Notes under the pieces: generated by a model | Told to the model about the DNA's origin: nothing | Database searches by the model: none | Seen by the model: the letters and a program-made list of their open reading frames with translations, nothing else | Position numbers and translations under genes: made by a program | In this document: positions 1 to 64,000 of the stretch, one piece after another | Numbering within the stretch: the first letter of the stretch is position 1 | Layout of the letters: every line of letters begins with the position of its first letter | Assembly (NCBI GenBank): GCA_950097015.1 | Contig: CATNEN010000039.1 | Coordinates: 13,640,001 to 13,704,000, forward strand | Reading direction: 5' to 3' | Length of the DNA: 64,000 nucleotides | From: Macrostomum hystrix | Taxonomy: Eukaryota > Animalia > Platyhelminthes

Positions 1-122
1 TTAACTACTAAAGACTCAACAAATAAAGGAGCAAGTGTATCAGTGAAATATTTGTTCAACTCAGTCTGGATATTGTTCAAACCATACGACCCATCGATGC
101 TGCTACAAAGCCAGTCCGTTCA

Positions 123-3100
123 TCAGGCCCTGGACTGCTGCAACAGACGGTCCAGTTTGTCCTCGATTCTAGCCAGCCGAGATTCCATCTCTCGGCTGCG
201 ATTCTGCACCGCCGTTAGGCCGGTCATCATGAAGCTCTGGTTGCGGTGCATCTCGGTCAGGCTCACCGAACTGTCAGCCAAGCGTTTCTGATCTCCGCGC
301 AGCTCCCGGATGCGATGAATCGAGTGCAGCAGGCGTCTCTGGTGCTTCAGCGTCCTGCCAGCGTTGCCAGCCTTCTTGTACTTGTAGGACAGCCAGCCCT
401 CCTTCAGTATATTCGCTGCGGCGTGCTTGACCTGTTTGTCCAGCTCGATGTCGATGACAAAGTTATGGACGTACTTTTCGGCCCGGGATAGTTCGAGTTT
501 TCGGGCCAGCACCGCCACTACCAGGGCGGTGACACCGGTGCCGAAGAGGCCTGTTGAACGGATTCAGAGTTGTAGGCGTTAGTATGGTTGTATAGTCTAG
601 GCTAAGGCAGGTGCATTATATTCTAATCAAGCGATTTTTTTATTTTTTAACTTTAAGGAAATTAAAATGTACTTTGCACTTAGTTCAATACTATAAACTG
701 CAGACAGGCGCAATATAGAAATTGGTACTTTATAGCGCAAAGAATTCAAGTAAAGCTTTAAAAAACAGTGTGACTCAGAATTCATTCTTATTCACATGTC
801 GCTTTGAATACGAATACTAATATCGCTATAGAAATTGCTTTTGCCTTTTTACGAAATTTATGACCAACTGATCCACTAGTCTCAAATGGCACTCGATAGC
901 GAACTCGTCGCTCACTGCTGGAGCATTGGAAAGACATATTATTACACTGACATGCTGAGCCATATTTGGCATACTGCTTGATAGCTGCTCAATGTCTTAT
1001 TTGATTCTTACTGCGCGTTCATGTATATTATTAAATAATTATATACGAGGGTTGTGTCATAAATTCGCTGACAAACTTACATAGCGTCTGTTTCTTTTGT
1101 ACTTTGGGGGGGGGCAGAATTTTTTGATACAGACTAAGGCACCATCGATCTTATTGTCTATGGAAAATCTTCCCTCTGGCTTTTGAGACAAGGCAGAAAT
1201 CGAGTGGGATTCAAACCACCCTTTTATCCAGTATGGAGAAAAGTGAAGCTACCAAGCGCACTGCCATTTGGTCTTTGTGGAAGAAGCAGAAGAAGCAGGC
1301 TGATATTTGCCGTGAGCTGCTGCAAATCTTTAGCGAGGATGCACCTTCGAAACAAACTGTGTCAAAGTGGGTGCAGCGCTTTGAGGACGGCTGGGAAACA
1401 GTTGATGATGCTCCCCGCCCAGGTGCACCGCGGTCATCCACTTCCAGTGATAACATCCAGCGTGTGCAGCAAGCCCTGGACGATGATCGTGGAGTAACCC
1501 TGAGGCAGTTAAAGGACTTGTTGGAGATACCAATGAAGAGCATTCATTGCATTATCTCCGACCATCTGCATATGACACGAGTTGTTGCACGATGGGTCCC
1601 TAAACTGCTGACTCCTGTCCAACTGCAAGAGAGGGTCCAGATGTGCCGCCACCTACTCAACGCCTATCAAAACGAGCCCGAATTTCTTGGCCGCCTGGTG
1701 ACTGGTGATGAAACGTGGTTTCACATCTACGAACCAGAAACGAAACGGCAGAGCAGCATCTGGAAGGCTACTCACGAACCCCCACCGGTCAAGGCCAAGG
1801 CGGTGCAGTCAGCAGGTAAGCGCATGGCCACCGTGTTCTGGGACAGAGAAGGCATCTTGCTGATCGAGTGGCTACCTGAAGGCAGAACCATCAATGCCCA
1901 GTACTACTGTGAAATATTGGAACGGCTGCGTGAGAAGATCAAGAGTGAGCGCCGGGGAAGGATCACCAGGGGCATTGTGCTGCAGCAGGACAAAGTCAGG
2001 CCGCATAGCTGCAATGCAACTATGGATGTCATCAGGAGACTAGGGTTCGAGTTGCTGCCTCACCCTGCCTGTTCTCCTGATCTGGCCCCCAGTGACTACT
2101 GGTTGTTCCCTAAAATGAAAGAGCCTCTTCGTGACCATCGCTATGGAAGCCTATATACGAGGGACCCCCACCGAATTCTTCGCCCAGGGCATCAGCAAGC
2201 TGCCAGAGAGATGGCACAAATGTGTACAGCTTGGGGGTGACTATGTTGAGAAGGGCAATGTTGACAGTTAGCTGTTCTTTGTTTTGTTTCTTTGATATCT
2301 GCAGTTTTCAGCGAATTTCTGACACAACCCTCGTATATATACCTTTATGCATTGATATATTCATTATTTTGTCCATATTTTAGGTCGAATGCATCGTACC
2401 GGGTGTTTGTGTTGCAAATAATTCGCTTGAATATCAAAGCATTGTAAAAAATTCCAGTCCAGTTTCGTGAGAAATCACCCGACATCTCAGAATTATTATT
2501 ACTTAAATTACTATTATTAACGCTATTTTTTTCTACTCAGGAGATCTCAAACTTACCTGTGAGCACAGCGATGCCCCTGCCGCAGTAGGACGACGGCACA
2601 ATGTCACCGTAGCCGACCGTCAGGAATGTGATCGCGGTCATCCACATGCTGTTGAGAAAATTCTTGTGCTCATTGCCGTGGTACATCTCGCAGGCGCGCA
2701 CAGCCCAGGACGCCCAGATGAAGAGGAACAGTGCCATGACAGTCAGCACGTACTCCGGGTACAGGTTCATCAGCGACTTGAAGATGAACCGGAAGTTGAA
2801 GTGAATCCGGTTCAGGGCGCCCAAACTCTGCGACGAAGCATCCTGGTACAGACGGCTGTGCAGCATCATCACCCGGCAGACCAGGTAGAACCGCAGGAAC
2901 ATCGGCAGGCTGAATATGACATCGATTGGAATCACCTGAAGCAGTCGAACGCTCTTGGTTTCGTCGTACACCAGCATCTGGACCTCGTGCTGGCCGGGAA
3001 TCGGATGCACCGCGCACACCAGCAGCTCCAGGGCCAGGTGAAACCCGCGCGACAGCGTGATCGCCAGGCGCCAGTCGTCAATGGAATTGTCAATCATAAA

Positions 3101-3478
3101 TACCTTGATGTCCAGGTAGTGGTACCAGGTGATGAAGCCGAGCAAAATGGCTGTGCTGATGCTGATCATGCTCTTGACAATGATGGAGCCTGCCTGGTCC
3201 TTGTAGAAAACCTTGGCCATACAGAGCTCAGTCTCAACAATCATTAGCACAATGCCCAACATGGCGAAGAACAAGCTGAGATCGGCAATTAGTTTTCGAC
3301 GCACGAACAGCTCCTTGCGGCGAGCCAAGCGGGCGCCGACATTTTCGTATTTGTAAGCCTTCGGCGCTTCGCCAATAGACGAGCCATAGTTGCTGCCGTT
3401 CATGCCGCCGCCGCCAACGCCTACGAGAGGAATGCCGGGATCTTCCACAACACTGCTGCCTGGCGCCTTGCCGCTCAT
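123..3478 (-). CDS. Small-conductance Ca2+-activated K+ channel (SK/KCNN family), 2 coding exons: 3478-2557 and 550-123
   Basis: Exon 1 has the SK S1-S5 helices (LARRKELF...DLSLFFAMLGIVLMIVETEL; FLRFYLVCRVMMLHS) and the pore TFLTVGYGD. Donor AG|GTAAGT at 2557/2556 and acceptor CAG|G at 551/550 join in phase 1 to give [34 protein letters not shown] (S6 plus calmodulin-binding domain). An acceptor near 3521 suggests further upstream exons. Confidence 0.93.
1046..2333 (+). mobile_element. Tc1/mariner (DD34D mariner) DNA transposon, full length, in the SK gene intron
   Basis: 26-bp TIRs CGAGGGTTGTGTCA(T/G)AAATTCGCTGA with 1 mismatch, TA on both sides, 1288 bp long, internal transposase ORF. Confidence 0.95.
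1233..2270 (+). pseudogene. Mariner transposase with C-terminal deletion/frameshift
   Basis: HTH region, WVPKLL, TGDETW, QQD-34 aa-PSD (DD34D), CSPDLAPSDYWLF. The canonical C-terminus (EFFAQGISKLPERWHKCVQLGGDYVEK) is in another frame after ~2150. DNAxPH reads DKVRPH and YSPDL reads CSPDL. Confidence 0.88.
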
Positions 3479-3567
3479 GACAACAGAAGTGTGCAGCCGC
3501 TGGAGCTACTGTGGGGTCTCCTGCGGGGGAGGGGAAACGCGAATACAATCGCTAATGATTGCGAAGA

Positions 3568-4557
3568 TACTAGAGCTACTGTGGATGTGTCACTAGATCT
3601 ACTGGGAATGTGGTCACTAGATCTACTGTGGATGTGGTCACTAGATCTACTGTAGATGTGGTCACTAGATCTACTGGGAATGTGGTCACTAGATCTACTG
3701 TGGATGTGGTCACTAGATCTACTGTAGATGTGGTCACTAGATCTACTGTAGATGTGTCACTAGATCTACTGTAGATGTGGTCACTAGATCTACTGTAGAT
3801 GTGTCACTAGATCGACTGTGGATGTGGTCACTAGATCTACTGGGAATGTGGTCACTAGATCTACTGTGGATGTGGTCACTAGATCTACTGTAGATGTGTC
3901 ACTAGATCGACTGTGGATGTGGTCACTAGATCTACTGGGAATGTGGTCACTAGATCTACTGTGGATGTGGTCACTAGATCTACTGTGGATGTGGTCACTA
4001 GATCTACTGGGAATGTGGTCACTAGATCTACTGTGGATGTGGTCACTAGATCTACTGTAGATGTGGTCACTAGATCTACTGGGAATGTGTCACTAGATCG
4101 ACTGTAGATGTGTCACTAGATCTACTGTGGATGTGTCACTAGATCTACTGGGAATGTGGTCGCTAGATCTACTGTGGATGTGGTCACTAGATCTACTGGG
4201 AATGTGGTCACTAGATCTACTGTGGATGTGGTCACTAGATCTACTGGGAATGTGGTCACTAGATCTACTGTGGATGTGGTCACTAGATCTACTGGGAATG
4301 TGGTCACTATATCGACTACGGATGTGGTCACTAGAGCTACTGTGGATGTGGTCACTAGATCTACTGTGGATATGGTCACTAGATCTACTGTAGATGTGTC
4401 ACTAGATCTACTGTAGATGTGTCACTAGATCTACTGTAGATGTGTCACTAGATCTACTGTAGATGTGTCACTAGATCTACTGTAGATGTGTCACTAGATC
4501 TACTGTAGATGTGTCACTAGATCTACTGTAGATGTGTCACTAGATCTACTGTGGATG
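3568..4557. repeat. 23-24 bp minisatellite (GTGGATGTGGTCACTAGATCTACT)n
   Basis: About 40 directly visible tandem copies. Confidence 0.95.
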
Positions 4558-6134
4558 TGCATACTGGATAAATAGCGGACACATTTAGATTCTCTCATTT
4601 AGCAGCTATAATTTTTATATAGCTATTTTACAAAAAAGCGGTAACGTTATTCAAATCAAGTGACCTATATCTGTTAGATTTCGCACTTACCACCGCATTG
4701 AGGTACTATGTAGGTCTGTCCAAAGATAGAATTTCCACTGTCCAGGTGACAGATGCTGCTGTATAGAAATAGTCTAAGGCGCCCCTTGTTTGGGCCTTTG
4801 TTTCCCCTTTAAATATGGATTTCTGACTGACCAAATGCTTCTGTGATCTCGTTGGCTTGACCACTTTACTTCTTTCAGGGGGGGGAGGCAATGGAATCCG
4901 AAAAATTTACTGGATAGACAGGGTACCAAGAAAGGTGAGAAAAGGCCTTGAGATTGGGGTGGAATAGCGAATAATTTTTTTTTCGAAGAGCGGCGATCAA
5001 CGAGTGGATTAGTAGCTGCTGCTGCTGCTGCTGCTTTCTGAACTGTGTCACTCAAGATTTTACTAGGGAATTCAACTAGGGAAATGCCGTACAGAGTGGG
5101 CGTGAAGCAACCGTGAGGTTGTCTTTAGGAATTATATTTTCTATAGGCAGAACTTTCGATTAGGGGTGGAGGTAACCGGACTCTCGGGTGGAGGAAATCT
5201 ATAACAGGAAGTGAGAACAACTACTCAGCAAAATCGGCTTTGAGAACTCTGAAGCTCCAAGTCAGGGTGACGGTCAGTGGTCCACTCTCAGAATTCTAAT
5301 CTAATATCTTCTTCTGTTCTGTTTCTGTCTCTGTATTAGCGTATAGAAGACTATTAATGATTGGCTATATAGGTGATCGTGGCAGGGGCTTAAAAGCTGA
5401 GCACAGTATTGGCAGCAGAAAATGAAATAGGAGACGGTACAGCGATTGTTCGATAGGACAGACGACAATATAGACTCCGTGTGCGCCCCAATGTCCCACA
5501 GTGAGCAAGAAATGGTTTGAGCTCAGGGGTTGAGCACTCGTGAGGGGGCGTATACAGCAACTGGGGCTGTGGACTTTAAGCGAGTAGAAAAGAATAAATT
5601 GTCAAGGAGGGGGGTTTTCAAAAAATCAATAGTTTGGGCTCCAGTTGCAGCCAACAAATGTGACAGCTGCTGCTGGGAGGCCAACGAAAAGTAGAAGGAT
5701 TGGATCAGGCAGCGTCTCCTTGAATTAAACATTTTTCTAAGCATTTCCTACGCTATAGAGAAATTTTATTCGATTGCACGACTATATTGTTGCTATGCAA
5801 GCCGTTTTCTTATTATCTTGTGCTTCGAGTGTTGATGACTGTCGTTTGTGATCAATGCACTAAACAAGGTCAGATTGAAGGGAAATAGCAAACCGAAAAA
5901 AAATTGGGGCATCAAATGGAAAATTGAAAGCAGAAACGTGTTTAACTGCACACATAAACCGGATGGGGAGGAATTAACAGGAAGAAAAGAAGAAGTTAAA
6001 TCTATTGAGTGACTTATGCGATCGACTAGTCGAATGGGAAGTAAAGAGCTGGAGTCGGTAGAGCTATGACAGGATGAGGATAATAGAGGGTGGATAGCTG
6101 TAGACAGAGGGAACAGAGAAGAAGACTCTGCGAG

Positions 6135-7207
6135 AAGAGAAGTAGACAGAGAGAGAGAAGAGAAGTAGACAGAAAGAGAGAAAAGAAGTAGACAGAGAGA
6201 AAAGAGAAGTAGACAGAGAGAAAAGAGAAGTAGACAGAGAGAAAAGAGAAGTAGACAGAGAGAAAAGAGAAGTAGACAGAGAGAGAAGAGAAGTAGACAG
6301 AGAGAAAAGAGAAGTAGACAGAGAGAAAAGAGAAGTAGACAGAGAGAAAAGAGAAGTAGACAGAGAGAAAAGAGAAGTAGACAGAGAGAAAAGAGAAGTA
6401 GACAGGGAGAAAAGAGAAGTAGACAGAGGGAGAGAAGAGAAGTAGACAGAGAGAAAAGAGAAGTAGACAGAGAGAGAAGAGAAGTAGACAGAGAGAGAAG
6501 AGAAGTAGACAGAGAGAGAAGAGAAGTAGACAGAGAGAAAAGAGAAGTAGACAGAGAGAGAAGAGAAGTAGACAGAGAGAGAAGAGAAGTAGACAGAGAG
6601 AAAAGAGAAGTAGACAGAGAGAAAAGAGAAGTAGACAGAGTGAATGCAGGTGACGGATGAGAGTGAATGAAGGTGTGGGATGAGAGTGAATGAAGGTGAG
6701 GGATGAGAGTGAATGAAGGTGAGGGATGAGAGTGAATGAAGGTGAGGGATGAGAGTGAATGAAGGTAGAAGGGAGAGGGAGAAGCGGACAGAGGGAGGGT
6801 AGGGAGAAGCGGACAGAGGGAGGGTAGGGAAAAGCGGACAGAGGGAGGGTAGGGAGAAGCGGACAGAGGGAGGGTAGGGAGAAGCAGACAGTGGGAGGGT
6901 AGGGAGAAGCAGACAGTGGGAGGGTAGGGAGAAGCGGACAGAGGGAGGGTAGGGAGAAGCAGACAGTGGGAGGGTAGGGAAAAGCGGACAGAGGGAGGGT
7001 AGGGAGAAGCAGACAGTGGGAGGGTAGGGAGAAGCGGACAGAGGGAGGGTAGGGAGAAGCAGACAGTGGGAGGGTAGGGAGAAGCGGACAGAGGGAGGGT
7101 AGGGAGAAGCAGACAGTGGGAGGGTAGGGAGAAGCAGACAGTGGGAGGGTAGGGAGAAGCAGACAGTGGGAGGGTAGGGAGAAGCGGACAGAGGGAGGGT
7201 AGGGAGA
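6135..7207. repeat. Compound purine-rich minisatellite block (21-, 23- and 25-bp units)
   Basis: (ACAGAGAGAAAAGAGAAGTAG)n, then (GAGAGTGAATGAAGGTGAGGGAT)n, then (GGGAGAAGCGGACAGAGGGAGGGTA)n. Confidence 0.93.
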
Positions 7208-7784
7208 TGTAGACTGAGAGGTTGATTTAATTAACACTACAGCTAGACAATGGAAGCTGTTGTACAAATAGATGAAGCTGGTGTTACTGCTGACCAGAGG
7301 TTATGAGCAGCACAAATTCAACCAATTTAGACTAATAGAACTGAAAATAAATCGTTAAAAAAGTGAGTTTTTTGGCCCTAGAAAAATTTTATAACTGCCC
7401 CCCAGAGAGTTGTTAGCTTAGAAGCAACGGTACCGTGTCTGTCCATTAAAAAAACAGCTTATTGCTTCTCGCCCAATTGTTAATCCCGCTACGCTATACT
7501 CTTAGCTAGGAAAACTCAAAACCGCTGCTACTCAACCAAATAAAGCTGTGAGCAGTGCCGGTCCGGGTGCTGAGTTGTTGCTGAGGCCCGGAAAGGAAGT
7601 GAATGGCGTGAGGATCTCACCGCGCGTTTTCTAAAGAAAGTGTGGACTTCGCTTCCTGTTCAGCATTATCCCCTTCGTAATTCCCTTACCTTCTACTCTC
7701 GCTGGAAGGGATCATTGCTTATTTCCCGAACTGAATTTTATTAAAACAGTGGAGCCATGAGCGGACATTCTCATGGGACTGGTG

Positions 7785-8215
7785 TCATGACAGAGCAGTC
7801 ATTTTGTGGTCATGATAATGGAGTCATTCTGTGGTCATGACAGTTGAGCCTTTCTGTGGTCATGACAATGGAGTCATTCTGTGGTCATGGCAGTTGAGCC
7901 TTTCTGTGGTCATGACAGTTGAGCATGTCATGACCATGACCATCTGAAGAGGATATTTAATCATATTTGAAGAGGATCATGACCATGACCATCTGTGGTC
8001 ATAACAATGGAGTCATTCTGTGGTCATGACAGTTGAGCCTTTCTGTGGTCATGACAATGGAGTCATTCTGTGGTCATGACAATGGAGTCATTCTGTGGTC
8101 ATGACAGTTGAGTCATTTTGTGGTCATTACAGTTGAGTCATTCTGTGGTCATGACAGTTAAGTCATTCTGTGGTCATGACAGTTGAGCCTTTCTGTGGTC
8201 ATGACAATGCAGTCA
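7785..8215. repeat. 25-bp minisatellite (TGTGGTCATGACARTKGAGYCWTTC)n
   Basis: Tandem copies visible, interrupted around 7930-7990. Confidence 0.88.
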
Positions 8216-8589
8216 TAATGCTGTCATGGTAGTGGGCTGGTTTTGTTTTTGTTTGTCCAGGAATGTACTTCTATATATCATATCTTTCGTACAAGCTTGC
8301 TCATTTGAAAAGTAATTTTTACTATTGTCTGATAGTGCCATGCCAGAATGGGCATAGCAATCGACTGCTCTAGGTTTGAAAAACGAGAAAATATTTCGGC
8401 CAAATATGCTGGGCATTCATCTAGTCGACACTTCCAGCTGTCTTGACAAATGACAGCCTGTATCCCCAGCATCTGGGTGTCATCTGCTTAAATTCCTGCC
8501 TCAGTACCGCCTCAAGTACTCCTTCTGCAGAGAACACATGAGGAAAGGAAAGACGACTAGAAGATGAAAGGAGACGAGAGAAAAGGAGA

Positions 8590-10030
8590 GACCGATCAGG
8601 ACGAGGAGAGGATCAGGAGAGGATCAGGACGGAGGGGGAGAAGAGGATCAGGACGGAGGGGGGAGAAGAGGATCAGGAGGGAGGGGGAGAGGATCAGGAG
8701 GGAGGGGGAGAAGAGGATCAGGAATCAGGGGGGAGAAAATGATCATGAGGCAGGGGATAAGAGGATCAGGAATCAGGGAGAGAAGAGGATCAGGAGGCAG
8801 GGGAGAAGAGGATCAGGAATCAGGGGATAAGAGGATCAGGAGACAGGGAGATAAGAGGATCAGGAGGCAGGGGGAGAAGAGGATCAGGAGGCAGGGGGAG
8901 AAGAGGATCAGGAGGCAGAGGAGAAGAGGATCAGGAGACAGGGAGATAAGAGGATCAGGAGGCAGGGGGAGAAGAGGATCAGGAGGCAGAGGAGAAGAAG
9001 ATCAGGAGGCAGAGGAGAAGAGGATCAGGAGACAGGGAGATAAGAGGATCAGGCGGCAGGGGGAGAAGAGGATCAGGAGACAAGGAGATAAGAGGATCAG
9101 GAGGCAGGGGGAGAAGAGGATCAGGAGGTAGGGGGAGAAGAGGATCAGGAGGCAGAGGAGAAGAGGATCAGGAGACAGGGAGATAAGAGGATCAGGAGAC
9201 AGGGAGATAAGAGGATCAGGAGGCAGGGGGAGAAGAGGATCAGGAGACAGGGGATAAGAGGATCAGGAGGCAGGGGGAGAAGAGGATCAGGAGGCAGGGG
9301 GAGAAGAGGATCAGGAGGCAGAGGAGAAGAGGATCAGGAGGCAGGGGAGAAGAGGATCAGGAGACAGGGAGAAAAGAGGATCAGGAGGCAGGGGGAGAAA
9401 ATGATCAGGAGGCAGGGGAGAAGAGGATCAGGAGGCAGGGGAGAAGAGGATCAGGAGACAGGGAGAAAAGAGGATCAGGAGGCAGGGGGAGAAAATGATC
9501 AGGAGGCAGGGGAGAAGAGGATCAGGAGACAGGGGAGAAGAGGATCAGGAGACAGGGGAGAAGAGGATCAGGAGACAGGGAGATAAGAGGATCAGGAGAC
9601 AGGGGATAAGAGGATCAGGAGGCAGGGAGATAAGAGGATCAGGAGGCACGAAGATATGAGGATCAGGAGGCAGGGGAGAAGAGGATCAGGAGGCAGGGGT
9701 GAAGAGGATCAGGAGGCAGGGGAGAAGAGGATCAGGAATCAGGGGGAGAAGAAGATCAGGAGGCAGGGGAGAAGAGGATCAGGAGGCAGGGGAGAAGAGG
9801 ATCAGGAATCAGGGGGAGAAGAGGATCAGGAGGCAGGGGAGAAGAGGATCAGGAGGCAGGGGAGAAGAGGATCAGGAGGCAGGGGAGAAGAGGATCAGGA
9901 ATCAGGGGGAGAAGAGGATCAGGAGGCAGGGGAGAAGAGGATCAGGAATCAGGGGGAGAAGAGGATCAGAAATCAGGGGGAGAAGAGGATCAGAAATCAG
10001 GGGGAGAAGAGGATCAGGAGGCAGGGGGAG
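8590..10030. repeat. 23-24 bp minisatellite (GAGAAGAGGATCAGGAGGCAGGG)n
   Basis: Tandem copies visible. Confidence 0.93.
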
Positions 10031-10499
10031 AAAAGGTCCAGGTTAGACGAGGGAAGCAGTGTCATTAAAAAATAGGCCTAAATTGAACGAACTACAAATT
10101 TTCCCGGATCAGATAAATACCGAGAACAGAATCGCTGTTTAAAAATCGCTTTAAAAGGAAAACAATTGTATCGCTTGATTTGTTATTGTCCTATTGGTAG
10201 GTAGCATGCAGATGAATCGTTTTCAGTATAAGAGGCTTAGGTAGCTATCTTTAGATTTCCTAGCTCGTACGAGTCAGCGAGGTCACATGGGACCATTTTT
10301 AGAAAACAGATTTTTAGAAAACAGAAACAATTTGCTTAGTATTTAAATCTAAGCAGCCCTTTTAAGATAGGAATCAGTGCTGGCATTGTTGTTTTTTCAT
10401 TATTTCCTTTTAGCAATTCACAAACGCTAAGAAGGATATTCAATTACTAAATTAGTCTTCCACATTGATATATTCCGAGTAATAAATTGACGTTTAAAG

Positions 10500-10865
10500 A
10501 CAGAGGAGAGAAGAGAAAACGAGAGGAGATTAAATGAGATGAGGTGACAAAAATGAGAGGAGAGGAGAGGAGAGAATAATAGATTAGAACTGATAAGATG
10601 AGATGAGAAGCGAAAAGATTAGATAAGATTAGATAAGATTAGAGAAGAGTGGAGAGGAGAGGAGAGGAGAAGAGTGGAGAGGAGAGGAGAGGAGAGGAGG
10701 AGAGGAGAGGAGAGGAGAGGAGAGGAGAGGAGAGGAGAGGAGAGGAGAGGAGAGGAGAGGAGAGGAGGAGAGGAGAGGAGAGGAGAGGAGAGGAGAGGAG
10801 AGGAGAGGAGGAGAGGAGAGGAGAGGAGAGGAGAGGAGAGGAGAGGAGAGGAGAGGAGATGAGAG
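10500..10865. repeat. (GAGAG)n microsatellite with degenerate 5-mer flank
   Basis: Directly visible. Confidence 0.9.
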
Positions 10866-11399
10866 GATAGGTATTTATGCATTTGCAATAGAGACAATCT
10901 CAACAATGACCAAATCACAGACAGCGAAAGTATACTTACAGTATGTCTGTCTATGCAAGCCTATTGTGTGCTGCAGTGATCTGAAATGTCTCTGCGGAAT
11001 GACAACTGAATGTCCTTTTCTGAGCGATTGGCTAAGCAAAATTGGCCAGTTAAGATTTATACTCGGGTACAAGCGGTGGACAATTCAGCAGCTCGTGACG
11101 GAAGCAACCTTCTTCTCTTGCAGGATCGAATTCTGTGGCAAATATTTTTGGTTAGGTTTTAAAATGCCAATCCTCAGTTCGCATTCCTTACCCGTTATTG
11201 CCCGACTGTCCGCGGCCGCGATCTACGCCCACTTCTACTCTGCTTCACTGGCTAAAAGCAGAGCGATAAGAAAGAGAGAGATAAGGTAGGACGGGCAAAT
11301 TCGGAAATACTGCTCAGAATGAGAGCGAAGACTCGCTCTCATTGGCTCTTAGTTGCATTGGGTGCATAAGATAGACAGATCTTTTATCTACGGGATGTT

Positions 11400-12340
11400 A
11401 AAGGATGGGATCTTGGTTTGGGATGGGATCGGTTGGTTTGGGATGGGATCGGTTGGTTTGGGATGGGATCGGTTGGTTTGGGATGGAATAGGATGGAATG
11501 GAATGTGATGGGATGGGATGGGATGGGATGGGATGGGATGGAATGTGATGGGATGGGATGGGATAGGATGGGATGGAATGGGATGGAATGGGATGTGATG
11601 GGATGGGATGGGATGGGATGGAATGTGATGGGATGGGATGGGATAGGATGGGATGGAATGGGATGGGATGGGATGTGATGGAATGTGATGGGATGGGATG
11701 GGATGGGATGGGATGGAATGGAATGTGATGGGATGGGATGGGATGGGATGGAATGTGATGGGATGGGATGGGATAGGATGGGATGGAATGGGATGGGATG
11801 GGATGTGATGGAATAAGATCGCATGGCGCGCGATAGGATTGGATGGTGTGGGATGGGATTGGATGGTGTGGGATGGGATTGGATGGTGTGGGATGGGATT
11901 GGATGGTGTGGGATGGGATTGGATGGAATGGGATGGGATGGGATGGGATGGAATAGGATGGCATGGGATAGGATGGAATAGGATGGCATGGGATGGGATG
12001 GGATGAGATGGGATGGGATGGGGTGGGATGGGGTGGGATGGAATGGGATGGGATGGGATGGGATGGAATGGGATGGGATGGAATGGAATGGGACGGGATG
12101 GGATGGGATGGGATGGAATGGGATGGGAAGGGTTAGGATGGGATGGGACGGTATGGAATGGAATGGGATGGGATGGGATGCAATGGAATGGAATGGGATG
12201 GGATGGAATGGGATCGAATGGCGCGCGATTGGATTGGATGTTGTGGGACGGGATTGGATGTTGTGGGATGGGATGGGATGGGAACGGATGATATGGGATG
12301 GGATGGGATGAGATTGGATGGGATGGGAGAGATGGGGTGA
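11400..12340. repeat. (GGGAT)n pentanucleotide microsatellite
   Basis: Directly visible. Confidence 0.93.
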
Positions 12341-13084
12341 GTTGATAATATCTATATGCAGATTAAATTCTATAATTAAAACTCCCTTGCCCTTTTACGC
12401 AATTTTCTAGCTGTCAGTGGAACTGAAATCAATGCACCGTTTTCTTCTTTCAAGTTCACCAGTCCAATGCCCGTGTAAACCGGGTTCAGAGCAGCCCTCT
12501 ATCGACTAAAGAGTAACGCGGTTTTCGTTGGCCGAGGCACTTTATCGTCGGACTTACTCAGACATTATTATCTATTAGCTCTGTGTTGTTATGAATTATT
12601 GAACATTAGTTCGATTCTGTGAGACGAAACCCGAGCTCTGACTATGTCTGTACAAGCTTGGCTGTTACTTTTTTGTGGCAGAACCATTTTCGTCATTCCG
12701 CATTTGACAGGTCTGTCAGCTGTCTCTACCTTCGTATCCTCAGCTTCATTTCCTCAGCTTCTAGAGCTTCGCGAAGGCGCGGACACGTCAATGAGTTAAT
12801 GAATTCGAAATTTCCTTGTTTTAAACCATCACTGATGCCATGGGGGATTTTTTGGGAAAACTAAAATAAGAAGCTGAATTATACGGATTGGGGAGAAGAA
12901 GCTAGATACCTGGCTGACAATGAGATTGTCTGGCTAAGCCAGCTTTTCGGCTGAAGAAAACTAAAGTCGACACTTATTTGAAGGGAAATGGGATTACTGA
13001 ATTTGGCGAGTTTAAAGAGATAAGACGAGATTAAACTGGGAAGCAAATTGAATGGGAATGATTTTTTCGAGGCTGGTTAGTATG

Positions 13085-15212
13085 ATGGGATGGGATGGGA
13101 TCAAATAGGATAGAATATGATAGGATAGGATAGGATGGGATATAATATGATAGGATAGGATGGGATAGGATAGGATGGGATAGGATGGGATAGTATGGGA
13201 TAGGATGGGATAGGATAGGATAGGAAAGAATGGGATAGAATATGATAGGATAGGATAGGATGGGATAGAATGGGATAGAATGGGATAGGATGGGATGGGA
13301 TCGGATAGGATAGAATATGATAGGATAGGATAGGATGGGATGGGATAGAATGGGATAGGATAGGATGGGATAGGATAGGGTGGGATAGAATGGGATAGGA
13401 TGGGATAGGATGGGATAGGATGGGATAGGATAGGATAGGATGGGATAGAATGGGATAGGATAGGATAGGATGGGATAGAATATGATAGGATAGGACAGGA
13501 TGGGATAGAATGGGATAGGATGGGATAGGATAGGATAGGATAGAATGGGATGGGATTGGATGGGATCGGATGGGGTAGGATGGGATAGAATATGATAGGA
13601 TAGGATAGGATAGGATGGGATAGAATGGGATAGGATGGGATAGGATAGGGTAGGATAGGATAGAATGGGATAGGATGGGTTAGGATGGGATAGGATTGGA
13701 TAGGATGGGATAGAATGGGATAGAATGGGATAGGATGGGATGGGATCAGATAGGATAGAATATGATAGGATAGGATAGGATGGGATAGAATGGTATAGGA
13801 TGGGATAGGATGGGATAGGATAGGATTGGATGGGATAGGATGGGATAGAATGGTATCGGATGGGATGGGATCGGATGGTGAAGGATGGGATAGGATGGGA
13901 TAGGATGGGATAGGATAGGATGGGATAGAATGGGATAGGATAGGATAGGATGGGATAGAATATGATAGGATAGGATAGGATGGGATAGAATGGGATAGGA
14001 TGGGATAGGATAGGATATGATGGGATAGGATAGGATAGGATAGGATAGAATGGGATTGGATTGGATGGGATCGGATGGGGTAGGATGGGATAGGATGGGA
14101 TAGGATGGGATAGGATAGGATGGGATAGAATGGGATAGGATAGGATGGGATAGGATAGGATGGGATAGAATGGGATAGGATAGGATAGGATGGGATAGAA
14201 TGGGATAGGATAGGATGGGATAGGATAGGATGGGATGGGATAGGATGGGATATGATGGGATAGGATAGGATAGGATGGGATAGGATGGGATAGGATAGGA
14301 TAGGATGGGATAGAATGGGATAGAATGGGATAGGATGGGATGGGATCGGATAGGATAGAATATGATAGGATAGGATAGGATGGGATAGAATGGTTTAGGA
14401 TGGGATAGGATGGGATAGGATGGGATAGGATGGGATAGGATGGGATAGAATGGTATGGGATGGGATGGGATCGGATGGGGAAGGATGGGATAGGATGGGA
14501 TAGGATGGGATAGGATAGGATGGGATGGAATGGGATAGGATAGGATAGGATGGGATAGAATGGGATAGGATGAGATAGGATGGGATAGAATGGGATAGGA
14601 TGAGATAAGATGGGATAGGATAGGATAGGATGGGATAGAATGTGATAGGATGGGATGGGATCGGATGGGGTAGGATGGGATAGGATGGGTTAGGATGGAA
14701 TAGGATGGGATATGATGGGATGGGATTGGATGGGATACGATAAGATGGGATAGGATGGGATGACATGGGATCTGGTGGGTAGGATGTGGTAGGGTGGGAT
14801 GGGATTGTGTCGGATAGGATTGGATGGGATTGGATGGGATGGGATGTGAGGGGATGGGATTGATTGGGATGGTGGGATGGGATCGGATGGGATGGGGTGT
14901 GGGATGGGATTGAATGAGATGGGATCGGATGGTATAGGATTGGGGTGGTATGGGATGGGATAGGATGGGATGGGATGTAGGATGGGATGGGATAGGATGG
15001 GATATGATGGGATCGGATGGGATGGGATTGGATGAGATGGGATTGGATGGGATGGGATGTGGGATGGGATGGGATGGGATGGAATAGGATGGGATCAGAT
15101 GGGATGGGACGGGATGGGATGGGATGGGACGGGATGGGATCGGATGGGATGGGATCGGATGGTGTGGGATGGGATCGGATTGGATGGGATGGATGTGAAT
15201 TGGATGGGATTG
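13085..15212. repeat. (GGATA/GGATG)n pentanucleotide microsatellite
   Basis: Directly visible. Confidence 0.93.
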
Positions 15213-16976
15213 ATTAAGTAATCGAAGCTTCCAAAAGAGTACAAATTGAGTGCACTAGCCTATATGACACAGAAGTACTTCATAGTACCAATCAATCAAC
15301 AAAGCCATTTTTTATTTCGCATCGATTTTGAGATCGAGATTCGACTTCGATTTTGACATTTAAAGACTCTCATCGAATACAAATTAATGGAATAATAATT
15401 AATTAGTTTTTTAGAATTACATTCTTAGTGATATTTGTCATTACAATTACCAATAAACTAATTGTTTATAGACAAATTACGACAACCGTGGCGTTTGTAC
15501 CAAATTTTAAATATCAGCAGACATCACACATTACTACTAATAAAAGTAATCTTTTTATACAAAAAACGGTATTACCCACGTTTAAATGACTGTTCAAAAA
15601 ATAGCCAACTCCAAATTAGCAATGAAATTCTTTGAAATTTTGTCGACACTAAAGGTTGAAGTGTATTTTAATGACGTTAATAACAATGATTTTTATGACG
15701 GTTGTACTTTTAAGCATAGTGTAACAATCTTTTGTCTTTTCGTGAAAAAAACACAGCATGAAATAGGTAAAAATAACTGTAGATCTTACATTAATTTGAA
15801 ATTTAATGCAATTGTGAGTTTGAAATTGAACCAAGAGTTTATAGTACATGCGTGCCCTGCTGATTTTTACCGTTTTTTATGTTCGGATCCTTAAAACTGT
15901 ATAGCTGCTGGCAACAACAAACAAACATTGTTAAAAAATGCATATTTCAAACTGTCCAACCCGCCGTGTAAGATCTAGCTGGAAGGTGAAAGAAAATAAA
16001 ATATGGGTATTTGAGAAGCTGCATGTATTTTTTTTATTGCTCCGTGTGTATATTTCTTCAAAAGAACTTTTAAATTTTAAGCTCAGTTTGAAGTTGGTTA
16101 GGAAATATATGCGTCAATTGTATTAGCTTATCTAACACAGCAGCCGTGCAAAATAAAAGAGAACTTACATGTACAATGGGATGCTTCTGTCACTAGAAAA
16201 AACTCCCAGCAAACGAGAGAGAGTAATATTTTCAACTGCAAAAGAGCGAATACCTGTAATACCGAACCATAACTTCACATCTCGAGTGCTTCTAAATTCG
16301 CTTGTTTTGTCTAGTATGACAGTGGCCATTGTCACGGACAAACTGGGCATTCTAGACTCTGAGAAACACGAAGTAAAACACACAAATAAAAGTTATATAA
16401 AAAATAAAAACGAAAAGTAATAGTTTAGGAAACATTAACTCGACTCCCTGTGTCATTGTCGTTTCTTTTTACTCAGTTTACATCGTAGCTCCTTTTTATA
16501 GCGTATCGACAATGTTACAAAACAGGACTGAATAGACACTTTCGTTCTCTACTTTTAAATATATGCAACTTTAGTTACTGTACATTTCAAAGCAAGAAAA
16601 ATGATAACGGTATATATCATGTGTTTTTCAATTTTGCCAAAACGATATAATAGAGTTTAAATGTCAACAAAATCCCACCGTAACTCAGTAAGGTATTAGA
16701 ATTTGTTTAAACGAGTTACAATTTTTAACAGAAGTCATTTAAACATTCTTTAATAACTTATTATTAACTTATTATATATATTGCGCGGTGTGTGTATGAC
16801 CTTTACATTTCTTTACATTTCGACTGACCGCCTCTTGTAGACTAGTCCTAGCCCTGTCGCTAAGCCGCCGGAGACCAGATTAACCATCGTGCTCTAAAAA
16901 TATTTCTCAGCTTTTTTCATTTCTATTTAGTTGTAAATATTATTTCTAGAAGCGAAGCAAGCTTGCTTAAATAAAA

Positions 16977-17569
16977 GGCAGTGCTTATCCCCACGGTACC
17001 GTGGAAATAATTTTTGTCTTATTCCTACGGTACCGTGGGAATAATTTCCTGCTTTCACGGCACACTGACGAGATAGCTGTCCTATCTTCAACATATTCCG
17101 TTGGCACTGTCAGACATTTTTTATGGACCTATTTTAACTTGGCCTAGAATAAAGTAATAGACTGGATTATAGACTTAGAAGGCTTGAGCTATAAGATTAG
17201 AAAAATACACACTTCAGTTGTATTATTTTGAATATATAAATAATAGAAATATATATTTTATATACTTAAAAAAGCCACCGTATTGGTTAACTAATTGCGA
17301 AAAAAGCAGAAAACTTTAATTTGTTTACTTGCTTTTAAAAACCGGAAGAAAAAAAGGAAAATTGCAGTCATGATAAAAAGATAGATGATAGGACAGCTAT
17401 CTTGTCAGTGTGCCGTGCGGATAAGCAGGAAATTATTCCCACGGAATATGTTGAAGATAGGACAGCTATCTCGTCAGTGTGCCGTGCGGATAAGCAGGAA
17501 ATTATTCCCACGGTACCGTAGGAATAAGACAAAAATTATTTCTACGGTACCGTGGGGATAAGCACTGCC
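16977..17569. mobile_element. Non-autonomous Mutator-like (MULE) element/MITE
   Basis: ~125-bp TIRs starting GGCAGTGCTTATCCCCACGGTACCGT. Perfect 9-bp TSD TAAATAAAA at 16968-16976 and 17570-17578. No ORF. Confidence 0.85.
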
Positions 17570-17902
17570 TAAATAAAAATGTTATTTAGACAAAAAACTG
17601 CTTGGCGTTGTATCCTGTCCTTAAGTAAAAAATGTATGCCTTATTTATACATTTAAATTTTATGAACAAGATGTAGGCCTATCTACTCCTAGTTTATATG
17701 ATCAATTTTAGTGGCTAGCTAGTCTCTCTATGGCTATAGGCCAGTCTAGGCTTGCCAATTATCCATTGCTAGGCCAGCTAAGGCTATCTATTTCTTAGAT
17801 CTATTTCTATTTCTTAGACAACTCCTAGGAAGGCATAGCCATAGCCTTTCTTCGCTATCATATGTTTTTGCCCTTTGTGGCTCTTTAAGAGGCTAAGAGC
17901 TA

Positions 17903-18545
17903 GGGTAATGTATCATCAACCAAACAAGAATGTGTATTTTTTTAACTTCAAACTTAAGCTACAGATTTTCTATTTAAGATATGATGATAAATCAAAAGCC
18001 AAGTTATAGAAAACAGTTAAATCTTTCTAAAAAGTATCTGCTTTTGCTATTTTGTCAAATAGAAAAAAAGTTATTCCTGCTTTTTATCTAAAACCGAACA
18101 ATGATTTTCATGTATCTTCAAACCAAACAGAGAATTTGATGTTTGGTTTTATAATTTGAGTGAGTGGTTTAATCTTATTTTAAGGAGTGAACTATCATGA
18201 ATCATGTCATTTGAAAGCATTTTTCATGTTCTATAAATAACTACATTTATGGTCATTTAATTGGCAAGCAACCATATACAATCTTTGTCTAAAGTACATA
18301 CTGAAAAAATGTTTTTAAAAAGTATGCTTTTGCAATAAAAATTTCTACTGAAACATCAATATCTTTCTTTCCTCTTAATGCTTCATTGCACATCATGCCT
18401 CAGCTTGTAGATAATTTCTTCAACTTTCAAATTAGTTGTTCTGTGAAACACAATAGCTTGTTTCTGTCTTGCACAAGACCAAGGAAGGAGTCAAAATTCT
18501 TGTTCGGTTTTGAAGATACACTGTTCGGTTGATGATACATTACCC
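17903..18545. mobile_element. Non-autonomous TIR DNA transposon (MITE-like), flanked by TA
   Basis: TIR GGGTAATGTATCATCAACCRAACA at both ends, TA on both sides, internal copies of the TGTATCTTCAAACCRAACA motif. Confidence 0.75.
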
Positions 18546-18808
18546 TACTTAAAAAAATAAGTAATAGTATGCAGAGCTAGCTACTTTGTTATTGTCTTGT
18601 CTCATTAACTAATCCTTGGCTTACTTTTCTAGGCTTTTACGTGTGTTGGGAATGATTTGGGTCCTAATGGGAGAATTTTAGCCATATAGGGCCTAGTGTT
18701 TTATTTCAACTCGAGGCCTATAATTCATAGGGCCTAATTAATATCACTGTGATTTTTCATGCTAAGGCCAATTAAATTGCCTATTGCCTATTAGTAGTAT
18801 GAAATATA

Positions 18809-19387
18809 CCATAGTCTGGATCATGCTAGGTCTACGCCAGAAGTGAAAGTCGAGAGTTTTTTGTTTGCACACAAGCGCATGCCAAGGCAAAAGCGATGCA
18901 CGCCAGATGCACACCGTAACAACTAATAAGTTATTAATAGCTTGTCAGTTGGTATTGGTGACTTGACTAAGTTCACTTGGTCATTGGTCTTGGTGTATGG
19001 ACTTACAAAATTCCATGAATGTGGTAATGTCATATTCGTAATGTGTTATTGTAAAAAATTAAATCAATGGGCATATTGAAATTTAAATTTTTGTAAGATA
19101 ATGACAAGTTTGATAACGATTGTGGTAATAAAGTGACAGTGGTAACTTTATGATATTCAATTAAGAAATAAAAATGCCTTAAAAAGCTTTTAAGTTAAGA
19201 AATGCACACAAGAATAATTTCTTACTATGAATTGTGTATGCCAACTTTTTTTGTCATTCTTTATGTGCATGCCCAAATGTATGCCGATATACGACATGCA
19301 TTAAAATGCATGCCGCACACGCCAAATTCCTTGTGCTGTCCAAAGTGTACGCTGGAAAATTCCAGTGTGCATGACACCTGACCATGG
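18809..19387. mobile_element. Non-autonomous DNA transposon with 8-bp TSD (hAT/P/Merlin-size TSD)
   Basis: Imperfect TIRs CCATAGTCTGGATCATGC / CCATGGTCAGGTGTCATGC. 8-bp direct repeat GAAATATA at 18801-18808 and 19388-19395. Subterminal GCATGCC/GCACGCC repeats. Confidence 0.62.
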
Positions 19388-21284
19388 GAAATATACTTGT
19401 TGCTATTTTACTAACAGCTATAAATGCAAATATTTGTTATAAATGCTTTATGTGGTTATTTTTAGATTAAAATGCTTAGAATTTAAATTCCTTATTGTGT
19501 GATTAAAATATATTGATTGGTTAGGTTATTAGCTAGACTGGTATCTCTCCTTGAATTGTTGAATTGGTGAAACAGTGATGGTCTGAAAGCAGATTTTTAA
19601 TTTAAATCAAAATTGAAATTTACCATTTTCCAAAATTGAAATTTTCTAAAAACTGTCTACTTACAATAACCTTTAAAATTAGCAGCCCAAATTTTAATGC
19701 GTGCCTTAACTCACACACTTTTCTGCAATAGCAATTTTTTTAGTTAAAATGTTTTGTATTTTTTGCCTAATGCTGATTTTACAAGAAATTTCTACACATA
19801 AAAATTGGCACATTAGCTAATTATATACTTTGCAGCATTTGCATGCTTTTTGCAAATCCTTTCCTTGAGACACCTTTTTACAGCACTTGTTACATTCCAC
19901 TGAGAGCAAGTCAGAGAATAATTTAAAATATTCATGTACAGTCACCCTTATTTTAGGCAGGCTAAGGGTTTACAAATGCCAAATTATATATTGTAGCAAA
20001 TATGCGATTCAGATTTTGACTACCTCTATGCTCTAAGTTAAGGAGGTACAATTAAGCAATAGGTTTATTTACTTATACAGGTTATATGAAAACTCAATGA
20101 CAAGCAGCCCCTTGAATGAATAGGCAGTTATCAGCCAATAGCAGAGTTCCTGCTCATAACAAAATCACAGAACACCCCATGTGCAGCACACCCCATCAAT
20201 TGCCAATTACAAGTTCTGTTTTTGTGAGCCTGCAATAGTGAGTGGCAAACTGGGTCATATTTTTAGCATTACACTAACAAAATTTTATTGTATACTAACT
20301 GTATCTTCCAAGAAAGGTTCAATAAAACATGCAAGAGCTGTAAAAATGTCATGAAATTTCAACTTTCAAATATTTTTCAAAATCAAAATTTGAGCAAAAA
20401 ATCAGAATTTCGGAAAATCAAAGGTTAGAAGTTGGAACAATGGAAGCCTAGAATTAGGTTGTTGCCTAGTCTAGTGTTTGTAGCCTAGTAAAAAACAATA
20501 TCACATTATTTTTATTACACATGAGTCAGAGCTAAAGAACTCAATTTTTAAAAAAAAAATTCTATGATGTTGACCCCAATGAGATAGTTATTGAAATAGA
20601 TATCATAAGCTCTGTCTTTTAGAAGTCCTTTTACATTGAAATGAAACAATCAAAATCAAATCAACAGCTTGCAATAGGTGGTGCTAGCCATCAACTCAGC
20701 AGTTTTGATGACTTCTGTAGTAAATATAGTAGAATGAAACTAATGTACATTAGCTATCTTACTTATCACTTATCAATTCAAAATATATGCTCAAAGTTAA
20801 TTTTTTACCATCAGTAAGCACTCTATTTGTTTGTCCTACTTTTTATGTATGGATGTGTACTTTAACCTTAACAACTAGTTTGGTAAATTATATACAACGA
20901 ACCCAATTATGTCCTGTAGATAAATAAAATACACCATACAATGTCAACAAAATACAATGGCAATCTGGATTATGATAATATCTTTCTCTATTTTATATAG
21001 GTTATCACTAAAAAATATAACTCTTTTTCTAGGCCAAGTGACGCCCAGCATAATACATATCATTTAAGTCTCTAAGCTCAAGTCTAGCACAAAAATATTT
21101 ATTCACCATGTTATTTCAGATTTTCATTCAAGGAGATATTAATTGCCAAACTGTCTAACAAGGAGACGAAAAAACTGCGGAAATTGTATTTAACCCAACT
21201 GGCTTTAGCAAGCTTGTTGGATTAGGCCGACTGTTTAATTAGTGAAAATATACCGGCTGAAACAGCAGCAGCAGCAACTGCAGA

Positions 21285-24200
21285 ATGCTAACTAGCAGCA
21301 TTAGTGGCAACAATGGTGAGAAGTCAGGCACATCAACTAATGTGAGCTCAAACAGCAATCATCATCATCAGCGCCATCATCATAATCAGACCCTGCGCCG
21401 TCTAGGCTGCCAGTGTTCGAATCCGCCATCAGCCAATGGCTCCGGGCTGGTTCGCTGTCAAAATTGTTCAGATTGGTTTCATAGGGACTGCGTGGCGCAC
21501 TTACTCGCTGCTGGAAACAACACAGATGGCGACTATGCATTTTGCTGTTCCGCCTGCTCCAGGCAGACAGCTAGTCCGGGTAGGTGTCTTTTTTCACCCC
21601 AGCCGATGCTGGTAACACTAAGAAATTAAGTGTTCCAATTCGAGCTCCAAAATTGTATTCCTTAGAAGCAGATTCGAACTCCCGACCTCTAATCCAAACT
21701 CCTAAACTTTATCCACTGGGCTGCAAGTTCGTAACATTCCCGACACTCTTAATCTAAAATCCCGATGCCCTGACTAAGATCTTAGATCCCTGACAGTCTG
21801 ACATTATCAATCTAAGACCCCTGATATTATCAATCTAAGACCCCTGACATTATCAATCTAAGACCACTGATATTATTAATCTAAGACCCCTGAAATTATC
21901 AATCTAAGACTCCTGACATTATCAATCTAAGACCCCTGATATTATCAATCTAAGACCCCTGATATTATCAATCTAAGACCACTGATATTATCAATCTAAG
22001 ACCCCTGAAATTATCAATCTAAGACTCCTGAAATTATCAATCTAAGTCCCCTGAAATTATCAATCTAAGACCCCTGAAATTATCAATCTAAGACCCCTGA
22101 TATTATCAATCTAAGACCCCTGAAATTATCAAGCTATGATTATTGACATTATCAATCTGAGACTGCCAAAATTTTCAATTTATGACCCTAACATTATTAA
22201 TCTAAGACCCCTGATATTATCAATCTGAGACCCCTGACATTTCAATCTAAGACCCCTGATATTATCAATCTGAGACCGCTGACATTTCAATCTAGGACCC
22301 CTGACATTATCAATCTAAGATTATTGACATTATCAATCTAAGACCCCTGACATTGTCAATCTAAGATCCCGATTCCCATTGCAACGTCAATCAAAGATGC
22401 CTTGACAAATCGCTGTATTCATGTTCACAGGCACACCAGAGGAGCATCGCTATCCCTATCAGCAGAAGCAGTATCAGCCGCCTCAACAGTTGCAGCTGAA
22501 TCTGCAGCAACAGCAGCAGCATTCCCAGCTACTGTCGCCCCAGAAGCTGTCCTCGCCTACAAAGCTATCCGGAGCGGCATCGTTTCACGAGACTTCCAGT
22601 GCCACGTACGGCACTGGCGGTGGCGGTCGCGGCGGACGGCACACCTCAGGCTCTAGAAAGATTAGTTTCTTGCCTCGCACCGACTCTGTTGTTCAGCAAC
22701 AGCAGCAATTAAGCAAGCCGTCAACTAGCAAAGCAGTTGTTAGCAGTGACAGTAAGATACAGTTTTTCGTTTTTTCCAATCCAGAAAAAAAGATGAAATT
22801 TATTTTTTAAATCCGTCCTGCAACTAAAACGCAGGCAAAGAATCTGTTAGCAACCGATTGGAAGCTTCTAGTAACCGACCGTCTACTAAGCCAGCGGTCG
22901 CCGATCAGAGCGACGCAGCTGACTCGCCAAAGATTGACGTCATCGCTGAAATATTTAGCGACACAACTCCGGGACACTCTGAGCACAAATGGCCCGATAT
23001 GAACTGCAGATTGTGCCTCACTGGATCGCCCGAGCCACAGGTTAGTTGGCACCCTATTATTTATTAGTCATTCTCTAAGATAAGCCGGTTGCTTCACTAC
23101 AGTTATCAGGGGTTTAAACAACCGGAACTTCAGATTCACTCACTAACTCGCTCGCTAAATCAATAAAACAGTAATACTTACATAATAGTTAGTCAATTAC
23201 TCGTTCACTCACTCACTCACTCACTCACTCACTCACTTAGTCACTCAATCACACAATCACTGACTTACTTATTTACTCATTCATTCACACACTCACTCAC
23301 TCAGTAACTCACTCAATCACTCAATCACTCACTCAATCACTCACTCACTCACTCACTCACTCACTCACTCACTCACTCACTCAGTCAATTACTCACTCAA
23401 TCACCCACTCACTCATACAGTTCTCCACCTGATTAGCTCGAGGCAAGTTAGTTACAGGGGTTACTTCAATCTTCGAAAAATGGTTTGATTTTGGGTTCAA
23501 AATACTCAGATACAAAAGTCAGAGAGAGTTCCACAAGAAATTAAGCTGGAGGACTCTCTCAGTCCAAAATATTTACTTTTGAAATTAATTAGGGCTAGAT
23601 CTAATCTACCTACTTTGATCACAGTATTAGGTCGAGGTTCGGTTTTCTACGGGTATTAAATTGAGTTAAATGAACTTAACGGTGAAAAAATATGAGCTTA
23701 TAGAGCTCATACTAACCGAACGCTTAAACGTTAGAAAGCTGCATGTTTATTTGAACGATTTAACTGTAAAAAAGGTAAAAAACACTTGCAATTGTTGAGC
23801 CGAACTGGCAACATTTGTTACATTGATCACCCATAAAAATCGTTTAAAGACATTGTTTAGATAAAAAGAAAACAAAAAACGCGTGGCAGTGCAAAACTAC
23901 GAGCTAATGGAACGCTTAAACGTTAGAGAGCTAATTATTCATTTCAAGGACACAACTTTGGGGCAATAACACTTGCAGAATGTTTTATGGACGCAGAGTT
24001 TCATCATTTTTTACTAAAAGTATCACGAGCTGCATATCCAAACCTTTGTGGTTGATTTTCTTTACTAAACTACTTAAAATGCTTTCTTTCAAGCTACCCG
24101 ATAAAAAGCTCACATCAAATGCTAACAGATAAGCTCAAGGTAGCACCTCAAGTTAATCCTGTAGCCATACAAGCAGTTAAGTATTGTTTAAAAGTTATTA

Positions 24201-27200
24201 CGTTTTCAAGTGATAAAAGTCATTTGGGAAAAAGGGGCTGACTGCCTTGCTTTGGGCTTAATGGGGCATTTTCTTCTTGCGCAGCTCGTTCATAAACCGA
24301 TCTTTGACCTTTCTCCATCCTCGGAGCTTCAAAATTGGCTCGGCAATTAGAAGTTCGTCTATTTCGCGTTTTCCCGGTACTCTACCATTCATGCGCTTAA
24401 GCATCTCGTTTTGATGCCGATCGAATGCTGCTCGCTCTTCGGCGGACCATTTTACGAATGGCATGGAAATTTTAGCATTCTGTTTTTTCTCGGTCACCTT
24501 GGTAATCTTTGCAGCAGGCACATAATCAGCATCACATAAGTCGTCTGACGATTCATCAAGATCAACTTTTCGGCCAGCGCGAGTCTTTAGGACCAAAGGA
24601 GCACCGCGAAAGTCCATTTCAGTTTCCATTTCTTCTTCATCACTGCTTTCGTCTTTGTCGGAAGCGCCGTCGTCGTCAGCCGGAGCATCGGGAATGTCGT
24701 CCATTGAAATCGAGTCGAGTGTTTTCCCTCGAATGCTCACAATCTTTCCTGAATCGATCGCAAGAAGGAGCTTGCTGGTCTTCGCTAATTCTAGATAGTC
24801 TTTCGTGAAAGTTGGTAAAACTGGCGGTGAACTGACATAGTATGTCCCATGTGGTCGCACAGCAATTTTAAATCACGATCGTTCAAGTCCATCAGCTGAC
24901 AAACTGTAGCTACGTACTTTCTTAGCTTGGTAGCGTTGATGCGTATTGGCTCCTTCAAATCCGGAACAAGTTGCAGAATTTTAGTCCGAGTCCTGTATGG
25001 GGACAGATGCTTGCATTCGGTCGACAGATTTGCGAAGACAAACGGATTTTTGTCCGAGTCCTGTATGGGGACAGATGCTTGCATTCGGTCGACAGATTTG
25101 CGAAGACAAACGGATTTTTGTCCGAGTCCTGTATGGTGACAGATGCTTGCATTCGGTCGACAGATTTGCGAAGACAAACTGATTTTTGTCCGAGTTTCCG
25201 CGGAAGTCGATTAGCTTCCCTAGTAACACACTTCGTCGCGGCAACGTCGCGTAAACGTCGCAAAGTTACGTCGCGGGAAGGGGTGATATGTCGCGCCACG
25301 CGACGTCGCGTTAACGTCGTTGCGCGACGTCGCGCTGAGGTCATCGCGTGACCATTACGCGACCACTATTAATACTGTATTCACAGATAATTTCTTCGTA
25401 CTTTTTGTAATTTGCCATGCATACGTACACACAACATACGTATACATACGTAACGCGATTGAAATTCCGATCCAATTAGTGTAAAGCAGTTTTTAAGCCG
25501 GTTTTAAGCCGTTAGCAGTTTTTAAATGCTGAAATTCACATCAGGAAACGCCAAGACATGACAGAGGCAAAACTTAACGATCAGGCTGCATCTGTGTGCA
25601 GCATTTTCTTTTATTCTCTGCGCGCGATCTGGGATAAAGAACTGGAATCGAATTGTGCGGCGCGTTTCGATAGAGACTGAACGAGTGAAACCCGTATAAC
25701 AATTTAACGTAGTTTAAGTAAAATGACAGAGCGAGTAAAATTATTGAGAGAAAGCAAAAATGACAGTAAAATACGGAGAGATTAGGAGATTAAAATGGAG
25801 ATTATATTGCTGAACATAATAGATCCATAGATTATATGTATGGATCATAGAGGGAACGACGCTGAGCTAAATTAAATAGCGTGTAACGTGTACAAAAAGC
25901 GAGAATTGACAAAGCGCGTAAAATCGCTGAGTTTTACAGGCTGATTTGATTTAGCATAAAATGCAAAGCTTAAAAGTAAAAATCGAATTCACTTACAAGC
26001 GCTTCTGCATCAGCAGGATTGAAGTTCAGATGCTCGACGAGCTGCCCCAGATCATCCAGAGCGCATGGTAGATCAACAGGCAGACTGGCAGCAGGCGCGT
26101 TCTTTTGCGCTGCCATTGCAGACACTGTGCGCTCAATGCGTTCCGCGTACGGCCGTAGGGAGGCCAGCTCCCTTAAAACAATCCTTTCGAACGCTGCAAA
26201 GACGAAAGTTATTGACTGCCAGATCACAATGCTCCGTAAATTTTTTTTACGCAAAAATGGCTGCACAGTTCCAGACTTTTAAACCAGGACACCCTGGATT
26301 AGGATACCGCAGCTTTAAAATTTCACAGTTTTTTGGTCATTTTGACTACTCACTTGAGCCAGTTGCAGAATCTCGCACAACCGAACCTGCCCCACTTGTG
26401 GCTGGTTGAAATGGAGAAGCGTGACTGGGCTCGTCAGCAGCAGCTGCAGTTGGCGTCTGCTGATGTGAATCATCCTGTCGCAGCTGGGATGCCGTGAACA
26501 ACGGAACTGTACGGCAGACCGGCATTGTTCCTGATGGCCGAGGTGTGTCGTCTAATTCGGCTGTAGAAAGAGAAGTTTTGCAGATGAGTGCGTGCTGTAT
26601 GTACTGTGATAAATGCGAGTCAAACCTGACATTGCTCATACTTACGCAATCGCGGAAATGGTGGCGGCAGATCGTCGTCGCTGCTGCTTGAATCCGAGTC
26701 CAGTATATTGGCTGTCCTCTTTGCCTTCGTACTCAGCTGATTTCTGGCGGTCTCCTGTGGTTCGTCAATAAATCTGGCAGGTGCAGCGCGCTTTCTGCTT
26801 GTCGCTGCCTCTGCATCAGTCGATAATTCATCGGCGCCGCCTGACGCACGAGCGAGTCGGCGTCGAGCTGTGCACTCGTCCGTTTTCGTCGACAAAATCT
26901 CGCAGTTGTGCAGCTCCCAGTCATCATTTGGCGCTAAATGCTTTGATCTGAATTTTGTTGCCTTTGTCATGCTTGTCGGCGGCCAACGGCAGCGCGTCCG
27001 GCCCACAAGCCAAACCTCGCTGACGTACTCGACGGAACCGTCCGCAAATTTGACAACGCAAAAGCTTGCCTGCAACAAAATTAAAGCAGGAATCTAAAGA
27101 AACATGTGGTGAGGACAATCTTGTCGGCGACAGGCAAACCATAAAACTTTCTCTTCACCTCTGTAATTCTTAATGTGTAGAGGTCAGCAAAATCTAAATT

Positions 27201-30200
27201 CGACACATGGTGGATGTCCAGCTGTTCGGATTTAACAGGGTATGCGAAGAATGACCTCTTTGGTTTTGAATCGGCGACACACCAAGCGGGACTCAATCTC
27301 CACCTGCAGGACATTCACGATTCTGTAGTAGCAGCTGTCTGAGCATTCAATGAAGGAATCATTTACGGCACTAACAGTCTGAATCTGATCGAAATGATCG
27401 CCCTGTACTGCTCAATGCACGAAGGGGGCATATTGGGAAGCGGGCCTGACCAATGCAGACCAATGAATTTTGTAGACTTGGCGGCTGATCGATTCACGTT
27501 GTCACTTTTTTCTTCGTGAATTCTATTGCAAACTTGCTCGAATGGTAAGTTGCTGGTTCTTAGCTTTGCCTTGATGGATTGCATATTGTTTTCGAACTTG
27601 AAAGCAGAAAACTGTCAAGGGAGCCGTTGTGCTTGACATAAGACGGAAGATGGAGCAGGCAATGCACGTTGTGGCTCATGAAATTGTCGCCGTAAATTTT
27701 CGCGCAGTCGGACACAAACATCCGAAGGAGTTCTGCAGCATAGTCCGCCAGCTGAATGCACCTTTCAGGATTACACAGGCAGAATATAGCGACGCTCAGC
27801 AGCAAAAAATGCTTGTACAGCTTGGAGGGAAGCACCGATTTCAGCACAACCTTTCCTGAATACAACAGGAATGAGCGGAATTCAGTCGCTTTCCAACGCC
27901 GGCATTCACCCAGTGGTCTCGGGTCTCGAGCAAACTCCGATGTAATGAAATCGGCAACATACAGGATGTGACCAGAAATTTGCAAAACGTGACTATTAGA
28001 CAGTCGACTTGGCAGTTGACCGCCAAGCCATTGCAACAGTAGCCGCTTTATCACCCCAAGACATACAAGATGCATATAGTCTAGGGGAAAAGCTGTAATC
28101 ATATCAATCCTCAAAGCCGTCAGGGGGCTTGTTCCGGTATGGTGCTCCTCATCAATCTGTTGCCTGAACGAGTCATCCGTGCGCAATGGTGCATCAACGT
28201 CTTCCAGAATTACGTAGCCAACGTATCTACCATAAGCAGTACACTGCTCGCATGAGGAATATCCGCCGTGTCCCTTGATGCATTTAATGAATGCACGAGC
28301 TCGAGCGTCGCATATGAACTTGATGTCGAACCGGTCTTCAAGACCTTGCAGCTCAGCAACCAGATCCTTCAAATATTCCTCAAGAGGTGGCTTTTGCTCT
28401 CCACAGTACAGACCTATTATAGCTGGCGGGCCTTGTCCAATCAGCAATCGTTTAAAGCATCAAAAACTCAAACGAAACTATATCGTTTCAGTTGTTTGCT
28501 TTGAAATCTGCTGCAGAGCTGCAGAGAGGTAACGCTTTTGGATTCGAATTGAGAGACGTGGAGCAGTACGTTTTAACAAACGCATGCCACGAAAGAAATA
28601 ACTCCTATTAATAATTCACTCAAGCAAATGAATTGTGTTTTAAAACCACTTATCATTTGCTAAATCTAACACGTATTGTAACATAGTGAATTATAATACG
28701 TTCCTCTGGAAAAGTCATTTGTAAAGTACTTTTAGGACTTAGCACCCGCAAACAATTAAAGGTGTCATAAATTAAGTAGCACAGCCTAGGTTTGGGGCTA
28801 TATTCGGATCATCTAAGTTTGTTGCTACACATTTAATAATACCAACCGTTTTAATTACACTAAACATTTTTGTTCATGCACAAAATTATTAAAACTGCGA
28901 TGCATTTTTCCGTGGCAATGCCAATTTCAATCGCCATCTAATAAATCTAGAGGCAATACGTATTGAAGATGGCATACACTGTCTAATTAAAGGTATAACA
29001 GGTAGATGTAGTCAAATTCCAATGTTTTTTGATGCTTTGATTTCCGACGTTTTCGCGACGTTTTCGCGACGTCAAAGTCTTACGAAAAAAGGCCGCGACT
29101 TTCGCGACCTACCGCGACGCTTACGCGACGTTGCCGCGACGAAGTGTGCTACTAGGGCTTGTCAATTAGGCGAACAATGTCAGTTGGAATAATTACTGGA
29201 ACTATCTGTCCGTGTTTGCCGACCACCTGTACTAGCAGCATGCTCTTCGAAAGCTGCACCTCAAGTGGAGTTAGATTAAGATTTTCAGCGTCAGTCGGAT
29301 CACCAGCAGCGGCATGTACTTTGGCACTTTGGTACATTGCCAGATGCTTTTTGAAAACTTCAGATGCTCGTCTCTTATTAAGTAATGATAGCCTGAAAGC
29401 AATAAGCTCAGCTAGATTTCGCCACTCTTCTTTGTTTGTGATTTTGGCGTCAGAGAAGAATCCAATTTCTTTTTTTAAGTAGGTGTTCAACAACATTAGG
29501 TCGGCAGTTAGCGGCAACACCTCAGGAACCGCAGCCTTGCGAACTTTCAGAGGCTGAAGAGCTGACGATAAGATTGATTTCATCCAACAGGAGTCGTGGA
29601 CCACAACATATTCTTTGTATTGTTTCGACGCAGATTTATTGCCTGCTTTCAATGCTGTTACCATGCAGATCTCTGCACAACACTTCAGGCTGTACCCTAT
29701 TTTAAGTACAAGACTTGGAATGCCGAATCGTTCATTTTGTGTAGCAGCCGGGTTTTTGAAGCCACACACATTTCGAGTAGCGATGACGCGAAAATCAAAA
29801 TATCTAGCCTCGAGAGCGGCTGACAGTCAGATTTGGCTCGCTTGTTACAATTCGCAACTCTTCTAAAAACCGAGCCATTTCTCGCATTTTGGTAGTGCAA
29901 AGACTCGCTCGCCTCTGCCAGAAATGTGCACCTCCCACCACTAGAGCCCCAGATTCATAATGGCCGCATCATTTCTAGCAATTAGCTTTTTGTCATCGCT
30001 GTTCATTCGTTCGACGACTTCTAAAAAATCGGCTGGATACTTGTTCGGAAGTAGTGCTGCAGAGACTATAGCTTTGCCAGCTGCCACAAATAACTCGTGT
30101 TTCTTAGCGCCATCCTCATAATCGACCGGTCGTAATTTACAATTGTGACAATGCTTATAGAGCTCACGAGCACGAAAAAAACCAAAGCAGAATTTGCTAG

Positions 30201-33200
30201 GAAGACAGCTGGAAGACACCTCGGTAGAACCTTCATCTCGGATGACAATAAGTTCTCCTTGTTTGGTTTTTGATAAGACTTGAATATTGTGCTCGAAGTC
30301 GCCCAGCAGACGTAGCTTGGTCATGGCCCTCTTATACTCTTGAGAAGACTTCGGATGGGCAGCAGCCGCAGCAACAGCCATCTCATTTTCGTGGCGGCAA
30401 AGTAGGTGGTCCCATGGACGAGAATAGAGGAAACCACTATATTGGAACGAATGTTTCTTTTTCACCTTTTTATCGGCATCAGCAGCCACGGATTCATCGC
30501 CAACATCCTCATCTCTTCGAACATTCAGCGCATCAACAATGCCAGAATTAGGGTCATCAACAAGTTCGCCATCTTGAAGTTCGCGAAAAAAGCTGCTCAC
30601 AGCATTGACGTCCAAAAAGTCTGTCTCGATGAACTCATACACATCGTTGCCAACATTAGGAGCAGTCACAGAACCAGGATCAGTTATCCCAAACAGGGAG
30701 CAGCCGCTTTAGTCACCGAGCCAGGAGCAGCCGCTGCAGTCTCTAAGCCAGGAGCAGCCACTGCAGTCTCGAAGCCAGGAGCAGCCGCTGCAGTCGCCAA
30801 GCCAGGAGCAGCCGCTACAGTCGCCAAGCCAGACGGAGCCGGTGCAGTCTCTAAGACAAGAGCAGCCGCTACAGTCTCTAAGCCAGGAGCAGCCGCTGCA
30901 GTCTCTAAGCCAGGAGCAGCCGCTACAGTCTCTAAGCCAGGAGCCGCCGCTACAGTCTCTAAGCCAGGAGCCGCCGCTACAGTCTCTAAGCCAGGAGCAG
31001 CCGCTGCAGTCTCTAAGCCAGGAGCAGCCGCTGCAGTCTCTAAGCCAGGAGCAGCCGCTGCAGTCTCTAAGCCAGGAGCAGCCGCTGCAGTCTCTAAGCC
31101 AGGAGCAGCCGCTGCAGTCTCTAAGCCAGGAGCAGCCGCTGCAGTCTCTAAGCCAGGAGCAGCCGCTGCAGTCTCTAAGCCAAGAGCAGCCGCTGCAGTC
31201 TCTAAGCCAGGAGCAGCCGCTGCAGTCTCTAAGCCAGGAGCAGCCGCTGCAGTTGCCAAGCCAGGAGCAGCCGCTGCAGTCTCTAAGCCAAGAGCAGCCG
31301 CTGCAGTCGCCAAGCCAGGAGCAGTCGCCAAGCCAGGAGCAGCCGCTGCAGTCTCGAAGCCAAGAGCAGCCGCTGCAGTCTCTAAGCCAGGAGCAGCCGC
31401 TGCAGTCGCCAAGCCAGGAGCAGCAGCTGCAGTCGACGTGTCAACTCCTGCACTCTTGTCAGTCTTCTTCGACACTGCCTTGCCTTTCGTACTTCTCTGA
31501 ACCTGGTAGGAATAATTCGTGAAAGTTACAAATGACTTTAGAATTATCGTAAAAGTACTTTTGCACTCAGCTCAGCCTAATCAGACTGCGATGAATTTCA
31601 CTCTGATCTGACTCATATCGGGCTGCAGGACTACATCGAGGTTGTCATCGCACTCAGCTCGACCTAATCCCAATTCATTCAGTTCACTCTGATCCGAAAG
31701 CCCAGCTCGTGTCGGACTGCAGGACTACATCGAGGCTGTCATCGCATTCACATGGACCTTATCATATTCAAGCATAGCGCCATAAACAAGTGTTATACGA
31801 AAGTACAATGAAAGTGTAAAGAAACGGCAGCGCTCCACTTGGCGCTCTGAATTTTCCGGAACATTCAGCTGGATGGACGTATCCGTCTCTAACGTGGCTT
31901 CGGTACAGGCAGCTGCTTGGAATGACGCAAAAGAGTTGGCTGCAGTCACCGAGCTAGAAGCATCAGCGGCAGTCGCCGATCCAAGAGCAGCTGTTACAGT
32001 CTCTAAGCCAGGAGCAGCCGCTGCTGCAGTCGCTGAGAGTGTTATCCTGCTCTGCTCTGGTGCTTGCACTGAATTTTGTGATCTTTTTGTGTCTTTAAAT
32101 TGTAAGACGTCTGAAATACTTGGCAGTTGACTGATGATGCTATCAATGTGTTTGAAGGCATTTTTTTACTTTTTAAATCTGGCGTGCTCTTTGCTTTGCA
32201 AGTGTGCATTGAAGTCGGTAAACTTTCCGCTACAATTTTCGCATTGTCGCATTGTAGGAAGTTTTAAGCCGGGACCCATATCGTCGTTTCTTTCCTGAAG
32301 CATTTGCTTGTCTTGAGCCTTACAAAGCTCGATGAAATATGTTGTACCGAATAGACTGATGTCCTGGTAAACGATCGGTCGATATATCTTTTTCATGTCT
32401 GATATTACGATGGCTGGCGGCGATAACTTTAAGTCGCTAAAGGCGGATAGATTTTCTTTTCCACGGTATGCACCTCGAAAGCAAGTGATTGGCAAAACAA
32501 TAATACAAAGCTCTTTTGCCTTCTGAAGGATGTCTTTTACACAGTCAGCTTTGCATTCCGCAAGCAAATCATCGACATCTACGTCTTCTGAGTCGGTATT
32601 GACCTTGCTGCCAAAAGTCGTTACCACAGCATCGACCTATACAAAATGTAAGCAGTAGTAGTAATAAGCACTCCATTGTGAAATGTTTCCCAAGAAATTT
32701 CACGATTGGTTTTTCAAAATCAAATCCGTACCTCTTTTGAAAAGAAATGATCAACAATGACACCACAACTCTGCGTAAGAAAACTTTCCAGATGAGCAGA
32801 GCATGATGATCCAGACTTGTTCAAAACGAATACTCGTTTTCCATATAAAAGGCCTTGAGGAGCGCCGTCGCTACGTCCAACCTAGCAAAAAACAGGTTTC
32901 ATACTTTATATGCTGAATGACTTCTCTAACAAAATGACAATGGATGACGCTCAAAGTAATGTATTGCAATAATGCGTATCCAAAACGAAAATACATATAT
33001 TGACAATGAACTAAAAGCCTTGTAATTGCAAAACGTCCCTGTAATTAGGTAAAAAAGGACCTCAGACCGAGTTGGATACGACAAGTGAAAAACCTCACGA
33101 TTCACGCATGTAAATTTATATATGGACTTAATAGTACGGGTGTTTCATAAATTCACTCTTATAAAGAATTACCACTGCTGTCGGGCTGGAAGGAATAGCT

Positions 33201-36200
33201 CGTTCATCGAGGTTGTAATCGAACTCAGCTCGACCTTATCCCAATTCATTGAGTTCACTCTGATCTGAAAGCCCAGCTCGTGTCGGACTGCAGGACTACA
33301 CCGAGGCTGTCATCGCATTCACATGGATAATCTCATTTTCAAGCATAGTGCTAAAAGTCTTATATGTAAGCTAAAGTAACTTGAATTGAAATACAATTTA
33401 GTTTGTCTTTGAAAAAACGGTTCACTATGTTAGAAGGTGTTTGTTGCTTATTGTTTTCTTAAGTGACCTAAATGTTGAGCTAGTGACTTTACCAGCTATT
33501 TTTTTGCAAATGCTATTCTTAGAACTGCCAAGCCAAGCAAGTGATCCGTTTTTAAAGACAGCGAATGAGGCAGTCTATTTCATTGTCATCATACGAGCGT
33601 AGAATGCAATTTTACTTACTGCAATTGGAGTGAAATTTGCGCAGCACCCTTTCTGGAAAGTTTTTCCTTGGCTCCCATGTCGCATGTTTTCTAAAGATTT
33701 TTATGTACATTTGGGAATTTCTCAGAGCAAACACAATATCATTTTTACACTAGATTTATTAAGTGGATATTTCTTACCTTTTGCAGCCTTCCCAGTGAAC
33801 TAGGTACTCGTAGTCACCGTTTGTCTTGCATTTTCGACATTTTAGAACGCTCAAAACGTTGTGCAACTTCTTCGACTTTCTCGTGGGCATAGCTCAAGGA
33901 AGCGTCAAGAAGAGCAGAACGCTTTCTGACTTAGTTCTTCTAGTTCTTCTGACTTCTGACTCGCTGATACAGCTTCTTAGAGCAGTAGGAAATAAAACGG
34001 CTTTAAAATGACACTTCTTAACTTCGTAAGAAGGAACCTTTGACTTTGCGTGAGTGGGATTATATCGAGGGCTTGCATCGAGGGGCTGATTGGAGAAAGT
34101 TGGACTCCTCTCGCTTTCTGTTGGGGTGTCGGGGTTGGGGTATTGTACACTGACCCTGTACACGCAGCAGTTCTGCTGCAATTCTATTGGCTGACAAACA
34201 AGGCTCTTGTTCTCACTCTTCAGGATAACATCGAGGCTGATTCTCAGTAGATATTGAAACTCACTCAATTGCCTGTCTGCAGGATAACATCGAGGCTGAT
34301 TCACTCAGTACTCAATGAAAGCTTTTTGAATGGCTTTTAAGTTGGGCATTCTAATCCTGGGATACTGAGATTTCGTTTTCTAGAATCCGTGGAATGCTGC
34401 TGTTCTGGATTTTTTGGGGATTTTTTTGAAAAATTGAGCTTTGATATTGATTTATTAATGAGAGTTAAGTAGAGATTGTATACAGTACAGCTCAAAGAAG
34501 TTCGCAAGCTTTCTTTTGTCTCACATTTCTGAGCTTAGATTTTATTTCCTTAGTCTTTAGTTTTTGTTTTTAGCTGATGAATCCACAGTTTTTGTGGCTG
34601 ATTCAACAAATTTATTTGTTAATGAACAAGAAAAGTATCTAGCTTTGAGTGACAATCGAGCATTGCTCACCAATAAGTATCATATTTCACTTAGTGCAGG
34701 AAGATACACCGCTGGCATCAGTTGATTCATAGTTGTGCTAATTTCTTGCAATATTTATTCTTGGAGCTCATTAAAGGCAGGGTGTGGCAGTAATGATACT
34801 TAATGACGTCTAAATCCCTTTTTGCATTTCACCATACTCACTCAAATCGGCAAAAACAGGGTACACTCGATTCTCGAAGTGAGTAGAAATTCCTAAGTTT
34901 TACAGGAAATCGATGGGGGGTTAGGTCGAGGGGACAAAAAGCCAAAAAGCCCGGTAACACTTTAGAAACTTTTTAAGCTTCATAAATTGTTTAGAAGTAG
35001 TCAACGAGGCATTTTGGGTCGCAATTCTTTATGTCAATTCAATTGGAGCCCGAAAAAAAGGACCTCAACCTAAATCCTCGAGCTAAAAAAATCTCGAGCT
35101 AGCCGTGATTCTCAACAGGCAGAGTATCGACCTAATCGGGTGGAGACTAACACACTCACTCACTCACTCAATCACTCACTCAGTAACTCACTTAGTCACT
35201 CAGTAACTCACTTAGTCACTCGATCACACAATCACTCACTCACTCACTTACTCAATCACTCACTCAATCACTCACTCAAGCACCCACTCAGTCACTCACT
35301 CACTTACTCAGTCAATTACTCACTCAGTCAATTACTCACTCAATCACCCACTCAATCACTCATTTACTCTTTCAATATTTTTGTTACTCGACCTCTTACT
35401 TACTCGCTCACTTCTCAAACTGTAAATCACTTCTTAAAATATTTTAATCACTTACTCAATCACTAATTAACTCACTTATCTATTTGTCGCCCCACTCGCT
35501 AACTCTATTCCTGACGAGTTTTTACTTGTACTTTCTTGCCGGAAGATTACAAAAAAACACAAGCTTGTTGGGACCCGGTTTAGTATAAGGTACTAACCAG
35601 AGCCTACTAAAAGTAGTATGCATCGCGACCCTATAAAATACAGGATTTATTAAGACAGCCGCTGCGGCGCACTAGTCTATTGCAAGACTTGGACAGCGGC
35701 ACGCCCTACCAGTCCTATTACACTAGCGCCCCGTCTGCTGGTGAAGACGCAGCTCATACTACTGTTAGCGACGGTGCGTCAGCCGGCGACGATAATCCAA
35801 TGGAGCTTTGCGAACAAGACGATCTAGTTGAACAGCCAGCGGAGCATCAATCAGCGGCTGATCCCGTTGTTGACGATGGTCGAGAAGCTCTAGCTAGGCA
35901 GCAGCTAAGCCGTCGTATTGCTGGAGTGCAGCAGCAGCAGCAGCAGCATCAGCCGCGTAGGCATATCTGGTCTGGCGTGGCCGACACTCAGGTTGGCGAT
36001 TTCCGACTGCGAGCCTACCCGGTCAGCGGGCCCGACTGCGACAATCCGCGCCGAATGGCAAGCCACTTCCCGTCCGATAGGCGGCTAATGCTGAAGGGTC
36101 GACTAGCCAGACATGTGTGCTTTGACTATCTAAAACAGATGCAACGAGTTGGCACTAGGGACATTCTAGTGCTCAGCTGCGTACCTGATGGACAGGTGAG

Positions 36201-38939
36201 AGGCTTTACTTCTTTATGATATTCACTATCATTAGCTCGCTCACTCACTCAGTTATCCATTCACTCACTCACTCACTCAGTTATCAATTCACTCACTCAC
36301 CTCAGTTATTCATTCACTCACTCACTCACTCAGTTATCTACTCACTCACTCAGTTATCCATTCACTCACTCACTCACTCAGTTATCCATTCACTCATTCA
36401 CTCACTCAGTTATCTATTCACCCATTCACTCACTCAGTTATCCATTCACTCAGTTATCCATTCACTCACTCACTCACTCAGTTATCCATTCACTCACTCA
36501 CTCACTCAGTTATCTATTCACTCACTCACTCAGTTATCCATTCACTCACTCACTCACTCAGTTATCCATTCACTCACTCACTCACTCAGTTATCCATTCA
36601 CTCATTCACTCACTCAGTTATCTATTCACTCATTCACTCACTCAGTTATCCATTCACTCACTCACTCACTCAGTAATCCATTCACTCATTCACTCACTCA
36701 GTTATCTATTCACTCATTCACTCACTCAGTTATCCATTCACTCACTCACCTAAGTTATCCATTCACTCACTCACTCACTCAGTTATCCATTCACTCACTC
36801 ACTCACTTAGTTATCTATTCATTCACTCACTCACTCACCTCAGTTATCCATTCACTCACTCACTCACTTAGTTATCTATTCACTCACTCACTCACCTCAG
36901 TTATCCATTCACTCACTCACTCACTTAGTTATCTATTCATTCACTCACTCACTCACCTCAGTTATCCATTCACTCACTCACTCACTTAGTTATCTATTCA
37001 TTCACTCACTCACTCACTCAGTTATCCATTCACTCACTCACTCACTTAGTTATCTATTCATTCACTCACTCACGCACTCACTCACTCAGTTATCCATTCG
37101 CTCACTCACTCACTCAGTTATCCATTCACTCACTCACCTCAGTTATCCATTCACTCACTCACTCACTCAGTTATCTTTTCACTCACTCACTCAGTTATCC
37201 ATTCACTCACTCACTCACTCAGTTATCCATTCACTCACTCACTCACTCAGTTATCTATTCACTCACTCACTCAGTTATCCATTCACTCACTCACTCACTC
37301 AGTTATCTATTCATTCACTCACTCACTCAGTTATCTATTCACTCACTCACTCACTCAGTTATATATTCACTCATTCACTCACTCAGTTATCCATTCACTC
37401 ACTCACTCACTCAGTTATCCATTCACTCACTCACTCACTCAGTTATCCATTCACTCACTCACTCAGTTATCCACTCACTCACTCACTCACTCAGTTATCC
37501 ATTCACTCACTCACTCACTCAGTTATCCATTCACTCACTCACTTAGTTATCCATTCACTCACTCACTCACTCAGTTATCCATTCACTCACTTACTCAGTT
37601 ATCCATTCGCTCACTCACTCACTTAGTTATCCATTCACTCACTCACTAATCTAAGCATTCACTCGCCTTCTAGTCTATGCACTCACTCATTCACTAATAT
37701 TTACAATTGCTGATTTATTCAGACTAGCACGCTGAATCGATCAATGCCTCTCTGAACAAGCCAGTCACTTTTACATTTGAATCTCCCGCGGGCTTCAGGG
37801 TCACCTAGATACATTGTATGAAACCCTGACTTTCTCCGCAGCCTTACAAACAGTCCTACCTTGGCTTGCACCAGGCCCTGGTAGTGAAGGACATTGTTGC
37901 CGTGTGCGTTAATAAGCCGCCTCACGTGAAAGATTTCTACATCTACGCTTTGCCAGCAAAGGCGCCTGTTCCGTCCGTTCTACTGCCGTTTCATGGACCG
38001 GGTATGATCTTAAAAAGCAATTGCATACTGCTGTTTCCTAGCTTGACTAAGTAGTGCGTTTTGCAATGCTTTCTTATTCACCAATTTATAATTTGCCCAG
38101 GTCTAAGCGACGAAAGGCCCCACCTTCTGTTGGCAATCTTGGTGAAATCTCGCACTGGAGAACATCATCATCAGCAGCAGCAGCAGCAGAATCAGCGTCC
38201 CTCGGCAGCCTCCCATCCCGCCAATCCTTCGCCTCCGCTCTCTCCGTCGGAAGTCCCCAGCCCGACGCCTAGCAGCAGCGAAGATTACGATAATGGGCAG
38301 CTGTTGAACCCTCAACCGACGTTGGTGAAACAGCAGCAGCAGCAGCCGCCGCCGCCACCGCTAACTGCTAGCAGAAACGAAACTCCACCGCCTCCGCCGC
38401 CGCCACCGCCTCCCCCACCGCCGCCCCCACCACCGCCACCGCCGCCGTCGCAGCAGCAGCAGGAGGTTCTCTCCGTTGCGGCCGACCTTCCAGTTGCGGC
38501 TTATTCAACGTCAATGTCTGCAGCAGATTATTTGACTGCAGTGGACGATACATCACCAGTCCCGAGCTATTGGTCAAACTCAGTCGCGCCGATGATGGAG
38601 TCTCAGCAGCAGCAGCAGCAGCACATTGATGCCTACAGCACGGCTTGGCCCAGTGTTGAAGGCTACATAACTCAGCCGCAGCCAGGTCAGATGATGCCAA
38701 TGTCCTACGGAGCACCTGCTGAGTTTTCACCAATGGGCTACATGCAACAGCAGCAGCCCATGCATCATCAAATTCCTCATCATCAGCCATATGCGCCGCC
38801 GCATCCTCACTTTGCTCCTCGCCGGCCATTTGGATTTCGCGGCGGTCGCGGCGGTCCAGGCAGAGGAGGCGCCGGCTTTGGACCGGGTTTTATGCGCGGC
38901 GGCCGGCCCGGTGGTCGGGGTCGGTTTGCACCGTATTGA
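21285..38939 (+). CDS. DIDO1/PHF3/pps-family PHD-finger + SPOC domain protein (~790 aa); exons 21285-21579, 22431-22751, 22835-23040, 35644-36195, 37842-38001, 38101-38939
   Basis: PHD finger CQC...CQNCSDWFHRDC...CCSAC. DTTPGHSEHKWPDMNCRLC resembles the DIDO/PHF3 DTTxxHxxHLFDLNCKIC motif. SPOC: IWSG...AYPVSG...GRL...DYL...HVKDFYI...PVPSVLLPFHGPG. All five GT-AG junctions are phase-compatible (2373 nt total). Pro/Gln-rich and RGG C-terminus. Confidence 0.85.
21790..22370. repeat. 23-bp intronic minisatellite (CTAAGACCCCTGAYATTATCAAT)n
   Basis: Directly visible. Confidence 0.92.
23205..23415. repeat. (TCAC)n microsatellite, left flank of the YR element
   Basis: Directly visible; continues at 35150-35470 on the other side of the insertion. 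Confidence 0.85.
24258..25217 (-). pseudogene. C-terminal half of tyrosine recombinase plus acidic linker and Myb/trihelix-like tail
   Basis: NATKLRKYVAT (HxxR box equivalent), LCDHMGHTMSVHRQFY (H and catalytic Y), ELAKTSKLLLAIDSGK...GKTLDSI, and tail KWSAEE...VPGKREI...RGWRKVKDRFMN. Disrupted by a 68-bp triplication and a frameshift at ~24792. Confidence 0.8.
24984..25195. repeat. 68-bp tandem triplication inside the YR coding region
   Basis: GTCCGAGT recurs at 24984, 25052, 25120 and 25188 with near-identical intervening sequence. Confidence 0.92.
25970..27078 (-). pseudogene. EnSpm second ORF (DUF4806-type protein), fragmented/spliced
   Basis: FCVVKFADGSVEYVSEVWL...CRWPP...PNDDW at the N-terminus and LPCALDDLGQLVEHL later are typical of the accessory ORF of animal EnSpm elements. 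Broken over several frames. Confidence 0.6.
27081..28447 (-). pseudogene. EnSpm/CACTA transposase, N-terminally truncated and frameshifted
   Basis: Motifs CDARARAFIKCIKGHGGYSSCEQC, FPLDYMHLVCLGV, WKATEFRSFLLY, HNVHCLLHL. SAFKFEN continues in another frame near 27600. Confidence 0.85.
29158..30690 (-). pseudogene. N-terminal Zn-binding region and first half of the tyrosine recombinase
   Basis: HLLCRHENE...LRLLGDFEHN...GELIVIR...CLPSKFCFGFF...LYKHCHNC; PSLVLKIGYSLKCCA; LPLTADL; LNKRRASE (catalytic R box); VGKHGQIVPVIIP (catalytic K). Matches the metazoan YR protein family often found with SET domains. Stops/frameshifts around 29770-29945. Confidence 0.8.
30700..31440 (-). repeat. 27-bp coding tandem repeat (TAAAAPGLE)n, linker in the YR element protein
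   Basis: (AAGCCAGGAGCAGCCGCTGCAGTCTCT)n. ORF 31475-30684 is preceded by an acceptor CAG|GTT at ~31504. One further unit occurs at ~31985-32035. Confidence 0.85.
31618..31777. repeat. Internal direct repeat, copy A (pairs with 33181-33348)
   Basis: ~145-160 bp at roughly 90% identity (by eye) to 33181-33348. Contains GCTCGACCTAATC, which matches the element terminus. Confidence 0.85.
32070..32881 (-). pseudogene. DBF4/ASK/Chiffon-like module (BRCT-like motif N, motif M, motif C zinc finger); exons 32881-32732 and 32636 onward
   Basis: Spliced (GT-AG, phase 0, 95-bp intron) translation: LLYGKRVFVL...LESFLTQSCGVIVDHFFSKE|VDAVVTT...DILQKAKELCIIV (motif N), LKLSPPAIVISDMKKIYRPIVY (motif M), CENCSGKFTDFNAHLQSKEHARF (DBF4-type Zn finger). 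An in-frame TAA at 32168-32166 is followed by the expected KNAFKHIDSIISQLP. Confidence 0.8.
33181..33348. repeat. Internal direct repeat, copy B (pairs with 31618-31777)
   Basis: CATCGAGGTTGTAATCGAACTCAGCTCGACCTTATCCCAATTCATTGAGTTCACTCTGATCTGAAAGCCCAGCTCGTGTCGGACTGCAGGACTAC... aligns to copy A. Confidence 0.85.
33620..33890 (-). CDS. Chromodomain split over two small exons (33890-33778, 33690-33620); probable N-terminus of the YR element protein
   Basis: ATG at 33890. MPTRKSKKLHNVLSVLKCRKCKTNGDYEYLVHWEGCK|RKHATWEPRKNFPERVLRKF has the EYLVxWxG and TWEPxxN chromodomain signatures. GT-AG junction in phase 2. Confidence 0.72.
35150..35470. repeat. (TCAC)n degenerate microsatellite, right flank of the YR element
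   Basis: Directly visible. Confidence 0.85.
36235..37695. repeat. (TCAC)n-based intronic minisatellite with AGTTATCCAT spacer
   Basis: Directly visible. Confidence 0.92.
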
Positions 38940-41113
38940 CGCATTTCTACTACAGGCTTAGTTCTAGAACCCGAGCCGAGCCATTCTATCTCATAGATGC
39001 GTTATAATTTGACATTCTAAAGCACACTAGAGGCAGCTGTGTTTGCGACTGGCGCTTGGTTATGGTTATTATTTATTACTAAGAAACAGAGGCCTGAACA
39101 GTTTCTATAATATTTGTCTACATAAGTAAATATCTATTTAAATACTCCATATATATTTGATATTTCAAACGGTTTTGATTTGTCCATTTTTCTAAAGTCC
39201 ATAGACATTGAGCCAATGGAATCGTTCGTTTATATAAATTCTGATTTTTGGCTTCTCTCTCTCTCTGTTGCTCTAGTACAGAGCATTTTTATTGTTCGTA
39301 CTTTTTATTGTTTACTAAACCACCACCCTAAACTCTTATCTCTGCTGCTTTTTTATTTTAGTCGCCTAAATTTAATTATATCGATAAACACTTAATACGC
39401 TACTGAAAAGACGAGTTTCAGTAGAAATATGAGAATTTAGTTGTTTAAGCTTATATAGGAAACAAAAAGTAATAAATATAATTACTAATCTGAAGCTTAG
39501 AAGCCGCTTATACTACATCTACTTATAGTCAATTATATAATGATTCACGACTATAGTAAATGTAATAATATATGTTGACCAACTAATCAAAGCAGTCACT
39601 TCGAGTGGATTAATTTAGATTAATCTGTTTTTATTTATCTTTCATTATTCATTTAGTATTTTTACCATATGCATATAGTTGTTTGTTGAACTTATTCCAA
39701 CAGTTGCTGTCTATACATTGTTATTAAAATAGATCAATAATTCTTTCCTGCTGTCTTTTCTGTGACTCTCTGGTTTATGTTGACGTAAAACTAAATTCTT
39801 CTAAGCTGTTATTCCTTTATTTATTTCATTCTGTTTCTTATTCGATGACACTTTAGGCACTGAAGTGATGTGTTTTATTTTATTGTTATAGCCTCTTCTC
39901 GCTTTGTAAATGTTCGCGCTTGTCACGCTTTTTAGGCGTGTGTTATATATCTACTGTCTGTTTTGCTTTACTATTGTAACTTTCCAGAAGAAATAAATAT
40001 CAACAAAATCTGATATTGACTCTTATTTAGCCATTGCCCCTGACAATTTTTTTCATTTATGATGTTTTTTAACTTTAAAGAGAAGTGAATAATATTTGAA
40101 AGATGATTTCACTCTAAACTGAAGACTTTTTCTCTGAAATTTAAATTGGTGCCAAAATTGATAAAGCTAATTGAATCATTAATTCAGAGCAGAAAAACTA
40201 AATATAATTTTTTTGTGTTATAATATGTTTTTTAAAAGTGATAACTGTTCAATAACGGTTTTACCCTTATTTTTTTGTTGAAATAAACTTTTGGCGCCAA
40301 TTTAAATAAAAGGAAAACTAACAAAACAGTTTTTTTTTCATTTTAATAATAGCAGTGACAATTTTAGCTTGTCACTTATTGTACTTGTGTTTATAAAGTC
40401 ACCCGAAACGCAAACGAAATGCTGACTGGTATTAATATGACTTGAGTCAATAATTAATTTGCTGTTATTGGTTCATTTCGATTATCTTATTGCACATGCA
40501 CGCATGCCGTAACTTTTTTATTCTTCGATTGTAAAATTGCAATGTGACAAGCCAGCAATAAATATTTAAGCCATTTAATTAGATTTAGTTAGTTGGAGCC
40601 ATTTAAACTTTGTGATTAACTGTCAAGTCTGCTACAAATCATTAAATGTTTGGCGTTAGCTTTCTTTTGTCTTTTACTTTTTGTTTTACTATATGACAAA
40701 ATCGGAGTTTCAATACATATAGGACTCAAGCACTAATTCACTTGTATGACTTCTATTCTAGCGGAAGATGTTTTTTAATAAAATTGCTTTGAAAAGATCA
40801 AGGAGCTGAAAATGAATGATTAATTTTTTACGGCAATATTGTAGTATAATGTGTCCACCAAAACACGCAATATAAGGCTCTTAACTGCCTTACTTTTGAA
40901 CTTGACTAACTGCTGGAAAAAAATACGCCACATATCGGATAAGTGTGTTACTGTAAGTAGTCTTGAGGCTGCTGAGAACATCACGACAAGAAAATTTTAA
41001 TTATCGATGATTATTAATTTTTAAGCCAAATTGTGTTACAACTGTCGAGGCTTCAAAGAGCATCCGTGTTATCAGGTCAGTTGCAAAAAGCAAATAGACA
41101 ACAAAAAGTGATA

Positions 41114-41185
41114 CTCCCCGACCGGGAATCGAACCCGGGCCTTCCACGTGACAGGCGGAGATACTGACCACTATACTATCGAGGA
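41114..41185 (-). tRNA. tRNA-Asp (GTC)
   Basis: TCCTCGATAGTATAGTGGTCAGTATCTCCGCCTGTCACGTGGAAGGCCCGGGTTCGATTCCCGGTCGGGGAG: 72 nt, intact acceptor, anticodon and T stems, GTC anticodon, downstream T5 Pol III terminator. Confidence 0.95.
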
Positions 41186-41349
41186 GTTAGTCATAAAGTG
41201 GGCAATTTGGCTTTTTATACAGAGTAGAAGCATATACTTGGCGTTCTATCATGGGTCTAACATCCATCATATAAAATTTTTAAGTGTTTCATGCAGCACT
41301 AAATCGGATAGAAATAAAAAAAATCATTTCAAATAATAAAAGAAATTCA

Positions 41350-44300
41350 CTACTGCCTTCGCAGGCGTTCAATAAAAAAGAATGTCTCGTTAGACGCTGC
41401 CGAGATCTCGCGGAACTTGTCAGTACAAATAAAAGACAGCCAGTCATTAACCAGCAGGCGTCGAATGCCATACAGAATGCAAATCGTAGCCCGGGCGCCT
41501 ATCTGGTGGCTCAGCTCGCAGTGAATCCAGATGCTGTCGTTCATCTGGACGGAAGTCTCAACCGACATGTCGCTAGTGCTGTCTCGAAACGTCACCTGTG
41601 GGATCGTGGGATTAATTACTGACAACTATTAGCTATACGTACTCTTTTGTACTATTATAACACCTTGAGGAGGACAACCGTTCCTGGAAATCCTTCCGAA
41701 TCCGCCCCTACCCCAGAGAACGACCTCCTAAATCCGCCCCTACCCCAGAGAACGACCTCCCAAATCCGCCCCTACCCCAGAGAACGACCTCCCAAACACG
41801 CCCCTACCCCAGAGAACACCCTCCCAAATCCGCCCCTACCCCAGAGAACGACCTCCTAAATCCGCCCCTACCCCAGAGAACACCCTCCCAAATCCGCCCC
41901 TACCCCAGAGAACACCCTCCCAAATCAGCCCCTTCCCCAGAGAACACCCTCCCAAATCCGCCCCTTCCCCAGAGAACACCCTCCCAAATCAGCCTCTTCC
42001 CCAGAGAACACCCTCCCAAATCCGCCCCTACCCCAGAGAACACCCTCCCAAATCCGCCCCTTCCCCAGAAAACGCCCTCCCAAATCCGCCCCTACCCCAG
42101 AGAACACCCTCCCAAATCCCCCACTTCCCCAGAGAACACCATCCCAAATCCGCCCCTACCCCAGAGAACGACCTCCTAAATCCGCCCCTACCCCAGAGAT
42201 CACCCTCCCAAATCCGCCCCTACCCCAGAGAACGCCCTCCCAAATCCGCCCCTACCCCAGAAAACGCCCTCCCAAATCCGCCCCTACCCCAGAGAACGAC
42301 CTCCTAAATCCGCCCCTACCCCAGAGATCACCCTCCCAAATCAGCCCCTTCCCCAGAGAACACCCTCCTAAATCCGCCCCTACCCCAGAGAACGACCTCC
42401 CAAATCCGCCCCTACCCCAGAGAACGACCTCCGAAACACGCCCCTACCCCAGAGAACACCCTCCCAATTCCGCCCCTACCCCAGAGAACGACCTCCTAAA
42501 TCCGCCCCTACCCCAGAGATCACCCTCCCAAATCCGCCCCTTCCCCAGAGAACACCATCCCAAATCCGCCCCTACCCCAGAGAACGACCTCCTAAATCCG
42601 CCCCTACCCCAGAGAACACCCTCCCAAATCCGCCCCTTCCCCAGAGAACACCCTCCCAAATCCGCCCCTTCCCCAGAGATCACCCTCCCAAATCAGCCCC
42701 TTCCCCAGAGAACACCCTCCTAAATCCGCCCCTTCCCCAGAGAACACCCTCCAAAATTTATTTGTCAAAGCCATTTCAGTTACTAACCTTGAGTTTGCTA
42801 AGTGTTCCAAAAGCAAATAGAAATTCGTATATTATAAGCAACGCACACTGCATCAGATTAAAATACGCGCGTTAGTCAAGCGCGTTAAGACAAAACTGAC
42901 TATAGTTTAAAATGGTAAAATCTTCACCTTAGCATATACCCTGTACACTGCGGACTGTTTGATGACTAGCTTTGTCTTCAGGTCATCCTGTATTAGTTGG
43001 CCAAACTGTTCAAAGCTAGGCTTCCCCGGTCCTTGTGGCCTTTTGATTCCATCTTCAGTTAGGGGGCCAAAGTGTTCTCCTGAAAGAATGGAAAGAAAAT
43101 ATCCGTAATAGGTAAATAAATATTTACAGGTAAATATAGATTTACAGGTAAATATAGACTTAAAGGTAAAACATCAATAGATAAATAGATTACCAATGTT
43201 AGGTGCTAAAATTACACAATTAAGGTACCGACTAACAGACAAAGTATACTTACGAATGAAAAAATGTCGTACTTTATTGTTAGATTAGATCTCTTTCAAC
43301 AATATACTACGACACGAAGAAAGACGATAATAAGTATATCAGGTTTACTGTTTCCTCGGCATGAAAACTTGGACTGAATCTATCAAATGATTAATAACCT
43401 ACTTGCTACTCTACTCACCATTAGTAGTGTAAATCAAGCCATTCAGGCAGCCATTGTCGAGCCCGACGTTGCAACTGCTCAGACGTTTCGTGTCGAATAC
43501 CAATCGCATCCACGCCTGAGAACCGGATGAGAACCAGAGAAAACTTTCTTTTTACGCATCTGAGAATCGTCGTTTCTAAAAACAATGATTCTATAAATCG
43601 GCATTTCTAAGAATCTCTGTTTCTCAGAATCAACGATTCTCAAAAAGTTTCTAAAATAAACGTTTTAAAAAATCTACATTTCTTAAAAGCAATGTTTCTA
43701 AAGAATTTATGTTTCTGAGAATCGTCGTTTCTGTGTATAAATCAGCGTCGATAAGAATCAATGAGAATCTGTGTTTCTCAGAATCGACGTTTCGAAAAAT
43801 CTACTTTTCCTAAAATTGACGTAGCTGAAAATCGGTGTGGATGAGAATCTATGTTTCCATGAATCAACGTTTCTTAAAATCGACGTTTCTAAGAATTGAC
43901 AGTTCTGAGAATCGATGTTTTTGCGTATCGGCGTCTAAAAGAATTAATTTTTCTGAGAATCTGTGTTTCTTAGAATCGAAGTTTCTAAAAATCTATGTTT
44001 CTAAGAAATTATCTTTTTGCGAATCGACGTTGATAAGAATCAATATTTCTAAGAATTTGTGCTTCTCAAAATCGACGTTTCTAAAAATCGACGATTCCAA
44101 AATAAACGCTTCTTAACATATACTTTTCTTAAAATCGAGGTTTCTGAAAATCGACGTGTTATGAGAACTGATGTTTCTAAGAATCAACGTTTCTTAGAAT
44201 CAATGTTACTAAAAAACGTTTCTAAAAATCTTGTTTTGAAAACTCGAATTCATAGATTTACTCGTAGTTTTCTAAGAGTCGGCAGTCAAGGCTGAGCAGC

Positions 44301-44744
44301 CTATTTCTCACCTGGTCCGTCTCCAGTTTGGAAATAGCCAGCTGATCCATTTTAGTCTTTCTCAGAATCACGCAGCCAATGGCAAACGCTGCCACCAGAA
44401 TGGCCTGCATCAGCAACCAGAAGCGCGGACTGCTGATCAGTGACCGTTCAGGCCGACGACTCCTCCGCGACGGAGCTGGTGGCAGAGCTTTGTCCCATTC
44501 GCCGATGCTATTAGACTTAGCAGATTCGAAATCGTCGTGAATAGTGGTGTAGAGGCTGCTGCTTAAACTGTTTCGGTTTGAATTCGAGCTACCAGGTGCT
44601 GCGACGGTTCTGGTTTTGACTCCTCTGTAGGAAAATTCAGTTGGCATCAATAGGTGGTAACACAATATAGTCTTTAAACGCGATTAAAATACAGAATTAA
44701 CGTCACCTGGTTGGTAGAGGAGGTGGAAGGTCGCCTCGTCGCAT
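41350..44744 (-). CDS. TNF-superfamily ligand-like type II membrane protein (~281 aa); exons 44744-44707, 44624-44312, 43515-43419, 43079-42928, 41595-41350
   Basis: All four GT-AG junctions are phase-compatible (846 nt). Single TM FWLLMQAILVAAFAIGCVIL. C-terminal LVIKQSAVYRVYAK|VTFRDST...TICILYGIRRLLVNDWLSF...ISAASNETFFFIERL matches the TNF homology pattern (LxIxxxGxYxVYxQVxF ... GxxxLxxxDxL ... TFFG). Confidence 0.72.
41697..42752. repeat. 30-bp C-rich intronic minisatellite (CCAAATCCGCCCCTACCCCAGAGAACACCCTC-like)
   Basis: Directly visible tandem copies. Confidence 0.92.
43550..44240. repeat. Degenerate intronic minisatellite (TTTCTAAGAATCGACG-like units)
   Basis: Recurrent GTTTCTRAGAATC motif. 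Confidence 0.7.
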
Positions 44745-45041
44745 CGTGATTCCGCAGCTTCAAATTGTCAAGCCAAGATTTACTTCTAGAAATTTATCAG
44801 CTCGGCTTTTTAAAGAAATGCTTAGAAGAAGATGCTTATCAATGCGGTTGTTGTATACAAATCTGCTAGCTTAACAGCAGGTGAACGTGCGTTTTCGCCT
44901 CATACGGGTTAGAACTTCAACTTGTACACTAAATGGTGGCAATTTTTAATAAATAATTGTTGCTTTGCACAAACTGCTATAAATAAGTTGCTACAAGACC
45001 AACTTGCGTGTGAAATGAAAAAAAGAACAACCTATATGTAA

Positions 45042-45267
45042 AATGAAAAGTGGACCAATGAAAGGAGGACCAATGAAAAGAGGACCAATGAAAAGAGGAC
45101 CAAATTGTGTCTAAAAAGGAAAAGAGGACCAATGAAAAGAGGACCAATGAAAAGAGGACCAATGAAAAGAGGACCAATGAAAAAAAGACCAATGAAAAGA
45201 GGACCAATGAAAAGAGGACCAATGAAAAGAGGACCAATGAAAAGTGGACCAATGAAAAGTGGACCAA
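45042..45267. repeat. 15-bp minisatellite (GACCAATGAAAAGAG)n
   Basis: Directly visible. Confidence 0.9.
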
Positions 45268-45289
45268 ATTGTGTGTAAAACTGTCAAAC

Positions 45290-46068
45290 AGGTTTTCTAC
45301 TGTCTAAAACGTTAGCTACTGTCGAACAGGTTATAGCTACTGTATAACAGGTAATTGCTACTGTCTAACAGGTTAGCTACTGTCTAACAGGTTAGCTACT
45401 GTCTAACAGGTTAGCTACTGTCTAACAGGTTAGCTACTGTCTAACAGGTTAGCTATTGTCTAACAGGTTAGCTACTGTCTAACAGGTTAGCTATTGTCTA
45501 ACAGATTAGCTACTGTCTAACAGGTTAGCTATTGTCTAACAGTTTAGCTACTGACTAACAGGTCAGTAGCTAAACGGCTACTGTCTAACACGTTAGCTAC
45601 TGTCGAACAGGTTATAGCTACTGTATAACAGGTTATAGCTACTGTATAACAGGTTATTGCTACTGTCTAACAGGTTAGCTACTGTCTAACAGGTTAGCTA
45701 CTGTCTAACAGGTTAGCTACTGTCTAACAGGTTAGCTACTGTCTAACAGGTTAGCTATTGTCTAACAGGTTAGCTACTGTCTAACAGGTTAGCTATTGTC
45801 TAACAGATTAGCTACTGTCTAACAGTTTAGCTACTGTCTAACAGTTTAGCTACTGTCTAACAGGTTGGCTACTGTCTAACAGGTTTTATCTACTGTCTAA
45901 CAGGTTGGCTACTGTCTAACAGATTTGCTACTGTCTAACAGTTTAGCTACTGTCTAACAGTTTAGCTACTGTCTAACAGGTTGGCTACTGTTTAACAGGT
46001 TATAGCTACTGTCTAACAGGTTAGCTACTGTCTAACAGGTTAGCTACGGTCTAGAAGGTTAGCTACTA
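45290..46068 (+). repeat. 19-bp minisatellite (GCTACTGTCTAACAGGTTA)n
   Basis: Directly visible; same family in inverted orientation at 52093-53011. Confidence 0.92.
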
Positions 46069-46569
46069 AAATAGTTCATCTCAGAAATAGTTTAGTCTCA
46101 ATAATAACTGCTCAAACGCAGAGTGGTGCACACCCATGCCTTTTTGAAGTGTGTATTTACAAAAGTCACATCAAGAGGCAGGTGGGCAGATGGATGTCAA
46201 ACAGGAAGTCTGGCTCGAAGACCGCTGCCCTCCCATGAGTAGCTACTCAAGGTTAAAAAAAACAGGGAACAGATGAGGCTTACCTGTCAAGACAATCTAT
46301 TAAGGATGTTCATGGAGCAAACGGCTCTCATCCGCCTAATGCAATTCAGAGAGCCTTGGAGTCCTATTAAGTGGCCGTGCTTGCCAGCGACCAGCCTCCG
46401 CCCCTTGAATGAGAACTGAGCAGGAACTGCTCCGTGACGGGCAAGGTAGAAATGGGGAAAGCACTTTGAGGAAGCAGCACTTTTACCTGGAAGGCCGAGT
46501 GGCCACTTGTTAAATTGGATGCCTGTTTAACAAGTGAACTTTCTGATTTCGCTCAAGATTTACTTCATT

Positions 46570-46768
46570 CTACCAACTGTCAATCTGCTGATGTACCAAC
46601 TGTCAATCTGCTGATCTACCAACTGTCTATCTGCTGATCTACCAACTGTCTATCTGCTGATCTACCAACTGTCAATCTGCTGATCTACCAACTGTCTATC
46701 TGCTGATGTACCAACTGTCAATCTGCTGATGTACCAACTGTCAATCTGCCGATCTATCAACTGTCTAT
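46570..46768. repeat. 23-bp minisatellite (CTACCAACTGTCWATCTGCTGAT)n
   Basis: Directly visible. Confidence 0.88.
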
Positions 46769-47314
46769 TTTATGTCTAGACAGCTCAGGGATCTAGGAAA
46801 TGTTGGCTGCAGGTAAAAATCTTGCATGTACTTCTTGTGCAGGCTCTTCAATCGTTAAGAATTTTCGTATTGGTCGTTAGTCACACGCGAGTGCGCCTGC
46901 TGATACTCTAAACAGTGAATTGCAGTCCCCATCTGATCATTAACCCAGCCCTCCGGGCATGCTCAAACTTGAGAATGCTTGCTAACCCCATTGACTCCGG
47001 CTCAACCGCCAGCCAGTCTTCGTGCTGACCACACGAGAAGGTCAATTAGCTGCGCTTAGCTGTGCCAATGCGCTGAGAAATAATTGGTAGAGTGTAATTC
47101 CAGAATCTCACGACATAGACAAGAAAATACGAGACCATAGCTCAATCATAATGGCAATGAGAATAGTGAATCCATGTTGTGTACTTGATGTTCAATTCAT
47201 TACTACGTCAATAAATCATAATTTGTTAACATTGCCACAAGGCAAATCCATAGACAGACATAGACGAATATGAATCAGGCGCGGTCAATATAGGTACTGT
47301 TTTTTAATACATTT

Positions 47315-50300
47315 TGTCAAGCCGTGCTCAGGAGTATAAGGCAAGACTGCCCGTAGGCTTGGTTTGGGTTAGTAGCGAATTTAGTTTATTAGTCACGATG
47401 TTTCACGATACACTTGCATATATACTCCATGTATATAAGTAGACGAGTCAACAAGGCTTAAAAGTCAACAGGTGTTGAGTACATCAGTAATCAATATTCA
47501 GGCTGCGTACATTGGGTCAGAGTGCGGTTGGCGCGCAGGCCTGCAGATCTACCACAGTTCACTTGCTTAACACAGTTCACGGTTCATTCACGGCTCAAAC
47601 CCCGGCACGTCATCTCCCCCCTTCGAACCGCTCGGGCGGCACGCCCCGATTCGCACGGAGGTTGTAGCTCGGTCTCTGGGGAGTCACGGCCGGTGACGGC
47701 ACTCTGCCACTGGCCGCTGGCGGCGGATCTGCGGTCTCCCCTGGCGCGCTTGCCTGGGTCAAGGACGCAGGCATGTTTTCATGTCGCGCTTCAGGCAAGT
47801 CGGCGGGTCTCGGAGCAACTTCGTGGCTGACTGCGGCTGTCGCAACGTCTCCATTGCCGCCGGCTTCGTGCCGACGCAGTTGGTCTAGGTGGGCGAGCGT
47901 GACCCGGTCACCCTGTCGCATGATCAGTGCCGTGTTGGACCCTTTCTGCGCCAGGAACTCCGCCTTCTCCGGTGTGGCACTCGGCGTTGAGCGTACCAGA
48001 CCTCAGAGCGGATCGCTGTCTTCATGGTGATGGGGTTTCGCAGCTGCCTTCCCATTAGTTGCGCCGGGCTGAACTCCCTTCCGGCGTGCGGTACACATCG
48101 GTAGTTCAGTAGGATCCGTGCCAGGAACGCGTCGTACGGCTCCTGCTGATCCCAGCCCGCCGAGGCCACCTTGATTGTCTGCACCATTCGCTCGGCCAGG
48201 CCGTTGGACTGGGGATGATATGGTGGGGTTTTCACAGCGCGGCAGCCGATTCTGTGCAGCCAGCTCACCAACCCCTCATCATGGAACTCTGCAGCATTGT
48301 CACTCACCAGGGTTCTCGGCACTCCGTTGCGGGCGAAGACCTCCTGGAGGACCCGCCTGACGGTGGCGGCGCTCTTGTCGGGCACTCGGATAGCCTCCGG
48401 CCAGGCAGACATGGCGTCGACCAGGATCAGCAGGAGCCCGACCTTCGGAACGTGAGCGTGGTCCATGTGCACGCGCCCCCAAGGCTCAGACTCGGCGGGC
48501 CATTGGTGGACACTGCTGTGACTACTTTGACGTTGCTTGGCGCAGGTGTGGCAGGCACGGACGAATCCTTCGACGTCACCGCAGTAGCCTGGCCACCAGA
48601 CGGAGTTGCGGACCAGCGCTCGAGTGCTCGTGGCGCCCGGATGCGCCCCGCTGTGCACCAATTCCAGGACGCGACTGCGTAGTGAAGCAGGAATGACCGG
48701 GCGATCGCCGTAGCACACCACCGAGCCGTCTAGAGTGAGCGTATGTCGAATTGCTTTGAATTGCCGTTCCGCAGGCGAGCAACCCGACCAACGGTTTCCA
48801 GCTATCCTTCGAGTGATGTCCGCTAGCAGTCTATCGCGCTTTGTCTCCTCTGCCAGCTCAGTCCAGCCGATGACGCTTTCACCGGCCCAATGCACCAGGT
48901 GTTGTTGGGGTGCCGCCTCATATGGATCGTCCGGGACGTCAGCGAAGTCAAGACGAGACAACGCATCGGCGTGCGGGATGTCGACTCCGCGGGCGTACTC
49001 AATAGCGAAGTCAAATCCCATGAGGCGGATCGCCCAGCGCAGGATGCGGGCATTGGCGACTTTAGGGAGCTGCTGCCGTGCCCCGAACAGAAACTCGAGA
49101 GGGCGGTGGTCGGTTCGCAGAGTGAAGCGCTTGCCCAGTAGGAACTGACGGGACCTCTCCATTGACCACACAATCGCCAGCGCCTCCCGTTCGATGTTGG
49201 AGTAGCGTGTCTCTGCCTCCGTCAACCGCCTGCTGAAGTAGATGACGGGATGACCTTCTTGCGTGAGCACGGCGGCCACCGCCTTCTCACTGGCGTCGGT
49301 CGTGAGCGTTGTTTCCTTTGTCCGGTCGTATGGCTGGATGATCGGGCTGGAGCTCAGGAGCTTCTTTAGCTGGTGGAAGGCCGCTTCCTGTGCAGTTGTC
49401 CAAGTGAACTCCACTCCCTTCTTGCGCAGCTGGTTCAGGGGCTCGACGATGTGCGCATAATTGTTGACGAACCTTCCGAAGAAATTGCAGAGGCCGAGGA
49501 AGGACTCCAACTGGCGACGGTCGCGTGGTGCAGTGATTTCTTTGATCTTGCTGACCAGTCCAGGGTCCGGAGAGATTCCTTCTGCACCGATTCTGTAGCC
49601 GAGGAACTTGACGCTCTTGGCGCCCAAGTTGGACTTGGCGAGATTTATGTTCATTCCGGCTGCCTGGAGGATCTTGATTACTTCATCGACTTTGGCTTTG
49701 AGATCTTCGCTGGAGCGACCTCCGAGCAGAATATCGTCTTGATAGATGACCTTGCCGTTCACCTCCTCAAGGGTAGTCTCCATGGCCTTTTGAAAGATGG
49801 CGGATGCTGACTTGAGGCCCGGCACGAGTCGGGTGTAGCGAAACAGACCGAGTGGGGTCGCAATCGTAGTGACTTCCCTGCTCTTCTCCTCGAGTTCAAT
49901 CTGTAGATACGCGTCAGATAGGTCGAGGGTCGCGAAGTCAGTCATTCCGGCGACATCCGAGAAGATGGTCTCGACGGTTGGCATTGGATAGGTGTCTCCG
50001 CACACTTGATGATTGACCCCCGCCTTGTAATCGGCACAAATTCTGATGTTGCCGTTGGGTTTGAGGACGCAGACGATTGGTGACGCCCACTCGCTACCGC
50101 CTTCGGTCACTGGTTCAATTATTCCTTCAGCCTGGAGGCGCTTCAGCTCTTGGTTGACGCGGTCGCGCAGGTGCAGCGGCACCGCTCTGGCTGCGCAGTA
50201 GAATGGCTTGGCACCTTCGATCAGCTTGATTCTGGCTTGGAAACCCTTCAGGCAATTGAGGTGCTGTACTGCAGTGCCTTGGCCACCGACTGTCTGCCTC

Positions 50301-51753
50301 TCAGAGTTCCAATCCAGGTTGTCGAGGCCCAACAGCCCGTGTGACTTGTGTGCTGCAGTGACAACCAAGTCGACAGTGCGGAACTTGTCTTTATCATTCC
50401 ACGTTGCTGTGAACTCGCCCAGGGTCTTGATTATTGATCCATCAAATTGCCTCAGGATTCGCTTGGACTTCCTCAGCGCTGGACGCCCGAGCATCTCCCA
50501 GTGGCCCCTGGGAATGAGGCTTACGTCGGCGCCTGTATCCACTTGCATCTGCAGCTCTTTGCCGTTGATCTTGACGCGCCGGAAGATGCCTTTTCGCTCC
50601 TTGTTCTCCGGTCTGATGACGAAGATGTTGGCGGCATCTGGCTTCGGGGCGGCATCATCGTCCTCCTCCCAGGTCTCCAAGTGCACAGTGCGGGACCTGC
50701 AAACGGCTGCGTAGTGGTTTTTCTTGTTGCAGGTGGTGCACCTTTTGCCGAAGGCGGGGCATGAGCCCTGCTGGTGCGAACCGCCACAGTATTGGCACTT
50801 CGTCCTGGTTGTGTGCCTCGGCGATCTGGTGTCCGGAGGAAGCTGTGGAGGTGCGGCGCGCCGACCTGCATAGGCGATGCTTGACTCGGTGGTGACGGTG
50901 GGCCCGGTGCCGGCGTTGTAGTAGCGAATCTGCTCCAACTGCTCAAGCTCTTGCAGCACATCGGTCAGCAGCATGTCGATGCCCTGCATCCTCTCCAGCA
51001 GTCTGCGCTTGTGGTCCACGGAGGCAAGACCGTCCACGAGCCTCATGGTGATGAGTTCGTCCTCACAGGTCTGTTTCGAGCCTAGCTTCTCAAAACTGCA
51101 CGAGGCAGCAGCTGCTCGGAGCCGGCGGTAGTACGATGCGACGCCTTCGCTCGGATCCTGCCTGAGGGAGAGGAATTTCACCCTCTCGGCAATGGTGAGG
51201 CGCCGCTTGGGCCGAATGGTTGCATCGATGATGTCGCGGATCTGTGCGAATGTTTTGGTCTCCAGGCTGTCTGGGGCAGCCATGAGGGTCAGGGTTCTCA
51301 GTGCCTTGAGGCCTGCCCTCGAGAGGAATAGATCAGTGATCTGGTGTTCCTCTTCCGAATCCTTCAGTTTCTTGGTCCGTGCAGCGGCCGCGAAACTGAG
51401 CAGCCAGGCTTCGGCTGTGTCTGGATCTTCCAGGTTTAGTTCAGATGCTTGCGATGCCATTGTCAAGCCGTGCTCAGGAGTATAAGGCAAGACTGCCCGT
51501 AGGCTTGGTTTGGGTTAGTAGCGAATTTAGTTTATTAGTCACGATGTTTCACGATACACTTGCATATATATATATATAAGTAGACGAGTCAACAAGGCTT
51601 AAAAGTCAACAGGTGTTGAGTACATCAATAATCAATATTCAGGCTGCGTACATTGGGTCAGAGTGCGGTTGGCGCGCAGGCCTGCAGATCTACCACAGTT
51701 CACTTGCTTAACACAGTTCACGGTTCATTCACGGCTCAAACCCCGGCGCGTCA
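47315..51753 (-). mobile_element. Ty3/Gypsy LTR retrotransposon (Mag-like), full length, 4439 bp
   Basis: LTRs 51461-51753 (5') and 47315-47612 (3') with TG...CA ends, differing by 2 substitutions and one short indel block. 5-bp TSD CATTT on both sides. PPT GGGGGGAGA before the 3' LTR. PBS-like TGGCATCGC after the 5' LTR. Confidence 0.97.
47610..51460 (-). CDS. Gag-Pol polyprotein (double Zn knuckle, protease, RT, RNase H, integrase) with one frameshift near 47990
   Basis: CQYCGGSHQQGSCPAFGKRCTTCNKKNHYAAVC, DTGA protease, YQDD RT, TDAS...IEREALA RNase H, H-H-C-C and D,D,E integrase (SDNA...SNGLAER). The integrase tail continues in ORF 47921-47610. Confidence 0.93.
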
Positions 51754-52092
51754 CATTTTTTCTCTTAGTAAAAGTAGTATTGAATACAGCTGTGAACTGT
51801 ATAATTCTGTGAACTGACAACCAAAAAATAAATGTAATGTACATCGAATAATTAAAAAAACAACAATTTAAACAAAAATACCTATACTGCCACGAGTGTC
51901 GTTTCGTCAGACAAAGTCAAGTAAAAAATTGGTTAGCAAACATAAATTATCCTGCTATTGTTCAAACAATGTAGAGTTGTTTAATACAGGACACATTTAA
52001 ACTATTTCACTGTCTTTTTAAACATTTTTGAGTAAATTAAAAAAACACTGGTACTTAGACCAGTATGAAATAAGTTTCTGCGATCAAAAAGT

Positions 52093-53011
52093 CTGTTAGA
52101 CAGACTTGTTAGACAGTAGCCAACCTGTTAGACAGTAGTTTACCCGTTAGACAGTAGCTATAACCTGTTAGACATTGGCTAGCCTGTTAGACAGTAGCTA
52201 TAACCTGTTAGACATTGGCTAGCCTGTTAGACAGTAGCTAACCTGATAGACAGTAGCTTACCTGTTAGACAGTAGCTAATCTGTTAGACAGTAGCTAATC
52301 TGTTAGACAGTAGCTAATCTGTTAGACAGTAGCTAACCTGTTAGACAGTGGCTAATCTGTTAGACAGTAGCTAATCTGTTAGACAGTAGCTAACCTGTTA
52401 GACAGTAGCTAATCTGTTAGACAGTAGCTAACCTGTTAGACAGTAGCTAATCTGTTAGACAGTAGCTAATCTGTTAGACAGTAGCTAATCTGTTAGACAG
52501 TAGCTAATCTGTTAGACAGTAGCTAACCTGTTAGACAGTGGCTAATCTGTTAGACAGTGGCTAATCTGTTAGACAGTAGCTAACCTGTTAGACAGTAGCT
52601 AACCTGTTAGACAGTAGCTAATCTGTTAGACAGTAGCTAATCTGTTAGACAGTAGCTAATCTGTTAGACAGTAGCTAATCTGTTAGACCGTAGCTAATCT
52701 GTTAGACAGTAGCTAACCTGTTAGACAGTGGCTAATCTGTTAGACAGTAGCTAATCTGTTAGACAGTAGCTAATCTGTTAGACAGTAGCTAACCTGTTAG
52801 ACAGTAGCTAATCTGTTAGACAGTAGCTAATCTGTTAGACAGTAGCTAACCTGTTAGACAGTAGCTAATCTGTTAGACAGTAGCTAATCTGTTAGACAGT
52901 AGCTAATCTGTTAGACCGTAGCTAATCTGTTAGACAGTAGCTAATCTGTTAGACAGTAGCTAATCTGTTAGACAGTAGCTAACCTGTTAGACAGTAGCTA
53001 ACCTGTTAGAC
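52093..53011 (-). repeat. 19-bp minisatellite (TAATCTGTTAGACAGTAGC)n, reverse complement of the 45290-46068 array
   Basis: Directly visible. Confidence 0.92.
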
Positions 53012-53118
53012 ACCACTGCCTCATTAAGAAATCTATTCCTTCAGCAGCTCAATGAATAAGCTCTGTCAATCGGTGGACTTCTCATCCGTGCAATTCAGTG
53101 ATGTCTTCAGTCCAGTTG

Positions 53119-54324
53119 TCACGCCGCCTCTATGCCGTCAGTCGGAGCTGCAGCTTTGGTCGAGACACCAGCCGCAACAGAGGAGTGCGCAGCCATTCTG
53201 ACCTGGGAGCGCGACAGAAACATGTCCTCTCGACTGGCCCGAGTGCGCCGTCGAAAGAATCTAACCAGGCCCTTCTTAAACGGCTTGTAAGTGCCACCGT
53301 AGATGGCCGTATTGATGCTAGTGTGGCCCATTGCTAGCCAGGCCAAGCAGAACTCCAGGCCGTTGCCGTGACTGGAGCCCCTGTTGGCGATGGATATTTT
53401 GTAGACAAAGAATGGCAGCCAGCAGACCAGGAAGCCAAGGATAACGCATGCATTGGTGATCCAACCTCGGAGACTGGACCGCATGCTGGCCCACTTGTTC
53501 TGACCAGCCTGGTGGCCCAGCAGGTTCTGGTCCTGTCCAATCGGCGGCTGCGGCTGCAAGCCAGTGCCCAGTCGCATGCGTCTAATATTGTTAACATGCC
53601 GCCTAGAGATTATGAAGATAGTTCCATAGCCCAGAACCAGCATGAGGGCCATGAACAATATCAGACCAATGCGTACACCAAACAGGCTGGGGTCCACCTG
53701 ATTCTCACCGCGACACGATTTCGTATTGAACATGAGCGTATCCGAGGTGAACTCATAGTAATAGCCGCTGATTGGTATTAGTCTAGTCGGCAGGACACTC
53801 AGCACGGCCAGCACAGCCCACACCGTCGATACGATGCAGGTCACTTTGCGACGCGACATCATCCTGTCATAGGAGTAAGGCAGCTTGATCTGGTGCAGCT
53901 TGTCTAGCCCGATGCCGATTGTGATAACCAGCGTGGCTGTTAGCATCAGGTAGTAGATCCAGGAGCCGAAGTCAAGCTCCGCTCTGCTGCTAGGACCGAA
54001 ACCGCTGACGGCGTAGCGGAATGCGAATAACAGGAAGCACAGACCAGAGCCGAAGTCGCTGATAGCTAGGCTGAGCATGTAGATGCCCTGGTTTGTGTGC
54101 AGCGCTGGCGTATTGTAGACTACCAGCATCACTAGGAGGTTGCTAGGCAGGGCCAGCACCGAGATTGACAGCACTAAAGCAATGCGCCAGCCGGAGGACT
54201 CGCTGTCCGAGATTCTGCGACAACCGGAGCAAACCATCCACTCAACTGAGGCGTTCTTGACGCAGCTGTTCAGGTTGGAGAAGATTGGAGAACTTTGGCC
54301 AGCTGGACAGATATGGTCCACAAC
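53119..54324 (-). CDS. Class A (rhodopsin-like) GPCR, 7TM-coding exon
   Basis: TM1 SN, TM2 SLAISD, TM3 end GLDKL (DRY position), TM4 W, TM6 FLVCWLPF, TM7 NTAIY. A splice acceptor TAG|GTT at 54325/54324 means the true start may be upstream or at the internal Met. Confidence 0.85.
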   Translation of the reverse strand, partial: VVDHICPAGQSSPIFSNLNSCVKNASVEWMVCSGCRRISDSESSGWRIALVLSISVLALPSNLLVMLVVYNTPALHTNQGIYMLSLAISDFGSGLCFLLFAFRYAVSGFGPSSRAELDFGSWIYYLMLTATLVITIGIGLDKLHQIKLPYSYDRMMSRRKVTCIVSTVWAVLAVLSVLPTRLIPISGYYYEFTSDTLMFNTKSCRGENQVDPSLFGVRIGLILFMALMLVLGYGTIFIISRRHVNNIRRMRLGTGLQPQPPIGQDQNLLGHQAGQNKWASMRSSLRGWITNACVILGFLVCWLPFFVYKISIANRGSSHGNGLEFCLAWLAMGHTSINTAIYGGTYKPFKKGLVRFFRRRTRASREDMFLSRSQVRMAAHSSVAAGVSTKAAAPTDGIEAA

Positions 54325-54326
54325 CT

Positions 54327-57300
54327 ATATCATCTCTTTCATGTCTCATCCCTCTCATGTCTCATCTCTCTGCTGTTTCATCTCTCCCTGTCTCATCTCT
54401 CCCGTGTCTCATCTCTCGCCTGTCTCATCTCTCTCCAGTCTCATCTCTCCCCTGTCTCATCTCTCTCCTGTCTCATCTCTCCCGTGTCTCATCTCTCGCC
54501 TGTCTCATCTCTCTCATGTCTCGTCTCTCTGCTGTTTCATCTCTCTGCTGTCTCATCTCTCTCCTGTCTCATCTCTCGCCTGTCTCATCTCTCTCCAGTC
54601 TCATCTCTCCCCTGTATCATCTCTCTCCTGTCTCATCTCTCCCGTGTCTCATCTCTCGCCTGTCTCATCTCTCTCATGTCTCGTCTCTCTGCTGTTTCAT
54701 CTCTCTGCTGTCTCATCTCTCTCCTGTCTCATCTCTCCCGTGTCTCATCTCTCTCGCCTGTCTCATCTCTCTGCTGTCTCGTCTCTCTGCTGTTTCATTT
54801 CTCTGCTGTCTCATCTCTCTCCTGTCTCATCTCTCTCCTGTCTCATCTCTCCCGTGTCTCATCTCTCCCGTGTCTCATCTCTCTCGCCTGTCTCATCTCT
54901 CTCCTGTCTCATCTCTCTGCTGTCTCATTTCTCTGCTGTTTCATCTCTCCCCTGTCTCATCTCTCACCTGTCTCATCTCTCCCGTGTCTCATCTCTCCCG
55001 TGTCTCATCTCTCTCGCCTGTCTCATCTCTCTCCTGTCTCATCTCTCTGCTGTCTCATCTCTCTGCTGTTTCATCTCTCCCCTGTCTCATCTCTCACCTG
55101 TCTCATCTCTCCCGTGTCTCATCTCTCCCGTGTCTCATCTCTCTCGCCTGTCTCATCTCTCTGCTGTCTCGTCTCTCTGCTGTTTCATCTCTCTGCTGTC
55201 TCATATCTCTGCTGTCTCATCTCTCTCGCCTGTCTCATCTCTCTCCTGTCTCATCTCTCCCGTGTCTCATCTCTCTCGCCTGTCTCATCTCTCTCCTGTC
55301 TCATCTCTCCCGTGTCTCATCTCTCGCCTGTCTCATCTCTCTGCTGTCTCATCTCTCCCGTGTCTCATCTCTCTCGCCTGTCTCATCTCTCTGCTGTCTC
55401 GTCTCTCTGCTGTTTCATCTCTCTGCTGTCTCATCTCTCTCCTGTCTCATCTATCCCGTTTCTCATCTCTCTCCTGTCTCATCTCTCCCGTGTCTCATCT
55501 CTCTCCTGTCTCATCTCTCTGCTGTCTCGTCTCTCTGCTGTCTCATCTCTCTGCTGTCTCATCTATCTCCTGTCTCATCTCTCCCGTGTCTCATCTCTCT
55601 CCTGTCTCATCTCTCCCGTGTCTCATCTCTCTCGCCTGTCTCTCTCTCTCCTGTCTCATCTCTCTGCTGTCTCGTCTCTCTGCTGTTTCATCTCTCTGCT
55701 GTCTCATCTCTCTCCTGTCTCATCTCTCCCGTGTCTCATCTCTCTCCTGTCTCATCTCTCTCCTGTCTCATCTCTCTCCTGTCTCATCTCTCCCGTGTCT
55801 CATCTCTCCACTGTCTCATCTCTCCATTGTCTCATCTCTCCATTGTCTCATCTCTCCATTGTCTCATCTCTCCATTGTCTCATCTCTCGCCTGTCTCATC
55901 TCTCTGCTGTCTCATCTCTCCCGTGTCTCATCTCTCTCGCCTGTCTCATCTCTCTGCTGTCTCGTCTCTCTGCTGTTTCATCTCTCTGCTGTCTCATCTC
56001 TCTCCTGTCTCATCTATCCCGTTTCTCATCTCTCTCCTGTCTCATCTCTCCCGTGTCTCATCTCTCTCCTGTCTCATCTCTCTGCTGTCTCGTCTCTCTG
56101 CTGTCTCATCTCTCTGCTGTCTCATCTCTCTCCTGTCTCATCTCTCCCGTGTCTCATCTCTCCCGTGTCTCATCTCTCGCCTGTCTCATCTCTCTGCTGT
56201 CTCATCTCTCCCGTGTCTCATCTCTCTCGCCTGTCTCATCTCTCTGCTGTCTCGTCTCTCTGCTGTTTCATCTCTCTGCTGTCTCATCTCTCTCCTGTCT
56301 CATCTATCCCGTTTCTCATCTCTCTCCTGTCTCATCTCTCCCGTGTCTCATCTCTCTCCTGTCTCATCTCTCTGCTGTCTCGTCTCTCTGCTGTCTCATC
56401 TCTCTGCTGTCTCATCTATCTCCTGTCTCATCTCTCCCGTGTCTCATCTCTCTCCTGTCTCATCTCTCCCGTGTCTCATCTCTCTCGCCTGTCTCTCTCT
56501 CTCCTGTCTCATCTCTCTGCTGTCTCGTCTCTCTGCTGTTTCATCTCTCTGCTGTCTCATCTCTCTCCTGTCTCATCTCTCCCGTGTCTCATCTCTCTCC
56601 TGTCTCATCTCTCTCCTGTCTCATCTCTCTCCTGTCTCATCTCTCCCGTGTCTCATCTCTCCACTGTCTCATCTCTCCATTGTCTCATCTCTCCATTGTC
56701 TCATCTCTCCATTGTCTCATCTCTCCATTGTCTCATCTCTCCACTGTCTCATCTCTCCACTGTCTCATCTCTCCATTGTCTCATCTCTCCATTGTCTCAT
56801 CTCTCCATTGTCTCATCTCTCCATTGTCTCATCTCTCCATTGTCTCATCTCTCAATTGTCTCATCTCTCCATTGTCTCATCTCTCCATTGTCTCATCTCT
56901 CCATTGTCTCATCTCTCCATTGTCTCATCTCTCCATTGTCTCATCTCTCCATTGTCTCATCTCTCCATTGTCTCATCTCTCCATTGTCTCATCTCTCCAT
57001 TGTCTCATCTCTCCATTGTCTCATCTCTCAATTGTCTCATCTCTCCATTGTCTCATCTCTCAATTGTCTCATCTCTCCATTGTCTCATCTCTCCATTGTC
57101 TCATCTCTCCATTGTCTCATCTCTCCATTGTCTCATCTCTCCATTGTCTCATCTCTCCACTGTCTCATCTCTCCATTGTCTCATCTCTCCACTGTCTCAT
57201 CTCTCCATTGTCTCATCTCTCCATTGTCTCATCTCTCCATTGTCTCATCTCTCCACTGTCTCATCTCTCCATTGTCTCATCTCTCCATTGTCTCATCTCT

Positions 57301-57500
57301 CCATTGTCTCATCTCTCCATTGTCTCATCTCTCCATTGTCTCATCTCTCCATTGTCTCATCTCTCCATTGTCTCATCTCTCCACTGTCTCATCTCTCCAT
57401 TGTCTCATCTCTCCATTGTCTCATCTCTCCATTGTCTCATCTCTCCATTGTCTCATCTCTCCACTGTCTCATCTCTCCACTGTCTCATCTTTCGCGTGTC
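54327..57500. repeat. ~17-19 bp pyrimidine-rich minisatellite (TGTCTCATCTCTCCAT-like)
   Basis: 3.2 kb of tandem copies; produces the three >1000-aa spurious ORFs. Confidence 0.95.
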
Positions 57501-58126
57501 TCATACGTATACAGACAATCTCACACAGTTAGTCATTTATGTAAGCTACATCTTTACTAAAATGTCTCATCATCATGTCTGACTCAGATTCATTCATTAA
57601 TGTAAGTTCTACGGGTATGATATCTTTTTTAGGCCAAGCACGTGTCTAGAAAATGTGGCGGAAATTGCTTAATAAATATTGTCGTGCCTATTGTAGCAGC
57701 CGACACTAATGGGCTGAGAGCAGGCTTAGCGGAAGCAGCAGACAGGTGCATCAAACAAAAGGAGCAGAAAAAACACTAGGCACAAGCAATTATTGTGTAA
57801 AAAAACATGCCCTTAAAATATCCTTCTGTCACTATCCTTCTTTTTATCTACGAAATTTTACTGCTAATACAGCGTTGAAACACTGCGATCAACGTTGCTT
57901 AATTTATCATGGCTGGAGTCCCAATTCCCTTAACAGCCAGGCCTAATCTGAGATGATTTCAGTGCTCCTAATCGATAACTTGAAGCTTGCTAATTACGAA
58001 CTTAATTCAATAGGGTATAGGCCTAATGGAGAGCACTTTGTCTTTCGGTATCCATGTGATCTGGGCCTGCGGCTCTCACACAATGACAAGGATCGCTTTT
58101 TGAGCCCACTTTGTCACGCCTTTCTA

Positions 58127-58645
58127 GTGAACACGGTGAACACTAACTACCTGATCTGTGTGAACACTAGCTACTTGATCTGTGTGAACACTAGCTACCT
58201 GATCTGTGTGGACACTAGCTACCTGATCTGTGTGAACACTAGCTACCTGATCTGTGTGAACACTAGCTACCTGATCTGTGTGAACACTAACTACCTGATC
58301 TGTGTGAACACTAACTACCTGATCTGTGTGAACACTAACTACCTGATCTGTGTGAACACTAACTACCTGATCTGTGTGAACACTAACTACCTGATCTGTG
58401 TGAACACTAACTACCTGATCTGTGTGAACACTAGCTACTTGATCTGTGTGAACACTAGCTACTTGATCTGTGTGAACACTAGCTACCTGATCTGTGTGAA
58501 CACTAACTACCTGATCTGTGTGAACACTAGCTACCTGATCTGTGTGAACACTAGCTACCTGATCTGTGTGAACACTAACTACCTGATCTGTGTGAACACT
58601 AACTACCTGATCTGTGTGAACACTAACTACCTGATCTGTGAACAT
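58127..58645. repeat. 24-bp minisatellite (GTGAACACTARCTACCTGATCTGT)n
   Basis: Directly visible. Confidence 0.93.
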
Positions 58646-58993
58646 CTACAAGCTTTTTGGCTATGTATTTAAACCAGTATGAAAGGCGTAGCTCTGCTTC
58701 AGGTTTTGCATTTATTTGCCCAGTAAAACACAATGATACAATGACTGTACTGCCAAAGGAATATTCTACTTTGAAAGTTACGCTACTCCCAGACAAACCA
58801 GATGTAAGACAAATTGTATCAATTTCCAACTAGTTTATAAAATTATATTGCATTTACGCAAAGCAATGGCAGTTTTACAAATTATTGAATTTAAACTGTT
58901 GCTTTTCTTACTCTACAATGCAGTTCTTGAAATCATTTCTTGATTTAATCTGCTTTAAATTGTCTCATACACTTTTCCTGAAATTCCGAGCCA

Positions 58994-60243
58994 CAGTCCT
59001 TCAGTCAGTCCTTCAGTCAGTCAGTCAGTCAGTCAGTCAGTCAGTCAGTCAGTCAGTCAGTCAGTCAGTCAGTCAGTCAGTCAGTCAGTCCTTCAGTCAG
59101 TCCTTCAGTCAGTCAGTCAGTCAGTCAGTCAGTCAGTCAGTCAGTCAGTCAGTCAGTCAGTCAGTCAGTCAGTCAGTCAGTCAGTCAGTCAGTCAGTCAG
59201 TCAGTCAGTCAGTCAGTCAGTCAGTCAGTCAGTCAGTCAGTCAGTCAGTCAGTCAGTCAGTCAGTCAGTCAGTCAGTCAGTCAGTCAGTCAGTCAGTCAG
59301 TCAGTCAGTCAGTCAGTCAGTCAGTCAGTCAGTCAGTCAGTCAGTCAGTCAGTCAGTCAGTCAGTCAGTCAGTCAGTCAGTCAGTCAGTCAGTCAGTCAG
59401 TCAGTCAGTCAGTCAGTCAGTCAGTCAGTCAGTCAGTCAGTCAGTCAGTCAGTCAGTCAGTCAGTCAGTCAGTCAGTCAGTCAGTCAGTCAGTCAGTCAG
59501 TCAGTCAGTCAGTCAGTCAGTCAGTCAGTCAGTCAGTCAGTCAGTCAGTCAGTCAGTCAGTCAGTCAGTCAGTCAGTCAGTCAGTCAGTCAGTCAGTCAG
59601 TCAGTCAGTCAGTCAGTCAGTCAGTCAGTCAGTCAGTCAGTCAGTCAGTCAGTCAGTCAGTCAGTCAGTCAGTCAGTCAGTCAGTCAGTCAGTCAGTCAG
59701 TCAGTCAGTCAGTCAGTCAGTCAGTCAGTCAGTCAGTCAGTCAGTCAGTCAGTCAGTCAGTCAGTCCTTCAGTCAGTCAGTCAGTCAGTCAGTCAGTCAG
59801 TCAGTCAGTCAGTCAGTCAGTCAGTCAGTCAGTCAGTCAGTCAGTCAGTCAGTCAGTCAGTCAGTCAGTCAGTCAGTCAGTCAGTCAGTCAGTCAGTCAG
59901 TCAGTCAGTCAGTCAGTCAGTCAGTCAGTCAGTCAGTCAGTCAGTCAGTCAGTCAGTCAGTCAGTCAGTCAGTCAGTCAGTCAGTCAGTCAGTCAGTCAG
60001 TCAGTCAGTCAGTCAGTCAGTCAGTCAGTCAGTCAGTCAGTCAGTCAGTCAGTCAGTCAGTCAGTCAGTCAGTCAGTCAGTCAGTCAGTCAGTCAGTCAG
60101 TCAGTCAGTCAGTCAGTCAGTCAGTCAGTCAGTCAGTCAGTCAGTCAGTCAGTCAGTCAGTCAGTCAGTCAGTCAGTCAGTCAGTCAGTCAGTCAGTCAG
60201 TCAGTCAGTCAGTCAGTCAGTCAGTCAGTCAGTCAGTCAGTCT
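58994..60243. repeat. (TCAG)n microsatellite, ~1.25 kb, nearly perfect
   Basis: Directly visible. Confidence 0.97.
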
Positions 60244-60732
60244 GTCAGCAGTTCAGATCCCTTATGTAGAGCGCAAAGTGTTTTAAAAGGCTCACCTGAA
60301 ATTCATTTTAACCAGCGCGCTGTACTGATTTCAAAATCGTGTTTTCTCGATAACGCAGTAATGTATAGTGTGATTCAGTCAGATCAACGTGTGTGATTAT
60401 TTCAAACACAGGTATCGATTCCGGGAGCAGAGAAGCGGGCAGGAATTTCCTGAAAGGGTTAAATTTCTGCAGCCAAAATTAGGCAGCCAATCCCCAGAAG
60501 CCAATACGAATCCAAAGCCAATCATTCACATTACCCGAAAAAACGTAGAAACTCCGTTCACATTCAAACTCTCGTACTATTAGTATTAGAGAATGCAAGC
60601 GTTGATTATGCAAATTTATCTATTTTACATTCCGCTGCTTTAAAATAACAGGATACTAAAAAGTATACAGGATGTGTTTAACAATAGACACGCAACAAGC
60701 GAGGTAGCAATTTTGTCCATTCCGCTAAATCC

Positions 60733-61570
60733 TTTGGTTCGTTTCTTCTGCTTTGGTTCGTTTCTTCTGCTTTGGTTCGTTTCTTCTGCTTTGGTTCGTT
60801 TCTTCTGCTTTAGTTCGTTTCTTCTGCTTTGGTTCGTTTCTTCTGCTTTGGTTCGTTTCTTCTGCTTTGGTTCGTTTCTTCTGCTTTGGTTCGTTTCTTC
60901 TGCTTTGGTTCGTTTCTTCTGCTTTGGTTCGTTTCTTCTGCTTTGGTTCGTTTCTTCTGCTTTGGTTCGTTTCTTCTGCTTTGGTTCGTTTCTTCTGCTT
61001 TGGTTCGTTTCTTCTGCTTTGGTTCGTTTCTTCTGCTTTGGTTCGTTTCTTCTGCTTTGGTTCGTTTCTTCTGCTTTGGTTCGTTTCTTCTGCTTTGGTT
61101 CGTTTCTTCTGCTTTGGTTCGTTTCTTCTGCTTTGGTTCGTTTCTTCTGCTTTGGTTCGTTTCTTCTGCTTTGGTTCGTTTTTTCTGCTTTGGTTCGTTT
61201 CTTCTGCTTTGGTTCGTTTCTTCTGCTTTGGTTCGTTTCTTCTGCTTTGGTTCGTTTCTTCTGGTTTAGTTCGTTTCTTCTGGTTTAGTTCGTTTCTTCT
61301 GGTTTAGTTCGTTTCTTCTGGTTTAGTTCGTTTCTTCTGCTTTAGTTCGTTTCTTCTGCTTTGGTTCGTTTCTTCTGCTTTGGTTCGTTTCTTCTGCTTT
61401 AGTTCGTTTCTTCTGGTTTGGTTCGTTTCTTCTGCTTTGGTTCGTTTCTTCTGCTTTGGTTCGTTTCTTCTGCTTTGGTTCGTTTCTTCTGGTTTGGTTC
61501 GTTTCTTCTGGTTTGGTTCGTTTCTTCTGCTTTGGTTCGTTTCTTCTGGTTTGGTTCGTTTCTTCTGCTT
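60733..61570. repeat. 19-bp minisatellite (TTCTTCTGCTTTGGTTCGT)n
   Basis: Directly visible. Confidence 0.95.
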
Positions 61571-62259
61571 ACATTACCCAAGCTTACATTATTTGATTAT
61601 TGCAACGCCTGCCGATTAAAGTACGCTAGGCTATATTTATGATGCGTTACCATGGTCACCGCAATGAAGAGTCTCAGAACTGGATGTACGTACTTTATAT
61701 TGAATTATGCATTAGACCTCAACTAGAGACAACTGACTAACAAATACACTGCTTTTTTTCACCAGGAAAGCTTCGTTAACTGACGGTCAGGCAAAAAAGT
61801 TTTGCTTCGTTCATATATCTGTCGACAAAAACAGCTCTGGACAAATATTTGAATTGCGAAATAGTCGATAGCAGCACAGCCGGGCGGTACATTGGATCGC
61901 TATATATGGACATAGAGATGAAGATTATTCCAGAGTGAGGGGGAGAGAGTACACAATCAAGTGGGATGGCTCTCTTCAGTGCTCAATTGCCTGTGATTGA
62001 CTGAGACTCAGCCCCGGATAGCCGATTTCCAGCTGGGCAAACACGCATTACCCAGCCGGCACGGACACCACATTCCAAGCATAATAACTTTGCCTGGCTT
62101 CCCGGCGTTGCTATGGCAACACTGTTATACTCACCCGCGGACATATTAATGCGCACCTGGCTACATGTCTGCCCGAGGCCTAAATGCGTACAGAACGGAG
62201 CTTTGGAAACCAGAAAAAGCAAAAGAGGAACCGGTAGAGATCAAGCTTCAGGTGTGTCA

Positions 62260-64000
62260 ATGTCAACCGACCAGCTGCCGCAGTCAAAGTCGCGCAGCGG
62301 CTGCTGCTGCTCTTGCTTGCCAGCTAGACGGGCGATTCTGAGCCAAGCGGCTGCCGAGTCAACCGCCCATGGTCTGTCCAGAACCGTGGGCGATGATCGT
62401 CACTGGGTTGTGCGAGTGATCTGGCTGCTGGCTTTCATTGCCGTTGTCGGTCTGCTGCTCCAACAGCTGGTCCAGGCTGTCAACCGCCTGGCTAGCCAGC
62501 CAGTCAGCACCTCCGTGTTGCCGAACGCGGAACAATTCGTGTTTCCTGACATCCATATCTGCCCCTATCCAATGGTATCGGCCAGCTACTCGGCCACAAT
62601 GAGCTCTGCCGATCTCAACTACACCGACTGGCAAATTGAACGCATCTCAAAAGTGCTTCGTGCGGCCAACATTACCGGCGAAGAGTTGAGCCGGCTCACC
62701 GCCCAGATTTTCACTTCGACTGTGCCGTACAGGTTTCTAGTAAGCAACATGGGCATGCGAATGGAGCAGACCATCATTGGAGCTTCTGTTCAGCCGGTGA
62801 CGCGAAATCTCGCGCTCGGCGTTGACATCGTCAACTTGAATCACTACAAGTTTCTGAACTGCTTCACCGTTCGTATGAGCAGCAGTCTGACCCAGAACTT
62901 GCTGAGCAGTGTCATGGGTTACCTGGACATTTCACTGTATGCCGATGCCACCTACAGTGCGACCCTGAAGCTGGCGAACGGCACCATTGATGTCAGGGGC
63001 CTCGGATTCATTAACTACGACATGCAAGTCGGATCTGGGTTCCGCTTGTACTTTACCGAGCGAGGCCGATACCCAGACGAATATAGTACTTCGGTTGCTG
63101 TGAGTCCGGGGTTTCAACATTTTATCAGCCTCAGCATGAGAATCACAACGTTGTCAAAGGACAAGAAGCAGTGCGCCAGTGACACCCCGGCTCAAAAAAT
63201 CTTTGATCCAGCAACTCTAGAGCCTGTTGAATACACCTACAGCCTAGGATGTGAGTGGTCGCATCGCTATGTCCTCTAATGTGCATTCGATATGCTTGCA
63301 CTAATTTCTTGATTAGGGGGGTCGGTGGCAGAGCGGTTACCGCGTTTGCCTCTCGCGCCAAGGTCCCTGAGCTCGATTCCGCGGCGAGTCCACTTTAATT
63401 TGGGGCGCAGACGCGGAGAGAAGGTTTGGGTGCTTGTCGTGAAATGTTGGCCCTTGAGGGCCAAACTCCAAGGCGCAGTGAAAGTGTACACTGCCTGACG
63501 ATTAGAAAGTCTGGGCAGATGTACTCTCCCGTGTGAACGTGTGCCTGCGTACAGATAGTACCTACGTACGAAAAATTGATTGTCTCATCACTTACATTAC
63601 ATTATTCATGGCTTCGCATTGTTTATTCGATCAGACCATGATTTCACGGAGAGCAGTTCAAAAATATTTTTTCATTTTCCTTTGCAGCCTGCTACTCAAA
63701 GTCGCTGTCGAACATTTTTCGTGAACTGGGATTAAACTGTTACATTCCCGGCTACGGTCCGATAATGTACGAGGATAGGAACTTGGTCTCCTGCAACAAT
63801 TTCAGCACACAGCTCGATGAGTACTACTCTTCAAATATACCGCTTAGCAGTGTGCTCAACAATGTGTACATGGTCCAGAGACTTTATAATGGTTCGGCTA
63901 TAGATAATATGGTCAACTCGAGCAGCAAAATGCAGTCGGATTGTGCTTACGGCAAGCCATGCGATGAGCGCATCTACGAGCCAGCTGTGGCATCGGTCCT
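62260..64000 (+). CDS. DEG/ENaC (ASIC-like) sodium channel, partial; exons 62260-63250 and 63688-beyond the window
   Basis: ESTAHG motif, TM1 (VIWLLAFIAVVGLLLQQL), FPDIHIC, FLNCFT, GFRLY...P, VSPG. The phase-1 junction gives YTYSLGS-CYSK. The second exon is open to the window end with C..KPCDE..Y. Confidence 0.88.
63317..63606 (+). mobile_element. tRNA-derived SINE in the DEG/ENaC intron
   Basis: 5' head with A box TGGCAGAGCGG and B box GCTCGATTCC, non-canonical cloverleaf, ~200-bp body, (ACATT)n tail. Confidence 0.6.

Follow-up and report, generated by a model that had tools for sequence, protein, structure and literature searches.

A decayed tyrosine-recombinase (YR) DNA element that holds an internal paralog of DBF4, the activator and regulatory subunit of the replication kinase Cdc7, occupies positions 23422-35146 of the window, a 64,000-nt stretch of the Macrostomum hystrix (Platyhelminthes) genome (assembly GCA_950097015.1, contig CATNEN010000039.1, 13,640,001-13,704,000, forward strand). 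Coordinates below are window positions, and the genome searched comprised 220 Mb. The gene lies on the minus strand, in the order chromodomain exons, DBF4 module, Ala-rich repeat, zinc region, YR domain, and conserved tail. The anatomy of this copy, the identities of its domains, its decay, and its uniqueness are matters of observation. We think it probable, on balance, that the element is a dead Crypton-like DNA transposon, present once and with a tyrosine recombinase as its sole enzyme, and that the DBF4 paralog was aboard at insertion; a single fusion protein is less probable. The first-pass annotation had recognized the ends, the order of the parts, and the domains, all of which we recovered. 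From its interpretation, the YR-only element, the chromodomain head, the SET heads in the family, and the YR fold were supported; DBF4 as part of a fusion was not.

Termini and target site

The element is bounded by two 19-bp inverted arms, alike at 17 of 19 bases: the 3' arm CTCCACCTGATTAGCTCGA (23423-23441, plus strand), a putative recombinase half-site, and the 5' arm CTCCACCCGATTAGGTCGA (35127-35145, minus strand). They correspond to inverted termini previously put at 20 bp. A 17/19 inverted pair within 14.5 kb is not rare per se, and other such pairs are present; the arms gain significance because both sit where the element meets a (TCAC)n/(CACT)n microsatellite. This microsatellite is the target site, and the element splits it into halves of 211 bp ((TCAC)n, 23205-23415; TRF period 4, 52.8 copies) and 210 bp ((CACT)n, 35153-35362). 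No target-site duplication or direct repeat was readable at the ends, and no long terminal direct or inverted repeats were found beyond the arms. A search of the genome with both termini, as the first-pass annotation had proposed, gave exact matches to the degenerate terminal 19-mer at these two ends only in 220 Mb; with up to three mismatches there were 87 matches, versus 83 for a reversed control.

Both arms are built on the motif GATTAG(G/C)TCGA, which recurs about 230 bp or less from each end, with copies at 23627 in the 3' noncoding region (23442-24257, minus strand) and at 34921, 35078, and 35094 in the 5' noncoding region (33891-35126, minus strand). TTAG[GC]TCGA has seven matches in the 64 kb, six of them in the element's 7.8 kb outside a nested insertion. 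The last ∼100 bp of the 5' noncoding region is common to a relic on another contig, C24. Besides this 5' end, the relic has the motif array and the YR C terminus in common with the element, which ties the end to the recombinase.

The recombinase gene and its chromodomain head

All coding parts described here are on the minus strand. The zinc region (29827-30708), supported by the family consensus, keeps its second module (CLPSKFCFGFF...HCHNCKL). It is followed by the N-terminal part of the YR domain (29158-29826; LLNKRRASE, VVGKHGQIVPV), 38 to 39% identical to intact open reading frames (ORFs) on C15 and C7, and by the C-terminal part (24794-25217; TKLRKYVATV, DHMGHTMSVHRQFY). The catalytic residues occur in order (LLNKRRASE, VVGKHG, TKLRKYVAT, DHMGHTMSVHRQFY) and align with the family consensus; all five of the previously listed signatures (NKRRASE, GKHG, TKLR, MGH, and FY) were recovered. 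A C-terminal tail (ELAKTSKLLLAIDSGK ... VKWSAEERAAF ..., 24261-24860), located by tblastn to the relatives P0001 and P0006, is conserved across the recombinase family; its ORF, earlier described as trihelix/Myb-like, has no Pfam match. Outside the nested insertion, the 7.8 kb of the element showed no reverse transcriptase in ORF or Pfam scans.

The YR fold, a point on which the earlier reading depended, is supported by Pfam matches in relatives and by a predicted structure. Pfam Phage_integrase matched 3 of 21 relatives, with PF00589 above the cutoff in P0030. An AlphaFold model of the relative P0004, used in place of the broken window copy, had a mean pLDDT of 75.9; its best Foldseek matches were Xer, XerH, XerD, Cre, and topoisomerase IB (probability, 1.0), and it aligned with an archaeal Xer at a Z score of 10.9 and an rmsd of 3.5 Å over 169 residues (VIA-align). 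A profile search of PDB sequences gave no match.

The putative chromodomain is encoded by two cleanly spliced exons (33620-33890) separated by an 87-nt intron. Exon 1 (33890-33778) begins with an ATG at 33890 and ends at a GTAAGA donor; exon 2 (33690-33620) has the acceptor TCTTTAG and the donor GTAAGT, and it ends in phase 1. Exon 1 alone scored 18.8 bits with Pfam Chromo, under the cutoff of 25.1, and exon 2 is 50% identical to the N terminus of Macrostomum lignano P0001, itself Chromo positive at 29.2 bits. Assignment of these exons to the recombinase gene is supported: both a sister family represented on C15 and P0001 encode chromodomain, zinc region, YR, and tail.

Decay and a nested transposon

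A multicopy transposon with 44-bp inverted ends (25218-29157) is nested in the YR domain and flanked by a 3-bp CTT target duplication (25215-25217 and 29158-29160); taking out the transposon and one CTT restores an uninterrupted YR frame. The frame is broken by a tandem repeat of 68 bp by 3.2 copies (24978-25195), and it reaches the tail only through a frameshift at ∼24794. A compensating pair of frameshifts lies in the zinc region, at ∼29945 and ∼29820, and both Cys residues of the first zinc finger are lost. These three frameshifts, the 68-bp repeat, and the Cys loss had gone unmentioned in the first-pass annotation.

Upstream of the zinc region, an Ala-rich exon (30697-31502, minus strand) has a phase 0 acceptor at 31502, followed by a 27-bp repeat present in 27.7 copies (30697-31434). 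The join to the zinc region had been described as a 1-nt frameshift; that holds in the Ala frame, but in another open frame a single stop codon takes its place. In all, the element has a minimum of three frameshifts, and the shift needed in the Ala frame would make four. Because more than one frame is open across the repeat region, its long ORF does not count as evidence of coding.

Copies and relatives

Outside the nested insertion the element is single copy at the DNA level, and its family in this genome consists of one copy and one relic. The first-pass annotation had held that a single-copy region with no empty site, or copies with these termini that lack the chromodomain and DBF4 parts, would speak against its reading. 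Formally, the window copy is single copy and no empty site was found; no relative but the C24 relic has the same 5' end, and that relic lacks both parts. Two dispersed copies of a sister family, 88 to 97% identical, lie on C15 and C7. The order chromodomain, zinc region, YR, tail is intact in the C15 sister family and in M. lignano P0001 and is a real architecture.

Relatives in fish, molluscs (oysters), a sea cucumber, and an acorn worm bear SET, kinase, FHA, or chromodomain heads. The expected association of this YR family with SET domains was thus seen, along with the other heads, and because relatives elsewhere carry such different ones, the heads are exchangeable within the family. Among ∼70 YR relatives from two protein searches none carries zf-DBF, and no second element with DBF4 was found in the genome, in public proteins, or in JGI metagenome contigs.

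Contigs from the RNA libraries of another sample were 88 to 97% identical to the chromodomain, DBF4, and upstream parts; they follow the genomic sequence, unspliced. Because of this match the locus is taken to be common to a close relative. Together with the single-copy state, such sharing would fit a reading in which there is no transposon at all and the locus is a decaying host gene, a once-domesticated chromodomain-DBF4-YR gene at a fixed position. We regard this as highly improbable: the inverted terminal arms with repeated end motifs, the split microsatellite, and the C24 relic with the same end all speak against it, and the many lesions and the nested transposon imply that there is no current constraint. 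We return to the transposon reading below.

The DBF4 module

Between the chromodomain and the Ala-rich exon, two minus-strand exons encode DBF4 motifs N, M, and C, collinear and in order from upstream to downstream. The N-motif exon (32732-32881) runs from phase 0 to phase 0 and has no ATG. A 95-nt GT-AG intron follows, at the same position as in host DBF4 (C7:3785654-3787804), and a second exon (31840-32636, its 3' limit approximate) encodes the rest of the BRCT-like N region, motif M (PPAIVISDMKKIYRPIV), motif C (CENCSGKFTDFNAHLQSKEH), and an Ala-rich tail. The DBF4-like exons with one in-frame stop that had been proposed are present; the stop is a TAA at 32168-32166, inside the motif C zinc finger. 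The zf-DBF model (PF07535; cutoff, 24.8) scored 30.1 bits on the ORF and 51.1 bits with the TAA read through, and the zinc ligands C-x2-C ... H-x5-H (CCHH) are all there. BLASTP against the host DBF4 exons gave 35% identity for motif N (E = 2e-5) and 31% for motifs M and C (E = 7e-10); motifs N and M alone had no Pfam match. Atlas neighbors of the module were exclusively DBF4 clusters.

No further copy of the module was found in the genome, nor did any close kin turn up among 1.84 billion representative proteins. Its frames of 156 and 146 codons have stayed open despite only 31 to 35% identity to the host gene, a combination compatible with a history of long constraint and then recent decay.

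How the DBF4 block came to lie in the element

The DBF4 block is bounded by direct repeats, R_A (33205-33370) and R_B (31563-31803), which are 88.8% identical over 170 bp, lie on the minus strand, and both carry the element's own end motif. R_B is a short tandem array of ∼88-bp units with end motif GATTAGGTCGAGCTGAG, and R_A and R_B are the sole two copies in the genome. Insertion of DNA into a tandem array would be expected to leave flanking repeats of this kind, and they raise the alternative that the block was a secondary insertion made in place, into the R array of a resident, probably dead element. Its source would be a fragment or relic of a host DBF4 paralog, arriving via repair or segmental duplication, and DBF4 would never have moved with the element or added to its proteins. 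The single, uninterrupted motif array of the C24 relic agrees with this, as do the mismatched splice phases and the lack of zf-DBF in every YR relative searched. We consider it credible but unlikely, in that the source copy is absent from the genome and the module is far too diverged from host DBF4 for a recent copy. The block also lies in the gene's orientation, exactly at the variable head-to-linker region, and the DBF4 exon tail and the downstream Ala exon have an Ala-repeat unit in common. We continue to favor a DBF4 paralog that was aboard at insertion.

The first-pass annotation went further, to one ancestral polypeptide comprising chromodomain, DBF4, Ala repeat, zinc region, YR, and tail, a protein that would deliver Cdc7 kinase to marked chromatin or to the recombinase itself. 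Such a fusion falls within the explanation that we favor rather than adding to it. What stands is that the parts are all collinear on one strand and that chromodomain, zinc region, YR, and tail belong to one gene. A single frame with few stops runs through the DBF4 exon, its tail, and the Ala exon; the N-motif exon, lacking an ATG and having a strong phase 0 acceptor, needs an upstream exon; and relatives join SET, kinase, FHA, or chromodomain heads to the same YR. DBF4 itself does not fit as readily. No in-frame splice was found from the chromodomain exons to the N-motif exon or the Ala exon, both of which start in phase 0, whereas chromodomain exon 2 ends in phase 1. The DBF4-to-Ala join has only a weak donor (GTGGAG, near 31840), spliced reads are absent from the RNA-library contigs of the related organism, and no relative has zf-DBF. 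The sole basis is a single dead copy, and the relatives' gene models are automatic predictions. We rate the full fusion as rather improbable.

Proposed mechanism and significance

We infer a circle and half-site mechanism, together with carriage of DBF4 by the mobile unit; any fusion is likewise a matter of inference. Once the element was excised as a circle, its arms would lie opposed on either side of a short spacer, in the manner of a lox or att core site, and the recombinase would insert this circle into its target, here the (CACT)n microsatellite. The basic Macrostomum gene of this kind consists of a chromodomain, a disordered linker, a zinc region, YR, and a conserved tail. In this copy the DBF4 paralog, with its three motifs and the ancestral intron, lies in the linker or intron region of that gene, in its orientation. 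It would have been aboard at insertion, and transcription of the element would have yielded it either fused to the N terminus of the recombinase or as a product of its own; the whole element would then have decayed. DBF4 carriage during transposition cannot be shown because there is only one copy.

A stronger proposal is that a lineage of YR transposons had a Cdc7 activator of its own, in the form of a complete DBF4 module that was acquired at the end-motif array and kept under selection beside the chromodomain. We hold this to be doubtful. If it is true, the replication kinase could be drawn to the element or to marked chromatin, much as HP1/Swi6 recruits Dfp1 in fission yeast, and excision, integration, or circle copying would be coupled to origin firing; S-phase timing and origin targeting are speculation. 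To our knowledge there is no earlier case of a transposon with a regulator of replication-origin firing, and if DBF4 truly travelled with the element, this would be the first. A kinase activator would then join the SET, kinase, FHA, and chromodomain heads of this recombinase family, a pattern which suggests that the elements read or write chromatin and cell cycle state. With one dead copy in hand, the element serves at present as a starting point for comparative studies of Macrostomum.

Comparison with known systems

Crypton DNA transposons were reportedly the subject of work by Goodwin in 2003. The element resembles them in having YR as its sole enzyme, no reverse transcriptase, and no long terminal repeats, in its proposed movement via an excised circle, and in having deleted or nonautonomous derivatives, represented here by the C24 relic. 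Repbase recognizes Crypton groups A, F, I, S, and V (PMC5753468), and the animal groups CryptonA and CryptonI are described as lacking a C-terminal domain and terminal repeats (Kojima and Jurka 2011, PMC3212892). Compared with that published description, the element differs in its zinc region, conserved tail, 19-bp arms, and repeated end motifs. The DUF3504 model, a CryptonA marker, matched none of the 21 relatives and none of the window pieces (E ≤ 0.01). DBF4 aside, the element thus provides a clear anatomy for an animal YR-only family, with inverted half-site ends, repeated end motifs, and a microsatellite target, that departs from the published description of animal Cryptons.

The Macrostomum genes with chromodomain, zinc region, YR, and tail, namely P0001 (BOX15_Mlig016835g4) and the C15 copy, match the element in domain order; their chromodomain heads and tails are homologous to its own, and identity over the zinc, YR, and tail parts is 36 to 42%. 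Unlike the element, this sister family has a repeated disordered linker in place of DBF4 and the Ala repeat, other ends without the GATTAGGTCGA motif, and intact ORFs. Other relatives (P0011, P0018, P0022, P0043, P0044, and P0054), all automatic gene models and none with zf-DBF, share the zinc-YR-tail core at 28 to 35% identity to the C15 protein and carry variable chromatin or phospho-signaling heads.

With cellular DBF4/Dfp1 the module shares motifs N (BRCT-like), M, and C (CCHH), in order, and the intron after the FFSxx position; it differs in being only 31 to 35% identical in these motifs, in lacking its own start codon, in the stop within its zinc finger, and in sitting inside a transposon. 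Host genes are captured by other DNA transposons, among them Pack-MULEs, CACTA elements, and Helitrons, usually as recent fragments of extant host genes in many copies. The element resembles these in holding a host-derived segment, introns included, inside a DNA transposon; unlike theirs, its DBF4 module is anciently diverged, motif complete, and seen once.

Structure of the recombinase gene

A collinear minus-strand tyrosine-recombinase (YR) element with inverted termini had been reported at 23422-35146 by the first-pass annotation, and we confirmed that observation. The gene, read throughout on the minus strand, opens with chromo exon 1 (ATG at 33890, ending at 33778, donor GTAAGA) and chromo exon 2 (33690-33620, acceptor TCTTTAG, donor GTAAGT). 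In searches run exon by exon, exon 1 alone scored 18.8 bits with Pfam Chromo, under the cut-off; exon 2 (WEPRKNFPERVLRKFHSNC) shares 50% identity with the Chromo-positive head of P0001, a chromo-zinc-YR-tail protein of Macrostomum lignano, and the same chromo head exons are present at a locus on contig C15 of the source genome. The zinc region, from ∼30708, has kept its second module, and its first zinc finger has F and S in place of the family's two cysteines. The YR domain follows in two parts, the first running down to 29158 and the second spanning 25217-24794, with a tail at 24860-24261; its catalytic residues are complete (NKRRASE, GKHG, TKLR, MGH, and FY).

The two YR parts are separated by a nested transposon of 3.9 kb (25218-29157), which has 44-bp inverted ends (CCCTAGTAACACAC...) and a 3-bp CTT target duplication; taking out the insertion and one CTT gives ...LIDKLIDFRGNSDKNQFVFANL... 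in frame. It is multicopy, with copies 95 to 98% identical on C1 (16361930-16373871) and C38 (6795369-6796084), has subterminal CGCGACG repeats, and carries an ORF of 295 amino acids (27560-28447, minus strand) with no Pfam match. It was previously called CACTA; its ends do not begin with CACTA. The lesions of the recombinase itself are a compensating frameshift pair at ∼29945 and ∼29820, a frameshift at ∼24794, and, directly beside the nested insertion, a 68-bp tandem repeat of 3.2 units (24978-25195, units 98% identical), with one further shift at ∼30700 if the Ala frame is taken. The 68-bp tandem duplication within the coding sequence is very recent.

Fold and family of the recombinase

The YR pieces of the window share 38 to 39% identity with intact ORFs on C15 and C7, which belong to a sister chromo-YR family with two dispersed copies (C15:152967-160149 and C7:5016736-5022617, 88 to 97% identical); their dispersal fits mobility. 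The best relative of the genome's recombinase ORFs is an M. lignano protein, with 93% identity to the C15 ORF, which places the window in a Macrostomum-like flatworm. Further relatives were found in M. lignano, many fish, oysters, scallops, a sea cucumber, and an acorn worm. The family keeps one core (zinc region, YR, and tail) and differs in its heads: SET, SET with a protein kinase, kinase alone, FHA, or chromo. The earlier remark that SET domains accompany this YR family was correct. One model, from a fish, instead matches HECT at its C terminus (residues 712-786 of 787).

Pfam Phage_integrase scored above its cut-off in some relatives. A search of PDB sequences with the family profile gave no recombinase match; a fold search gave matches instead. 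The relative P0004 was modeled from 21 sequences (mean pLDDT, 75.9), and the best structural matches of the model were XerH, XerD, Cre, XerA, and topoisomerase IB (Foldseek probability, 1.0), with a structural alignment of Z 10.9 and rmsd 3.5 Å over 169 residues. The YR fold is supported by these matches to Xer and Cre, and the refuting condition set earlier, a lack of support for such a fold, thus falls away.

Other YR loci were seen in the genome. The C24 relic, a decayed relative of our element with the same 5′ end, is followed ∼3.5 kb downstream by a third kind of zinc-YR element (C24:1282859-1284909, L056). The ORFs of this third kind contain KYCGKMLTKISRHYKTSH, FYNRRRSSE, GKKGRSVPIL, and GHDITVHRQYY and are only 27% identical to the window YR. 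Three loci, at C7:3631370, C13:905404, and C33:3361791 (L042-L044), gave equal scores to the window YR at 25% identity, each with an open frame of 916 to 919 codons, and resemble members of a young, multicopy YR family. The 916-amino-acid ORFs were considered as PWWP carriers, and this was ruled out, as they had no Pfam match.

Termini and copy number

The genome searched comprises 220 Mb in 42 contigs, the window being C39:13640001-13704000. The left arm, CTCCACCTGATTAGCTCGA, starts at 23423 on the plus strand with the first bases of the element, and the right arm, the reverse complement of CTCCACCCGATTAGGTCGA, ends at 35145 with its last bases. Across the genome, a degenerate terminal 19-mer matched exactly at these two ends only; when as many as three mismatches were allowed, genome counts equaled control counts, and a 17/19 inverted pair is per se unremarkable within 14.5 kb. 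What stands out is that each arm lies where unique DNA meets a (TCAC)n/(CACT)n microsatellite, whose halves lie in the same orientation on the left (23205-23415, 211 bp) and the right (35153-35362, 210 bp), and no target duplication is readable at the element ends.

The C24 relic (C24:1277446-1279400) begins at the same arm, adjoining a different microsatellite, and the outer ∼100 bp of its 5′ end is 74 to 77% identical to the element. The recombinase C terminus is also common to the two, and thus this end is tied to the recombinase. The core TTAG[GC]TCGA occurs seven times in the 64-kb window, with six copies within the 7.8 kb of element sequence that excludes the nested insertion: two terminal, three subterminal (23627, 34921, and 35078), and one internal (31659). 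The C24 relic has it several times near its end. Were the element to circularize, its arms would come to lie opposite one another with a short spacer between them, arranged as in a core site of a tyrosine recombinase.

To the left of the microsatellite, at a distance of ∼0.8 kb, 16 tandem copies of a 23-bp unit (GACCCCTGACATTATCAATCTAA) occupy 22000-22370. The 155 bp adjoining the element on its right has more than 300 genome matches at 85 to 88% identity. GC skew is extreme (0.5 to 0.66, or −0.5) over 6000-16000, 36000-38000, and 54000-58000, long stretches probably made up of CACT-like or similarly strand-biased satellite arrays.

Searched against the genome as DNA, the whole block matched the nested transposon and flanking microsatellite only, and the two unique parts of the element matched only themselves, the C24 end, and, weakly, the Ala repeat. 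None of eight window ORFs had an exact counterpart in the protein collection, and JGI metagenome contigs scanned with the DBF4 piece and with the YR piece gave no matches. The element is single-copy and dead.

A DBF4 paralog within the element

The new piece is the DBF4 part of the element. The zf-DBF domain has two matches in the genome, one in a host gene on C7 and the other in the element (51 bits, with one TAA inside). The host DBF4 (positions 5654-7804 of L052, C7:3780000-3789999, minus strand) comprises one exon for the N motif and another, of 614 codons, encoding motifs M and C plus an Ala-rich tail; beyond the gene lie long Pro/Ser/Leu/Phe-rich microsatellite-like stretches. In the element, also on the minus strand, an N exon (32881-32732, 35% identical to that of the host) is followed, after the FFSKE position, by a 95-nt GT-AG intron; the open frame of the host N exon crosses a GT at the matching point (...FFSNQ/V), consistent with an intron at that site. 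Starting at 32636, the following exon encodes what remains of the BRCT-like part, then motif M and the zinc finger, with 31% identity to the host. All protein-atlas neighbors of the module are DBF4 clusters. Since a neutral copy this diverged would be full of stops, the open stretches of 156 and 146 codons argue that the module was constrained through most of its history and decayed recently.

As a protein query, the DBF4 piece matched only itself in the genome, and phmmer against 1.84 billion representative proteins found no close kin; its two matches were repeat proteins and were rejected as spurious. Homology searches found zf-DBF in none of the YR relatives, so that across relatives and genome DBF4 was seen with this recombinase only in this element.

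The module lies between two direct repeats on the minus strand, R_A (33370-33205) and R_B (31803-31634), 88.8% identical over 170 bp. They were not found elsewhere in the genome, and a MITE family was ruled out because they occupy only these two places. Each is a short array of ∼88-bp units bearing the end motif GATTAGGTCGAGCTGAG. In the C24 relic, a single array of this kind (2.5 units of 93 bp) separates the 5′ end from the first exon; one array is thus ancestral, with DBF4 placed within or beside it. An 86-bp stretch of the DBF4 tail ORF (31939-32024) is ∼80% like three Ala-repeat units beyond R_B. This placement fits a module acquired at the site-like array of the element itself, or one inserted into a tandem array, and is compatible with arrival of DBF4 before or after this copy landed. 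That DBF4 was inserted in place, with the flanking direct repeats reflecting insertion into a tandem array, is a minority possibility; we lean modestly toward DBF4 having belonged to the mobile unit.

Evidence bearing on a fusion protein

The element had been proposed to encode, ancestrally, a single fusion of chromodomain, DBF4, and recombinase. Part of this is supported: it is a YR element, its recombinase starts with a chromodomain, and the DBF4 paralog inside it is real, in sense orientation and once functional. The fusion protein itself is unproven; DBF4 accompanies this recombinase in a single dead copy only. Chromo exon 2 ends in phase 1; the DBF4 N exon, which has a strong acceptor and no ATG, begins in phase 0, as does the Ala exon (acceptor 31502), and the present sequence offers no in-frame join from chromo exon 2 to either. 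Given the many frameshifts, one more indel could be the cause. Because several frames on both strands stay open through the Ala repeat, ORF length there proves nothing.

Reads were compared over 31530-35146, where the source run and a second run from the same study were identical to the window. Two wastewater metatranscriptome runs (X4 and X5), the only RNA libraries with matches, gave contigs 88 to 97% identical to 31538-34912, covering the chromo, DBF4, and upstream parts. These contigs show that a close relative has all three parts, which suggests a closely related flatworm living in the wastewater habitat. They are unspliced, tracking genomic sequence even across the chromo intron, and so say nothing about splicing. 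A fusion of DBF4 to the recombinase appears doubtful.

Comparison with Cryptons

A literature search for Crypton together with SET, chromodomain, or DBF4 found nothing relevant. DUF3504, the Pfam model of CryptonA-type recombinases, had no match to the family; because of this, and because the published description of Cryptons differs, the element is filed as Crypton-like in mechanism, with no subgroup given. Animal Cryptons have been described without a C-terminal domain and without terminal repeats (PMC3212892), whereas the element has both a C-terminal tail and terminal inverted arms.

Follow-up and report, generated by a model that had tools for sequence, protein, structure and literature searches.

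Captured chromatin and cell-cycle modules are known from several kinds of mobile element, among them chromovirus integrases, Ulp1-carrying Zisupton and CryptonS elements, and PCNA-binding transposases. The known links between transposons and replication run through the clamp or the fork; we know of no transposon, and found none, with a kinase-activating subunit of the replication-initiation machinery. Full-text searches of a library with few subscription papers and no Repbase Reports, where such an element might be described, returned no Dbf4 or zf-DBF cargo in a transposon or Crypton, and the titles and starts of abstracts of the papers listed held nothing on a Crypton chromodomain recombinase, a Macrostomum Crypton or a transposase-Cdc7 link of this kind.

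Among described elements, the CryptonV DNA transposons are YR-encoding and include some families that are microsatellite-specific (PMC8869645). The element described here is like them in having a recombinase-like gene and in sitting in a (TCAC)n microsatellite, at one site, and unlike them in containing a DBF4 cassette. Cryptons are proposed to excise as circles, and no terminal repeats are reported for CryptonA and CryptonI and direct repeats of 5-6 bp for CryptonF and CryptonS (PMC3212892), whereas the present element has imperfect 20-bp inverted ends (18/20). These ends exclude it from CryptonF, CryptonS, CryptonA and CryptonI. It shares with CryptonI and CryptonA the presence of a short, internally deleted derivative, as reported for those groups (PMC3212892). 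The carrier probably works in the manner of a Crypton, with CryptonV as the closest likeness.

Starships, which are fungal YR elements, likewise carry host-derived coding sequence (PMC11162782). In contrast to them, the present element has an animal host, is 7.8 kb long as opposed to tens to hundreds of kb, and has its cargo within the recombinase gene, where Starship cargo lies downstream of the recombinase (PMC11162782). DUF3435 is found among the weak Atlas look-alikes of the recombinase core (0.86), and the Starship captain test gave no Pfam DUF3435 match. Host-derived sequence is also described in Pack-MULEs (PMC11162782), and a C48 peptidase in CryptonS (PMC3212892); the likeness to such module-capturing transposons lies in host-derived domains added to the protein of a mobile element.

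The module itself is like the DBF4/ASK/Chiffon family of Cdc7 activators in its N, M, C order, CCHH ligands and post-finger helix. In that family, the docking partner of motif N is Mcm2 and that of motif C is Mcm4 (PMC8927117), and DBF4 residues 215-330 are necessary for activation (PMC7416108). The module differs from the family in its location within a mobile element, where chromodomain exons flank it and a repeat exon is fused to it, and in having a premature TAA and a short loop in motif N. The DBF4 cargo is real and apparently unreported; the element is of a known kind, the copy is dead, and the function is predicted.

Boundaries and setting of the outer element

Within the window (the whole 64-kb stretch of DNA that was analysed), the outer element lies antisense in an intron of a host gene, with the donor near 23041 and the acceptor near 35643 (Table 1). 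The PHD and SPOC exons on either side probably belong to one gene, which we take to be of the DIDO/PHF3 type. After subtraction of a nested element and one TSD, the outer element measures 7,782 bp. The score of 18 for its inverted ends was reached by none of 300 shuffles. Additionally, the motif TTAGSTCGA has seven matches in the window, with 0.75 expected; six of the seven are in the element, five of these no more than 230 bp from an end.

A contig from run X4, an outdoor metagenome from a study other than that of runs X1 and X2, bears on the unity of the element. This 649-nt contig (depth 15) covers 34714-35152 and then continues for 163 further letters, and the 30 letters shown of its loose end match 23618-23647 at 28/30, with the junction at 23647/34714. 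To judge from this match, the contig is an internally deleted derivative, in which DNA from near the left end is joined to the right end. Thus, both ends belong to one element. Rfam gave no match within 23000-35600, and no related loci were seen in the viral contigs or metagenome contigs scanned.

Element-specific intronic repeats at 31563-31803, 33205-33370 and 34217-34302 contain the terminal motif TTAGGTCGAG as internal copies. A repeat of this kind immediately precedes the DBF4 cassette and could bear on how the cassette was captured. Run X1 has a multi-copy piece around 31700-31725.

Elsewhere in the window, an uninterrupted 1196-aa Gypsy-type pol ORF (protease, RT, RNase H, integrase) at 47927-51514 (-) is flanked by inverted arrays of one 19-bp satellite (45280-46067 and 52107-53012), and a Mariner-type transposase ORF (PF01359, HTH_48) is found at 1128-2237 (+). 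Exons of an SK potassium channel (2540-3505, -), a rhodopsin-type GPCR (53122-54324, -) and an ASC/DEG-ENaC channel (62005-63276, +) lie amid many simple tandem repeats.

Table 1. Features of the outer element, the DBF4 module and the surrounding host gene, in window coordinates.
Feature	Position	Strand	Evidence or remarks
Host PHD...SPOC gene	21261-36216	+	Pfam PHD E=1.1e-05, SPOC E=4.3e-05
(TCAC)n microsatellite, left flank	23205-23415	+	Tandem repeat
Whole outer element	23422-35146	-	11,725 bp; decayed; tyrosine-recombinase type, CryptonV-like
Left imperfect terminal inverted repeat	23422-23441	+	18/20 match
Recombinase-like C-terminal part (TKLRK...HMGH...FY)	24261-25214	-	ORFs 25210-24794, 24872-24261; 68-bp triplication, frameshift
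Nested CACTA/EnSpm-like element	25218-29157	-	44-bp TIR (CCCTAG...), CTT duplicated; splits recombinase
Recombinase-like N-terminal and core parts	29155-30708	-	ORFs 30708-29944, 29826-29155; stops and frameshifts
Repeat exon	30687-31502	-	27-bp unit x 27.7 (AAAPGLETA), ends at first frameshift
Linker exon	31839-32110	-	In frame with DBF4; own phase-1 acceptor TTTCAG at 32111
Motif N remainder, motif M, motif C finger, TAA, post-finger helix	32118-32636	-	Pfam, PDB, alignment; relative in run X4
Intron within motif N	32731-32637	-	95 nt, GT-AG, phase 0, after FFSKE
DBF4 motif N, first half (LYGKRVFVL...DHFFSKE)	32881-32732	-	Pairwise and hhalign matches to relatives
Intronic repeat	33205-33370	.	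89% alike to 31634-31803; terminal motif copy in each
Exon 2: chromodomain second half	33620-33690	-	Pfam Chromo profile 29-51, E=0.081; phase-1 GTAAGT donor
Exon 1: ATG and chromodomain first half	33778-33890	-	Pfam Chromo profile 3-26, E=0.0015, under cut-off alone; GTAAGA donor
Right imperfect terminal inverted repeat	35127-35146	-	18/20 match
(TCAC)n microsatellite, right flank	35153-35362	+	Same orientation as left flank

The DBF4 module and its relatives

The first-pass annotation had reported motifs N, M and C in this order inside about 220 aa, motif N split by a 95-bp intron, and DBF4-like helix sequence past a premature TAA. These observations were borne out. Measured from where motif N starts to where the post-finger helix ends, the module is 210 aa long, and the intron is as described (Table 1). 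The second half of motif N reads VDAVVT...DILQKAKELCIIVLP, starting at 32636 on the minus strand, and the same exon holds motif M (LSPPAIVISDMKKIYRPIVYQ) and motif C, a CCHH finger of the form CENC-x9-H-x5-H with 4/4 zinc ligands kept. The TAA is at 32168-32166, 3' of the zinc ligands, and is followed by KNAFKHIDSIISQL, the sequence of the post-finger helix. It presumably cuts the helix after the finger within human DBF4 residues 215-330, by alignment to PDB chain 4f99_B and the human residue numbering.

The zf-DBF profile match that was looked for on the strength of that annotation was also found. Pfam PF07535 matches the part before the stop at E=5.2e-07, and the score rises when X is placed at the stop (E=1.4e-12, 47.8 bits against a cut-off of 24.8). 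Among PDB sequences, human DBF4 chain 4f99_B matches best (E=2.9e-05, across motifs M and C), with yeast Dbf4 next. Motif M, which has no Pfam match of its own, aligns to 4f99_B from residue 9 of that chain, and to six relatives. The motif N exon, for which Pfam gave no match when it was searched alone, gave pairwise matches to two DBF4-type proteins of Macrostomum lignano (E=6e-4 and 1e-4) and, with hhalign, a match to an alignment profile (prob 79.6); three of the relatives that it resembles match Pfam BRCT weakly. An AlphaFold model of the DBF4 exon (mean pLDDT 52) is confident only near the finger. At E<=0.001 it has four PDB matches, each of them a Cdc7-Dbf4 chain, which add little beyond the sequence match, and comparison with viral structures gave no fold match at E<=0.001. 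The reading frame through motif C is not intact in this copy, as it contains the TAA; the approximately 740 coding bases of the cassette hold this one stop, and both sites of the 95-nt intron are kept. On its sequence, the module is a pseudogene of the DBF4 family.

The possibility that the stop is an assembly error, which the same annotation had raised, is refuted by the sequencing runs. Two contigs cover the TAA with 0 differences, one of 1597 nt from run X1 (depth 76; this run is possibly the source of the DNA) and one from run X2 (depth 2, from the same study). Thus, as the stop is present in contigs of two runs, it is not an assembly error. Depth in X1 is flat over the DBF4 exons (76.2) and just one version is seen; no second contig was found in X1 at >=80% identity over these exons, where a coverage hole proves nothing. 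Run X4 holds a relative of the DBF4 exon that is about 95% alike, with 11 differences in 214 nt plus three gap letters over 32109-32322, 11 differences in 258 nt and zero gaps over 32350-32607, and no net frameshift over the 472 nt covered. The X4 copy and the one described here may go back to a single dead insertion that a related or sister species inherited. Run X6 gave an empty result, which is no proof of absence.

A scan of 1.84 billion representative proteins gave seven matches at E<=0.001, five of them with zf-DBF; P0002 and P0003, with no zf-DBF, were rejected as spurious. The best and fourth matches are A0A1I8HXN8 (P0001) and PAA77783.1 (P0004) of M. lignano, to which the spliced module is 35% and 30% identical, respectively; identity to the other relatives is 25-30%. 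The two M. lignano DBF4-type proteins fall in separate 50% clusters, and one of the genes has three near-identical annotated copies. In a 7-row tree, from which the cluster mates P0008 and P0010 were left out, the module and the M. lignano rows group together with support of 95/95, subject to long-branch warnings. The DNA of the window therefore probably comes from a macrostomid flatworm. Spans from motif N to motif C in other proteins of the family are 189 aa (P0006), 229 aa (P0001), 283 aa (P0004) and 298 aa (P0007). The 210 aa of the module fall between P0006 and P0001, so its compactness is not special to the cargo, and the description of the module as a minimised DBF4 has to be given up. 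An SRG stretch inside motif N of P0001, P0004 and P0007 is absent from the module, and absent from P0006 too. P0006, a 231-aa protein whose gene lies on a 521-kb contig, is a DBF4 that is very compact by nature, and P0001, with a motif repeated in its C-terminal part, may be carried by an element too.

The recombinase-like gene and the place of the module in it

Exons 1 and 2 of the element gene, each carrying part of a chromodomain, join in frame. The 27-bp array of the repeat exon occupies 30697-31434, and copies of its unit are also found in the linker exon, at 31939-32033. The long-ORF pieces that follow contain R, K, xxR, H and Y in what we take, by eye, to be the motif order of a tyrosine recombinase. 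In the ESM Atlas, the recombinase core is nearest to animal clusters at 0.95, and among named clusters it is nearest to recombinase-type families at 0.83-0.86, with the best 10/10 in one family or clan; both are leads only. The recombinase-like gene gave no Pfam, PHROG or PDB sequence match, and the model of its protein failed (pLDDT 36). From the motifs and the Atlas leads we infer that the long element gene encodes a tyrosine recombinase.

The gene is split by a nested element with subterminal CGCGACG repeats, a transposase-like ORF at 28459-27563 and further ORFs at 27093-26623 and 26278-25973. Pfam gave no relevant match in it, and the CACTA/EnSpm label is one that we assign from motifs. 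DBF4 as cargo of this nested element was rejected, the module being outside its TIRs. The first-pass placing of the module inside a transposon therefore stands for the outer, recombinase-type element and falls for the CACTA-like one, and its view of the module as captured cargo, not a nested host gene, agrees with a position within the joined ends of the element and with fusion to element repeat sequence. Other lesions along the gene are a frameshift near 30690, stops and shifts at 29943-29827, the nested element, the 68-bp triplication and a shift near 24815. The TAA in DBF4 is thus one of at least six, as would be expected had the copy decayed as a whole. The copy is decayed throughout, and nothing in it acts today.

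The module is located between the chromodomain exons and the linker exon, and its frame, if read through the TAA, runs into the linker exon with its 27-bp unit. It looks like a cassette inside the recombinase gene and not a free mini-gene, and the exons would be spliced into one mRNA. Two splice forms can be drawn. Skipping of DBF4, from the phase-1 donor of exon 2 to the acceptor at 32111, joins exons 1 and 2, the linker and the repeat exon into 424 aa with 0 stops, and inclusion of DBF4 gives 640 aa with one stop. As the skipping acceptor is intact in this copy, the cassette could always have been spliced out. Entry into motif N in frame with exon 2 is possible only through a weak AAG acceptor at 32853; there is a strong TAG acceptor at 32881, but its phase does not match that of exon 2. 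Motif N entry, by the weak AAG acceptor or with a further lesion, is the weakest joint of the fusion model. Weak searches for proteins joining zf-DBF to a chromodomain or recombinase passed 0/380, 0/5676 and 1/7991 candidates, and the one that passed was P0004, with zf-DBF only.

Run X5, a wastewater RNA library compared as contigs, from which transcription is not inferable, contains a more distantly related version of these parts of the element: the chromodomain exons, the linker exon and the 5' region. A 632-nt contig departs from the window sequence at 32117, 7 nt ahead of the acceptor at 32111, with at least 255 unlike letters, and the first 20 letters of this loose end have no match in the 64-kb window at <=3 mismatches. 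Past the other end of the linker exon, the X5 loose end has a canonical GTGAGT donor at the place where, by eye, the window has GTGGAG. This relative suggests that the element family works without the cassette. Alternatively, the loose end at 32117 could be an intron after a more remote DBF4 exon, collapsed to 9 nt in the window. X5, the sole RNA run compared, has no RNA over the DBF4 exons, and its gap at 32118-33599 is no proof of absence. On the simplest reading of these sequences, one branch of the element family gained DBF4 as an insertion into the intron that separates exon 2 from the linker exon. Capture at the DNA level is plausible from the presence of the intron in motif N, and the cassette may have been kept by selection.

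Probable capture, decay and possible role of the cassette

For a cut-and-paste element, the only way to gain copies is to move in step with replication. The reading to which we give an even chance is that the cassette was captured from a flatworm DBF4 gene into the recombinase-gene intron, giving a predicted chromodomain-DBF4-repeat-recombinase fusion that would tie excision to S phase. In this predicted protein, motifs M and C would recruit and activate the host Cdc7, motif N would dock on MCM, and the chromodomain would read chromatin. A recombinase tethered to MCM might thereby bring Cdc7 to itself and license its own excision in S phase, and an element that excised cleanly, leaving replicated DNA and re-entering unreplicated DNA, would rise in copy number. 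A broader proposal, which is speculative and which we consider rather unlikely, is of an animal lineage of tyrosine-recombinase transposons with a built-in DBF4, in which chromodomain, MCM docking and a local Cdc7 switch control copying and the timing of jumps, with splice forms with and without the activator.

Alternatively, the cassette may be a neutral hitchhiker, a piece of host DBF4 captured once, spliced out through the acceptor at 32111, never useful and decayed along with the element. We consider this rather unlikely. In keeping with it, the skipping frame has no stop, the best acceptor (32881) enters motif N out of phase, the X5 relative departs at the edge of the cassette, and neither a transcript nor a fused protein was found in the X5 contigs or the weak protein searches. 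However, the frame of the cassette agrees with that of the downstream exon (a chance of 1 in 3), one stop is present in about 740 coding bases with the zinc ligands and both intron sites kept, and the X4 relative has no net frameshift in 472 nt. The single version in X1, where a hole proves nothing, is a hint of a large distance between the host gene and the cassette, whose motifs are nevertheless kept.

The fusion reading can also be set against two others in which the module stands apart from the recombinase. In the model of the first-pass annotation it is a separate cargo gene or short product, with its own start in the intron or an end near the finger, acting as a free Cdc7 activator or a decoy. 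The phase mismatch between motif N and exon 2 is consistent with this, as is the presence of other candidate splice sites (33038, 32925, 33098) in the 740-bp intron ahead of motif N, but there is no in-frame ATG directly upstream of motif N, and the frame, read past the TAA, enters the linker exon of the element. Additionally, the TAA cuts the post-finger helix, on our assumed numbering in the region given as needed for activation (PMC7416108). A separate product is improbable. That the module is a nested host DBF4 gene, its stop an assembly error or its position merely amid transposon debris, is far less credible still. In its favour, X1 shows only one version of these exons, but the stop is present in contigs of two runs, the two ends of the element are joined in the independent X4 contig, the DBF4 exon is fused to element repeat sequence, and other DBF4-type genes exist in M. 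lignano, where one of them is annotated in three nearly identical copies.

For a neutral cassette, the locus would amount to the ordinary capture of a gene fragment by an element that is now dead. With one relative that has the cassette, one that lacks it, and matching splice phases, the locus is a compact case of exon shuffling, in which the donor is a host cell-cycle gene and the recipient a transposase gene. It also offers a testable case of whether tethered DBF4 can redirect DDK to a chosen locus or substrate. On the broader proposal, a selfish element would have taken possession of the trigger of replication initiation. An activator of the origin-firing kinase carried on a transposon would be a new route for coupling to replication.
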